This document shows positions 1-32,000 of a DNA stretch of 32,000 nucleotides, in pieces. The DNA comes from Mycobacterium shinjukuense. Lineage in GTDB: Bacteria; Actinomycetota; Actinomycetes; Mycobacteriales; Mycobacteriaceae. The stretch covers positions 1,395,640 to 1,427,639 of the forward strand of contig NZ_AP022575.1 in NCBI RefSeq assembly GCF_010730055.1. The letters run 5' to 3'. Positions within the stretch are counted from its first letter, which is position 1. The number at the start of each line of letters is the position of its first letter. Both the position numbers and the translations under genes were made by a program. The notes below the pieces were generated by a model that saw nothing but the letters and a program-made list of their open reading frames with translations, did not search any database and was not told the origin of the DNA.

Positions 1-1054
1 ATCCGCGCACCGCCTGCAGGGTCAGCCGATCGCCGTCGAAAACCGGCTTCGCCGGACGTTGCGGCGCCCCGTCGGCGGTGCAGTCGATGTACAGGGCCGA
101 CGGTGAGGAGTTGATCGATCCGCCGTCGAGCACGATTGTGGTGGGCTCGATGTGCTGCACGTGCCCAAGCCGCACCACATCGTCGATTTGGCGCAGTTGG
201 TCGTATTCGGGCTGTGACACCGTCGCGCAGCGATACATGGTCGGACGTATCGCGGGGTCCAGGCGCAGTAACGTGCCGGCGGCCTCGAGCCGGGCGAACA
301 GATCGTCGATCGACGTTGCGGCGTCGATGGCCTCGAGCGTGGCACCGTAGCTGTCCCGGAACTGCTTGATGAACGCCGGCCCGGGCTGCAACGTCGCCCG
401 GTCGATCAGCCAGGAATCGCGCGGCCTGATCCACGTCAGCCTCCTCGGGCCAATGCCGTTTCGCAGCAACCACAGGCAGACGTCCATGCCGGTCTTGCCG
501 GCACCGACGACCACGTACCGGTCCCGCGTGGTGAACTTCGGTAGTTCGTTGGGCGCGATGCAATCGATGCCCGGTGCCACCGAGTACGGCGCGGGCCGCA
601 TGGACGGCACGACGGCGCGCAAATAGGTGGCATCGACGATCCGCCGCTGGACGGTGACGGCGTAGTCCGCGCCCCCGAGCGTGCGGAACCGGCCGTCGCC
701 GAGATACTCGCTCATCGGGAAGTACTCCACCCGCCCGGTGGGAAGAAACTGCTGCTGCATGACGGCGTCGAAATAGGCGCATATCTCCCCGACGGGAGCG
801 AGTTCGTTCAGTCCGCGATTCCAGCCGACGGCGTCAATGGTGTTGTTGCCCAACGGTCTTGAGTTGACGCCGTAGTATGCCGACGGCTGGTGGAGTCGCA
901 CGAACGGGTAGGCGGTGGTCCAGTGTCCACCCGGCTGGTGCGCTCGGTCGACGATCACCACACGCGCCTCGGATTCGGTGATGAGCGTATCGGTAAACGC
1001 CATACCCATGGCTCCGGCACCGACCACCAGATAGTCGGCGTCGATGGCTTTCAT
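1..1054 (-). CDS. FAD/NAD(P)-binding oxidoreductase (flavin-monooxygenase-like); 3' end runs off the window
   Basis: Own translation from ATG (complement of 1054-1052): MKAIDADYLVVGAGAMGMAFTDTLITESEARVVIVDRAHQPGGHW... The frame stays open down to position 2. Two GxGxxG dinucleotide-binding motifs (VVGAGAMG, VVGAGKTG). Absent from the ORF track because there is no stop inside the window. Confidence 0.8.
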   Translation of the reverse strand, partial: MKAIDADYLVVGAGAMGMAFTDTLITESEARVVIVDRAHQPGGHWTTAYPFVRLHQPSAYYGVNSRPLGNNTIDAVGWNRGLNELAPVGEICAYFDAVMQQQFLPTGRVEYFPMSEYLGDGRFRTLGGADYAVTVQRRIVDATYLRAVVPSMRPAPYSVAPGIDCIAPNELPKFTTRDRYVVVGAGKTGMDVCLWLLRNGIGPRRLTWIRPRDSWLIDRATLQPGPAFIKQFRDSYGATLEAIDAATSIDDLFARLEAAGTLLRLDPAIRPTMYRCATVSQPEYDQLRQIDDVVRLGHVQHIEPTTIVLDGGSINSSPSALYIDCTADGAPQRPAKPVFDGDRLTLQAVRG

Positions 1055-1164
1055 GGCCCTCCCTGTGCACCCGCTTCGGTGAACGACTGTTGCGCCACGA
1101 TAGCGCCTGACCGGGTCGGCGGCGCGCGTGCCGGTCCGCGGTCCGGCGCGAAACAATTCAGCTC

Positions 1165-1201
1165 TTGCTGTTATATCAGTCTCAGCTGTACAGTTTTATT
1201 T
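1165..1201 (+). promoter_or_regulatory. cmtR promoter/operator candidate (CTG..CAG palindromes, -10-like TACAGT, probably leaderless start)
   Basis: AT-rich patch in GC-rich DNA. Near-palindrome CTGTTATATCAG (1168-1179). Palindromes CAGCTG and CTGTACAG within 1183-1193. TACAGT at 1189-1194 lies 7 nt before the ATG at 1202. ArsR/SmtB repressors bind hyphenated inverted repeats over their own promoters. Confidence 0.4.
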
Positions 1202-1570
1202 ATGCTGACGTGTGAGACCCGGGAATCGGCACTGGCACGGCTGGGCCGGGCGTTGGCCGATCCGACGCGCTGCCGGATCCTGGTGGCGCTGCTCGATGGG
1301 GTGTGCTATCCGGGCCAGCTGGCTTCCCACCTCGGGTTGACGCGCTCCAACGTGTCCAACCACCTGTCCTGCCTGCGGGGCTGTGGGCTGGTGATCGCTA
1401 CCTATGAGGGCCGGCAGGTCCGGTACGCGCTGGCCGACAGTCACCTGGCCCGTGCCCTGGGGGAGTTGGTCCAGGTCGTCTTGGCGGTGGATACCGACCA
1501 ACCCTGCGTCACCGAGCACGCGACGTCGGAGGCGCTCGTGACCACAGCCGATCAGAACAGGAGGAGTTGA
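1202..1570 (+). CDS. cmtR: ArsR/SmtB-family Cd/Pb-sensing repressor CmtR
   Basis: MLTCETRESALARLGRALADPTRCRILVALLDGVCYPGQLASHLGLTRSNVSNHLSCLRGCGLV... is near-identical over most of its length to Mtb CmtR (Rv1994c) as recalled. The metal-ligand cysteines fall at positions 57, 61 and 102. It is followed by DUF1490 and ctpG, as in Mtb. Confidence 0.9.
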   Translation: MLTCETRESALARLGRALADPTRCRILVALLDGVCYPGQLASHLGLTRSNVSNHLSCLRGCGLVIATYEGRQVRYALADSHLARALGELVQVVLAVDTDQPCVTEHATSEALVTTADQNRRS

Positions 1571-1572
1571 CA

Positions 1573-1863
1573 GTGGTTTCCCATGCGCTTTTGGTGAAGG
1601 CGGCCGGCACGGTAGCGACCGGGCTGGTCGGGGTGACTGCCTATCAAGCGCTGCGCACGGCGGTCGGCACGGCTCCCGTTCGGCGAGCCGCGGTAACCGC
1701 GACGGAATGGGGTCTGCGCGGAACCCGGGGCGCGGCGGTGGCGGCCGAGTCGGCCCGGCTGAAAATCGCTGACGTGGTTGCCGAGGCTCGCGAACGCATC
1801 GGTGAAGACGCCTGGCAGTCGGCCCCGACCGCGACCACCGAGGCAGCCGATGTTGACCGCTGA
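1573..1863 (+). CDS. DUF1490-type small protein (Rv1993c-like)
   Basis: ORF 1567..1863. GTG at 1573 is preferred because AGGAG (1562-1566) lies 6 nt upstream. It overlaps the cmtR stop and sits between cmtR and ctpG, as Rv1993c does in Mtb. Confidence 0.65.
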   Translation: MVSHALLVKAAGTVATGLVGVTAYQALRTAVGTAPVRRAAVTATEWGLRGTRGAAVAAESARLKIADVVAEARERIGEDAWQSAPTATTEAADVDR

Positions 1864-4165
1864 TGCGCGCCCGGACACCGACGTCCTGCTGACCGTTGTG
1901 TCCGCCGCGGCCGGGCGGATGCGGGTGCACGCCACCGGGTTTCGGTTCGACGCGGTCCGAGCCGTCGCCATCGAGGACACGATTGGCCGGCTGCCCGGCG
2001 TGCGGGCCGTGCAGGCGTATCCGCGAACGGCGTCGGTGGTGATCTGGTATTCGCGGGGGCGCTGCGACACCGCCGCGATGCTGGCGGCGATCGCCGATGC
2101 CGCCCAGCTTCCCGCGGTGACGGTGCCCGCGCGGGCCCCGCACTCGGCCGATATCCGCCGGGTCGGTGTCGTGCGGAAGGTTATCGACTGGACCGCGCGC
2201 ACGCGGTCGGGTCGGCGCCGCGACGTGTCGGGCCGCGACGCCTGCGGGTGCGATCACGATGACAACGAGGACCGTGCACCCGAGGGGCTCTGGCACGTCT
2301 GGAAGCTGCGACGAGCCGCGGTGTCCGGGGCGCTGTGGACCGCCGGGGCGATTGCCGCCTGGGCCGGTCCGCTCGGGCCGGTCGCGCTGGGACTCAAGGC
2401 ACTGGCCTTGGCGGTCGGGGCCTCGACGTTCGTGCCGGCCAGCCTCCAGCGAGCGGCCGAGGGCCGCATCGGCGTGGGCACCTTGATGACCATCGCCGCG
2501 GCCGGCGCCGTCGCACTGGGTCAGGTCGGTGAGGCGGCCACCTTGGCATTCCTGTTCTCGATCAGCGAGGGCTTGGAGGAATACGCGGTGGCGCGCACCC
2601 GGCGCGGCCTGCGGGCCCTGCTGTCACTGGTGCCGGATCGGGCCACGGTGCTGCGGGGGGGCGCCGAAACCACCGTCGCCACGGCCGATCTGCGCGTCGG
2701 CGAGCAGATGATCGTCAAGCCCGGGGAACGCCTCGCCACCGACGGCATCATTCGTGCCGGGCACACCGCGCTGGACGTCTCGGCGATCACCGGCGAATCG
2801 GTGCCGGTGGAGGCCGGGCCCGGTGACGAAGTGTTCGCCGGGTCGATCAACGGCGCCGGCGTGCTGCAGGTGGAGGTCACCGCGACCGCCGAGGAGAACT
2901 CGCTGGCGCGGATCGTGCACATCGTGGAAGCCGAACAGGCCCGCAAGGGCGCTGGTCAGCGGCTGGCCGATCGCATCGCGCGACCATTGGTGCCCGGCAT
3001 CATGATCGCCGCCACGCTGATCGCCGCGACTGGCAGCGTGTTGGGTAACCCGCTGGTCTGGATCGAACGCGCTCTGGTGGTGCTGGTCGCGGCCTCCCCG
3101 TGCGCGCTGGCCATCGCGGTGCCGGTGTCGGTCGTGGCGGCCATCGGCGCCGCCGCCAAACTCGGCGTACTCATCAAGGGCGGCGCCGCGCTGGAAGGCC
3201 TGGGCACCGTGGGCGACATCGCGCTGGACAAAACCGGAACGTTGACCGCCAACCGGCCCGCCGTCATCGACGTCGCGACCGCCAACGGCGTCACCCGCGA
3301 GCAGGTGCTGGCGGTGGCCGCCGCGTTGGAGGCCCAAAGCGAACACCCGCTGGCCGCCGCCATTCTCGCCGCAACCCCGGCACCGACCGCCGCCGCCAGC
3401 GACGTGCAGGCCATCCCCGGGGCCGGACTGACCGGGCATCTCGATGGGCATGCCGTCCGCCTGGGGCGGCCCGGCTGGCTCGACCCGGCCGACCTGGCCG
3501 AGCGGGTGGCGCGCATGCAACACGCTGGGGCCACAGCGGTCCTCGTCGAACGCGACCATCAGCTGCTGGGCGCCATCGCCGTGCGCGACGAACTGCGTCC
3601 CGAAGCCAGCGAAGTCATCACCGGGCTACGCGCCGCCGGCTACCGGGTGACGATGCTCACCGGCGACAACCACGCCACCGCCGCCGCCCTGGCGGCCCAA
3701 GCCGGAATCGAGCACGTCCATGCCGAGTTGCGCCCCGAGGACAAGGCCCAGCTGGTCGGCCGGCTGCGCGCCCAACGACCCACCGCGATGGTCGGCGACG
3801 GCGTCAACGACGCTCCGGCCCTGGCCGCCGCCGACCTGGGCATCGCGATGGGCGCAATGGGAACCGACGTCGCCATCGAAACCGCCGACGTTGCCCTGAT
3901 GGGCCAAGACCTGCGTCACCTGCCGCAAGCGTTGGACCATGCCCGCCGCTGCCGGCGGATCATGCTGCAAAACGTCGGGCTATCGCTGACCATCATCACC
4001 GTGCTGATGCCGCTGGCGTTGTTCGGAACCCTCGGCCTGGCCGCGGTCGTGCTGGTGCACGAACTCACCGAGGTGATCGTGATCGCCAACGGCGTGCGCG
4101 CCGGACGCATCACGCCGCTGGTGCCGACCCCGTGCCGTAGCCAACGAAGCGACACATCACGGTGA
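1850..4165 (+). CDS. ctpG: P1B-type heavy-metal-translocating ATPase CtpG
   Basis: From ATG 1850 (MLTADARPDTDVLLTVVSAAAGRMRVHATGF...) the product is colinear with Mtb CtpG as recalled. DKTGTLT phosphorylation motif at 3227-3247. Also GDGVNDAP and TGES. The TM6 motif SPC is at 3095-3103. A Cys/His/Asp-rich linker reads DACGCDHDDNED. The longer ORF start at 1778 was rejected by alignment to the Mtb N-terminus. Confidence 0.92.
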   Translation: MLTADARPDTDVLLTVVSAAAGRMRVHATGFRFDAVRAVAIEDTIGRLPGVRAVQAYPRTASVVIWYSRGRCDTAAMLAAIADAAQLPAVTVPARAPHSADIRRVGVVRKVIDWTARTRSGRRRDVSGRDACGCDHDDNEDRAPEGLWHVWKLRRAAVSGALWTAGAIAAWAGPLGPVALGLKALALAVGASTFVPASLQRAAEGRIGVGTLMTIAAAGAVALGQVGEAATLAFLFSISEGLEEYAVARTRRGLRALLSLVPDRATVLRGGAETTVATADLRVGEQMIVKPGERLATDGIIRAGHTALDVSAITGESVPVEAGPGDEVFAGSINGAGVLQVEVTATAEENSLARIVHIVEAEQARKGAGQRLADRIARPLVPGIMIAATLIAATGSVLGNPLVWIERALVVLVAASPCALAIAVPVSVVAAIGAAAKLGVLIKGGAALEGLGTVGDIALDKTGTLTANRPAVIDVATANGVTREQVLAVAAALEAQSEHPLAAAILAATPAPTAAASDVQAIPGAGLTGHLDGHAVRLGRPGWLDPADLAERVARMQHAGATAVLVERDHQLLGAIAVRDELRPEASEVITGLRAAGYRVTMLTGDNHATAAALAAQAGIEHVHAELRPEDKAQLVGRLRAQRPTAMVGDGVNDAPALAAADLGIAMGAMGTDVAIETADVALMGQDLRHLPQALDHARRCRRIMLQNVGLSLTIITVLMPLALFGTLGLAAVVLVHELTEVIVIANGVRAGRITPLVPTPCRSQRSDTSR

Positions 4166-4384
4166 CATTGGATCCGGGTGTTGTCGGCGCGCGCGGTGCG
4201 ACGCGGTTTGAGTGGCGAGCCCACCCGGCGGCGCCGAACCGTGTTCCACCGGCCGGTTTTCCGGTGTGCGATGGGGTCGATCCGCTGCGCGGGGAAGTTT
4301 TTCGGGCGTCGGCACAAAACGTCACAGTGACGAAATGCGGGCTGGCCGATTCTCTCCGTTGGTGCTACCTATTGGCACCAGGAC

Positions 4385-4416
4385 ATGCGAATATGCATGA
4401 TAATATGCGAATATGC
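4385..4416 (+). promoter_or_regulatory. vapB operator/promoter candidate: ATGCGAATATGC x2 (20-bp phasing), AATATGC x3
   Basis: ATGCGAATATGC at 4385-4396 and 4405-4416. AATATGC at 4390, 4402 and 4410. The last copy contains the vapB ATG (4413). TAATAT at 4401-4406 is a -10-like hexamer 7 nt upstream of the ATG, which suggests a leaderless transcript. Confidence 0.5.
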
Positions 4417-4658
4417 CTAAGACGGTTCAGATTCGCGACATCGACGACGAGGTGTATGCCGGCCTGCTGCGTCGCGCCGGCGAGGAGGGGATCACGGTGC
4501 CGGAATTGCTGCGCCGTGAGGCGGCCCGATTGGCGGCCCGGCCGTCGGTGGCGCAGTGGCTGGCGCGCACCGGGCGGCGGCCCTCAGCGGTGTCCACGGC
4601 CGAGGTGCTGGCGACCTTGGACGAGTGGCGTGGCGAGTGGCCGGATGCTCGTCGTTGA
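4413..4658 (+). CDS. vapB: VapB-type antitoxin (RHH/FitA-like)
   Basis: MPKTVQIRDIDDEVYAGLLRRAGEEGITVPELLRRE... is a typical ribbon-helix-helix antitoxin N-terminus. There is a 14-nt overlap with the downstream PIN gene. Confidence 0.8.
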   Translation: MPKTVQIRDIDDEVYAGLLRRAGEEGITVPELLRREAARLAARPSVAQWLARTGRRPSAVSTAEVLATLDEWRGEWPDARR

Positions 4659-5043
4659 TGCCTCGTGCCTGTTCGAGGTCGTAGCGGACACCCCCCGGGC
4701 GGGTGCGATCGCGACCCGGTTGGCCGCCGATACCGATCAGGCGGCGCCACATGTGGTTGACGTCGAGGTGATGGGGGTGATCCGCGCCCAGTACCTCAAG
4801 GGGCACCTGGACGGCACAGCCGCAAGTCAGGCGGTCGCCGATTTGCGGGATTGGCCGGGCGAGCGTATCGGGCATCGGTGGCTGCTGGAGCGGGCCTGGG
4901 AGCTGCGAGACTCGGTGCGGGGATGGGATGCGTTCTACGTGGCGCTGGCGGAGGTATTCGATGCAACGCTGCTGACGATGGACGAACGACTGGCCCGCGC
5001 GCACGGGCCCACCTGCCGGATCGAAGTCCTAGGCATCGCGTGA
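4645..5043 (+). CDS. vapC: PIN-domain toxin VapC
   Basis: MLVVDASCLFEVV... (Asp5), later ..WDAFYVALAE.. and ..LLTMDERL.. supply the acidic PIN residues. ATG 4645 lies inside the longer track ORF 4162..5043, and the upstream part of that ORF is intergenic. Confidence 0.85.
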   Translation: MLVVDASCLFEVVADTPRAGAIATRLAADTDQAAPHVVDVEVMGVIRAQYLKGHLDGTAASQAVADLRDWPGERIGHRWLLERAWELRDSVRGWDAFYVALAEVFDATLLTMDERLARAHGPTCRIEVLGIA

Positions 5044-5092
5044 TCGTCGCTGACCAAACGGGTGCCCCAACGCAACGTCACCATGACGAACC

Positions 5093-5300
5093 TCTGAGGA
5101 GGTGCGGCGTTCGGTCGCGTCCCAACGTCTGCACTGCTGCATCGCCCGCGACTTGGTCTTCGAGCACGCCGGTGACTACGACACCCGGTGGTCGGCGATC
5201 AAGGCGATCGCGGGCTAGTTGGGGATGAGCCCGGCAGTGCTGGTCTAGGCGTGGTCTAGGCGGCGCCAACGACAACAGCGGCGCCGGACGCCGAAGTCCG
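5093..5300 (+). pseudogene. IS3-family transposase OrfA fragment (HTH region) with in-frame stops
   Basis: Frame translation: SEEVRRSVASQRLHCCIARDLVFEHAGDYDTRWSAIKAIAG*LGMSPAVLV*AWSRRRQRQQRRRTPKS. It resembles the IS3/IS6110-type OrfA pattern (..ELRERAVRMV...G....EWAAI..VA..LG...ETLRKWVRQAQ.D.G.RPG). In-frame TAG at 5216-5218 and 5246-5248. Confidence 0.5.
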
Positions 5301-5359
5301 TGTCGGGGAGGTGGTTTCCAGCGAAATCATGGTTACCAAGTTTATGGTATTTTAATGGT

Positions 5360-5593
5360 GTGCGGACTACCATCGATAAGGCCGGTCGTTTGGTGATCCC
5401 AAAGTCACTACGCGAACAGTCGGGCATCATCTCGGGTGAGGTGGAGGTATCGCTGGATGGGGCTGCTATCCGGATCGAAAGCGTGGTAGCCGACAACCTT
5501 GTCGAAGAGGACGGGTTACTCCTCCTTCCCAGTGGCGGGCCAGCGCTTGATGCCGACGCGGTTAGGGAGTTACGGCTTGCCGACCAGCGCTGA
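5360..5593 (+). CDS. vapB: AbrB/SpoVT-fold antitoxin (VapB/MazE-like)
   Basis: From GTG 5360: VRTTIDKAGRLVIPKSLREQSGIISGEVEVSLDGAAIRIE... is a classic AbrB/SpoVT swapped-hairpin N-terminus. The AT-rich upstream region has three ATGGT repeats and TATTTT 6 nt before the GTG. Confidence 0.8.
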   Translation: MRTTIDKAGRLVIPKSLREQSGIISGEVEVSLDGAAIRIESVVADNLVEEDGLLLLPSGGPALDADAVRELRLADQR

Positions 5594-6011
5594 ACATGCC
5601 CTAGTCGACACCAGCGCGGCCCTTGCGCTGGTGCAGCGCGAGAACCCATTTCACCTTGCCGCTCGAGCAAGGCTGCTCGCATGCCGACGTGGGCTGTCGG
5701 GGCATGCCGCGGTGGAGCTGTTGTCGGTACTGACGCGACTGCGGCCGCCGCAGCGCCTGAGTCCGGTTGCGGCACTGCGCCTTGAGGAGACCAATTTTCC
5801 GGAGTCTCGCTTCCTGTCCGCCGCGGATACGAAGGGTCTATTGCGGGAGTTCGCGGAAGCGGGCTTGGCCGGCGGCGCGCTGTACGACGGTCTCGTGGGT
5901 GCGGCTGCTCGTAAGCACAAGCTGCCCCTCGTCACGTGCGACCGACGGGCCGAACCGACATATCGACTGCTCGGTGCCGACTACGAACTGCTATCGCCGA
6001 TTTCGCGCTAA
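5550..6011 (+). CDS. vapC: PIN-domain toxin VapC
   Basis: ..AEHALVDTSAALALVQ... and C-terminal ..LPLVTCDRRA.. indicate a PIN fold. The start is uncertain: ATG 5550, or TTG 5577 preceded by GGGAG (5565-5569). Either start overlaps the antitoxin 3' end. Confidence 0.8.
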   Translation: MPTRLGSYGLPTSAEHALVDTSAALALVQRENPFHLAARARLLACRRGLSGHAAVELLSVLTRLRPPQRLSPVAALRLEETNFPESRFLSAADTKGLLREFAEAGLAGGALYDGLVGAAARKHKLPLVTCDRRAEPTYRLLGADYELLSPISR

Positions 6012-6089
6012 TGGCAAAACTCACGAGTGAGCGAACGAAAGATACGTCGAGGAAGGCCACGGAGACCATCCACGGATTCAGGCTAAGGA

Positions 6090-6381
6090 GTCGTGCCTCC
6101 GCTGCCGCGGCAACTCAATGCCGATAAGCGACATTATGTCAGGTAACCGTCGAGGACCAGGATGTGCTGGCCGGTCAGGCGGCGTTGGCCCCCCCGTCCG
6201 CTACGTCACTACTCGCGAAGGCTCGACTTCGGGCAGCTGCTGCGGGCCCACAACGGCGAAGTTGGATAAAGATCGCGCCCTTCGACTGTGACGACGATAC
6301 GGGCGTGCGCTCCGGCCGCTGGGTATGATTTCCCCGGTCGAGTTCGAAAACCGACTCACTCAGACGGCACAAGCCGCCTGA
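6090..6381 (+). pseudogene. IS3-family transposase OrfB (rve/DDE) remnants with internal deletion and frame breaks
   Basis: 6090-6146 encodes VVPPLPRQLNADKRHYVR*, which resembles the N-terminal rve motif ..PNQLWVADITYVRT. 6322-6381 encodes ..LGMISPVEFENRLTQTAQAA*, the typical IS3 OrfB C-terminus (..HSALGY.SPVEFE..). The roughly 170 bp between them is far too short for a DDE core. Confidence 0.5.
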
Positions 6382-6460
6382 CCCTGTGTCCACCATTACG
6401 GGTCAACCCCACTAGGACGTAACTATACGGCGGATTCGAACCATGGCGAGTTCCCGCACA

Positions 6461-6490
6461 GTTCATGGATAATCGACATTATCCATGAAC
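6461..6490. repeat. Perfect 13-bp inverted repeat with 4-nt loop (GTTCATGGATAAT cgac ATTATCCATGAAC); possible vapC terminator or protein site
   Basis: Verified by reverse-complementing the arms. It lies 16 nt beyond the stop (6506-6508) of the minus-strand vapC. There is no U-tract on either strand. Confidence 0.6.
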
Positions 6491-6505
6491 AAAGGGCTCA
6501 TCTGA

Positions 6506-6928
6506 TTAGATGCTCCCGCGTGCTAGCACCCAGCGGTGCTGGAACGCCAATACCGTCGCCGCCGTTTCGAAGTCGGCATCATAGTGGACAACGGTGAGTT
6601 GGTCTGCAGCCGCGAGGGTGGCGGTAAGCAGGTCGGCCATGCCGACGGCTCGATGTTGGCCGGTTCGCGCCAATGCTCGCTGTGCGCCCAGTGCGGTCTG
6701 CCAATGCTCGTCATTGGTCGGCAGATACTCGTAGGCGTCGCGGCGGTCCGCCCAGAGCTGTTCGTATTCGGCCGGGCCGCGGGCGCTGTAGAGCGCTTCG
6801 GCATCCAGCGACGCTGTTGTCGCAACCACGCCGCCTTCGATAAGTGGTCGCAGGCGCCGCGATACCTCTGGGTGGCGCATCCTCGCGGCGGCGCTGGTAT
6901 CGATGAGATAACGGGCGATCAGCGCCAC
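6506..6928 (-). CDS. vapC: PIN-domain toxin VapC
   Basis: MALIARYLIDTSAAARM...VVHYDADFE... shows the PIN signature residues. It overlaps the upstream antitoxin by 10 nt. Confidence 0.85.
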   Translation of the reverse strand: MALIARYLIDTSAAARMRHPEVSRRLRPLIEGGVVATTASLDAEALYSARGPAEYEQLWADRRDAYEYLPTNDEHWQTALGAQRALARTGQHRAVGMADLLTATLAAADQLTVVHYDADFETAATVLAFQHRWVLARGSI

Positions 6929-7125
6929 ACTTCCCCGCGCTCATCCGGATTGGCCATGCCCTCAAGCCCGCCATGTTCAAGCCAGTCGATCTGGCGGGCC
7001 CGCGCGGACTTGGCCGCCACTTGCTGCAGCGCGATCCGCACGGTGTCTGATACTCCAGTGGTCCTTAGTTCTCGCTGCGCGGCTGCCAGGAGCTCATCGT
7101 CGAGGTCGATCAATCTCTTGGGCAT
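6919..7125 (-). CDS. vapB: VapB antitoxin (Rv0623/VapB21-like type)
   Basis: ATG at complement 7125-7123: MPKRLIDLDDELLAAAQRELRTTGVSDTVRIALQQV... (68 aa), the I/LD.DD.LL..A pattern of this mycobacterial VapB class. The long 5' extension of track ORF 6919..7440 was rejected. Confidence 0.8.
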   Translation of the reverse strand: MPKRLIDLDDELLAAAQRELRTTGVSDTVRIALQQVAAKSARARQIDWLEHGGLEGMANPDERGEVWR

Positions 7126-7141
7126 GCCGCCCCCATCTTGC

Positions 7142-7172
7142 GTATATATGCATTGCCCAGCCAGTATATACT
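7142..7172. promoter_or_regulatory. vapBC operator/promoter candidate (GTATATA N16 TATATAC; palindrome AGTATATACT)
   Basis: AT-rich inverted repeats 17-47 nt upstream of the minus-strand vapB start at 7125. Confidence 0.45.
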
Positions 7173-7590
7173 TCAAAGGTTCATGGACGAGGAAAATCCG
7201 GTGTGATTTAGCACTGCCCAAGTCTTCACAACCGATACGGTGTGTGTCGCACGCTTGGGTAGGCGGCCCCCTTATCTGTGTTGGGGACCCCCGAAAAGGT
7301 GGATCCGGGTTGGTCGTTGTTGTTTGGCCCGTGCTCCCCGCTCCGTGTTGAGGGGCGGTGGACCGCAGTCGGGGTCGAGGTGGAGCGCCCGCAGCGCAGC
7401 GAGGACGAACGACCTCGAGGCCGACGAGGATCCGCCGCATACTGGGTCGGCGCGGAGCGAGGCAAAGACGTTGCGGTTCAAATCATGTGACGCCTCCGTA
7501 AGTGCTGAGGGGTCGAAGACAGCAAGCGTGGCGTGCCGGCGCCCAGCCTTATCTGGGTCCACGGACGACGGTCCGGCGAGATGATGATGG

Positions 7591-7992
7591 ATGGGGTGCC
7601 CGGCGTGCGGGCTGGTGATGGAGGGGTATAAGGTACGTGTGGGAACGGATGGCTCCGTCTCGTCGTACCTCGTTGCCCATTACCGGGAGTGGTCGCAATC
7701 GGCCGATCACGCTGTCCGCACCAACGTGAGCCAGAAGGTCCGCGCGCTCGGGTTGATCGTTCAGTTAACTGCAGTCACATTCCTCGCGGCTTCGCTCGGG
7801 CTCGAGCTTTACAGCTCGAAGGCGACTCCTACCGGCTACGTGACCACCAAGCCGCCGCTGACAGCCTCCGCCGCGCCGCAGCAGCCGCCCGAGAACCGCT
7901 ACGCTGATCCCTGCCCTCGGATGGGGAACTTCGGTGAGCACATCTGGGGAATTTCGACGAGCGTCATCAGCGGTGGCAGCGAGGCCCTCTAG
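7591..7992 (+). CDS. Hypothetical protein, N-terminal CPAC pair plus one predicted TM helix
   Basis: 133-aa ORF with moderately GC-rich third positions. Hydrophobic segment ALGLIVQLTAVTFLAASLGLELY. I recognise no family. Its stop overlaps the convergent CBM2 gene by 4 nt. Confidence 0.35.
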   Translation: MGCPACGLVMEGYKVRVGTDGSVSSYLVAHYREWSQSADHAVRTNVSQKVRALGLIVQLTAVTFLAASLGLELYSSKATPTGYVTTKPPLTASAAPQQPPENRYADPCPRMGNFGEHIWGISTSVISGGSEAL

Positions 7993-8417
7993 GTGCAGAA
8001 ATATTGCCCGTTGAGCAGACAATTCTGGGGTGGCGAGTAGGAACCGGTCAGCACGCCCCTGAAGCCGCCCGTGGCTGAACCACCGGGTGCAATGATGCGA
8101 TTCCAATTCGCGGGGGTGAGAACATAGTGCGTGCCAGAATGCGCAAGGGTGCTGTTCCACGTGTGCGAGACGGATTCGCCTACCGGCAAGTCGAATTCAA
8201 GCTTCCAGTCGGTTAGCGGCACCGTGCTCAAGTTTGTGATGGTGAAGTGGGCGATGAAACCGGTCTGCCACGTCGATGTCACCGACAACGTCGCCGTGGC
8301 CGCAGCCGCATGAGCTACGGGGGTGATGGCGAGTCCGAGGATGGCAGCTAGCAATGCCGACACGGTTGCGTGAAGCGCTGTCCGCCAGCGCTTCACGCAA
8401 TTGTTCAGTCCGGCCAT
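7989..8417 (-). CDS. Secreted carbohydrate-binding module family 2 (CBM2) protein, Rv1987-like
   Basis: From ATG 8417: MAGLNNCVKRWRTALHATVSALLAAILGLAITPVAHA is a signal peptide. It is followed by ATLSVTSTWQTGFIAHFTITN...W.LEFDL...V.HTWNS...NGQYFC, which is the CBM2 pattern (W.GF...V.V.N, conserved Trp, terminal Cys). Confidence 0.75.
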   Translation of the reverse strand: MAGLNNCVKRWRTALHATVSALLAAILGLAITPVAHAAAATATLSVTSTWQTGFIAHFTITNLSTVPLTDWKLEFDLPVGESVSHTWNSTLAHSGTHYVLTPANWNRIIAPGGSATGGFRGVLTGSYSPPQNCLLNGQYFCT

Positions 8418-8707
8418 AGTGGCCAACACTAAAGCCACACGGGCGCTATCGGCCGCCCCTTCGCAAGCAAGCTGCAGTAACTTTGCTCAACCGAAACCGT
8501 CATGACATTTTGGCCACGATCCACCCTGAACCATGGATCGGCCTGGCTGGCGCGGCCGGCCGGTTGGGCGGGAGCCCGGCGGAATCGAATATGGCGGGTT
8601 ACCAGTAAAAGACTGCAATGACGACGCCTTCGTCAGCTACCGCGCCAACTACCGCGCCCGGAGTCGAATGTTCCGACACGGCGTTTCTTCGCGTGGTTCG
8701 GCGGGAC

Positions 8708-9091
8708 TCAGGTTTGGACTGGCACGCTGCGTTTGCGTGCCGCGACAGCGAGCGCGTCGTCAAAGGTGGCGAGGCTTGCCTGGTAATGAATTGCGACGTC
8801 CAGGACGCAGCAATCAGGCAGCTTTAGCTCGCTGCTGGCGCGTAGTTCGGCGAGACGCAGCGGCTCGCCATCGTCGTGCGGGGCAACGACGATGCCGGCG
8901 GAACGCAGATCGTGGAGCATCGATGCTCCCTGCCCCACGCGGACGCCACCGACGAGGACCTCCGCCAGGGTGATGGTGTGCACCAGCATCTGTCCAGGTG
9001 TGCCGGCAAGCAGAATCGCGGTAGCCGCCTCATGATGAGGGTCGCCGGGGTTCAAATGCGCGATCAGCACGCTCGCGTCCAGCGCGATCAC
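8708..9091 (-). CDS. vapC: PIN-domain toxin VapC
   Basis: (M)IALDASVLIAHLNPGDPHH... ..LPDCCVLDVAI.. ..LATFDDAL.. There is a 4-nt overlap with the upstream antitoxin. Confidence 0.85.
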   Translation of the reverse strand: MIALDASVLIAHLNPGDPHHEAATAILLAGTPGQMLVHTITLAEVLVGGVRVGQGASMLHDLRSAGIVVAPHDDGEPLRLAELRASSELKLPDCCVLDVAIHYQASLATFDDALAVAARKRSVPVQT

Positions 9092-9351
9092 GTGGGCCAG
9101 TCCGCCCGAAGCTCGGCCAGATAGTCAGGCCCAAACGCCTCAGGGTAGCGGCCACTGCTTGCCAACACGGCGGCACGGTGTGCCCCGTCCTCCGCGCGCT
9201 CATCGCGCTCGAGGATGCCGCCGCCCACCTCGATCAGGCGTCGCAATAGCGTGGAACGGGGCTCGCCGGGCCATCGCTTGGCGGCCCGGTCCAACGCCTG
9301 AGCTACCTCTGGGGTTTCGGTTACTTGGTAGCGGGGACGGGTGGTCGGCAT
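9088..9351 (-). CDS. vapB: Putative VapB antitoxin
   Basis: MPTTRPRYQVTETPEVAQALDRAAKRWPGEPRSTLLRRLIEVG... is a small ORF translationally coupled to the PIN gene. The start is ATG 9351 or 9357. The longer track start at 9387 would cover the operator repeat. Confidence 0.65.
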   Translation of the reverse strand: MPTTRPRYQVTETPEVAQALDRAAKRWPGEPRSTLLRRLIEVGGGILERDERAEDGAHRAAVLASSGRYPEAFGPDYLAELRADWPT

Positions 9352-9359
9352 CCACATAA

Positions 9360-9387
9360 GTGTACCACTTTTCGCCGGGTGGTACAC
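9360..9387. promoter_or_regulatory. Inverted repeat GTGTACCAC N10 GTGGTACAC (vapB operator candidate)
   Basis: Perfect 9-bp arms, starting 3-9 nt upstream of the minus-strand vapB start, inside the 90-bp divergent vapBC/mazEF intergenic region. Confidence 0.55.
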
Positions 9388-9402
9388 CTACTTACTTCCT
9401 CG

Positions 9403-9441
9403 GCCACGTACGCGTGGCACATCGGTGGCATAGTTGTGGCA
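9403..9441 (+). promoter_or_regulatory. mazE operator candidate: GCCACG tacg CGTGGC plus GTGGCA x3 at 11-bp phasing
   Basis: GTGGCA at 9414-9419, 9425-9430 and 9436-9441. The last copy ends on the A of the mazE ATG (9441). Inverted repeat GCCACG/CGTGGC at 9403-9418. Confidence 0.5.
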
Positions 9442-9686
9442 TGAACCGCATGAACCGCATACGGTTGAGCACCACGGTTGACGCCACGCTATTGCGCAGT
9501 GCGCGCGGCCTGCGGGTAGGCATCACTGACGCCGCCCTCATCGATGAGGCTCTCGGTGCCTTGCTCGCTCGTTATCGGTCGGCCGAGGTGGACGCGAGCT
9601 ACGCCGCCTACGACGAGCATCCGGCGGATGAGCCCGATGAGTGGGGCGATCTAGCATCGTGGCGGCGAGCCGCTGGGGCCTCGTGA
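9441..9686 (+). CDS. mazE: MazE-like antitoxin
   Basis: [42 protein letters not shown]... with an acidic Trp-containing tail (..[12 protein letters not shown]..) as in mycobacterial MazE proteins. Its stop overlaps the toxin start (GTGA at 9683-9686). Confidence 0.7.
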
Positions 9687-10012
9687 GCGCACTGCCGGCA
9701 CGCGGAGAGGTGTGGTGGTGTGAGATTGCCGAGATAGGTCGACGCCCGGTTGTGGTGCTGTCGCGTGATGCGGCGATCCCTCGGCTACGACGCGCGCTCG
9801 TCGCTCCGTGCACCACGACCATCCGAGGGCTGGCAAGCGAGGTTCTTCTTGAACCTGAGGTCGATCCGATCCCGCGGCGTTCGGCGGTGAATCTGGACTC
9901 GGTGGAAAGTGTCTCGATCGCAGTGTTGGTCGGACGGCTGGGTCGCCTCGCCGACACCCGGATGCGCGCGATCTGCGCGGCCCTTGCGGTTGCAGTCGAC
10001 TGCACTGGCTGA
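9683..10012 (+). CDS. mazF: MazF/PemK-family endoribonuclease toxin
   Basis: [54 protein letters not shown]... shows the MazF pattern (RGE.W......RPV.VLSRD ... APCTTT.RGL.SEV), as in several Mtb MazF paralogues. Confidence 0.85.
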
Positions 10013-10071
10013 GGTCCTCGCACGCGATCAGTTCATCGGCCGAATTCGTCGCGCCGACGTATCGGTGCCAC

Positions 10072-11880
10072 TCAACCTCGCGGGGTCAACAGGCGCACGA
10101 AACCGACGGGTGCGGCGAAGCCCTTGAGCGTGACCGTCTCTCGGCGCTGGGGCACCTCGGCCACGATCTGCTGGACCGCGGGATCGGCGGCCACGGCGTG
10201 CGACAGCACGATGTCGTCGCCTGCACTTTGGCCCTGCAGACGCGCGGCCATGTTCACCGTCGAGCCGAAGTAGTCCAGACGGTCGTTCAGCGTCACGACC
10301 ACGCTAGGGCCGGCATGCACGCCTACCTTCAGCACCAGGTCGCTTCCGGAATGCGCCGACGCGGCGATGCCTGCCTGCATGGCGAGCGCCGCGCGGACCG
10401 CTTGCGCCGGATCGGTGAATGCGGCCATGACGGCGTCACCGATGGTCTTGACCACCGCGCCGTCATGGTCTCGCACGATCGCCGCAAGCAGCGTGAAATG
10501 CTCGCGCACCAGGTTATAGGCGGTGGCATCGCCGACGCGTTCGTAGAGTGCGGTCGACCCCCGCAGGTCGGTGAACAGCAGCGCGACCTGGCTGACCCCG
10601 GCATCGTCGCCCGGCCGCAGCGTCGCCTCGGCGAACAAATCGCGAAAGGCCTGCAGCGAGATCGCTTCGGGCGCCGTCAGCGCGCCGCGCACCCAGGTTC
10701 GCTCCTCGACCAAGGCCGCCAGCTCGAAATCGGCATCGTTGACGAATGTGACGCCTCCCGGCGTGTCTTGCCGATCCGCGACGTTGAGCACCTCGACGCC
10801 CGACCCGGTGATGCGCAGGCCCGGAAACGCCCCGGACTCGTACTCGACGTCGACGAAGCCGCCGGGATGGAGTGTGCGTAGGCGATAGGAGCCTGCGGGA
10901 AGGTCGGCGGCCACGGTGCGCCGCTCCCCCGGACTCAGCAGAACCTGTACCGCCACATGTGGCGTCTCCATCGGACCGGACAGGCAGAAACCGCCGCCCG
11001 GCAGCGGGCGCACCATGGGGGCCGGCGCAAACGTCAGCTCGACGTTGCGCTCGAAGTCGCGATCGTAGTCGATGTTGCACGACGAACAGTGCGCGCCGTG
11101 GGGCAGCTCGGCGAGCGTAGGGACGCTGACCTTGGCTCCGCGGCAGTTGGGGCAGAGCACATCCCACTTCATGCCGAGCAGCCCCGCCCGCACGCCGGCG
11201 AGGCAAGCCTCGGTCACCGCGCGCGCGGGCAGGCCCAAATCGGCGGCCAGCGCCTTGGGTCGGAGACGGGTGAGGTCGCTCGCCATGCCCCGCAGCACAA
11301 GGTTGGCGAGCCACCCGCCGAGCCCGTTACCGTAAGGGCTGCGGTCGATTTCGCGTGCCATCGCCGCGGCCCGCTGGCGCGCACCGTAGGGTAGCTCGGG
11401 CTCAGACAACACGAAAGGTGTCAGGCGCTCGGGTGCGCGGTGGCCGCGAGCAAAGGCGGCCGCCTCGACGATGCGCTTTCCCACCGTCTCGCCCGCCCGG
11501 GTGGCTAGCCGCGCGCCGAAGAGGCGGCCGACCAAGCTCAGCGGCTCCCATTCGAGGGCGTAGGTGACGTGTGAGCCCCCTTCGCCGTCCGGCTCGAGAT
11601 CGAACACCGGGCCGAAGCGGCGGAACGGGCCCTTGGCAAACACCCGCGACTGGCGGAAATGCCGTCCCGAGATCCACTCATACGGCTTTTCCTCCCATTC
11701 CACTGTGAACCCCGCCACCGTGCCCCGGCCGCGGCGCAGGACCGTACCGTTGGCTTGCGGTGTCTCCTCGAGTGTGTAGGGCGGCAGCCCGATCGCCTCG
11801 TTGAACCGGTTGGTATCGGCCAGCACCGGCCACAACTCATCCGGCGGCAGGGCGAATGTCCAGGTCCACGTGCGACGCAT
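10072..11880 (-). CDS. Multidomain class III adenylate cyclase (SRPBCC-like N-domain, four-Cys middle region, C-terminal cyclase)
   Basis: C-terminal motifs: LLFTDLRGSTALYE and VVKTIGDAVMAAF (metal-binding Asp residues, Lys typical of adenine specificity) and YFGSTVNMAARLQ (Asn/Arg). The N-terminus WTFALPPDELWPVLADTNRFNEAIG... looks like a Bet v1/SRPBCC fold. CPNC...CSSC at 11077-11154. The start is ATG 11880, or alternatively TTG 11907. Confidence 0.85.
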   Translation of the reverse strand: MRRTWTWTFALPPDELWPVLADTNRFNEAIGLPPYTLEETPQANGTVLRRGRGTVAGFTVEWEEKPYEWISGRHFRQSRVFAKGPFRRFGPVFDLEPDGEGGSHVTYALEWEPLSLVGRLFGARLATRAGETVGKRIVEAAAFARGHRAPERLTPFVLSEPELPYGARQRAAAMAREIDRSPYGNGLGGWLANLVLRGMASDLTRLRPKALAADLGLPARAVTEACLAGVRAGLLGMKWDVLCPNCRGAKVSVPTLAELPHGAHCSSCNIDYDRDFERNVELTFAPAPMVRPLPGGGFCLSGPMETPHVAVQVLLSPGERRTVAADLPAGSYRLRTLHPGGFVDVEYESGAFPGLRITGSGVEVLNVADRQDTPGGVTFVNDADFELAALVEERTWVRGALTAPEAISLQAFRDLFAEATLRPGDDAGVSQVALLFTDLRGSTALYERVGDATAYNLVREHFTLLAAIVRDHDGAVVKTIGDAVMAAFTDPAQAVRAALAMQAGIAASAHSGSDLVLKVGVHAGPSVVVTLNDRLDYFGSTVNMAARLQGQSAGDDIVLSHAVAADPAVQQIVAEVPQRRETVTLKGFAAPVGFVRLLTPRG

Positions 11881-11935
11881 CGCCTCGAACTCTAGACCGG
11901 TGGGCAAACGCCACGTGTCGCGCCGCCAGGGTGGT

Positions 11936-12922
11936 TTAGCGGGGCCCGTATGTGTGGAGGTAGAGCGTGGGTCCGTCGGGTAGCCGGCCGCTCGCGGCGA
12001 GGTCGAGGAGCGCGGCCATCGCTTTGGCGGTGTAGACGGGCTCGAGGTCGAGGTGCTCGGTGTCGTGCGCGAGTTTCAATGCGCGTGCGCCCCGGCTTGT
12101 CGGGTGGCCGTAGCCCGCGCCGAGCCAGTCGCGCAGCAGGGTCAACCGGTCCGCTGGCAGGTGGCTTTGCGGCAGGATTGCACCGCGGCGTTGCAGCAGG
12201 CGTGCCGCCCGACGGGCGAGACTGGTAACCGATCGGTGATCCAGGCGCAGCTTGTCGTTGACGACGATGCCGATCACCCGGGTGTCGGTGAGTCCGGCAA
12301 GCGCAAGGCCCAGGTATAGGCCGGCGGCCGTGCCGCCCGATCCGACCGCGGTGACGATGCACGATGGTGCCGGGATGGCGCCGGCCCGTATCTGTGCGGC
12401 GAGTTCGAGCGCCGCCTCGACGTACCCGAGGGCCCCCAGCGGGGACGACCCGCCGGCAGGCAGCGGGTAGGGCCGGCGGTGACGCAGGTATAGGTACGGT
12501 GCGGCCACGACCGTGCGCGTTGTGCTGTGAGTGAGATAGATGTCGGCGCCGGATGCGCGGAGGCGTTGGAGCTGGGCCTCGACGTGCTCGTCGACCGGTT
12601 GGTCGATGAGGGCGAGGGCGGTGTGCAGGCCGAACTCCCGGGCGTACAGCGTGGTCGCTAGCCCCCAATTGGTGCCCAGCCCGCCGACGGTCAGGATGGT
12701 GCGTCGGCGTTGGCGCTTGACCTCGGGCAGCAGCCATTCCAGCTTGCGGACTTTGTTGCCCCCCCAACCGCCGTTGCCGTAGGCACCGTCATCTTTCACC
12801 CAAACCGACGCGCAGTTGGGCAGGTGGTCGAGTCGACGCACGGGCGTGGGCCCGCTACCGAGGGCGACGCGTTCGAGTGTGTCGCGCAACGCCGGAAAGC
12901 GCTCGTGGAGGTAGCCGGTCAT
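11936..12922 (-). CDS. PLP-dependent ACC deaminase / D-cysteine desulfhydrase family enzyme
   Basis: 328 aa. GGNKVRKLEWLL (PLP-lysine motif of this family), GGLGTNWG, and a glycine-rich loop AVGSGGTAAG. It is only 28-55 nt upstream of the cyclase gene on the same strand. Confidence 0.8.
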   Translation of the reverse strand: MTGYLHERFPALRDTLERVALGSGPTPVRRLDHLPNCASVWVKDDGAYGNGGWGGNKVRKLEWLLPEVKRQRRRTILTVGGLGTNWGLATTLYAREFGLHTALALIDQPVDEHVEAQLQRLRASGADIYLTHSTTRTVVAAPYLYLRHRRPYPLPAGGSSPLGALGYVEAALELAAQIRAGAIPAPSCIVTAVGSGGTAAGLYLGLALAGLTDTRVIGIVVNDKLRLDHRSVTSLARRAARLLQRRGAILPQSHLPADRLTLLRDWLGAGYGHPTSRGARALKLAHDTEHLDLEPVYTAKAMAALLDLAASGRLPDGPTLYLHTYGPR

Positions 12923-13124
12923 GCGGTGGGGATTGGCGAGGACACGTTGCGGCCGGATTCGGGGGATCGGGCCACCATCGGGAAAAGCGCCGATGGTCCC
13001 CTGCGGGCCGCCTGTGACTTACCTGCGGACATTGGCCCAAACGCATGCACGTCGAGTAATCTAGCGGTTGCGGCTGGTTTGCTGGCGTCATTGAGTGTCG
13101 TCGGCATCGAATGGCGGTTCGACA

Positions 13125-13290
13125 GATTCGTCATGAGAGGGAACCCGGTGTGAATCCGGGACTGTCCCGCAGCGGTATGCAGGAACGACCGCCGTCATCG
13201 GCACTGGTCCACGGCCCTGGGACCGGGAAGCGACGGCCAGTAGGAGCGCCGTTTCGGTGTGTGCCTGTGAGTCCGAAGACCTGCCAGCTG
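13125..13290 (+). promoter_or_regulatory. Cobalamin (B12) riboswitch aptamer
   Basis: Conserved blocks in the correct order: GGGAACCCGGTGTGAATCCGGGACTGTCCCGCAGCGGTA, GCACTGG, GGGACCGGGAAG, and the B12 box GAGTCCGAAGACCTGCC (13269-13285). It sits in the 609-bp divergent intergenic region upstream of the PPE2-like gene. Mtb carries a B12 riboswitch in front of PPE2. Confidence 0.85.
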
Positions 13291-13451
13291 CGCCGGGCGC
13301 GGTGTGTCCGGCGCCCGTCGCCTCGCGGATTGGGCGGATGGCCATGAGCTAGCAGCAGGGCGGCGCCGCTGTGGGGGCGCCGCTGATCGGCTCTAGCGGC
13401 TGAACGTCTCCCAGGGCGACCGGGCATTGCCCGTCGTATCGGAGGACGTTG

Positions 13452-13535
13452 ATGGCACCTCATCGAGCCCTCACCGGGAGCTTCCCGGGCATGCGCCGCG
13501 TCAGCCGGTATCTGTTCGCCGGCAGTGATCGATGA
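13452..13535 (+). CDS. 27-codon upstream ORF in the riboswitch expression platform ([27 protein letters not shown])
   Basis: GGAGGA (13441-13446) lies 5 nt before ATG 13452. The stop TGA at 13533-13535 overlaps the PPE ATG at 13532-13534 (ATGA). The PPE start has no Shine-Dalgarno sequence of its own. Confidence 0.55.
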
Positions 13536-15256
13536 CCGCCCCGATCTGGTTGGCATCGCCACCGGAGGTGCATTCGGCGCTGCTGATCAGCGGCCCGGGA
13601 GCCGGTCCGTTGCTGGCGTCTGCGGGCCAGTGGAACTCGCTCAGCGTTGCCTACGCCGAGGCGGCCGACGAGTTGTCCGCCCTGTTGAGCGGCGTGCAAC
13701 TCGGAGCCTGGGAAGGTCCGACCTCGGTGACCTACGTGGCTGCCCACGCGCCGTATCTGGCGTGGCTGATGCAGGCCAGCGCCGATTGCGCCGCGATAGC
13801 CAGTCGACTGGAAACCGCGGCCGCCGCCTACACCGCCGCCCTGGCCGCAATGCCGACCTTGGCTGAGCTGGCCGCCAATCACGCCGCGCACGCGGTGTTG
13901 GTGGCAACCAATTTCTTTGGCGTCAACACGATCCCGATTGCGCTCAACGAGGCCGACTACGTGCGGATGTGGATCCAGGCCGCCACCGTGATGACCACCT
14001 ATCAGGCGGTCTCGACCGCGGCGGTGGCCTCCACACCGCAGGCCATCCCGGCCCCCCAGATCATGAAAGCCGACGCGCAGGCAGCCGCGACCGCAGAGTC
14101 GTTGGCGCTACCGCCCGACCGACAAAACCAGTTCCTGCAATGGTTGCAGGATATCGGGTATATCGACTTCTACAACAACGTCATTCAACCATTAATAAAT
14201 TGGCTGGCGAACATCCCTTTCCTGCAAGCGCTGTTTTCCGGATTTGATCCTTACCTGCTCATTCTCGGTAATCCACTTACCTATCTCAGCCCGCTCAACA
14301 TCGCGTTCGCCCTGGGCTACCCGATGGATATCGGTACCTATGTCGCCTTGCTGTCAGAAACCTTCGCCTTTATCGGGGCAGATCTGGCAGCGGCATTCGC
14401 TTCGGGTAATCCCGCGACCATCGGTCTGACCATTCTGTTCACCACCATCGAAGCCATTGGCACGATCATCACCGATACCATCGCGTTGCTAAAGACCCTG
14501 CTGGAGCAGACTGCGGCGCTGCTCACGGTTGTCGTGCCCCTGCTGACCAGCCCGTTGGCGCCGTTGGCCGCCGGCGCTGTGCTGGCGCCGATCGGCGCCA
14601 AGGGCTTGGCGGCGCTGGTGGCCGTGCCGCCACCGGCGCCAGCCGTCACGGCTCCCGTCACGCCGCCGCTCGCGGCCCTGGCCCCGAGCATCCCGACCTC
14701 TCCCCCGTCGCCGGCACCGACACCCGTGGAGGCGACCGCGCCGGCCCCGGCTCCCGGGCCGCCGGCGCCACCGACCAGCGCACCGCCGTCGGTGACCGGC
14801 GCCGGTGTGGGTGTGGGGATGGAGAGCTACGGCTACCTGGTGAGTGGCCTGAACGCGGATGCCAGGAGGTCCGCAAGCGCCCGCGCCCGAAAGAAGGCGC
14901 CGGAACCCGAAAGCACCGAAATCCCGGCCGTCGCGCCGACGCCGCAGCAGCAGGCTCGACCGCGGCGGCGTAGGCGGGAGAAGGTCGGGCAACTGGACCG
15001 CGGCTACGAGTACATGGATTTGGACTCAGAGGACGCGCCCGACTCGAAGGCGGGCTGGGAGCGGGTCACCGCTGCGGCCGCGTCCGACCAGCGCGGGGGA
15101 AGGCTAGGGTTTGCCGGCATCGCCGGCAAGGCCGGTGCCGCACCGGCAGCCGGGTTGATCACGCTGGCCGGCGATGCGTCCGATGACGGCCGGCGCGTGC
15201 CGCTGACGCCGAGCACCTGGGAGGCCGACCCGGCGCCGCCGGCCGACGACAGCTGA
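13532..15256 (+). CDS. PPE2: PPE family protein, PPE2 (Rv0256c) orthologue-like
   Basis: [28 protein letters not shown]... Long blocks are near-identical to Mtb PPE2 as recalled ([33 protein letters not shown].., [37 protein letters not shown]). A Pro-rich region is present. Basic cluster RPRRRRREK at 14957-14983, followed by [10 protein letters not shown]. Confidence 0.9.
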
Positions 15257-15279
15257 CGATTGGGCACCTTCGGCCGGCA

Positions 15280-16719
15280 TCAATAGGTCAGCCCCGAGTA
15301 CATGATCCGGCCCGGATCATACTTCTGCCGGATGGCGGTCAGTCGAGCTAGGTTGGCGCCGAAGTACCGCGCGGCCGGCTGGTTTGCCTCGAGATAGTTC
15401 ACATAGCCGCCAACCGAATACGGTTGCACCGCGTGATGCGCCGTGTCGAGCCAGCTGGTCGCGGCCGCCGGCGAACCGGCGGTTTCGACGTACCACTGCA
15501 CCAGCGCGGAATGCTTCCGATACGGAAAGGCTGTGGCCCCCGGTGCCACGCTGGCGAGGGCGCCGTCGAGCGCATGCATGATCGCAAACATCCGACCGGC
15601 CGGGCGCGGAAACGCATCGACCGCCGAGGCGATCCCCTGGGCGACGGCCGGGGTGATCGTGGTGAAGACATCGGATCCGCCGACATAGCCGAGCGGCGAC
15701 GGGTTGAGGTTCCCGACGGCCAGGTACCTCACCAAGCCCAGGTAATCGAAGGTGTGATTCTCGGTCCCGGTCGGCTGCATGCCGACCGCTGCGATGATGG
15801 CGCCGGCCACGCTGCCAGCCGACCCGGCCGGGCAGGTCGCCATGATGCGACAGTGCGTGCCCAGCGCGTCGGTGGTGGCCTCCGCCAACGCCCAGTTGCT
15901 TCGGTCGGCGGTACGCAGCCAGTTCTGCCAACCGAGCAGGATCTGCGCGAACGACTGCGGCGGGAAATTGAGGTTGACCACGTCCACCTCAGCGGTGGGA
16001 AACGTGGTGAAGGTTAGCGACGTTGTCACCCCGAAGTTGCCACCGCCGCCGCCGCGCAGCGCCCAAAAAAGGTCGGGGTGGTTGGTGGTCGATGCGGTGA
16101 CCGCCTCGCCGCCGGGCAGCACCACCGACGCCGATGTCAGTGCGTCACACATCAGGCCCGCGTGCCGGGATTGGGCGCCCAGCCCGCCGCCCAGGGCGTG
16201 TCCCGCGGTACCGACCGTCGGGCAGGTGCCCGTGGAGATGCCCCGGCCGGCCGCGGCCAGCGCCTGGTGCAGCGCATACAAACCGGTCGCCGGCGTCACC
16301 GTGACCTGTCCGCTGGCGCTGTCATAGTTGATCTCCTCGGGTAACTGGCGCAGGTCGAGCACCATGGTTCCGTCCGCGGTGGACGCGCCCACATAGGAGT
16401 GTCCGCCGCTGCGGGCAGCGACCTTGAGGTTGTGGGCAGCAGCGAATGCCATCGCCTTTTGCACGTCGGCCGCCGAGGTCGGGCCGACGATCGCCGCCGG
16501 CGTCGAGCCGTTGTAGTTGGTGTTGAAAACCTGTTTGGCCGTTGCGAATTGGGCGCCGTCGTCCGGCCGTAACACTCGCCCGCCGATGGCCGCGGAAAGA
16601 CCGTCCCAGTCGGGGGTGTTCGGATCGGCGGTAGCCCGGACCGGACCGAATACCGCGCCGGCGGCCAACGCGCCGGCGGCAGCGCGCAGGAACGTCTGGC
16701 GTGAGATCTCATGCGCCAA
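15280..16719 (-). CDS. FAD-linked oxidase (FAD_binding_4 / berberine-bridge-enzyme-like) with Tat-type signal peptide
   Basis: 479 aa. TTG start at 16719 preceded by GGGAG. N-terminus ISRQTFLRAAAGALAAGAVFGPVRATA. RSGGHSY flavinylation-type motif, ALRGGGGGNFGV, and a C-terminal BBE-like tail ..YVNYLE....YFGANLARL..IRQKYDP. Confidence 0.85.
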   Translation of the reverse strand: MAHEISRQTFLRAAAGALAAGAVFGPVRATADPNTPDWDGLSAAIGGRVLRPDDGAQFATAKQVFNTNYNGSTPAAIVGPTSAADVQKAMAFAAAHNLKVAARSGGHSYVGASTADGTMVLDLRQLPEEINYDSASGQVTVTPATGLYALHQALAAAGRGISTGTCPTVGTAGHALGGGLGAQSRHAGLMCDALTSASVVLPGGEAVTASTTNHPDLFWALRGGGGGNFGVTTSLTFTTFPTAEVDVVNLNFPPQSFAQILLGWQNWLRTADRSNWALAEATTDALGTHCRIMATCPAGSAGSVAGAIIAAVGMQPTGTENHTFDYLGLVRYLAVGNLNPSPLGYVGGSDVFTTITPAVAQGIASAVDAFPRPAGRMFAIMHALDGALASVAPGATAFPYRKHSALVQWYVETAGSPAAATSWLDTAHHAVQPYSVGGYVNYLEANQPAARYFGANLARLTAIRQKYDPGRIMYSGLTY

Positions 16720-16853
16720 CGTCGGGCTCCCGCGATTGCGTCATCTCCGGCATTGTCAACCACGGGGCGACAAAAATCGCGGTGCCGCATCACGTGTCGC
16801 GGGTCTTGTCTCACCCGCCTCGCGCGTTTCGGCACGGTAGGGATCTGCGATGC

Positions 16854-16897
16854 GCCCGCCTACCAGCGACAACCGTGGTTGTCGCTGCTAGGCGGGC
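16854..16897. terminator. 44-nt near-perfect hairpin (9 + 11 bp stem, one C.C mismatch); candidate terminator for the vapBC operon
   Basis: GCCCGCCTA c CAGCGACAACC gt GGTTGTCGCTG c TAGGCGGGC, checked by reverse complement. It lies in the 300-bp non-coding gap between the vapC stop (17020) and the oxidase start (16719). No clear U-tract. Confidence 0.5.
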
Positions 16898-17019
16898 ACT
16901 TTGTAGGTGGGTCAGTTCCGGGTACACGTGGGGCAGATGAGGACGTTGCGACGCCTGAAGCCGCCTATCAGAACTCCGAGACCCAATGCGGGCACAGCGG
17001 CCCGAGGAGCCAGCCGCGG

Positions 17020-17433
17020 TTATGGCCACCAGATCGGGCGAATTTCCAACCGCGGGATCCCTGCAAAGTCGTGTGGGTTGCACGTGTAGAGCGCGACGCC
17101 GTGAGCGATCGCGCTCGCAGCGATCAATGCGTCGTAAGCGCGTGCTGCCGGTTTTCTCCCCGATGACCGCAGCGCCGCGGCGACCCCACCGAATGCTCGC
17201 GCGCAGTCGGCGTCGAAAGGAAGAACCTCAAAGTCTGCCTCGGCCTGCTGCAGATGCTGCTGGCGTGCGCTGCGTTCCTCGTCGCCGCGGGCGACGTGCG
17301 GGCCGACGGATAACTCGGCCAGGGTGATCGCACTGATCACCGATTCGTCGGGAAGGGCTGACGGGTCAGCGATCTGGCCGAGAAGGATCACCGTGGAGGT
17401 GTCCAGCATTCCGCGCGTTGGCAGCCCACTCAC
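17020..17433 (-). CDS. vapC: PIN-domain toxin VapC
   Basis: ..GMLDTSTVILLG... ..ISAITLAELSVG.. ..AIAHGVALYTCNPHDF.. The start is GTG 17433, immediately after the antitoxin stop, or ATG 17409. Confidence 0.85.
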   Translation of the reverse strand: MSGLPTRGMLDTSTVILLGQIADPSALPDESVISAITLAELSVGPHVARGDEERSARQQHLQQAEADFEVLPFDADCARAFGGVAAALRSSGRKPAARAYDALIAASAIAHGVALYTCNPHDFAGIPRLEIRPIWWP

Positions 17434-17666
17434 AGCGACGGATCGATCAGGTTGTCGATATCGCGGCGCAACGCGTCGGGATTCACCCTCGGGAGATGCC
17501 TACGGCGACGAATGAGCTCGGCTGGGCTGACGCTTGGATGCGGCAGTGGGCGCAGTTCGGCCACCGGTGTGCCGTCGCGGGTGACGACGATGCGCTCGCC
17601 GCGCTCGACGCGGCGGAGGACCTCTCCCCCGCTGTTGCGCAACTCGCGCACCGTCACCGAACCCAT
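17430..17666 (-). CDS. Phd/YefM-type antitoxin
   Basis: From ATG 17666: MGSVTVRELRNSGGEVLRRVERGERIVVTRDGTPVAELRPL... is a Phd/YefM N-terminal fold pattern. It is coupled to the downstream PIN gene. Confidence 0.8.
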   Translation of the reverse strand: MGSVTVRELRNSGGEVLRRVERGERIVVTRDGTPVAELRPLPHPSVSPAELIRRRRHLPRVNPDALRRDIDNLIDPSL

Positions 17667-17680
17667 GACCGTAAGTGTAT

Positions 17681-17722
17681 CACCGGTGAGACAAGTCACG
17701 CGTGCCGGTGTTCGGCCACGTG
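17681..17722. promoter_or_regulatory. Series of CAC..GTG palindromes upstream of the antitoxin (CACCGGTG, CACGCGTG, CACGTG)
   Basis: Palindromes at 17681-17688, 17697-17704 and 17717-17722, lying 15-56 nt upstream of the minus-strand antitoxin start. Confidence 0.3.
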
Positions 17723-17789
17723 ATCCGGGCAGGGCAGCTGGGCGGCGTCATATGCCCGCGGTCGAGCGTGTTGTGGTCGACGCCTGTGT

Positions 17790-18185
17790 TCAGATGGCGA
17801 TGACACGAACGAGCTCGGCTAAACCCGAGAACTCGCCGGCGTTTCGGGTGTAGAGGTCCAAGCGGTTGGCGTGTGCCGTCGCGGCGATGAGGAGATCGGC
17901 GAACCGGCTCCGCGGCCTCCTGCCTTCCCCGATGATCGCGGCGACGACCAGGCCGTAGCTTCTGGCCGCGGTTGTGTCGAACGGGATGGGCTCGAGCATC
18001 GATTCCACTTCCTGTAATCGAGCTTGGCGCTTCGCCGCTTCCAGCGGGGTTGCAGCGAGATGAGGACCGGCGGCCAATTCGGCGGCGGTGATCGCAGATA
18101 TCGCCATCTGATCGGGCAGGGCCGCGACCACGGCCGGATCATGCCAGTCGACGACCACAGAGGTGTCAAGAAGTCCGGCCGTCAT
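17790..18185 (-). CDS. vapC: PIN-domain toxin VapC (paralogue of 17020-17433)
   Basis: MTAGLLDTSVVVDW... ..ISAITAAELAAG.. ..ATAHANRLDLYTRNAGEF.. is colinear with the neighbouring VapC. Confidence 0.85.
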   Translation of the reverse strand: MTAGLLDTSVVVDWHDPAVVAALPDQMAISAITAAELAAGPHLAATPLEAAKRQARLQEVESMLEPIPFDTTAARSYGLVVAAIIGEGRRPRSRFADLLIAATAHANRLDLYTRNAGEFSGLAELVRVIAI

Positions 18186-18188
18186 GTT

Positions 18189-18437
18189 TCACAGGCTTTG
18201 GTCGATTGACCGGTCCAGATCAGCGCGGAAGCGCCGAGGATCTATGCGTATCCCGGCCCCCGCCGAGGCAGCGACCTCGTCGCGGGAAACAAAGGTGCGC
18301 CGGCCGGCTTTGATGGGACGCAGCTCGGCTACCGGTTCGCCGTTGCGTGTGACGACAAATGTTTCGCCCGCCGACACGGCATCGATCACCTTGGCGTTGT
18401 CGTTGCGCAATTCGCGCTGGGCGATGGTTCGAGACAT
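18189..18437 (-). CDS. Phd/YefM-type antitoxin (paralogue of 17430-17666)
   Basis: From ATG 18437: MSRTIAQRELRNDNAKVIDAVSAGETFVVTRNGEPVAELRPI...DLDRSIDQSL. It shares RELRN, VVTR.G.PVAELRP and the D..ID.SL tail with the neighbouring antitoxin. Confidence 0.8.
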   Translation of the reverse strand: MSRTIAQRELRNDNAKVIDAVSAGETFVVTRNGEPVAELRPIKAGRRTFVSRDEVAASAGAGIRIDPRRFRADLDRSIDQSL

Positions 18438-18445
18438 CCTGCCAG

Positions 18446-18474
18446 TGTAGCGAAATATGCTACTGCGTGCTACA
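18446..18474. promoter_or_regulatory. Operator candidate TGTAGC ... GCTAC ... GCTACA
   Basis: TGTAGC (18446-18451) is the inverted partner of GCTACA (18469-18474), with an extra GCTAC at 18459-18463. An AT-rich centre (GAAATAT) lies 9-37 nt upstream of the antitoxin start. Confidence 0.4.
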
Positions 18475-18549
18475 GGTCCGGGCGCACGCTTGTCCAGCAG
18501 CGGTCGAGGATTGAACTTCGGCGGTTTACGAGTCCGGCTAAGGCGCCGG

Positions 18550-20217
18550 TCAATCAAAGATGGTCGTCCCGACGCCGGCGGGGCTGTAGTCGATGTACAC
18601 CCGCCGCGCCGCGAAGGGCAGATACCCGGTGTTCATCAGGCCCGAGGAGATGACCGTTGGGCGGTAATCGTTGGTGTTGAACGAGTACAGCAGATCACCG
18701 CCACTGGTGTAGACCGAAATGTCGGTGTTCGCCGGCAGGGCTCCGGACCCGATCACATACGACGGGATGGTTCCGGTCACGCCGCCGGAATCGATGATCG
18801 AGGGCACGGGGATGGGAGCACCGCCATTGACCGACACGTACAGCGTGGCAATCGGCGCTCCGACAATCTCGACGTCGGGGGCAGGTAGCGGGTTGGGGCC
18901 GAACCGCAGCTCACGGTCGGGGAAGTTGATGAGCACGCCCTCACCGAGGTCGCCCGGCAACGCCATGGTCGGAATGCTGGGCCCCGGGCCCACCGCGTTG
19001 GGCCCGATCCCCAAAACCCCGTCCACACCGGCGGGATCGAAATAGGCCTCGAACGGGGTCGTCGTCGGATTGGCGAAAAACGCCCTGACATATGCCGAAA
19101 CGGCGTACTGCGATGTCGGCAACGAGAACAGCACGACGTTCACACTGGTGGGCCCGGTGGCGATGCCGTTGCCGAAATCCACCGTGGTGGTGTAGGAGGC
19201 GAAGACATAGACCAGGCCCCCGCTGTAGCCGCTGACACTGAGCTCGGTGGGCAGGCCCATGCGCAATATTCCCGGTAGTCCCCCGACGTCTTTGGGTAAG
19301 ACGACAAGACCGGCGGATCCGGTATCAACCAGCACCGGCGTGCTCGGTCCGCCGTTGACCGAGGTGTAGACCACCGGATGAGCGCCGTTGATGATCGGCA
19401 TCGCAACGGTTCTGCCGTCCCCACCCGGGCCACTGACCCCGTGCGGACCCCACAACCAGCCCCCGTGACCTCCAGTGCCGCCAGGGCCACGATTCAACGG
19501 GTTCAACACGTCGTCGAGGCCTCCGGCACCACCCCTGCCGCCCGCACCCAACAGGCCCGCGACACCACCGGGTCCGCCGACCGCACCGGGCATACCGGCG
19601 ACGGTCGACACGCCCCCTTCCCCGCCGGGCCCGGCGTGGCCGAACAGCCAGCCACCGTTACCGCCGGCCCCGCCGGCGGCGTTGGGCCCACCGGCACCCC
19701 CCGCGCCCCCATTGCCGATCAACCCCGCCGCGCCGCCGGCCCCCCCGCCGACCCCCGACACCATTGACGAATAGCCGTTGCCGCCGTTGCCATACAACAG
19801 CCCGCCGGCCCCGCCGTTCGGCCTGGCGGCCGTCCCGGGTGCGCCGTCGCCGATCAGCGGACGCCCTAACAACGCCTGGGTGGGTGTGTTCACCGCGCCC
19901 AGCAGATCGTGCTGCGCCGTCTGCAACTGCGGCGCGATCGCGGCCTCGGTGGCCACATACCATTCGGCCCCGGAATTCAACGCCAGCACGAACTGTTGAT
20001 GAAACGCGCTGGCCTGGGCGCTGAGCGCCTGATACTCCTTGCCGAACCCGGCAAACAGCGCGGCCACCGCCGCCGACACCTCATCGGCGGCGGCCGCCGC
20101 GAGCCCGGTGGTGGGCGCGGCGGCCGCCGCGTTGGCCGCGGTCAGCGCCGAATCGATGTTCGCCAAGGCCGTCGCCGCCGACATCAACGACTCGGGAGCC
20201 ACGACTAGAAGTGACAC
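18550..20217 (-). CDS. PE_PGRS protein with C-terminal aspartic-protease (PecA / PE_PGRS35-type) domain
   Basis: The PE domain MSLLVVAPESLMSAATALANI... has YxxxE (WYVATE). A Gly-Gly-Ala/Asn repeat block is encoded at about 19450-19800. The C-terminal domain carries two catalytic-type motifs, LVDTGSAG (DTGS at 19315-19326) and IIDSGGV (DSGG at 18781-18792). Confidence 0.9.
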   Translation of the reverse strand: MSLLVVAPESLMSAATALANIDSALTAANAAAAAPTTGLAAAAADEVSAAVAALFAGFGKEYQALSAQASAFHQQFVLALNSGAEWYVATEAAIAPQLQTAQHDLLGAVNTPTQALLGRPLIGDGAPGTAARPNGGAGGLLYGNGGNGYSSMVSGVGGGAGGAAGLIGNGGAGGAGGPNAAGGAGGNGGWLFGHAGPGGEGGVSTVAGMPGAVGGPGGVAGLLGAGGRGGAGGLDDVLNPLNRGPGGTGGHGGWLWGPHGVSGPGGDGRTVAMPIINGAHPVVYTSVNGGPSTPVLVDTGSAGLVVLPKDVGGLPGILRMGLPTELSVSGYSGGLVYVFASYTTTVDFGNGIATGPTSVNVVLFSLPTSQYAVSAYVRAFFANPTTTPFEAYFDPAGVDGVLGIGPNAVGPGPSIPTMALPGDLGEGVLINFPDRELRFGPNPLPAPDVEIVGAPIATLYVSVNGGAPIPVPSIIDSGGVTGTIPSYVIGSGALPANTDISVYTSGGDLLYSFNTNDYRPTVISSGLMNTGYLPFAARRVYIDYSPAGVGTTIFD

Positions 20218-20378
20218 GCCGCTCCCTTCACGTCAACCGCCGATCCGTGTGCATTAGCGTATCCAGTTCCTGGTCCGGCATCTCCGTTTTCACGTACCGC
20301 TCCCCCGCCGGGTCGTCGCCGGCGGCTCGGGCCGGACCGCGGACGGCACCGCCGACGGCCATATGTCAGCATGTGAGG

Positions 20379-21023
20379 ATGATTGCACGCGGCCTTGCTC
20401 ACATCGTTGGTGTCGTGGTGGTGACGACGGGGGCGCTGCTGAGCGGGCCCATCGACGGTCCCGCCGCGTCGGCTGACCCATGTTCTGACGTCGCGGTGGT
20501 TTTCGCTCGCGGCACCCACCAGGATCCCGGTCTGGGCGATGTCGGCCAGGCATTCGTTGACTCGCTTGGCTCGCAGGTCAAGGGACGGTCGGTCGGGGTC
20601 TACGCGGTCAATTACCCCGCCAACGACGACTACCACCGGAGCGCGACCAGCGGCTCCGACGACGCGAGCGCGCACGTTCAGGACATCGTCGCCAGCTGCC
20701 CGAACACCAAGATCGTGCTGGGCGGATATTCCCAGGGCGCGACCGTGATCAATTTGTCCACCTCGGCGATGCCGCCCGCGGTGGCCGATCATGTCGCCGC
20801 GGTCGCCCTGTTCGGCGAGCCGTCCAGTGGCTTCTCGCGCATGTTGTGGGGCGGCGGGGCGTTGCCGACGACCAGCCCGCCGTACCTCCCCAAGACCATC
20901 GATTTGTGTGCTCCCGACGATCCGATCTGCTCCCCGGGCGCGAACATCATGGCGCACGTTTCGTACATACAGTCCGGCATGACAAGCCAAGCAGCGACAT
21001 TCGCGGCCAACCGGCTCTCCTAG
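20379..21023 (+). CDS. cfp21: Secreted cutinase-like esterase, Cfp21 (Cut7, Rv1984c)-like
   Basis: MIARGLAHIVGVVVVTTGALLSGP...ADPCSDVAVVFARGTHQDPGLGDVGQAFVDSL... GGYSQGA (nucleophile Ser) ... LCAPDDPIC ... AHVSYIQSGMTSQAATFAANRL. Near-colinear with Mtb Cfp21 as recalled. The track ORF start at 20211 was rejected. Confidence 0.9.
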   Translation: MIARGLAHIVGVVVVTTGALLSGPIDGPAASADPCSDVAVVFARGTHQDPGLGDVGQAFVDSLGSQVKGRSVGVYAVNYPANDDYHRSATSGSDDASAHVQDIVASCPNTKIVLGGYSQGATVINLSTSAMPPAVADHVAAVALFGEPSSGFSRMLWGGGALPTTSPPYLPKTIDLCAPDDPICSPGANIMAHVSYIQSGMTSQAATFAANRLS

Positions 21024-21072
21024 GTCACCGCCCGCGACATCGGGCGGGTGTGGTCCCCGGAAATGCGCGGTC

Positions 21073-21876
21073 TCAGCAGCTGAACGCGGCCGGGCGGCGC
21101 TGCCGGAATGCCGCTGCTGCCTCGACGAAGTCATCCGAGCGCAGCAACACGGTCTGTTCCTGCACCTCATGTTCGAACGCTGGCCCCAACTGAGTGAGGG
21201 TGGCGGCATTGATCGCGTACTTGGCCTTGGCGAACGCCGCCGCCGGACCGCTGAGCAACGCCTGGATCACCTTGTCCACCTCACCCTCAAGGTCGGCGGG
21301 CGGGTGAACCGCGCTGATCAAACCCCAGGCCAGCGCCTCGGCCGCTGGTAGCCGCTCGTTGAGCAGCGCCAGCCGCATCGCCCGGGCCCGGCCGGCCGCT
21401 GCGGCCAGCGTCGCCGACAAACCGCCGTCGGGCACTAGCCCCATCTTGGTGGCGGCGAGGGTGAAAAACGCGTCCTCAGAAGCCAACACGAGGTCGCATG
21501 CCAAGGCCAACGAGACACCCAAGCCGGCTGCTGGCCCCTGTACGACGGCAACGACCGGCTGGGGCAGCATGGTAATCGCGCGCACCGCGCGATTGGCCTG
21601 CTCGGTGAGGTTGATCGCCGGGCCGACGCCATGCCAGTCGTCGACGATCATGCTCGCCCCGGAACAAAAGCCGCGGCCCTTACCGTCCAGGCGCACCACC
21701 TTCACCCGCGGATCGGTGGCAGCGTCCTCCAGCGCATCCGCGATGGCCGTCAGCAGGGGCACCGTCAGCGAGTTGAGCGATTCCGGGCGATCAAGGGTCA
21801 CCGACAGCACACCCCCGGCCAGGCCCACGGACAGGCCCGCCACCGAAGTCAGCGCGTCGACGTCGACATACGGCAT
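21073..21876 (-). CDS. Enoyl-CoA hydratase/isomerase (crotonase) family protein
   Basis: ..VLSVTLDRPESLNSLT.. ..RGFCSGA.. ..PVVAVVQGPAAGLGVSLALACDL.. are crotonase oxyanion-hole motifs. ATG 21876 is preferred because AAGGA lies 9 nt upstream. ATG 21885 is the alternative. Confidence 0.85.
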   Translation of the reverse strand: MPYVDVDALTSVAGLSVGLAGGVLSVTLDRPESLNSLTVPLLTAIADALEDAATDPRVKVVRLDGKGRGFCSGASMIVDDWHGVGPAINLTEQANRAVRAITMLPQPVVAVVQGPAAGLGVSLALACDLVLASEDAFFTLAATKMGLVPDGGLSATLAAAAGRARAMRLALLNERLPAAEALAWGLISAVHPPADLEGEVDKVIQALLSGPAAAFAKAKYAINAATLTQLGPAFEHEVQEQTVLLRSDDFVEAAAAFRQRRPAAFSC

Positions 21877-21920
21877 CGTCACCATCCTTACGCAGCGGAG
21901 AAACGGTCGCGTTGGCATCT

Positions 21921-21960
21921 TATACATCGAAGTATCGCATACATTTATGTATCTTGTATA
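21921..21960. promoter_or_regulatory. AT-rich nested palindromes in the divergent echA / permease promoter region
   Basis: TATACA (21921-21926) pairs with TGTATA (21955-21960). ATACAT tt ATGTAT at 21939-21952. This is the most AT-rich 40 bp in this part of the window. Confidence 0.4.
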
Positions 21961-21996
21961 GCCCCTGGAGTGGGCGTGTCGTGTCACGGCCAACAC

Positions 21997-23481
21997 ATGG
22001 CACGCTTTCTGTTTCGGTGCTTAACCCTTGGTGCGGCGCTCGGTTCGCGGACGGGAGGATGTGCGATCAGCAAGCTCGGCTTCTGGAGCGTCGTCATGCT
22101 CGGGATCAACGCCATCATCGGAGCGGGCATCTTCCTGACTCCCGGAGCGGTGATCAAACTCGCCGGACCGCTCGCACCGGTTGCGTACACGCTGGCCGGT
22201 CTGTTTGCCGGTCTCATGGCGGTCGTCTTTGCGACGGCGGCGCGGTATGTCACAACGAACGGGGCCTCCTATGCGTATACGACGGCCGCTTTCGGGCCCA
22301 GGATCGGCATCTATGTCGGTGTCACCCACGCGATTACGGCCTCCATCGCCTGGGGAGTACTGGCCTCCGTGTTCGTCTCGACGTTTTTGCGGGTGGCCTT
22401 CCCAGGGAGGGACTGGGCCGACAGCGACCGGTTACTCGGCGCGAAGACACTGACGTTTCTTGCCTTTATCGGTGTGCTGTTGGCTATCAACCTGTTTGGC
22501 AATCGGGCGATCGAGTGGGCGAACGCAACGTCCACGCTCGGAAAGGTGTTTGCGCTCTCGTTCTTTGTCGTCGGCGGGCTGGTCATCATCGTGGTGGGGC
22601 ACGTGAACAACTATGGAACGTCTCAGGCGGTGTACGAACCGACCCCGTACTGGCTGCTGGGTGTGGTCGAGGGTGGCACAAGCACCGTCTCGAGCCTGGC
22701 GCTTGCCACGATCGTCGCGCTGTACGCATTCACCGGGTTCGAGTCGATCGCGAACGCGGCCGAGGAGATGGATGCACCGGAGCGAACCCTCCCGCGGGCC
22801 ATACCACTGGCATTCGTCGCCGTCGGCGTCATCTACCTGTCGGCGTTGACGGTGGCGATGCTGCTGGGCGCCGACCAGATCGTCGCTTCCCAGGACACGG
22901 TGAAGCTGGCCGCGGCCGTCGGAAACGATACCTTTCGAACGATCGTCACGGTTGGCGCCTTGGCGTCGATGTTCGGCATCAACGTGGCCGCCTCGTTCGG
23001 CGCTCCCCGGCTCTGGACCGCACTGGCCGACAGGCGTGTTCTGCCGACCAGGTTGTCGCGCAAGAACCGTTTCGGTGTACCGATGGTCGCCTTCGCGATC
23101 ACGGCGTTCCTGGCGCTCGCCTTTCCGCTGTCGCTTCGGTTCGACATCATCAACCTCACCGGCCTGTCGGTGATCGCCCGATTCGTTCAGTTCATCATCG
23201 TGCCGATCGCGCTCATGGCGCTGGCGCGCTCCCGGGCTGCCGAGCATGCGGCGGTAAAACGAAATGCCTTTACCGACAATGTGTTACCGATCGTCGGTGT
23301 TTTGGTGTCGATTGGGTTGGCCGTGTCGTTCGACTTTCGCTCGATTTTCTTGTCGGCGGGTAACCCCAACTACTACTCGATTAGCTTGGTCGTCATCACC
23401 TTTGCCGTCGTGCCGGCGATCGCCTATCGCCACTACTACACGATCCTGAGGCGTACGGACGACGCGCCGCGGGCTTGTTAG
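21997..23481 (+). CDS. APC-superfamily amino acid permease, Rv1979c-like
   Basis: From ATG 21997: MARFLFRCL...LGFWSVVMLGINAIIGAGIFLTPG... About 12 hydrophobic segments. FTGFESIANAAEE motif. The upstream part of track ORF 21631.. overlaps echA on the opposite strand and was rejected. Confidence 0.85.
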   Translation: MARFLFRCLTLGAALGSRTGGCAISKLGFWSVVMLGINAIIGAGIFLTPGAVIKLAGPLAPVAYTLAGLFAGLMAVVFATAARYVTTNGASYAYTTAAFGPRIGIYVGVTHAITASIAWGVLASVFVSTFLRVAFPGRDWADSDRLLGAKTLTFLAFIGVLLAINLFGNRAIEWANATSTLGKVFALSFFVVGGLVIIVVGHVNNYGTSQAVYEPTPYWLLGVVEGGTSTVSSLALATIVALYAFTGFESIANAAEEMDAPERTLPRAIPLAFVAVGVIYLSALTVAMLLGADQIVASQDTVKLAAAVGNDTFRTIVTVGALASMFGINVAASFGAPRLWTALADRRVLPTRLSRKNRFGVPMVAFAITAFLALAFPLSLRFDIINLTGLSVIARFVQFIIVPIALMALARSRAAEHAAVKRNAFTDNVLPIVGVLVSIGLAVSFDFRSIFLSAGNPNYYSISLVVITFAVVPAIAYRHYYTILRRTDDAPRAC

Positions 23482-23495
23482 CGCGGTCTGTGCCA

Positions 23496-23735
23496 TCAGA
23501 CATGCTCGGCGGCGCCCGGACGGGAGCAGACGGTGACCGACGGCGGTCCGAGCCGGGTTGGTGGTGCCAGGACTTCCACCCGCATCCCGGGATCGGCAAC
23601 GCGGCCAAGGGCTTTGAACGCCGATGGGCTGTAGGCCCGCAAGGCGCTGACGAAGCCGTCGTGCAGGCCCGGCCGCAGCGGGGCCCACGGCAGCAGCAAC
23701 AGGTGCACCGGTAGTAACAGCGCCGACGACAGCAT
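23496..23735 (-). CDS. Hypothetical 79-aa ORF (possibly a gene fragment)
   Basis: GC-rich third positions consistent with coding. MLSSALLLPVHLLLLPWAPLRPGLHDGFVSALRAYSPSAFKALGRV... I recognise no family. It abuts the truncated TetR fragment. Confidence 0.3.
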   Translation of the reverse strand: MLSSALLLPVHLLLLPWAPLRPGLHDGFVSALRAYSPSAFKALGRVADPGMRVEVLAPPTRLGPPSVTVCSRPGAAEHV

Positions 23736-23737
23736 GA

Positions 23738-24045
23738 ACGAAACGCCGGCCCGAGCACCTGCGGATGATCACCTGGGCACAACTGGAGGGTTTCCCGCTC
23801 GCCCAACCGGAGGTGGACGGCCAGCGCGCGCCCGATCGGGGCATCGCCGCCCTGGAACGCGCGCAGGCCGAGGGACATGTCGACCCCACATGGGAGCCGC
23901 AGCAGCTGCTGGTCCTCCTCTTTGCGATCGCCTTGAGTTGGGCACACGGGCCCGACCCCGATACGGCAACACCGACGCGGACCTCATCGCCACCCGTCGC
24001 GCCGCGGTGGTCGAGGCGGCGGCACGCATCATCAAACGTCCCTGA
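23738..24045 (+). pseudogene. TetR-family regulator C-terminal fragment (no HTH region, frameshifted)
   Basis: ..PEHLRMITWAQLEGFPLAQ...IAALERAQAEGHVDPTWEPQQLLVLLFAIALSWAHGP.. in one frame. It continues in another frame as ..YGNTDADLIATRRAAVVEAAARIIKRP*. No N-terminal HTH coding sequence upstream in any frame. TGA at 23735-23737 closes the frame. Confidence 0.4.
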
Positions 24046-24069
24046 CGTGCCGATCGAGACCGCCGACCG

Positions 24070-24933
24070 CTACTTCGCGAGGGTGAATTGGTTGACGTCG
24101 ATGTAGCCGACCCGGAACATCTTGGCGCAGCCGGTCAGGTACTTCAGGTAGCGCTGGTAGACCTCTTCGGATTGAATCCTGATGGCCTCCTCCTGGTGCG
24201 CCTGCAGCGCCGCGGCCCACAAGTCGAGCGTCTTGGCGTAGTGCGGCTGCAGCGACTGGCGGCGGGTCAGCTTGAAACCCGCCTTCGCGGACTGCTCCTG
24301 CACCATCTCGATCGTCGGCGGGTGGCCGCCCGGGAAGATCTCGGTCTGGATGAACTTGAGGAAACGCGCCAGCCACAACGTAAGCGGCAGGCCGGCGTCG
24401 ATCATCTGCTGTCTGGTCAACCCGGTGATGGTGTGCAGCAACAGCACGCCGTCGGCCGGCAGGATCTTGTGGGCCAGCGCGAAGAAGTCGGCGTGACGGT
24501 CGTGGCCGAAATGCTCGAACGCGCCGATCGACACGATCCGGTCGACCGGCTCGTCGAATTGTTCCCAGCCGTTGAGCAGCACCCTTGTGGTGCGTGGACT
24601 GTCCAGCTGGTGTAACAGCGTCTGGACGTGGGCGGCCTGGTTCTTCGACAACGTCAGGCCGATGACGTTGACGTCGTATTTTTCGATCGCGCGGCGCATG
24701 GTGGCGCCCCAGCCGCAGCCGACGTCGAGCAGCGTCATGCCCGGTTGCAGGCCCAGCTTGCCCAGCGCCAGGTCGATCTTGGCGATCTGGGCCTCTTCCA
24801 ACGTCATGTCCTCGCGTTCGAAGTAGGCGCAACTGTAGGTCTGGCTCGGATCCAGGAACAGCCGGAAGAAGTCGTCGGACAAGTCGTAGTGCGCCTGCAC
24901 GTCCGCGAAATGCGGCGTCAGCTCGTTGGCCAT
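24070..24933 (-). CDS. cmaA1: Mycolic acid cyclopropane synthase (SAM-dependent), CmaA1-like
   Basis: From ATG 24933 (287 aa): MANELTPHFADVQAHYDLSDDFFRLFLDPSQTYSCAYFEREDMTLEEAQIAKIDLALGKLGLQPGMTLLDVGCGWGATM... ...YIDVNQFTLAK. Of the CMAS paralogues it is closest to Mtb CmaA1 as recalled. Confidence 0.85.
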   Translation of the reverse strand: MANELTPHFADVQAHYDLSDDFFRLFLDPSQTYSCAYFEREDMTLEEAQIAKIDLALGKLGLQPGMTLLDVGCGWGATMRRAIEKYDVNVIGLTLSKNQAAHVQTLLHQLDSPRTTRVLLNGWEQFDEPVDRIVSIGAFEHFGHDRHADFFALAHKILPADGVLLLHTITGLTRQQMIDAGLPLTLWLARFLKFIQTEIFPGGHPPTIEMVQEQSAKAGFKLTRRQSLQPHYAKTLDLWAAALQAHQEEAIRIQSEEVYQRYLKYLTGCAKMFRVGYIDVNQFTLAK

Positions 24934-25035
24934 GACTTGATGTTCTGCCTTTCCGGACCGACGACCGCTCCAGGGCACCAAACCGCTCCGAGGATATCCC
25001 CGACCGCACCCGGCGCCAATGGCTACCATCATCGC

Positions 25036-25731
25036 GTGCGCGCCTTGCCTACCCGCAAATCGGTTGATGTTGGTGTCGCGGCGGCCTTGGTGGCAGCCGC
25101 TCTTGCCGTCGCTGCCGCCGTGTTACCGCCCGGGACGCCGGGGGCCGCGGGCTCAGCGGCCGCGGCACGGTGTCCGCAGGTGGAGGTCGTGTTCGCTCGC
25201 GGCCGATTCGAATCGCCCGGGCCGGGCATACTCGGCACTGCGTTCATCAACGCGCTCGGCGCCAGGGCTGGGGGTAAGAGCCTCGGCAGCTACGCGGTGA
25301 AGTACCCCGCCGACTCGGAGATCGACCTCGGCGCCAACGACATGAGCCGCCACATTCAGTACATGGTCAACAACTGCCCGGACACCCGCTTGGTGCTGGG
25401 CGGCTACTCGCTCGGTGCCGCGGTCACCGACGTGGTCCTCGCGGTACCGATGTCGGCGTTCGGTTTCGACAGCCCCCTTCCGCCCGGCGCCGACCAACAC
25501 ATCGCGGCCGTGGCGTTGTTCGGCAACGGCAGCCAGTGGGTGGGACCGATTACGAACTTCAACCCGGTGTACAACGACAGGACCATCGAGCTGTGCCACG
25601 GTGCCGATCCCGTCTGCAATCCGGCCGACCCGAACACCTGGAAAGAGAATTGGCCACAACATCTCGCCAATGCCTACGTCCAGGCGGGCATGGCCAACCA
25701 GGCCGCCGACTTCGTCGCCAGCAAGCTGTGA
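25036..25731 (+). CDS. cut2: Secreted cutinase-like protein, Cut2 (Rv2301)-like
   Basis: From GTG 25036 (alternative TTG 25045): signal-like VAAALVAAALAVAAAV. CPQVEVVFARGRFESPGPGILG.., GGYSLGAAVTDVVLAVP, IAAVALFGNGSQWVGPITNFNPVYNDRTIELCHGADPVCNPADPNTWKENWPQHL. Near-colinear with Mtb Cut2 as recalled. Confidence 0.88.
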   Translation: MRALPTRKSVDVGVAAALVAAALAVAAAVLPPGTPGAAGSAAAARCPQVEVVFARGRFESPGPGILGTAFINALGARAGGKSLGSYAVKYPADSEIDLGANDMSRHIQYMVNNCPDTRLVLGGYSLGAAVTDVVLAVPMSAFGFDSPLPPGADQHIAAVALFGNGSQWVGPITNFNPVYNDRTIELCHGADPVCNPADPNTWKENWPQHLANAYVQAGMANQAADFVASKL

Positions 25732-25783
25732 CGCGCCGCTGAGCGAACGGTGCCGTGACGTCGGCGCCGGCCGCATCGACCGA

Positions 25784-25801
25784 GGTGGCGTAATCGCCAC
25801 C
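25784..25801 (+). terminator. Small hairpin GGTGGCG taat CGCCACC downstream of cut2
   Basis: 7-bp perfect stem, 53 nt after the cut2 stop. No U-tract follows; an A-run comes after it instead. Confidence 0.3.
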
Positions 25802-25970
25802 AAGGCCGCGTGACAAAAAATCAAGATGAATATTGGGGAAACGTCAAGTTCAGGACCGCGTGGCCGGATCGGGCTTGTTGCCGCCGTGGACGCCCCTTTC
25901 GTACGGTCTCGGACACGCGAACACATCGACGTGTTCGACCTGGACCCGCGTGTCGCCGAAGGAAACCCCA

Positions 25971-26270
25971 ATGTCGTTCGTCACTGCGTATCCGGAGTTA
26001 CTGTCTGCGGCCGCCAGCAACCTCCAGTCGATCGGCGCCGCGCTGAGCGTCGGCAACGCGACCGCCGCCGGCCCGACCACCTCGGTGGTTCCGGCGGCCG
26101 CCGACGAGGTCTCCGCGCTGACCGCGGCCCGGTTCGCCGCCCATGCCCAGCGGTATCAGGCGCTGAGCGCTCGTGCGGTCGCGATTCACGAGTCGCTGAC
26201 GGCCACCTTGGCGGCCAGTGCGGGATCATACGCCGCCACCGAGGCGGCAAACGCAGCGGCGGCAAATTAG
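25971..26270 (+). CDS. PE family protein (PE-only, 99 aa)
   Basis: ATG 25971 preceded by GAAGGAAA. MSFVTAYPELLSAAASNLQSIGAAL... DEVSALTAARFAAHAQ.YQ... C-terminal YxxxE (SYAATEAA) type VII secretion motif. The track ORF start at 25833 was rejected. Confidence 0.9.
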   Translation: MSFVTAYPELLSAAASNLQSIGAALSVGNATAAGPTTSVVPAAADEVSALTAARFAAHAQRYQALSARAVAIHESLTATLAASAGSYAATEAANAAAAN

Positions 26271-26295
26271 TAGGTTGATCACATAGGTAGCAAAC

Positions 26296-27432
26296 GTGGA
26301 TTACGGAGTACTGCCACCCGAGATCAACTCCGCGCGCATGTATGCGGGTCCGGGGTCGGGCTCCTTGCTGGCCGCTGCGGCGGCCTGGACCGGGCTGGCC
26401 GCCGATCTGCACGCCGCCGCGGCGGGTTATCGATCGGTGATCTCCGGACTGACCAGCGGTCCGTGGCTGGGACCGGCGTCAGCGGCGCTGGTTTCCGCCG
26501 CGGCACCGTATGTGGCCTGGCTGGACAGCAGCGCGGAGCAGGCCGAGTTGGCTGCCAGCCAGGCGGCGGCCGCCGCCGCCGCACACGAGGCCGCGTTCGC
26601 GTTGACGGTGCCCCCACCGGTGATCGCGGCAAACCGCGCCCTGCTGGCGTCGTTGATCGCGACGAACATCTTGGGACAAAACACCGCGGCCATTGCGACC
26701 ACCGAAGCGGAGTACGTCGAGATGTGGGCTCAGGACGCGGCGGCGATGTACGGCTATGCGAGCGCGTCGGCGGCGGCGGCGACGTTGACCGATTTCGAGG
26801 AGCCGGCGGAGGTGACCAACCCGGCCGGGCTGGCTGGCCAGGCCGCCGCCGTCGCCGTCGCCGAGGCTAGTTGCGCCCCAACCGGGGCACCGGAGTTGCC
26901 GGCGGGCGTGCACTCGGCGGTTACCGGCGCGCTCAAGACGCTGGCCGCGCCCTTCTCCAGCAGCCCGATCGACGACCTCATCGCGCTGTACACCAAGTAC
27001 TGCGCGCCGTTCATGCCGGCAGCGACGTCAACGGCGCAGAGCACCAACGCGATCGTGGCCCTGGCGGCGTTCATGAAGGGCCTGGCTCCGGCGGCCGCCT
27101 CCGCGGTCAAGGCCGCCGAAGGCGCGGCCCAGGCGCTGGGTGCGGCCACCTCCGGGATTGCCGGCAAGGGTGCGGGTGTGGCGGCGAGCCTGGGGCGCGC
27201 GCTTCCGCTGGGGGCACTGTCGGTGCCGCCCAGCTGGGCTCCGGTGACCGCCGTGACCAACCCGGCATTGGCGGCGCTGACCAGCGCCGCGGCGGCACCG
27301 GCCGCCGCGGACGGAATCCACCCCGTGCCGATGACCCCGTTTGGGCCGATGTTCGGAAGCCTTGGCGGGCGAAATCTCCCGACCTACGGGTTCAAGCCCG
27401 CGGTGATGGCCCGACCGCCCGCCGCCGGATAA
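26296..27432 (+). CDS. PPE family protein, PPE-SVP subclass
   Basis: (GTG) MDYGVLPPEINSARMYAGPGSGSLL..., WxG (PWLGP), GALSVPPSWA (SVP motif), and a ..RPPAAG C-terminus similar to the PPE18 group. It starts 25 nt after the PE gene, as in a typical PE/PPE operon. Confidence 0.9.
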   Translation: MDYGVLPPEINSARMYAGPGSGSLLAAAAAWTGLAADLHAAAAGYRSVISGLTSGPWLGPASAALVSAAAPYVAWLDSSAEQAELAASQAAAAAAAHEAAFALTVPPPVIAANRALLASLIATNILGQNTAAIATTEAEYVEMWAQDAAAMYGYASASAAAATLTDFEEPAEVTNPAGLAGQAAAVAVAEASCAPTGAPELPAGVHSAVTGALKTLAAPFSSSPIDDLIALYTKYCAPFMPAATSTAQSTNAIVALAAFMKGLAPAAASAVKAAEGAAQALGAATSGIAGKGAGVAASLGRALPLGALSVPPSWAPVTAVTNPALAALTSAAAAPAAADGIHPVPMTPFGPMFGSLGGRNLPTYGFKPAVMARPPAAG

Positions 27433-27459
27433 CGGCATCATTCCAGGACGCCCGGCCAT

Positions 27460-28641
27460 GTGCTGACTACAGTGCGGCCCATGGAGGTCGGACCGTTGAT
27501 CACACCCTATGCCCACCGGTTCGCTGGGCTGCACGCGGGCGTGCACTCGGTTTCGTCGCCGCTGGGTGCGTGGTTGATCCTGGCTCTGGTGGCGCCGGTG
27601 GCCCGAGGTGCGGTCCGCGCGGAAATCGAGGAGATCCTCGGTACCGACGCCCGGCGGGCTCGGCGGGCGCTGGACCACCTGATCGCCGACCCACCCGATG
27701 CCATTCGGGGCGCGCTGGCGGTCTGGGGCCTGGAAACCATGGGGAGTTGGCCCGGTGGTCTGCCCGCGGGGGTTCACACCGGGCCCGTCCCCACCCAGGC
27801 CGACGCCGACGACTGGGCGCGCACTCACTCCGACGGCCTGATCGAGCGGTTCCCGGTCGATGTCACCGGCATGACGGCAGTGTTGGCCAGCGCGCTGGCG
27901 ACCCGCATCGGCTGGGTTCGGCCCTACGACGTCACCGATGCCGCTGAGCTGAACTCCCCCTGGAGCGCGCAGGTTACCGCGGCGCTGACCCTCAGCGGCG
28001 CCGACGGCTATCTCACCGACGTCGCGGAATTAGGCACCGTCGCCGTGCACACCGCGGCCGCCACCGATGCCCTGCAGGTCACCTCGGTGATCGCAAGCAA
28101 AGATGCTGGGTTTGAGGCGGTGCTGGCCGCCGCGCACGACATCGCGCGCCGTGCTGCCACCGGCCGCACGGTGCGTCGGCGTGAACTGTCGGACATGCCG
28201 CTCGGCGACGGCGAGTTTTGGACGATCACCGAGGATCGCCGGCCCGGCGGCGATCACATCCGCGTGGTGTTACCGGCGTGGCACGCGGCCTCGGACCACG
28301 ACTTGACCGTCGATGCGGGCCTTGGCTTCGGAGCCGCCGGCCGCGCGCTGGCGATGGCGGCGTCGGTGCCGCCCGAGATCGCGGCCAGGCAGTCCGCGCT
28401 GGCCCGCTACGGCCGGTGGGGGTTCGAGGCCGCCGCGGTCACCGCGGTCGCGCTGCGCAGTGCCATGGCGACCTCGCGGCGGTCGCGGTCGGCGACGCTG
28501 CGCTTCGGCCACCCCTATGCGGTGGTGGCGGTGGCGCGTGGCCGCCGACGAGACGATCCGTGGGCGGGCGTGCCGGTGTTTGCCGCGTGGGTCGGCGAAC
28601 CGGCCGAGGTTACCTCGATCCCGGCTGCCGCCATTCGCTGA
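27460..28641 (+). CDS. Serpin-family protein (putative protease inhibitor), no obvious signal peptide
   Basis: Serpin landmarks in order: ..VSSPLGAWLILALVAPVARGAVRAEIEEIL.. (SP.S...AL.M...GA.G.T..E), ADDWARTHSDGLIERF (the W....T.G.I pattern), ASALATRIGWVRPYD, hinge WGFEAAAVTAVAL (G.EAAA.T) from 28420, RFGHPYAVVAV (F..d.PF.f.i) and PVFAAWVGEP. The start is GTG 27460 or ATG 27481. Confidence 0.7.
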   Translation: MLTTVRPMEVGPLITPYAHRFAGLHAGVHSVSSPLGAWLILALVAPVARGAVRAEIEEILGTDARRARRALDHLIADPPDAIRGALAVWGLETMGSWPGGLPAGVHTGPVPTQADADDWARTHSDGLIERFPVDVTGMTAVLASALATRIGWVRPYDVTDAAELNSPWSAQVTAALTLSGADGYLTDVAELGTVAVHTAAATDALQVTSVIASKDAGFEAVLAAAHDIARRAATGRTVRRRELSDMPLGDGEFWTITEDRRPGGDHIRVVLPAWHAASDHDLTVDAGLGFGAAGRALAMAASVPPEIAARQSALARYGRWGFEAAAVTAVALRSAMATSRRSRSATLRFGHPYAVVAVARGRRRDDPWAGVPVFAAWVGEPAEVTSIPAAAIR

Positions 28642-29659
28642 GCTTGCGCCCCAACGAGTCGGCGGCGTTCGTGGCGGCCCGCCCCACGCCGTCGACAAAC
28701 CCGCCGAGGCCGTCGCGAATGCCTTTGATCAGCGGGTCGCTGGATTGGTCGAAGCCGTCCTTGTAGTGCCGGGCGGCCGCGCCCAGGTCGTCGGAGAGGG
28801 AGGCCTGGTCATCGTCGGCTCGTCGTGGGTAATCGCCCGACATCACCCGGCCGTAGCCGCCGCCATCCACCCACGTGGTCAACGCGGCGGCCCGCAGCAC
28901 CGAAAACGGGTGGGTCTGCAACTCCAGGTTGAGCAGCTTGAGCAGCCCGTCACGCATGTCGCCCGATTTTTCGTATTCCCGGGCTTGGGCCAAAAACGCT
29001 TCCGAGTCCAGCTTGTTCAGCCGGTTGCCGCCGGCGAGCTTCATCGCCACCCGAAGCGCGGTGTCCAGATCCTGACAGCACAGCAGCCCGGCGCGGTCTC
29101 CGGACAGTTCCGACTTGCGGTGCCATTCCAGCAATGCCGCCACGATCGCCCGCAACGCCCAGCCACCGACCGGCATGAACCCGAACGACCGCGCCACGCG
29201 CAGCAAGTGCATCATCATCGTGCGGTACACCGCGTGACCGGACAGGGCGTGGCCGAGCTCGTGGCCCACCACGAACCGCATCTCGTCGTGTGTCATCAGG
29301 TCATACAGCCCCGAGGTGACCACGATGAACGGCCGGTCCATCCCGATCGTGTAGGCATCCGCGATCGGCGACTGGGTGACGAACAGCTCGGGTCTCGCCG
29401 GCGCGTCCAGGACGTCGATGCACTCGTTGAGCAGCTCGTCGAGGTCGGCGAATTGGCGTGGTCCGACGCGTGCCGCGCTGGCCAGGTAGAGCAGCCGGTG
29501 CTGGCGCTCCCGCAGCATCCCCGACAGCAACTTCAGCACCTGGTCGAAGCCCTTGAGCCGACGCAACGCCGATAGGGCGGTCCGGTCGGCGGGGTGCTCC
29601 CACGCGCTCGAGCTGATCCCGGGGAACACGGTGCGGGCGGTGGCGGGTACCTGAGACAT
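28610..29659 (-). CDS. M48-family Zn metalloprotease (HtpX/Ste24-like soluble type), Rv1977-like
   Basis: HELGH zinc motif at 29249-29263 (VVGHELGHALSGH) with downstream SELSGDRAG (third ligand Glu). 349 aa. Its 3' end overlaps the serpin 3' end by 32 nt. Confidence 0.85.
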   Translation of the reverse strand: MSQVPATARTVFPGISSSAWEHPADRTALSALRRLKGFDQVLKLLSGMLRERQHRLLYLASAARVGPRQFADLDELLNECIDVLDAPARPELFVTQSPIADAYTIGMDRPFIVVTSGLYDLMTHDEMRFVVGHELGHALSGHAVYRTMMMHLLRVARSFGFMPVGGWALRAIVAALLEWHRKSELSGDRAGLLCCQDLDTALRVAMKLAGGNRLNKLDSEAFLAQAREYEKSGDMRDGLLKLLNLELQTHPFSVLRAAALTTWVDGGGYGRVMSGDYPRRADDDQASLSDDLGAAARHYKDGFDQSSDPLIKGIRDGLGGFVDGVGRAATNAADSLGRKLSEWRQPGSR

Positions 29660-29691
29660 GGCGCGCTCCCCTCGATAGAAGCCAACCTTTA

Positions 29692-29721
29692 CACTACGCC
29701 AGCGTTACTATTCCCGTAGTG
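29692..29721. promoter_or_regulatory. Inverted repeat CACTACG N16 CGTAGTG in the divergent M48 / TetR intergenic region (TetR operator candidate)
   Basis: 7-bp perfect arms at 29692-29698 and 29715-29721, within the 87-bp intergenic region. Confidence 0.4.
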
Positions 29722-29746
29722 ATACGCCGATGGTGGGAGTAATAGG

Positions 29747-30352
29747 GTGCCACCGAGCAATCAGCAACGGCGCGACAAGCTTGTCGACGCCGCCATTGAG
29801 ATCGTGGCCGAACACGGCCTGCATGGCCTCTCGCACCGTGCGGTGGACGAGGCGGCCGTGGTACCGCGGGGCACCACGTCCAATTACTTTCGTTCCCGCG
29901 AAGCGCTGGTGGCTGCCACGGTTGCGCGCATCGTCGATCTTCACTTCGCGTTGATCGCCGAGCTACGGACCCGGCACGCGGGCAACGGTGTCACCGTCGC
30001 CGACTTTCTCGGCGACGTGGTCGAGCACGCCCTGACGCGCTTTCCCGGGCGTTACCTCGCGATGCTCGAGCTGGCGCTGGAGTGCGCCCGAAAGCCCGAA
30101 TTGCGTCGGGAGCTTGACCGCATTTCCGAAAACGCCATGAGGCTCACGCATGAGGCGCACCGTGTCAACGGCGGCGAACCGTCGCGGCACGACGTGGAGC
30201 TGCTCGGCGCGTTCTACCACGGGGTGCTGTTCACCTCGCTGGTCATGCCCCAAACGCTGGGCGGTCGCAGCCCCGGGGAGATCACGCGAACCATGATCGA
30301 CAAGGTTCTTCGACCCGGCGCCGCCGCGCCACCCCCCATGACTTGTGCATGA
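29747..30352 (+). CDS. TetR-family transcriptional regulator
   Basis: (GTG) MPPSNQQRRDKLVDAAIEIVAEHGLHGLSHRAVDEAAVVPRGTTSNYFRSREALV... is the canonical TetR HTH. Confidence 0.9.
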   Translation: MPPSNQQRRDKLVDAAIEIVAEHGLHGLSHRAVDEAAVVPRGTTSNYFRSREALVAATVARIVDLHFALIAELRTRHAGNGVTVADFLGDVVEHALTRFPGRYLAMLELALECARKPELRRELDRISENAMRLTHEAHRVNGGEPSRHDVELLGAFYHGVLFTSLVMPQTLGGRSPGEITRTMIDKVLRPGAAAPPPMTCA

Positions 30353-30514
30353 CCCGGTAGCGCCGGAAAGCCGCGCGGCCAGATCGGCCAGCAGCCGATC
30401 CAGGCCGACCGGCCGGCCGCGGTAGCCACGGCGGGTCCCAGCCGCCACCAGGCGGCGGTGGACCCGATTCACCACCCGGCGCGATACACCGTTGGCTGCT
30501 ATCGTGCCTGGGTT

Positions 30515-31339
30515 ATGCCCGAGATGGATCGTCGCAGCATGCTGCTGTTGGGTATCGGCCTGCTGGCAGCCGCGGCCCCGGCGCCGCGAGCCCGGGCGGA
30601 TCGGTTTCGCCCGCCCGCCGCGCCGTCGCCCAGTGGCCAATCCGTGACTTACCTGTTCCACGACGAATTCGACGGCCCCGCGGGCTCGGCCCCCGATGCG
30701 TCGAAGTGGGCGGTGGCGCGCGCCCGCGAAACGATGAAGGACCCCACGTACTGGGAAAGGCCCGAGAATGTCGGGCAATATCGCGACGATCGGCACAACG
30801 TCTTCCTCGATGGCAAGTCCAACCTGGTCATCCGGGCCGCCAAGGATGGCGGCACGTACTACAGCGGCAAACTCCAAGGCCTGTGGCGCGGCGGCGTCGG
30901 CCACACCTGGGAAGCCCGAATCAAGCTCGACTGCCTCACCGCCGGTTGCTGGCCCGCCTGGTGGTTGTCCCACGAGGACCGCGGCGAAATCGACATCTTG
31001 GAGTGGTACGGCAACGGCAACTGGCCCTCGGCCACTACGGTGCATGCGAAATCAAACGGCTCCGAATGGCAGACGCACCGGATCGCGCTGGACGGTGGGT
31101 GGCACACCTGGCGATGCCAATGGGATGAGGCCGGCATCCGGTTCTGGCAGGACTACGTCGACGGCGCCCAACCGTACTTCACGGTTGCGGCGAACTCGCT
31201 GCCGGACTGGCCGTTCAACGACCCGGGATACACCATGTCGCCGGTGGTGAACCTTGCGGTTGCCGGTTCCGGCGGGGGCGACCCCGGTCCGGGGTCCTAC
31301 CCCGCCCAGATGCTCGTCGACTGGGTGCGTGTCTGGTAG
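30515..31339 (+). CDS. Glycoside hydrolase family 16 (beta-glucanase/laminarinase-like) with Tat signal peptide
   Basis: MPEMDRRSMLLLGIGLLAAAAPAPRARA (RR Tat motif). The GH16 catalytic motif E-I-D-I-L-E (EIDILEW) is at 30986-31006. The beta-jelly-roll tail reads ..AQMLVDWVRVW. The start is ATG 30515 or 30524. Confidence 0.85.
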   Translation: MPEMDRRSMLLLGIGLLAAAAPAPRARADRFRPPAAPSPSGQSVTYLFHDEFDGPAGSAPDASKWAVARARETMKDPTYWERPENVGQYRDDRHNVFLDGKSNLVIRAAKDGGTYYSGKLQGLWRGGVGHTWEARIKLDCLTAGCWPAWWLSHEDRGEIDILEWYGNGNWPSATTVHAKSNGSEWQTHRIALDGGWHTWRCQWDEAGIRFWQDYVDGAQPYFTVAANSLPDWPFNDPGYTMSPVVNLAVAGSGGGDPGPGSYPAQMLVDWVRVW

Positions 31340-31364
31340 TGGCCGCGAAGCCTTCCGGGGAACC

Positions 31365-31571
31365 TCAGGCCGGGGCGTCGGGGCTGGTGGCGGCACCGAG
31401 GTTGCGCGCACCCAGCGCGTGGTCGCCACCCATTGCGGCGGCGCGCAGCCGGCCCTGATACGCCGGGTGGCGCCGCATGTCTTCCAGGAGCTGACGTTCA
31501 CGCCGCTGGGCTGCCCGCCACACCGGATGCGACTGCAGATCAATCACGGTGGACTCGGATGCCTTTGCCAC
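31365..31571 (-). CDS. Hypothetical small protein (68 aa)
   Basis: GTG start. GC3-rich ORF MAKASESTVIDLQSHPVWRAAQRRERQLLEDMRRHPAYQGRL... I recognise no family. Confidence 0.35.
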   Translation of the reverse strand: MAKASESTVIDLQSHPVWRAAQRRERQLLEDMRRHPAYQGRLRAAAMGGDHALGARNLGAATSPDAPA

Positions 31572-31712
31572 GTAACGAGGATGCCCAGCAAAGCTGTGAT
31601 CAAACCGTGTCCTAAGGTGTGAATTTGCCGTGAATATGCGCGCTGCGGGTGCGCGATCGCGGTGACCGCGCGGTCAGCGCACGGCCGCCGTGGCGTCCGG
31701 TACGGTGCGCTC

Positions 31713-32000
31713 GTGCCCGATCGAAACCGTCGCTATCTCCTCCGCCAACGCCCCATCGGACGTATCGGTCCGGATACCTTCGAACTCACCGAGGCGCCGG
31801 TCCCCGAAATCGGCGACGGCGAGGCGCTTGTGCGCGTCGACTGGATCTCGCTCGACCCGACCAACCGCGCGTGGATCAACGAAACACCGACGTACCTGCC
31901 GCCGGTCGGCATCGGTGAGGTCATGCGGGCGGGCGGGCTCGGCGAGGTCGTCGAGTCGAAGAACCCGAATTATCCGGTCGGGCAGATCGTGCAGGGTCTG
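31713..32000 (+). CDS. NADP-dependent oxidoreductase, medium-chain reductase family (YncB/CurA-like); 3' end outside the window
   Basis: Own translation from GTG 31713: (M)PDRNRRYLLRQRPIGRIGPDTFELTEAPVPEIGDGEALVRVDWISLDPTNRAWINE..YLPPVGIGEVMRAGGLGEVVESKNPNYPVGQIVQGL. This is a typical N-terminus of this MDR subfamily. The frame stays open to the window end. Confidence 0.75.
   Translation, partial: MPDRNRRYLLRQRPIGRIGPDTFELTEAPVPEIGDGEALVRVDWISLDPTNRAWINETPTYLPPVGIGEVMRAGGLGEVVESKNPNYPVGQIVQGL

Follow-up and report, generated by a model that had tools for sequence, protein, structure and literature searches.

The metE gene of Mycobacterium tuberculosis (Rv1133c) is reportedly headed by a class I cobalamin riboswitch, a description said to go back to work by Warner in 2007. 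For metE, an expression platform that occludes the Shine–Dalgarno (SD) sequence has been demonstrated, and for ppe2 of the same organism a relay in which a riboswitch controls an upstream open reading frame (uORF), from which ribosomes pass by termination–reinitiation across an AUGA junction, has been shown experimentally (Kipkorir et al., Nucleic Acids Res 2024, PMC11260477). The link between PPE2 and a cob operon varies across mycobacteria (PMC4428469; PMC12713380), PPE2 has been proposed to be a cobalt transporter ("CbtG"; Rodionov 2003, as cited in PMC4428469), and according to a 2025 review no mycobacterial outer-membrane cobamide transporter is known.

Here we describe a PPE2-family gene in a stretch of 32,000 nt from Mycobacterium shinjukuense (the whole of which we call the window). 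As far as alignment can tell, its leader is a metE-type switch that has been fused, together with its expression platform, to the PPE2 gene.

The Riboswitch and Its Expression Platform

The original prediction had recognized the conserved blocks of a B12 aptamer upstream of the PPE gene, and the Rfam search bears this out: RF00174 is the sole Rfam match in the 32-kb window and scores above its gathering threshold of 31.5 bits, which, with the B12 box present, places the element within the family (table 1). The published numbering of the M. tuberculosis metE leader fits the window exactly, with the L5 CCC, the L13 GG, and the B12 box all conserved and the L13 GG lying inside an 8-nt loop; in M. 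tuberculosis, the corresponding GG (258–259) was validated by compensatory mutation with L5 (PMC11260477). None of the six PPE-linked long leaders departs from the hairpin block GTCGCCTCGYGGAYTGGGCGGATGG, nor do the six metagenomic metE leaders, and M. tuberculosis metE carries a near-identical variant; the kissing-loop bases, being invariant, give no covariation signal. The 5′ strand of the L13 hairpin can pair instead with 13415–13425, the predicted ligand-free helix.

Table 1. Features of the leader and of the PPE2-family gene, in window coordinates.
Feature	Coordinates	Strand	Basis
Probable leader 5′ end, matching the P0 hairpin and the start of transcription of M. tuberculosis metE	13071..13084	+	metE-leader homology (blastn) from 13073
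Cobalamin riboswitch aptamer, metE type (class I, long P6 extension)	13085..13302	+	RF00174, 81.3 bits, E = 9e-19, full model 1–189
L5 CCC	13166–13168	+	Corresponds to CCC 92–94 mutated in the M. tuberculosis metE leader (PMC11260477)
B12 box GAGTCCGAAGACCTGCC	13269..13285	+	Identical to G199–C215 of the M. tuberculosis metE leader
Anti-anti-TIR hairpin with L13 (kissing partner of L5); loop CGCGGAUU 13324–13331, GG 13327–13328	13317..13340	+	Homology to M. tuberculosis metE C255–U262
Anti-TIR (anti-SD) strand ACGUCUCCC	13404..13412	+	Pairs with 13441–13449 in the minimum-free-energy fold
uORF SD / translation initiation region (TIR) GGAGGACGU	13441..13449	+	GGAGG at 13441 is the only one in 13071–13545
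27-codon uORF	13452..13535	+	ATG 13452 to TGA 13533–13535; start aligned with metE start
GUGAUC, putative re-initiation tether or weak SD	13525..13530	+	Complementarity to the 16S rRNA 3′ tail
ATGA overlap, uORF TGA over PPE ATG 13532	13532–13535	+	Sequence; uORF out of PPE frame
PPE2-family gene, 574 aa	13532..15256	+	PF00823 (2e-61), PF18878 (PPE-PPW; 3e-13)

Alignment with M. tuberculosis metE (start at L092:2136) would place the transcription start near 13071, and a candidate −10 element, TAATCT, lies at 13058–13063; a sigma-70 consensus scan gave no match. No terminator-like hairpin with a U-run occurs in 13300–13530, and transcriptional attenuation was rejected on this ground as the main mechanism.

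The pairing of an anti-SD strand with the SD around an inner hairpin, foreseen from the letters of the sequence, is present in the minimum-free-energy fold of 13296–13545, which includes the anti-SD hairpin and the inner CGGGC/GCCCG stem; eight of the nine positions of ACGUCUCCC and GGAGGACGU are paired, one of them as G-U. The motif G[AG]AGG[AG]C is conserved before the uORF or metE start in 13 of 13 leaders, and across these leaders the anti-TIR/TIR helix has 65.8% of its cells paired, as against 34–50% when the partner strand is slid. Covariation in this helix is weak (two compensatory changes; the observed pairing is equalled or exceeded by 13 of 500 shuffles). Fold energies of the leader, the platform, and the junction are no better than those of shuffled sequences (z about −0.8 for the leader and platform folds); as these z-scores are not significant, we do not use them as support.

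Relationship to metE Leaders

Against four metE leaders, positions 13073–13346 of the window show 78–83% identity across ~270 nt (blastn, E = 1e-58 to 1e-68), whereas the match to the M. tuberculosis ppe2 leader is confined to a 31-nt core. The aptamer measures 218 nt, compared with 214–236 nt in metE-linked aptamers and ~180 nt in the compact ppe2 type, and lies 230 nt from the PPE gene, compared with 36–139 nt in the compact type. Homology extends through the aptamer and its long P6 extension into the expression platform, which assigns the leader to class I (metE type), and the leader does not group by homology with that of M. tuberculosis ppe2 (compact aptamer, MTLQ uORF). The analysis shows a genuine aptamer in a leader homologous to those of metE, with conserved functional bases, uORF, and ATGA. 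The original prediction had taken the switch to be of the M. tuberculosis ppe2 type; its interpretation is supported as regards the relay, but it missed the metE origin of the leader.

A single-sequence nhmmer search with the aptamer from the window found 3 of 80 loci, so that a profile search was needed, and this shortfall gave the first hint of two leader types. The long type is represented by six loci (M. shinjukuense, M. marinum, M. basiliense, M. simiae, and two metagenome-assembled genomes), whose leaders are monophyletic and 62–73% identical to metE-linked leaders, and whose PPE proteins group as a single clade within the compact-type PPE2 proteins (neighbor-joining trees, which carry no support values). 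On the evidence of these trees, the long leader type appears to have a single origin.

The point of recombination is bracketed at roughly 13505–13530, and the PPE coding sequence from 13530 onward matches ppe2 genes at 73–80% (blastn). The metE riboswitch probably replaced an original compact switch while the ATGA relay was kept. We infer the duplication of the metE leader from M. marinum, which has a separate entry for its metE riboswitch in PMC11260477 Supplementary Figure 4, because the M. shinjukuense metE locus was not retrieved: no entry named for this species was among the best 120 matches to a MetE N-terminal probe.

The uORF and the PPE2 Start

As predicted, the only strong ribosome-binding site of the leader serves the start codon of a 27-codon uORF, and the uORF stop overlaps the PPE start. 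A proposed comparison with relatives proved favorable: all six long leaders keep the SD, the ATG, a uORF of 26–27 codons, and the exact ATGA, and most compact-type PPE2 loci likewise have a uORF, ending in NTGA.

In five relatives, an ungapped comparison of the opening 60 nt of the uORF with the metE coding sequence gives 47–58% identity (z = 5–7.7), and a peptide vestige of metE, APxIGxxR, is found in the uORFs of long leaders. The uORF of the window itself reaches 40% identity, rising to 46% when shifted by +3 (z = 2); the metE vestige is eroded here, so that the case rests on the relatives and on the continuous alignment. Together these comparisons suggest that the 5′ two-thirds of the uORF derive from the first ~20 codons of metE, and its tail (..AGSDR and the stop) resembles the tails of uPPE2 uORFs. 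The uORF peptide is not conserved, and its frame is no more open than an alternative frame (Wilcoxon p = 0.99); we dropped the length of the open frame as evidence for the uORF, since 27 open codons are not unusual in such G+C-rich DNA.

The claim that the PPE ATG has no SD of its own stands insofar as a canonical GGAGG is absent, but it needs qualifying: just upstream, at 13525–13530, lies GUGAUC, which we take to be a 6-nt perfect complement of GAUCAC in the 3′ tail of 16S rRNA, and relatives carry GGCGGUGAUC at this position, likewise complementary to 16S rRNA. Through rRNA complementarity of this GUGAUC/GGCGG type, some initiation at the PPE start may be independent of the uORF. In local folds, GUGAUC and the PPE AUG pair with uORF codons 16–19 (z-scores not significant).

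The PPE2 Protein and Its Genomic Context

The PPE protein carries a PPE domain at its N terminus and a PPW motif at its C terminus, with a hydrophobic central region (residues ~295–366, from the hydropathy profile) and a Pro-rich linker between them. Its sequence matches that of an M. shinjukuense protein named "PPE2" at 100% identity and is 55–75% identical over its full length to riboswitch-linked PPE2 proteins (including those of M. lacus, M. leprae, and M. simulans), and 76% identical to M. tuberculosis PPE2 over residues 1–326. Its PPE domain, PPW motif, and full-length similarity place it in the orthologous group of PPE2 (Rv0256c) within the PPE-PPW subfamily, and in a neighbor-joining tree it is nested inside the PPE2 family. 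An AlphaFold2 model built on a 40-sequence alignment has a mean pLDDT of 50 and is confident for residues 1–170 only, that is, for the N-terminal PPE domain.

The gene is flanked in the window by a PALP gene and an FAD oxidase. The latter, a convergent ORF at 15280–16719 (−) with FAD_binding_4 and BBE domains, follows the PPE gene as originally noted, and tblastn with M. tuberculosis CobQ1 and CobU found no coding for either in the window. The identical PPE protein is present on three contigs, and at the one locus compared the neighbors are those of the window, which makes an assembly artefact unlikely. Searches with the FAD oxidase, PALP, and cyclase proteins (tblastn) found no counterparts among the 80 loci L001–L080; a PALP neighbor is common only to the M. 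marinum and M. basiliense loci. No entry named for M. shinjukuense was among the best 120 matches to an M. tuberculosis CobQ1 probe, and a look-up of the M. spongiae PPE returned nothing.

That no cob gene follows is true, but it does not set this locus apart, as it is the usual state in the genus: the cobQ1–cobU synteny, absent from the window, is variable across mycobacteria. Among the PPE2 loci examined, intact cobQ–cobU follows PPE2 in M. tuberculosis only; in M. leprae, M. lepromatosis, and M. uberis the copies are decayed, and M. kansasii has cobU only. Across about 40 species, the riboswitch travels with PPE2 rather than with the cob genes.

Proposed Mechanism and Alternatives

We propose, with a probability of roughly 0.7, that a chimeric metE-leader/uPPE2 leader runs a B12-repressed uORF relay onto PPE2. 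The 5′ part (~13071–13510) would be a copy of a metE leader, comprising P0, the class I aptamer, the hairpin whose loop L13 kisses L5, the anti-TIR with its TIR partner, and the metE SD, start codon, and about 20 metE codons; the 3′ part would consist of the last few codons of a uPPE2-type uORF and the ATGA junction to PPE2. With adenosylcobalamin bound, the L5–L13 kissing loop would lock the anti-anti-TIR hairpin (13317–13340), leaving the anti-TIR (13404–13412) free to pair with the SD (13441–13449), and the uORF would not be translated. In the ligand-free state, the 5′ strand of the hairpin would pair with 13415–13425, the SD would be exposed, and ribosomes translating the 27 codons would terminate at UGA 13533–13535 and re-initiate on AUG 13532–13534. 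PPE2 would thereby be the B12-repressed protein and the uORF its ribosome landing pad. Ligand response, SD occlusion in vivo, and re-initiation are, for M. shinjukuense, extrapolated from the experiments in M. tuberculosis; homology supports the termination–reinitiation mechanism of the original prediction well, and for M. tuberculosis ppe2 it is experimental (PMC11260477).

It is conceivable, and in our judgment rather unlikely, that the riboswitch gates the uORF and that PPE2 needs the uORF for some reason other than termination–reinitiation, either because uORF ribosomes shield the transcript from Rho or from decay, or because they melt a hairpin that hides the PPE AUG and GUGAUC, upon which a fresh 30S subunit initiates. 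The melting variant gains from local folding, in which the PPE AUG pairs with a metE-derived CAUCGG segment in four of the six long leaders, and from the rRNA-complementary GGCGGUGAUC or GUGAUC just upstream of PPE; Rho involvement, for its part, has been reported for the M. tuberculosis metE leader (PMC11260477). However, the fold z-scores are not significant, and the exactness of the ATGA in six of six long leaders speaks for the relay.

We hold it very improbable that PPE2 is translated independently of the uORF, with no regulation by B12, and that the leader is the decaying relic of a rearrangement. Such decay would be in keeping with the unconserved uORF peptide, the near loss of metE similarity in the uORF of the window, and an open frame of a length expected by chance. 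Against it stand an aptamer that reaches 81 bits and still has all the functional bases that were checked, a kissing-loop hairpin block that does not vary among six species with leaders otherwise only 70–90% identical, and an SD, an ATG, and a frame kept in six of six leaders, features that a relic would be expected to lose. That the locus is a plain M. shinjukuense orthologue of the compact, class II-like M. tuberculosis ppe2 switch, minus cobQ1–cobU, has next to no probability left, for although the gene family, the uORF, the ATGA, and the RF00174 match are common to both, this reading is refuted by the metE-leader alignments (78–83% identity over 270 nt, against a 31-nt core shared with the ppe2 leader), by an aptamer of 218 rather than ~181 nt and an aptamer–PPE distance of 230 rather than 36–139 nt, and by a different genomic site, where the neighbor is a PALP gene, a position shared with M. 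marinum and M. basiliense.

The uORF relay as such is already published for M. tuberculosis; what is new here is that a whole metE leader, from the promoter-proximal hairpin to codon 20, would have been grafted onto PPE2 with the ATGA coupling kept, a swap of which we found no report in the searchable literature. That the coupling was kept through such a swap argues that the uORF relay itself is under selection. The graft further predicts that PPE2 of M. marinum and M. shinjukuense should respond with metE-like sensitivity (tens of micromolar, adenosylcobalamin-selective), in contrast to the weak and promiscuous response of M. tuberculosis ppe2. At the 1 ug/mL of B12 supplied in PMC11237697, PPE2 would be expected to be switched off already.

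A Possible Role of PPE2 in Corrinoid Uptake

We know of no PPE protein that has been shown to transport corrinoids. Two loci bear on the question: in Mycobacterium sp. MFM001 (L030) and M. celatum (L053), the riboswitch is followed by genes for a Peripla_BP_2 protein, a FecCD permease, an ABC ATPase, a FhuF-like protein, and a DUF7676 protein, and then by a PPE gene whose start overlaps the preceding gene as ATGA. The best NCBIfam match of the FecCD proteins is BtuC, at scores below the equivalog cut-offs; the PPE protein of MFM001 is a full member of the PPE2 family, and that of M. celatum matches in the N-terminal PPE domain only. That PPE2 occurs, in several species, in or beside such riboswitch-controlled, BtuFCD-like operons supports, and does not prove, a role in corrinoid uptake. 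The suggestion in the original prediction that PPE2 is the B12-responsive cargo is strengthened by these operons and by the riboswitch traveling with PPE2, but the idea itself dates to Rodionov (2003).

The gene neighborhoods make PPE2 a concrete, testable candidate for the outer-membrane cobamide transporter. More tentatively, and as speculation, PPE2 might be the missing mycomembrane conduit for corrinoids or a cobalt chelate, working with a BtuFCD-like importer, and selection for the B12-repressed uORF relay might have been strong enough that the lineage of M. marinum, M. basiliense, M. shinjukuense, and M. simiae rebuilt the relay by capturing a copy of the metE riboswitch with the first ~20 metE codons, so that a truncated enzyme gene became the uORF. 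If true, this would be a modular riboswitch replacement, from class II-like to class I, in which ligand sensitivity changed and the downstream translational logic was preserved.

Comparison with Known Systems

The closest system in logic is ppe2 (Rv0256c) of M. tuberculosis, where a short, out-of-frame uORF likewise has its SD masked by a cobalamin OFF switch and its stop lying over the PPE2 start as AUGA, the PPE2 start has no canonical SD, and the cargo is a PPE2-family (PPE-PPW) protein. However, its aptamer and expression platform are not homologous to those of the window beyond the universal core: the M. tuberculosis switch is compact (~190 nt), class II-like, and broad in ligand acceptance, with a Kd of about 446 uM, whereas the leader in the window is ~380 nt long and of the metE class I type. 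The uORF also differs in origin (MTLQ.. in the compact type, a metE remnant in the window), and the PPE gene of the window lacks a following cobQ1–cobU and occupies another genomic site.

The closest system in sequence is M. tuberculosis metE (Rv1133c), with 78% identity over 13073–13346 and correspondence of P0, L5 CCC, the B12 box, L13, the anti-TIR/TIR pair, and the positions of SD and start; the difference is that the frame opened by the switch of the window is not metE but a stub of 27 codons ending at the PPE2 start codon. The four-base ATGA that joins an upstream ORF to a gene with no strong SD is shared with mycobacterial NUGA stop/start coupling in general, but the peptide encoded by the upstream ORF of the window is not conserved, and riboswitch-controlled delivery of ribosomes is the one role evident for this ORF. 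Finally, the BtuFCD/BtuB importers of other bacteria are riboswitch-controlled too, and the same kind of switch heads the MFM001 and M. celatum operons, whereas the window holds no transporter genes of the BtuFCD-like operon type within its 32 kb.

Leader and PPE2 locus of the window

The features that the original prediction had read from the sequence alone were confirmed (see table): the cobalamin aptamer is the sole Rfam match in the whole window, GGAGG occurs once in the leader, the TGA of the uORF overlaps the PPE ATG, and the minimum-free-energy fold pairs ACGUCUCCC with GGAGGACGU as an anti-SD hairpin that encloses an inner CGGGC/GCCCG stem. Downstream lies a convergent gene for an FAD/BBE oxidase, as also claimed. 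CobQ and CobU are encoded nowhere in the window. The claim that the PPE ATG has no SD of its own held as far as GGAGG is concerned, but GUGAUC, complementary to the 16S rRNA 3' tail, lies upstream of this ATG, and relatives carry GGCGGUGAUC at its position; the PPE start is therefore not wholly without rRNA complementarity.

The PPE protein is 100% identical to the M. shinjukuense protein named PPE2, and faulty assembly is an improbable source of the arrangement because the identical protein is encoded on contig JACKTO010000025.1, where the fetched locus has the window's neighbours, and on two further contigs (one of 4.5 Mb). The protein has the hydrophobic central region typical of the family (residues 295–366), and its AlphaFold2 model is confident for the PPE domain only. 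Elsewhere, the window encodes two PIN/PhdYeFM toxin–antitoxin pairs, a PE-PGRS protein whose C-terminal domain is aspartyl-peptidase-like and, without a riboswitch, another PPE protein (SVP subfamily).

Coordinates of features in the window and in the comparison loci (L handles)
Feature	Locus	Position	Detail
Cobalamin aptamer	window	13085–13302	RF00174, 81.3 bits, E = 9e-19
Putative anti-anti-TIR hairpin	window	13317–13340	
Putative anti-TIR	window	13404–13412	ACGUCUCCC
Predicted partner of hairpin 5' strand	window	13415–13425	
GGAGG	window	13441	
SD segment	window	13441–13449	GGAGGACGU
TGATG	window	13450–13454	uORF start
uORF	window	ATG 13452, TGA 13533–13535	27 codons
GUGAUC	window	13525–13530	
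PPE2	window	13532–15256	
Conserved central domain	window	14100–14500	G+C 49–56%; flanks 65–81%
Pro-rich linker	window	14500–14800	in flank
FAD/BBE oxidase	window	15280–16719	
Further genes, away from riboswitch–PPE2	window	17020–18185 (-), 18550–20217 (-), 26296–27432 (+)	
L5 CCC	M. tuberculosis metE	92–94	equivalent in window
B12 box	M. tuberculosis metE	G199–C215	equivalent in window
L13 loop	M. tuberculosis metE	C255–U262	equivalent in window
L13 GG	M. tuberculosis metE	258–259	equivalent in window
Compact riboswitch	L003, M. simulans	5786–6001	
Riboswitches	L019, Mycolicibacter icosiumassiliensis	3232–3351 (-), 5830–5968 (+), 8291–8407 (+)	
Riboswitch-led operon	L030, Mycobacterium sp. MFM001	1486–7638	Peripla_BP_2, FecCD, ABC ATPase, FhuF-like, DUF7676, PPE
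Riboswitch-led operon	L053, M. celatum	1416–7587	same order
Riboswitch-led operon	L026	4489–6001	FhuF, DUF7676, PPE
Riboswitch-led operon	L020 (also L018, L021)	4175–6784 (L020)	FhuF-like, PPE2
Decayed importer remnants	L006, M. leprae	4426–5466	
Decayed importer remnants	L029, M. uberis	2093–5529	
Decayed importer remnants	L004, M. lepromatosis		
Compact riboswitch–PPE2, cobU	L093, M. kansasii	4001–6401	
cobQ; long-type riboswitch	L016, MAG	3739–5208 (-); 5557–5778 (+)	
DUF3556 gene	L016, MAG	9027–10850	
metE, DUF3556, riboswitch–ppe2	L094, M. kubicae	1–5692	
metE–DUF3556 pair	L096	2501–6065	

Two leader types precede PPE2

Of 80 fetched loci with relatives of the PPE gene, about 37 proved, by a profile search together with Rfam, to have a cobalamin riboswitch ahead of the PPE start. 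So did M. tuberculosis, M. lacus, M. marinum, M. basiliense, M. kansasii, M. kubicae and M. intracellulare, and all these riboswitches split into two types. The compact type (aptamer about 180 nt, 36–139 nt to the PPE start) is found in M. tuberculosis, M. leprae, M. lacus, M. simulans, M. kansasii, M. kubicae, M. intracellulare and many others; the long type (aptamer 209–222 nt, 222–230 nt to the PPE start) is found in the window, M. marinum (L084), M. basiliense (L085), M. simiae (L028) and two MAGs (L009, L016). The compact riboswitch of M. simulans ends just 36 nt before the PPE2 ATGA, and this leader has no uORF; a uORF is lacking in L019, L022, L023 and L034 too, and the uORF relay is therefore common, not universal. 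Within 6 kb, the Mycolicibacter icosiumassiliensis locus (L019) combines a SAM-IV riboswitch with two of the cobalamin class, and a weak one of these two (41 bits) lies upstream of the PPE gene.

Probable origin of the long leader from metE

All long leaders share an invariant 25-nt block, GTCGCCTCGYGGAYTGGGCGGATGG, which, used as a metagenome query, retrieved six loci; in every one of them this riboswitch, with the block and the SD, immediately precedes metE, starting MTPLPFSATILGAPRIGPNRELKRA... Positions 13073–13346 of the window are 78% identical to our reference metE leader, from an M. tuberculosis-complex genome (L092), and 80–83% identical to the metagenomic metE leaders; to the M. tuberculosis ppe2 leader the match is limited to a 31-nt core, and ppe2-gene similarity begins at 13530. 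Setting the transcription start to L092:2136 brings the published metE coordinates into exact agreement, which identifies the invariant block as the anti-anti-TIR hairpin bearing the kissing-loop partner (TIR, translation initiation region). One 75.7 kb metagenome contig (Ga0335071_10000178; L086, L090) carries two metE-type leaders, one before an apparently intact metE 5' end and the other before a metE frame stopping after 77 codons; duplicated metE leaders thus occur in nature.

The uORF ATG aligns with the metE start. Compared without gaps from the start codon, the first 60 nt of the M. marinum, M. basiliense, M. simiae, L009 and L016 uORFs are 47–58% identical to metE coding sequence, against about 33% for codon shuffles (z = 5–7.7, all frame-slid controls lower); the window uORF reaches 40%, or 46% at a +3 shift (z = 2). 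Vestiges of the MetE motif GAPRIGPNR appear as AAPHIGEHR in M. marinum and GAGGIEACR in M. simiae. The uORF tails (..AGGxR-stop) and the bases just 5' of ATGA are similar to compact-type tails of uPPE2 (the uORF before M. tuberculosis ppe2), which places the junction near uORF codon 20, roughly 13505–13530.

In neighbour-joining trees without support values, the six long leaders are monophyletic (mutual identity 70–90%, vs 62–73% to metE-linked leaders), and their PPE proteins form a single clade nested inside the compact-type PPE2 proteins. Most simply, one event would account for this: a copied metE leader with about 20 codons would have supplanted the ancestral compact switch, fused in frame to the last part of uPPE2, with the ATGA relay kept. 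We infer that the leader was gained by duplication rather than by transfer because M. marinum retains a separate metE riboswitch, as the legend of Supplementary Figure 4 in PMC11260477 indicates. A TGA overlaps the uORF ATG (TGATG) in all six PPE-linked long leaders and is absent at the start in metE-linked leaders. The metE gene of M. kubicae has a convergent DUF3556 gene and a compact riboswitch–ppe2 unit as neighbours; the metE–DUF3556 pair recurs in another locus (L096), and DUF3556 lies downstream of long-type PPE2 in L016. These neighbourhoods may be a trace of the locus of the leader swap.

Proposed mechanism

Homology with the metE platform, which has been dissected, predicts that bound ligand stabilises the L5–L13 kissing loop and the 13317–13340 hairpin, so that the anti-TIR would be available to cover the SD. 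In the ligand-free state, this hairpin's 5' strand would pair with 13415–13425, a helix that RNAalifold predicts across 13 leaders, and the SD would be released. Modest comparative support for the anti-SD helix comes from the leaders, in which 65.8% of cells are paired (34–50% in slid controls) with two compensatory changes; the leader holds no intrinsic terminator. Ribosomes translating the uORF would terminate at its UGA and re-initiate at the AUG that overlaps it, as in M. tuberculosis ppe2. In local folds of four of the six long leaders, the PPE AUG and GUGAUC pair with a metE-derived CAUCGG segment, at energies no better than shuffles; pairing of this kind would keep the PPE start from being used independently until a ribosome translating the uORF melted it.

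PPE2 as candidate cargo, and importer neighbourhoods

Among the PPE2 loci examined, intact cobQ–cobU follows PPE2 in M. tuberculosis only, and decayed copies follow it in M. leprae, M. lepromatosis and M. uberis. In M. kansasii PPE2 is followed by cobU alone, without cobQ, an order intermediate between the M. tuberculosis and stand-alone arrangements; at other loci PPE2 is followed by an unrelated gene, often a convergent one. It is PPE2 that the riboswitch accompanies. In L016, an intact cobQ (product 83% identical to M. tuberculosis CobQ1) is divergent from the riboswitch–PPE2 unit, close to it yet in a separate operon.

The operons of Mycobacterium sp. MFM001 and M. celatum encode importer components whose NCBIfam scores are below equivalog cut-offs, FecCD matching BtuC best and the ABC ATPase lying near 'corrinoid ABC transporter ATPase'. 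Their PPE starts overlap the preceding gene as ATGA, and the M. celatum protein matches that of the window in the N-terminal PPE domain only. Across these two loci and L018, L020, L021 and L026, PPE stands at the operon 3' end with its start overlapping the preceding gene as NTGA; the other products of these operons are, between them, a BtuF-like binding protein, a FecCD/BtuC-like permease, an ABC ATPase, a FhuF-like 2Fe-2S protein and DUF7676. Genes of the same set are divergent from, and adjoin, the riboswitch–PPE2 unit in L005, L008, L027 and the M. leprae group, where decayed BtuF-like, FecCD, ABC and FhuF remnants lie divergently upstream of a riboswitch–PPE2–(cobQ–cobU pseudogene) unit. 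The proposal that PPE2 is itself the B12-responsive uptake function is thus favoured by a riboswitch that tracks PPE2 and by these importer neighbourhoods, which support such a role by association only. The 2025 review (PMC12713380) knows of no mycomembrane cobamide transporter, and no specific outer-membrane transporter emerged when M. marinum was screened by transposon mutagenesis at high B12; at that dose, PPE2 would be repressed by the switch anyway.

Comparison with known systems

In M. tuberculosis, the SD hidden by the riboswitch is that of uPPE2, no obvious SD precedes PPE2, AUGA is common to both frames, and PPE2 expression needs uORF translation and the tight overlap, mainly through termination–reinitiation (Kipkorir et al., PMC11260477). 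Separation of ppe2 from cobQ–cobU is recorded for M. marinum and M. avium (2025 review, PMC12713380), and Young et al. (PMC4428469) describe a variable operon link and cite the cobalt-transporter ('CbtG') proposal of Rodionov 2003. The mechanism, the difference and the functional inference of the original prediction are therefore all in print, and its interpretation was largely right, yet previously published; what is new here is the metE-derived chimeric leader and the importer neighbourhoods of PPE2.

Follow-up and report, generated by a model that had tools for sequence, protein, structure and literature searches.

A divergent serpin-fold gene of Mycobacterium shinjukuense belongs to a large actinobacterial family without signal peptides

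Gene content and coordinates of the locus

The window, a 32,000-nucleotide stretch of the M. shinjukuense genome, carries on its forward strand a gene with a cutinase domain, a PE/PPE pair and a gene for a predicted serpin, the last converging with a gene for an M48 metalloprotease with an HELGH motif (Table 1). The preliminary description of this DNA had reported the serpin after an SVP-type PE/PPE pair, the convergent M48 gene and a PecA-type PE_PGRS about 8 kb upstream, all of which are borne out by domain matches; the coordinates also confirm the 32-nt overlap of the serpin and M48 3' ends (28610-28641). This overlap is particular to the M. shinjukuense genome; in its relatives the two ends lie 7 nt apart or overlap by 4 nt. 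The 27-nt spacing also reported holds between the PPE stop (27432) and the GTG codon at 27460 on the same strand, but a downstream ATG is the likelier start because the M[DE][IV]G.L N-termini of homologues align there. The serpin is thus likely to be a 386-residue product separated from the PPE gene by 48 nt; residue numbers below follow the 393-residue form read from the GTG. The coding frame is genuine, with a GC3 of 0.84 (vs 0.79-0.88 for neighbouring genes and 0.61-0.74 for overlapping alternative reading frames) and with hundreds of homologues.

Table 1. Features of the serpin locus (window positions; residues in 393-residue numbering).
Feature	Position	Strand	Evidence and remarks
PecA-type PE_PGRS	18550-20217	-	PF20729, 4e-97; 7-9 kb upstream of the serpin
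Cutinase domain of upstream gene	25171-25731	+	PF01083, 6.5e-43; context
PE gene	25971-26270	+	PF00934, 7.3e-30; context, no functional tie to the serpin
PPE gene, SVP subfamily	26296-27432	+	PF00823, 9.9e-66; PF12484 (PPE-SVP), 3e-15
Alternative upstream start of serpin-fold gene	GTG 27460	+	393 aa; reading frame 27460-28641
Predicted serpin-fold gene	27481-28641	+	386 aa from ATG 27481; start from homologue N-termini
Hinge G321-F-E-A-A-A-V-T328 (P15-P8)	28420-28443	+	Conserved in homologues; aligned to conserpin GTEAAAAT
Distal reactive-centre loop A329-S342, AVALRSAMATSRRS	28444-28485	+	Sequence and length differ among family members
R343-S-A-T-L-R-F-G-H-P-Y353: Arg, strand s1C, FGHPY block	28486-28518	+	Conservation
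M48 metalloprotease gene (HELGH)	28610-29659	-	PF01435, 2.3e-33; convergent to the serpin

Serpin identity and family distribution

Searched alone, the M. shinjukuense protein scores 14.4 bits against the serpin profile PF00079 (E=0.023, with a match limited to residues 31-65), below the curated gathering cut-off of 27 bits, but 25 of 27 homologues match it at E<=0.01 (best 5.6e-9), and family profiles match PDB serpins (tengpin, PAI-1, conserpin, thermopin) with E-values of 4e-8 to 3.9e-12. Serpin homology thus holds at profile level, since homologues and family profiles match where the single sequence misses. AlphaFold models based on alignments of 27 and 146 sequences (pLDDT 85.2, and pLDDT 92.3 with pTM 0.90, respectively) contain helices A-I and sheets A, B and C in canonical serpin order. 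Foldseek searches of the PDB with these models gave 372-390 matches at E<=0.001, and all of the 50 matches listed per run were serpins (best E 8e-18 and 2e-15; sequence identity 10-17%, TM-scores about 0.6). Profile searches, modelling and structural comparison therefore agree with the serpin fold claimed previously, the Pfam match standing for the family and failing for the M. shinjukuense sequence itself, and the gene product is a serpin-fold protein.

The family comprises 589 representative clusters at E<=1e-30 and 463 loci among species genomes. Its size is put at roughly 600-1100 sequence clusters, spread across Actinomycetota, and it is almost wholly actinobacterial, with a near-invariant hinge. 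Its members include environmental and pathogenic mycobacteria (M. marinum, M. szulgai, the M. kansasii complex). Among the best 80 of the 463 loci, a pattern-based scan found no M. tuberculosis orthologue, and the serpin appears to be absent from that species; nor was Streptomyces represented among these 80.

No signal peptide was found in the M. shinjukuense protein, as had been noted before, helix A beginning at about residue 11. The same holds family-wide, as judged from the spacing of an SPLGxW motif, the start of helix A and N-terminal hydrophobicity: in 174 of 218 sequences the N-terminus and the motif are only 25-34 residues apart, leaving no room for such a peptide, and the longer N-termini of the remaining members are not hydrophobic and have no hydrophobic core. 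Neither the signal peptide nor the lipobox of secreted bacterial serpins of the miropin/siropin type was seen in the family, and a cytoplasmic location may be inferred. To our knowledge, serpins are scarce in bacteria, the handful characterised so far are all near-canonical, and the ones whose biological role is known are secreted proteins. The M. shinjukuense gene belongs to a large, uncharacterised actinobacterial serpin family that falls outside this pattern, with its missing signal peptide, fixed atypical hinge and long loop.

The closest comparisons are with the characterised bacterial inhibitory serpins thermopin of Thermobifida fusca, also actinobacterial, and tengpin of Thermoanaerobacter tengcongensis, which have the same fold and are the best or near-best profile and structural matches (tengpin 2pef, 4e-8 to 5e-11; thermopin 1sng/1mtp, 1e-5 to 3e-7). 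Both clear the PF00079 cut-off with ease, and their ExGTEAAA hinges and loop lengths are canonical, whereas the M. shinjukuense serpin differs from them at P17 and P14 and has a loop longer by at least 6 residues. Intracellular housekeeping serpins have been proposed for prokaryotes (PMC8233489), and the 'hub-like' prokaryotic and archaeal serpins discussed there (Pnserpin, Tk-serpin), for which control of cytoplasmic proteolysis was suggested, share with this family the lack of a signal peptide. These two have an ExGTEAAAA hinge and stay near the consensus of the superfamily, whereas the present family is a sequence outlier.

Hinge, loop and conformational state

The hinge consensus of inhibitory serpins is E-x-G-T/S-E-A-A-A-x-T (P17-P8). 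The corresponding GFEAAAVT is invariant in 27 homologues and near-invariant in 255 sequences (G321 in 251, F322 in 253, A324 in 251, A325 and A326 in 243 each, T328 in 218), and is followed in the reading frame by LRSAMATSRRSRSATLR, then FGHPY, then PVFAAWVGEP, an order and placement already reported. The label of an inhibitory-type hinge fits at P15, P13, P12-P10 and P8 but not at P17, which is Arg rather than Glu (Arg in 198/255), nor at P14, where a Phe found in all but two of the aligned sequences stands in place of Thr/Ser.

The loop is also unusual. In alpha-1-antitrypsin 25 residues separate G(P15) from the Pro that corresponds to that of FGHP, against which the 31 residues of the M. 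shinjukuense serpin amount to an extension of 6, as originally estimated. Across the family the distance (to the Pro of FxxP) is 31-38 residues, i.e. 6-13 above canonical length with a minimum of +6. The distal loop (329-342) has a pLDDT below 50 in both models; beyond it R343, F349 and P352 are kept in 249, 244 and 247 of the 255 sequences, and residues 343-348 form a strand in the 146-sequence model. By the P15+14 ruler, P1 and P1' would be A335 and M336, and residues 337-342 (ATSRRS) make up the 6-residue extra segment. Mycobacterial orthologues keep P7-P1' (AVALR[SG]AM) and vary only in the next six residues, so that in mycobacteria the extra residues would lie past the predicted P1', an arrangement that would be compatible with inhibition. 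A near-invariant P15-P8 beside a segment free to vary in sequence and length, with P7-P1' retained just where the ruler sets the scissile bond, is a pattern like that of inhibitors.

The conserved set of shutter and breach residues of inhibitory serpins was not found in an HMM alignment of the family with conserpin and PAI-1. S53 and W194 (alpha-1-antitrypsin numbering) are retained, and S56 is replaced by Gly, N186 by Ser, H334 by Gln (252/255), E342 by Arg and K290 by Ala, frequencies being drawn from the 255 sequences. These replacements run through the whole family, and several of them, like those at P17 and P14, affect residues considered to matter for metastability and inhibition.

In both AlphaFold models strand s5A is followed by a 3-residue turn and the hinge then runs as a strand of sheet A (pLDDT about 89-93), with s1C still formed. 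In the Foldseek searches serpins in cleaved or latent form rank highest, native forms scoring worse with an rmsd of about 12 Å, and the models are nearer to six-stranded sheet-A states (PAI-1 in its latent 1c5g and cleaved 3cvm forms, latent conserpin 5cdz, cleaved CBG 4c49, and hinge-preinserted native antithrombin) than to native ones. Such conformers come about through cleavage or when s1C is extracted, whereas here an intact chain is predicted to keep s1C (343-348) because its loop is longer. This relaxed-like placement of the hinge is unusual, since AlphaFold reportedly forces serpins to adopt their native state (PMC11226102).

A possible parallel is a diverged clade of Group U serpins described from Streptomyces by Spence et al. 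(2021, PMC8233489), which resembles this family in being actinobacterial and highly diverged, in deviating at breach and shutter with most of the hinge motif kept, and in being possibly non-inhibitory. The passage on that clade makes no mention of a long loop, of Phe at P14, of Arg at P17 or of missing signal peptides.

Gene neighbourhood and possible function

The position of the serpin is not conserved. PE, PPE and M48 genes were near the serpin in none of 71 non-mycobacterial loci (from the best 80 of 463), and PPE lay directly upstream of it in none of 9 other mycobacterial loci. Where a PE/PPE pair is present, in 6-7 mycobacterial loci, 2-3.6 kb separate it from the serpin downstream, whose immediate upstream neighbour is a GH16 gene. 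A cutinase gene takes that place, and PE/PPE is missing, in M. marinum, M. persicum, M. ostraviense and M. innocens. By this gene order, the PPE gene was inserted between cutinase and serpin in the M. shinjukuense lineage. Adjacency to M48 is confined to Mycobacterium among the loci examined, the M48 gene being full-length, convergent and 85-88% identical in 8 of them and reduced to a 48-residue fragment in another (L004). The serpin itself is only about 70% identical to its orthologues. In two species, M. ostraviense and M. innocens, frameshift or deletion has turned it into a pseudogene, with M48 intact and 88% identical. The placement of the serpin after a PE/PPE pair and against M48 is best explained by rearrangement of a locus that varies among mycobacteria rather than by a functional unit.

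The preliminary description had suggested that the serpin may be linked with the export or processing of PE/PPE proteins, or with the protease next to it. Such coupling, whether to mycosins or PecA, by co-secretion through ESX or by regulation of M48, could draw on the 27-48 nt between PPE and serpin on one strand, on convergence with M48 in 8/8 mycobacterial loci with a full-length copy and on the nearby PecA-type PE_PGRS, but it is largely refuted by the neighbourhoods just described, and we regard it as very improbable. PE/PPE adjoins the serpin in no other examined locus, the family is present in hundreds of actinobacteria lacking PE/PPE genes altogether, M48 outlives the serpin where the latter has decayed, and the protein has no secretion signal. 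Moreover, serpins trap an acyl-enzyme, so that metalloproteases such as M48 and aspartic proteases such as PecA are not targets. The practical conclusion for the biology of mycobacteria is a negative one, nothing having been found at these loci that ties the serpin to PE/PPE or ESX. It is also unlikely, if less so, that the gene is a dispensable remnant on its way to loss in M. shinjukuense: its weak Pfam score relative to those of relatives, the frameshifted or deleted orthologues, the missing M. tuberculosis orthologue among the best 80 loci and the identity lower than that of M48 would fit, but the frame is intact with neighbour-like GC3, all family-invariant residues are kept and the AlphaFold model is very confident.

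We favour, at roughly even odds, an intact cytoplasmic serpin of a large divergent, almost exclusively actinobacterial clade that works like other serpins and whose position at this locus is incidental. A serine or cysteine protease would attack the variable distal loop, at about LRSA|M by the ruler, upon which the Ala-rich hinge would insert fully into sheet A and the protease be trapped or sensed; its target would probably be a protease of the cytoplasm, either endogenous or invading. A scan of the neighbourhoods found no candidate partner, and no protease recurs beside family members among the loci examined. If the family is inhibitory, it would represent an unrecognised control of cytoplasmic proteolysis in actinobacteria. 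Alternatively, and more tentatively, the protein may have the serpin fold but be non-inhibitory or under allosteric control, with an uncleaved ground state that already holds the hinge (about P15-P9/P6) in sheet A, the 6-13 extra residues letting s1C stay, so that the hinge would be a core strand and not a mobile element. Its role would then be in binding, as a scaffold or chaperone-like, or as a ligand-activated cytoplasmic inhibitor with the hinge expelled as in antithrombin. The hinge strand after s5A with s1C formed in both AlphaFold runs, the Foldseek ranking of relaxed above native serpins, the bulky P14 Phe (253/255), which suits permanent burial, the shutter and breach substitutions and the minimum extension of 6 all point this way, as do the usual AlphaFold preference for native serpins (PMC11226102) and the suggestion that a diverged actinobacterial (Streptomyces) clade with breach and shutter changes is non-inhibitory (PMC8233489). 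With a loop-inserted ground state of this kind, the family would offer a case from nature in which the serpin fold has escaped metastability. However, AlphaFold is not trustworthy for choosing between serpin conformers, small residues at P12-P9 with Thr at P8 are the signature of loop-inserting inhibitory serpins, and a conserved P7-P1' followed by a free segment in mycobacteria looks like a recognition site.

Several observations sit less easily with the favoured reading of a working cytoplasmic serpin. The P17, P14, shutter and breach substitutions, the long loop, the relaxed-like models, the suggested lack of inhibition in the diverged Streptomyces clade, the failure to find a partner protease and the decay of the gene in two related species all weigh against it.

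Serpin identity, gene limits and family

At the level of sequence profile and predicted fold the product of ORF 27460-28641 is a serpin and, given that its structural matches share only 10-17% identity, a very divergent one. Taken alone, the protein falls below the cut-off of the Pfam serpin model PF00079 (14.4 bits, E=0.023, cut-off 27), but 25 of the 27 aligned family members match it at E≤0.01 (best 5.6e-9). Searches with the single sequence yielded no match to PDB sequences with phmmer at E≤1 and none in NCBIfam at E≤10, and PADLOC defence models matched none of the serpin, M48 and TetR genes. A profile of 27 sequences retrieved tengpin (4e-8), PAI-1 and thermopin from the PDB; one of 146 sequences reached 3.9e-12 for PAI-1 and about 5e-11 for both conserpin and tengpin, and aligned the C-terminal hinge with KEGTEAAAAT of conserpin. 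An hhalign comparison of the family with one alpha-1-antitrypsin sequence, which serves as a consistency check only, gave no more than a 52-column match over strand s3A with a probability of 11%.

AlphaFold2 models were obtained with 27 sequences (pLDDT 85.2, pTM 0.81) and with 146 (pLDDT 92.3, pTM 0.90, all five models at least 90), and in both runs all serpin helices and strands appear in canonical order. Among the Foldseek matches listed from the PDB there were serpins only (E to 8e-18, TM about 0.6). Together with the profile matches, these models bear out the preliminary description of a bacterial serpin, and its hinge is nearly invariant in 255 sequences. Members of the family are already labelled as serpins in public databases, though uncharacterised: many of the 895 relatives in a first database search carry precomputed PF00079 matches, and for a few the NCBI or UniRef name reads “serpin family protein” or “Serpin domain-containing protein”.

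The sequence landmarks stand in the correct order, as originally described, and run from the SPLGAW block through the hinge and the Arg/Ser-rich stretch to FGHPY and PVFAAWVGEP (table). That the ORF is the coding frame is shown by its GC3 (0.84), which is like that of neighbouring genes and exceeds that of overlapping alternative ORFs (0.61-0.74). Homologues begin with M[DE][IV]G.L, the counterpart of which in the window is ATG 27481, so that the product probably has 386 residues (381 in its database record) and lies 48 nt from the PPE gene; the 27-nt gap first reported holds for the GTG start. The 32-nt overlap between the 3′ ends of the serpin and M48 genes is correct for the annotated stops. 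A promoter and terminator scan of 25700-29900 gave nothing beyond shuffled expectation. No family member has room for a signal peptide or the hydrophobic core of one, in agreement with the earlier reading of the serpin itself.

Features of the serpin and of the surrounding DNA (nucleotides of the window; residues of the 393-aa version from GTG 27460)
Feature	Position	Strand	Remarks
SPLGAW block	N-terminal part of serpin ORF	+	
LASALATRIGW	serpin ORF	+	s3A block
Hinge G321-FEAAAVT-328	28420-28443	+	P15-P8
Arg/Ser-rich stretch LRSAMATSRRSRSATLR	between hinge and FGHPY	+	
G321			kept in 251/255 sequences
F322			253/255
E323			185/255
A324			251/255
A325, A326			243/255 each
T328			218/255, plus 24 Ser
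R343			249/255
F349			244/255
P352			247/255
PE gene	25971-26270		
PPE gene, SVP subfamily	26296-27432		
M48 peptidase with HELGH	28610-29659		convergent to serpin
PecA-type PE_PGRS, C-terminal aspartyl-peptidase-like domain	18550-20217	-	PF20729, 4e-97
Cobalamin riboswitch, full-length	13085-13302	+	RF00174, 81 bits, E=9e-19
PPE gene, PPW subfamily	13532-15256	+	
Candidate gene, 271 aa	6536-7351	+	no Pfam match at E≤0.001
Candidate gene, 334 aa	20205-21209	-	no Pfam match at E≤0.001
Adenylate/guanylate cyclase, multidomain	10072-11907	-	DUF5939
Cutinase, longest ORF	24628-25731	+	
Mycolic-acid cyclopropane synthase	24070-25032	-	

Searched exhaustively with a profile, 1.84 billion representative proteins yielded 589 matches at E≤1e-30; the number rose to 1109 at E≤1e-10 and to 3024 at E≤0.001, the weakest tier presumably including canonical serpins. 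With one genome per species, relatives are encoded at 463 loci, the best 80 of which are almost all from Actinomycetota (Mycobacterium, Micromonospora, Actinoplanes, Streptosporangiaceae, Jatrophihabitantaceae, Dermacoccaceae, Frankiaceae, Pseudonocardiales and Cryptosporangium among them), with two from Acidimicrobiia and one (L074, 45% identical) from a MAG labelled Burkholderiales, a non-actinobacterial assignment that could reflect a binning error or horizontal transfer. Some genomes hold two or more paralogues, occasionally less than 5 kb apart; two loci (L010 and L053) come from one MAG, MFD02159.bin.2.55, and at seven loci a second member lies upstream on the same strand. Five proteins are well beyond the usual length of about 390 residues (P0066, 621; P0175, 545; P0205, 703; P0219, 763; P0258, 611) and may be fusions or gene-calling run-ons; PF01169 is found in P0066, and in P0175 a hydrophobic N-terminal segment precedes the serpin part by about 130 residues.

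Hinge, reactive loop and predicted conformation

The hinge, first recognised by its match to the inhibitory consensus, is conserved in homologues (table), whereas both the sequence and the length of residues 329-342 differ between members. From the P15 Gly to the Pro of FxxP the family spans 31-38 residues, against 25 in alpha-1-antitrypsin. Mycobacterial orthologues retain GFEAAAVTAVALR[SG]AM, the stretch that the canonical ruler assigns to P15 through P1′, followed by six freely varying residues and SR[ST]ATLRFGHPY; ATSRRS of the window is species-specific. As variation starts after P1′, the six extra loop residues would sit at P2′-P7′. R343 was rejected as the primary reading of P1: it stands 22 residues beyond P15, and loop-length studies have established that serpins become substrates once more than about 2 residues are added on the P side. 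A structural anchor is the likelier role for R343, which in the alignment falls immediately ahead of strand s1C.

When the family is aligned by HMM with conserpin and PAI-1, S53, P54, W194, P15, P13, P12-P10 and P8 prove to be kept (alpha-1-antitrypsin numbering). It departs from inhibitory serpins in having Arg instead of Glu at P17 and Phe instead of Thr at P14, and in the replacement of S56 by Gly, N186 by Ser, H334 by Gln (252/255) and K290 by Ala. The closest description in print is that of a highly diverged actinobacterial (Streptomyces) clade in Group U of Spence et al. 2021, presented there as deviating in breach and shutter, retaining the hinge and possibly non-inhibitory (PMC8233489).

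The hinge is modelled in both AlphaFold runs as a beta-strand, three residues beyond s5A (run 1, residues 321-330; run 2, 321-327; pLDDT about 89-93), followed by a low-confidence loop and an intact s1C from R343. Consistent with this, cleaved or latent serpins head the Foldseek matches (cleaved PAI-1 3cvm, cleaved CBG 4c49, latent PAI-1 1c5g, latent conserpin 5cdz and latent “L” chains of antithrombin), with the native structures 1sng, 6gwq and 1oc0 ranking lower (rmsd about 12 Å). Such a relaxed-like result is unusual, because AlphaFold was found in a published test to push serpins to the native state even where experiment shows relaxed forms (PMC11226102); for the window protein the relaxed-like state is a prediction. 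The predicted pre-insertion of the hinge as far as about P9 fits coherently with the longer return loop and with the invariant Phe, of a buried type, at P14. It is this family-wide atypical hinge, with the long loop and the relaxed-like prediction, that makes the protein of interest.

Genomic neighbourhood and possible function

We favour, at a probability of about 0.5, a cytoplasmic suicide-substrate inhibitor or sensor of a serine or cysteine protease, whose P1 would by the canonical ruler lie near A335/M336. The pre-inserted picture would suit either a non-inhibitory protein or an inhibitor with partial pre-insertion of the hinge, as in antithrombin. Possible but less likely than the favoured reading is a protein of serpin fold whose hinge is inserted constitutively or in part and which is non-inhibitory or controlled by a ligand. 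Gene decay is unlikely for the window, where the frame is open with GC3 like its neighbours; the serpin of M. innocens (L079 1718-2893) has two frameshifts, and that of M. ostraviense (L022 6001-6774) a frameshift and a loss of about 130 codons (roughly residues 70-198), both beside an intact M48 gene (about 88% identical).

The flanking PE, PPE-SVP and convergent HELGH M48 genes and the PecA-type PE_PGRS gene upstream are present as first described, but the functional link to PE/PPE, ESX or M48 then proposed is not supported, because the neighbourhood differs in relatives; as an explanation it is highly improbable. Tblastn against the best 80 of the 463 loci found full-length M48 in 8 mycobacterial loci only (always convergent, 85-88% identical), a 48-residue fragment in a ninth (L004) and none in the other 71, and PE and PPE in only 6-7 mycobacterial loci. 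The order is (cutinase)-PE-PPE-...-GH16-serpin-M48 in M. szulgai, M. intermedium, Mycobacterium sp. TY814 (L005), a MAG of an uncultured actinomycetote (L007) and M. gordonae, cutinase-serpin-M48-...-GH16 in M. marinum, M. persicum, M. ostraviense and M. innocens, and cutinase-PE-PPE-serpin-M48-TetR-GH16 in the window, the only one of the compared mycobacterial loci in which PPE immediately precedes the serpin. In five loci a 7-nt gap separates the serpin stop from the M48 stop, and in two there is an overlap of 4 nt; the longer overlap in the window is due to a slightly longer serpin C-terminus. Moreover, M48 (metallo) and PecA (aspartic) proteases form no acyl-enzyme intermediate of the kind that serpins trap.

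De novo clustering of ORFs less than 5 kb from the gene in the 80 loci revealed no recurrent protease neighbour. The commonest real neighbour is an MFS transporter (21/80), and others are lineage-specific (ABC ATPase, PLP decarboxylase, NUDIX, PhzF, aquaporin, quinone oxidoreductase; a luciferase-like gene and NRPS in Micromonospora; an ankyrin-repeat gene in Allobranchiibius). The adjacent cutinase was rejected as a target, being a secreted esterase rather than a peptidase, with adjacency that is not conserved. Nothing was seen that would connect the PE_PGRS gene with the serpin.

Other features of the window

The cobalamin riboswitch lies about 230 nt upstream of the PPW-type PPE gene, an arrangement reminiscent of PPE2 in M. 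tuberculosis, which is preceded by a B12 riboswitch. At its N-terminus the cyclase has a region resembling SRPBCC (PF10604, below cut-off). The cyclopropane synthase gene is overlapped, on the other strand, by the longest cutinase ORF; in that ORF the cutinase domain begins only at residue 182 and a signal-peptide-like stretch lies around residue 150, and the true cutinase start is probably near 25060.
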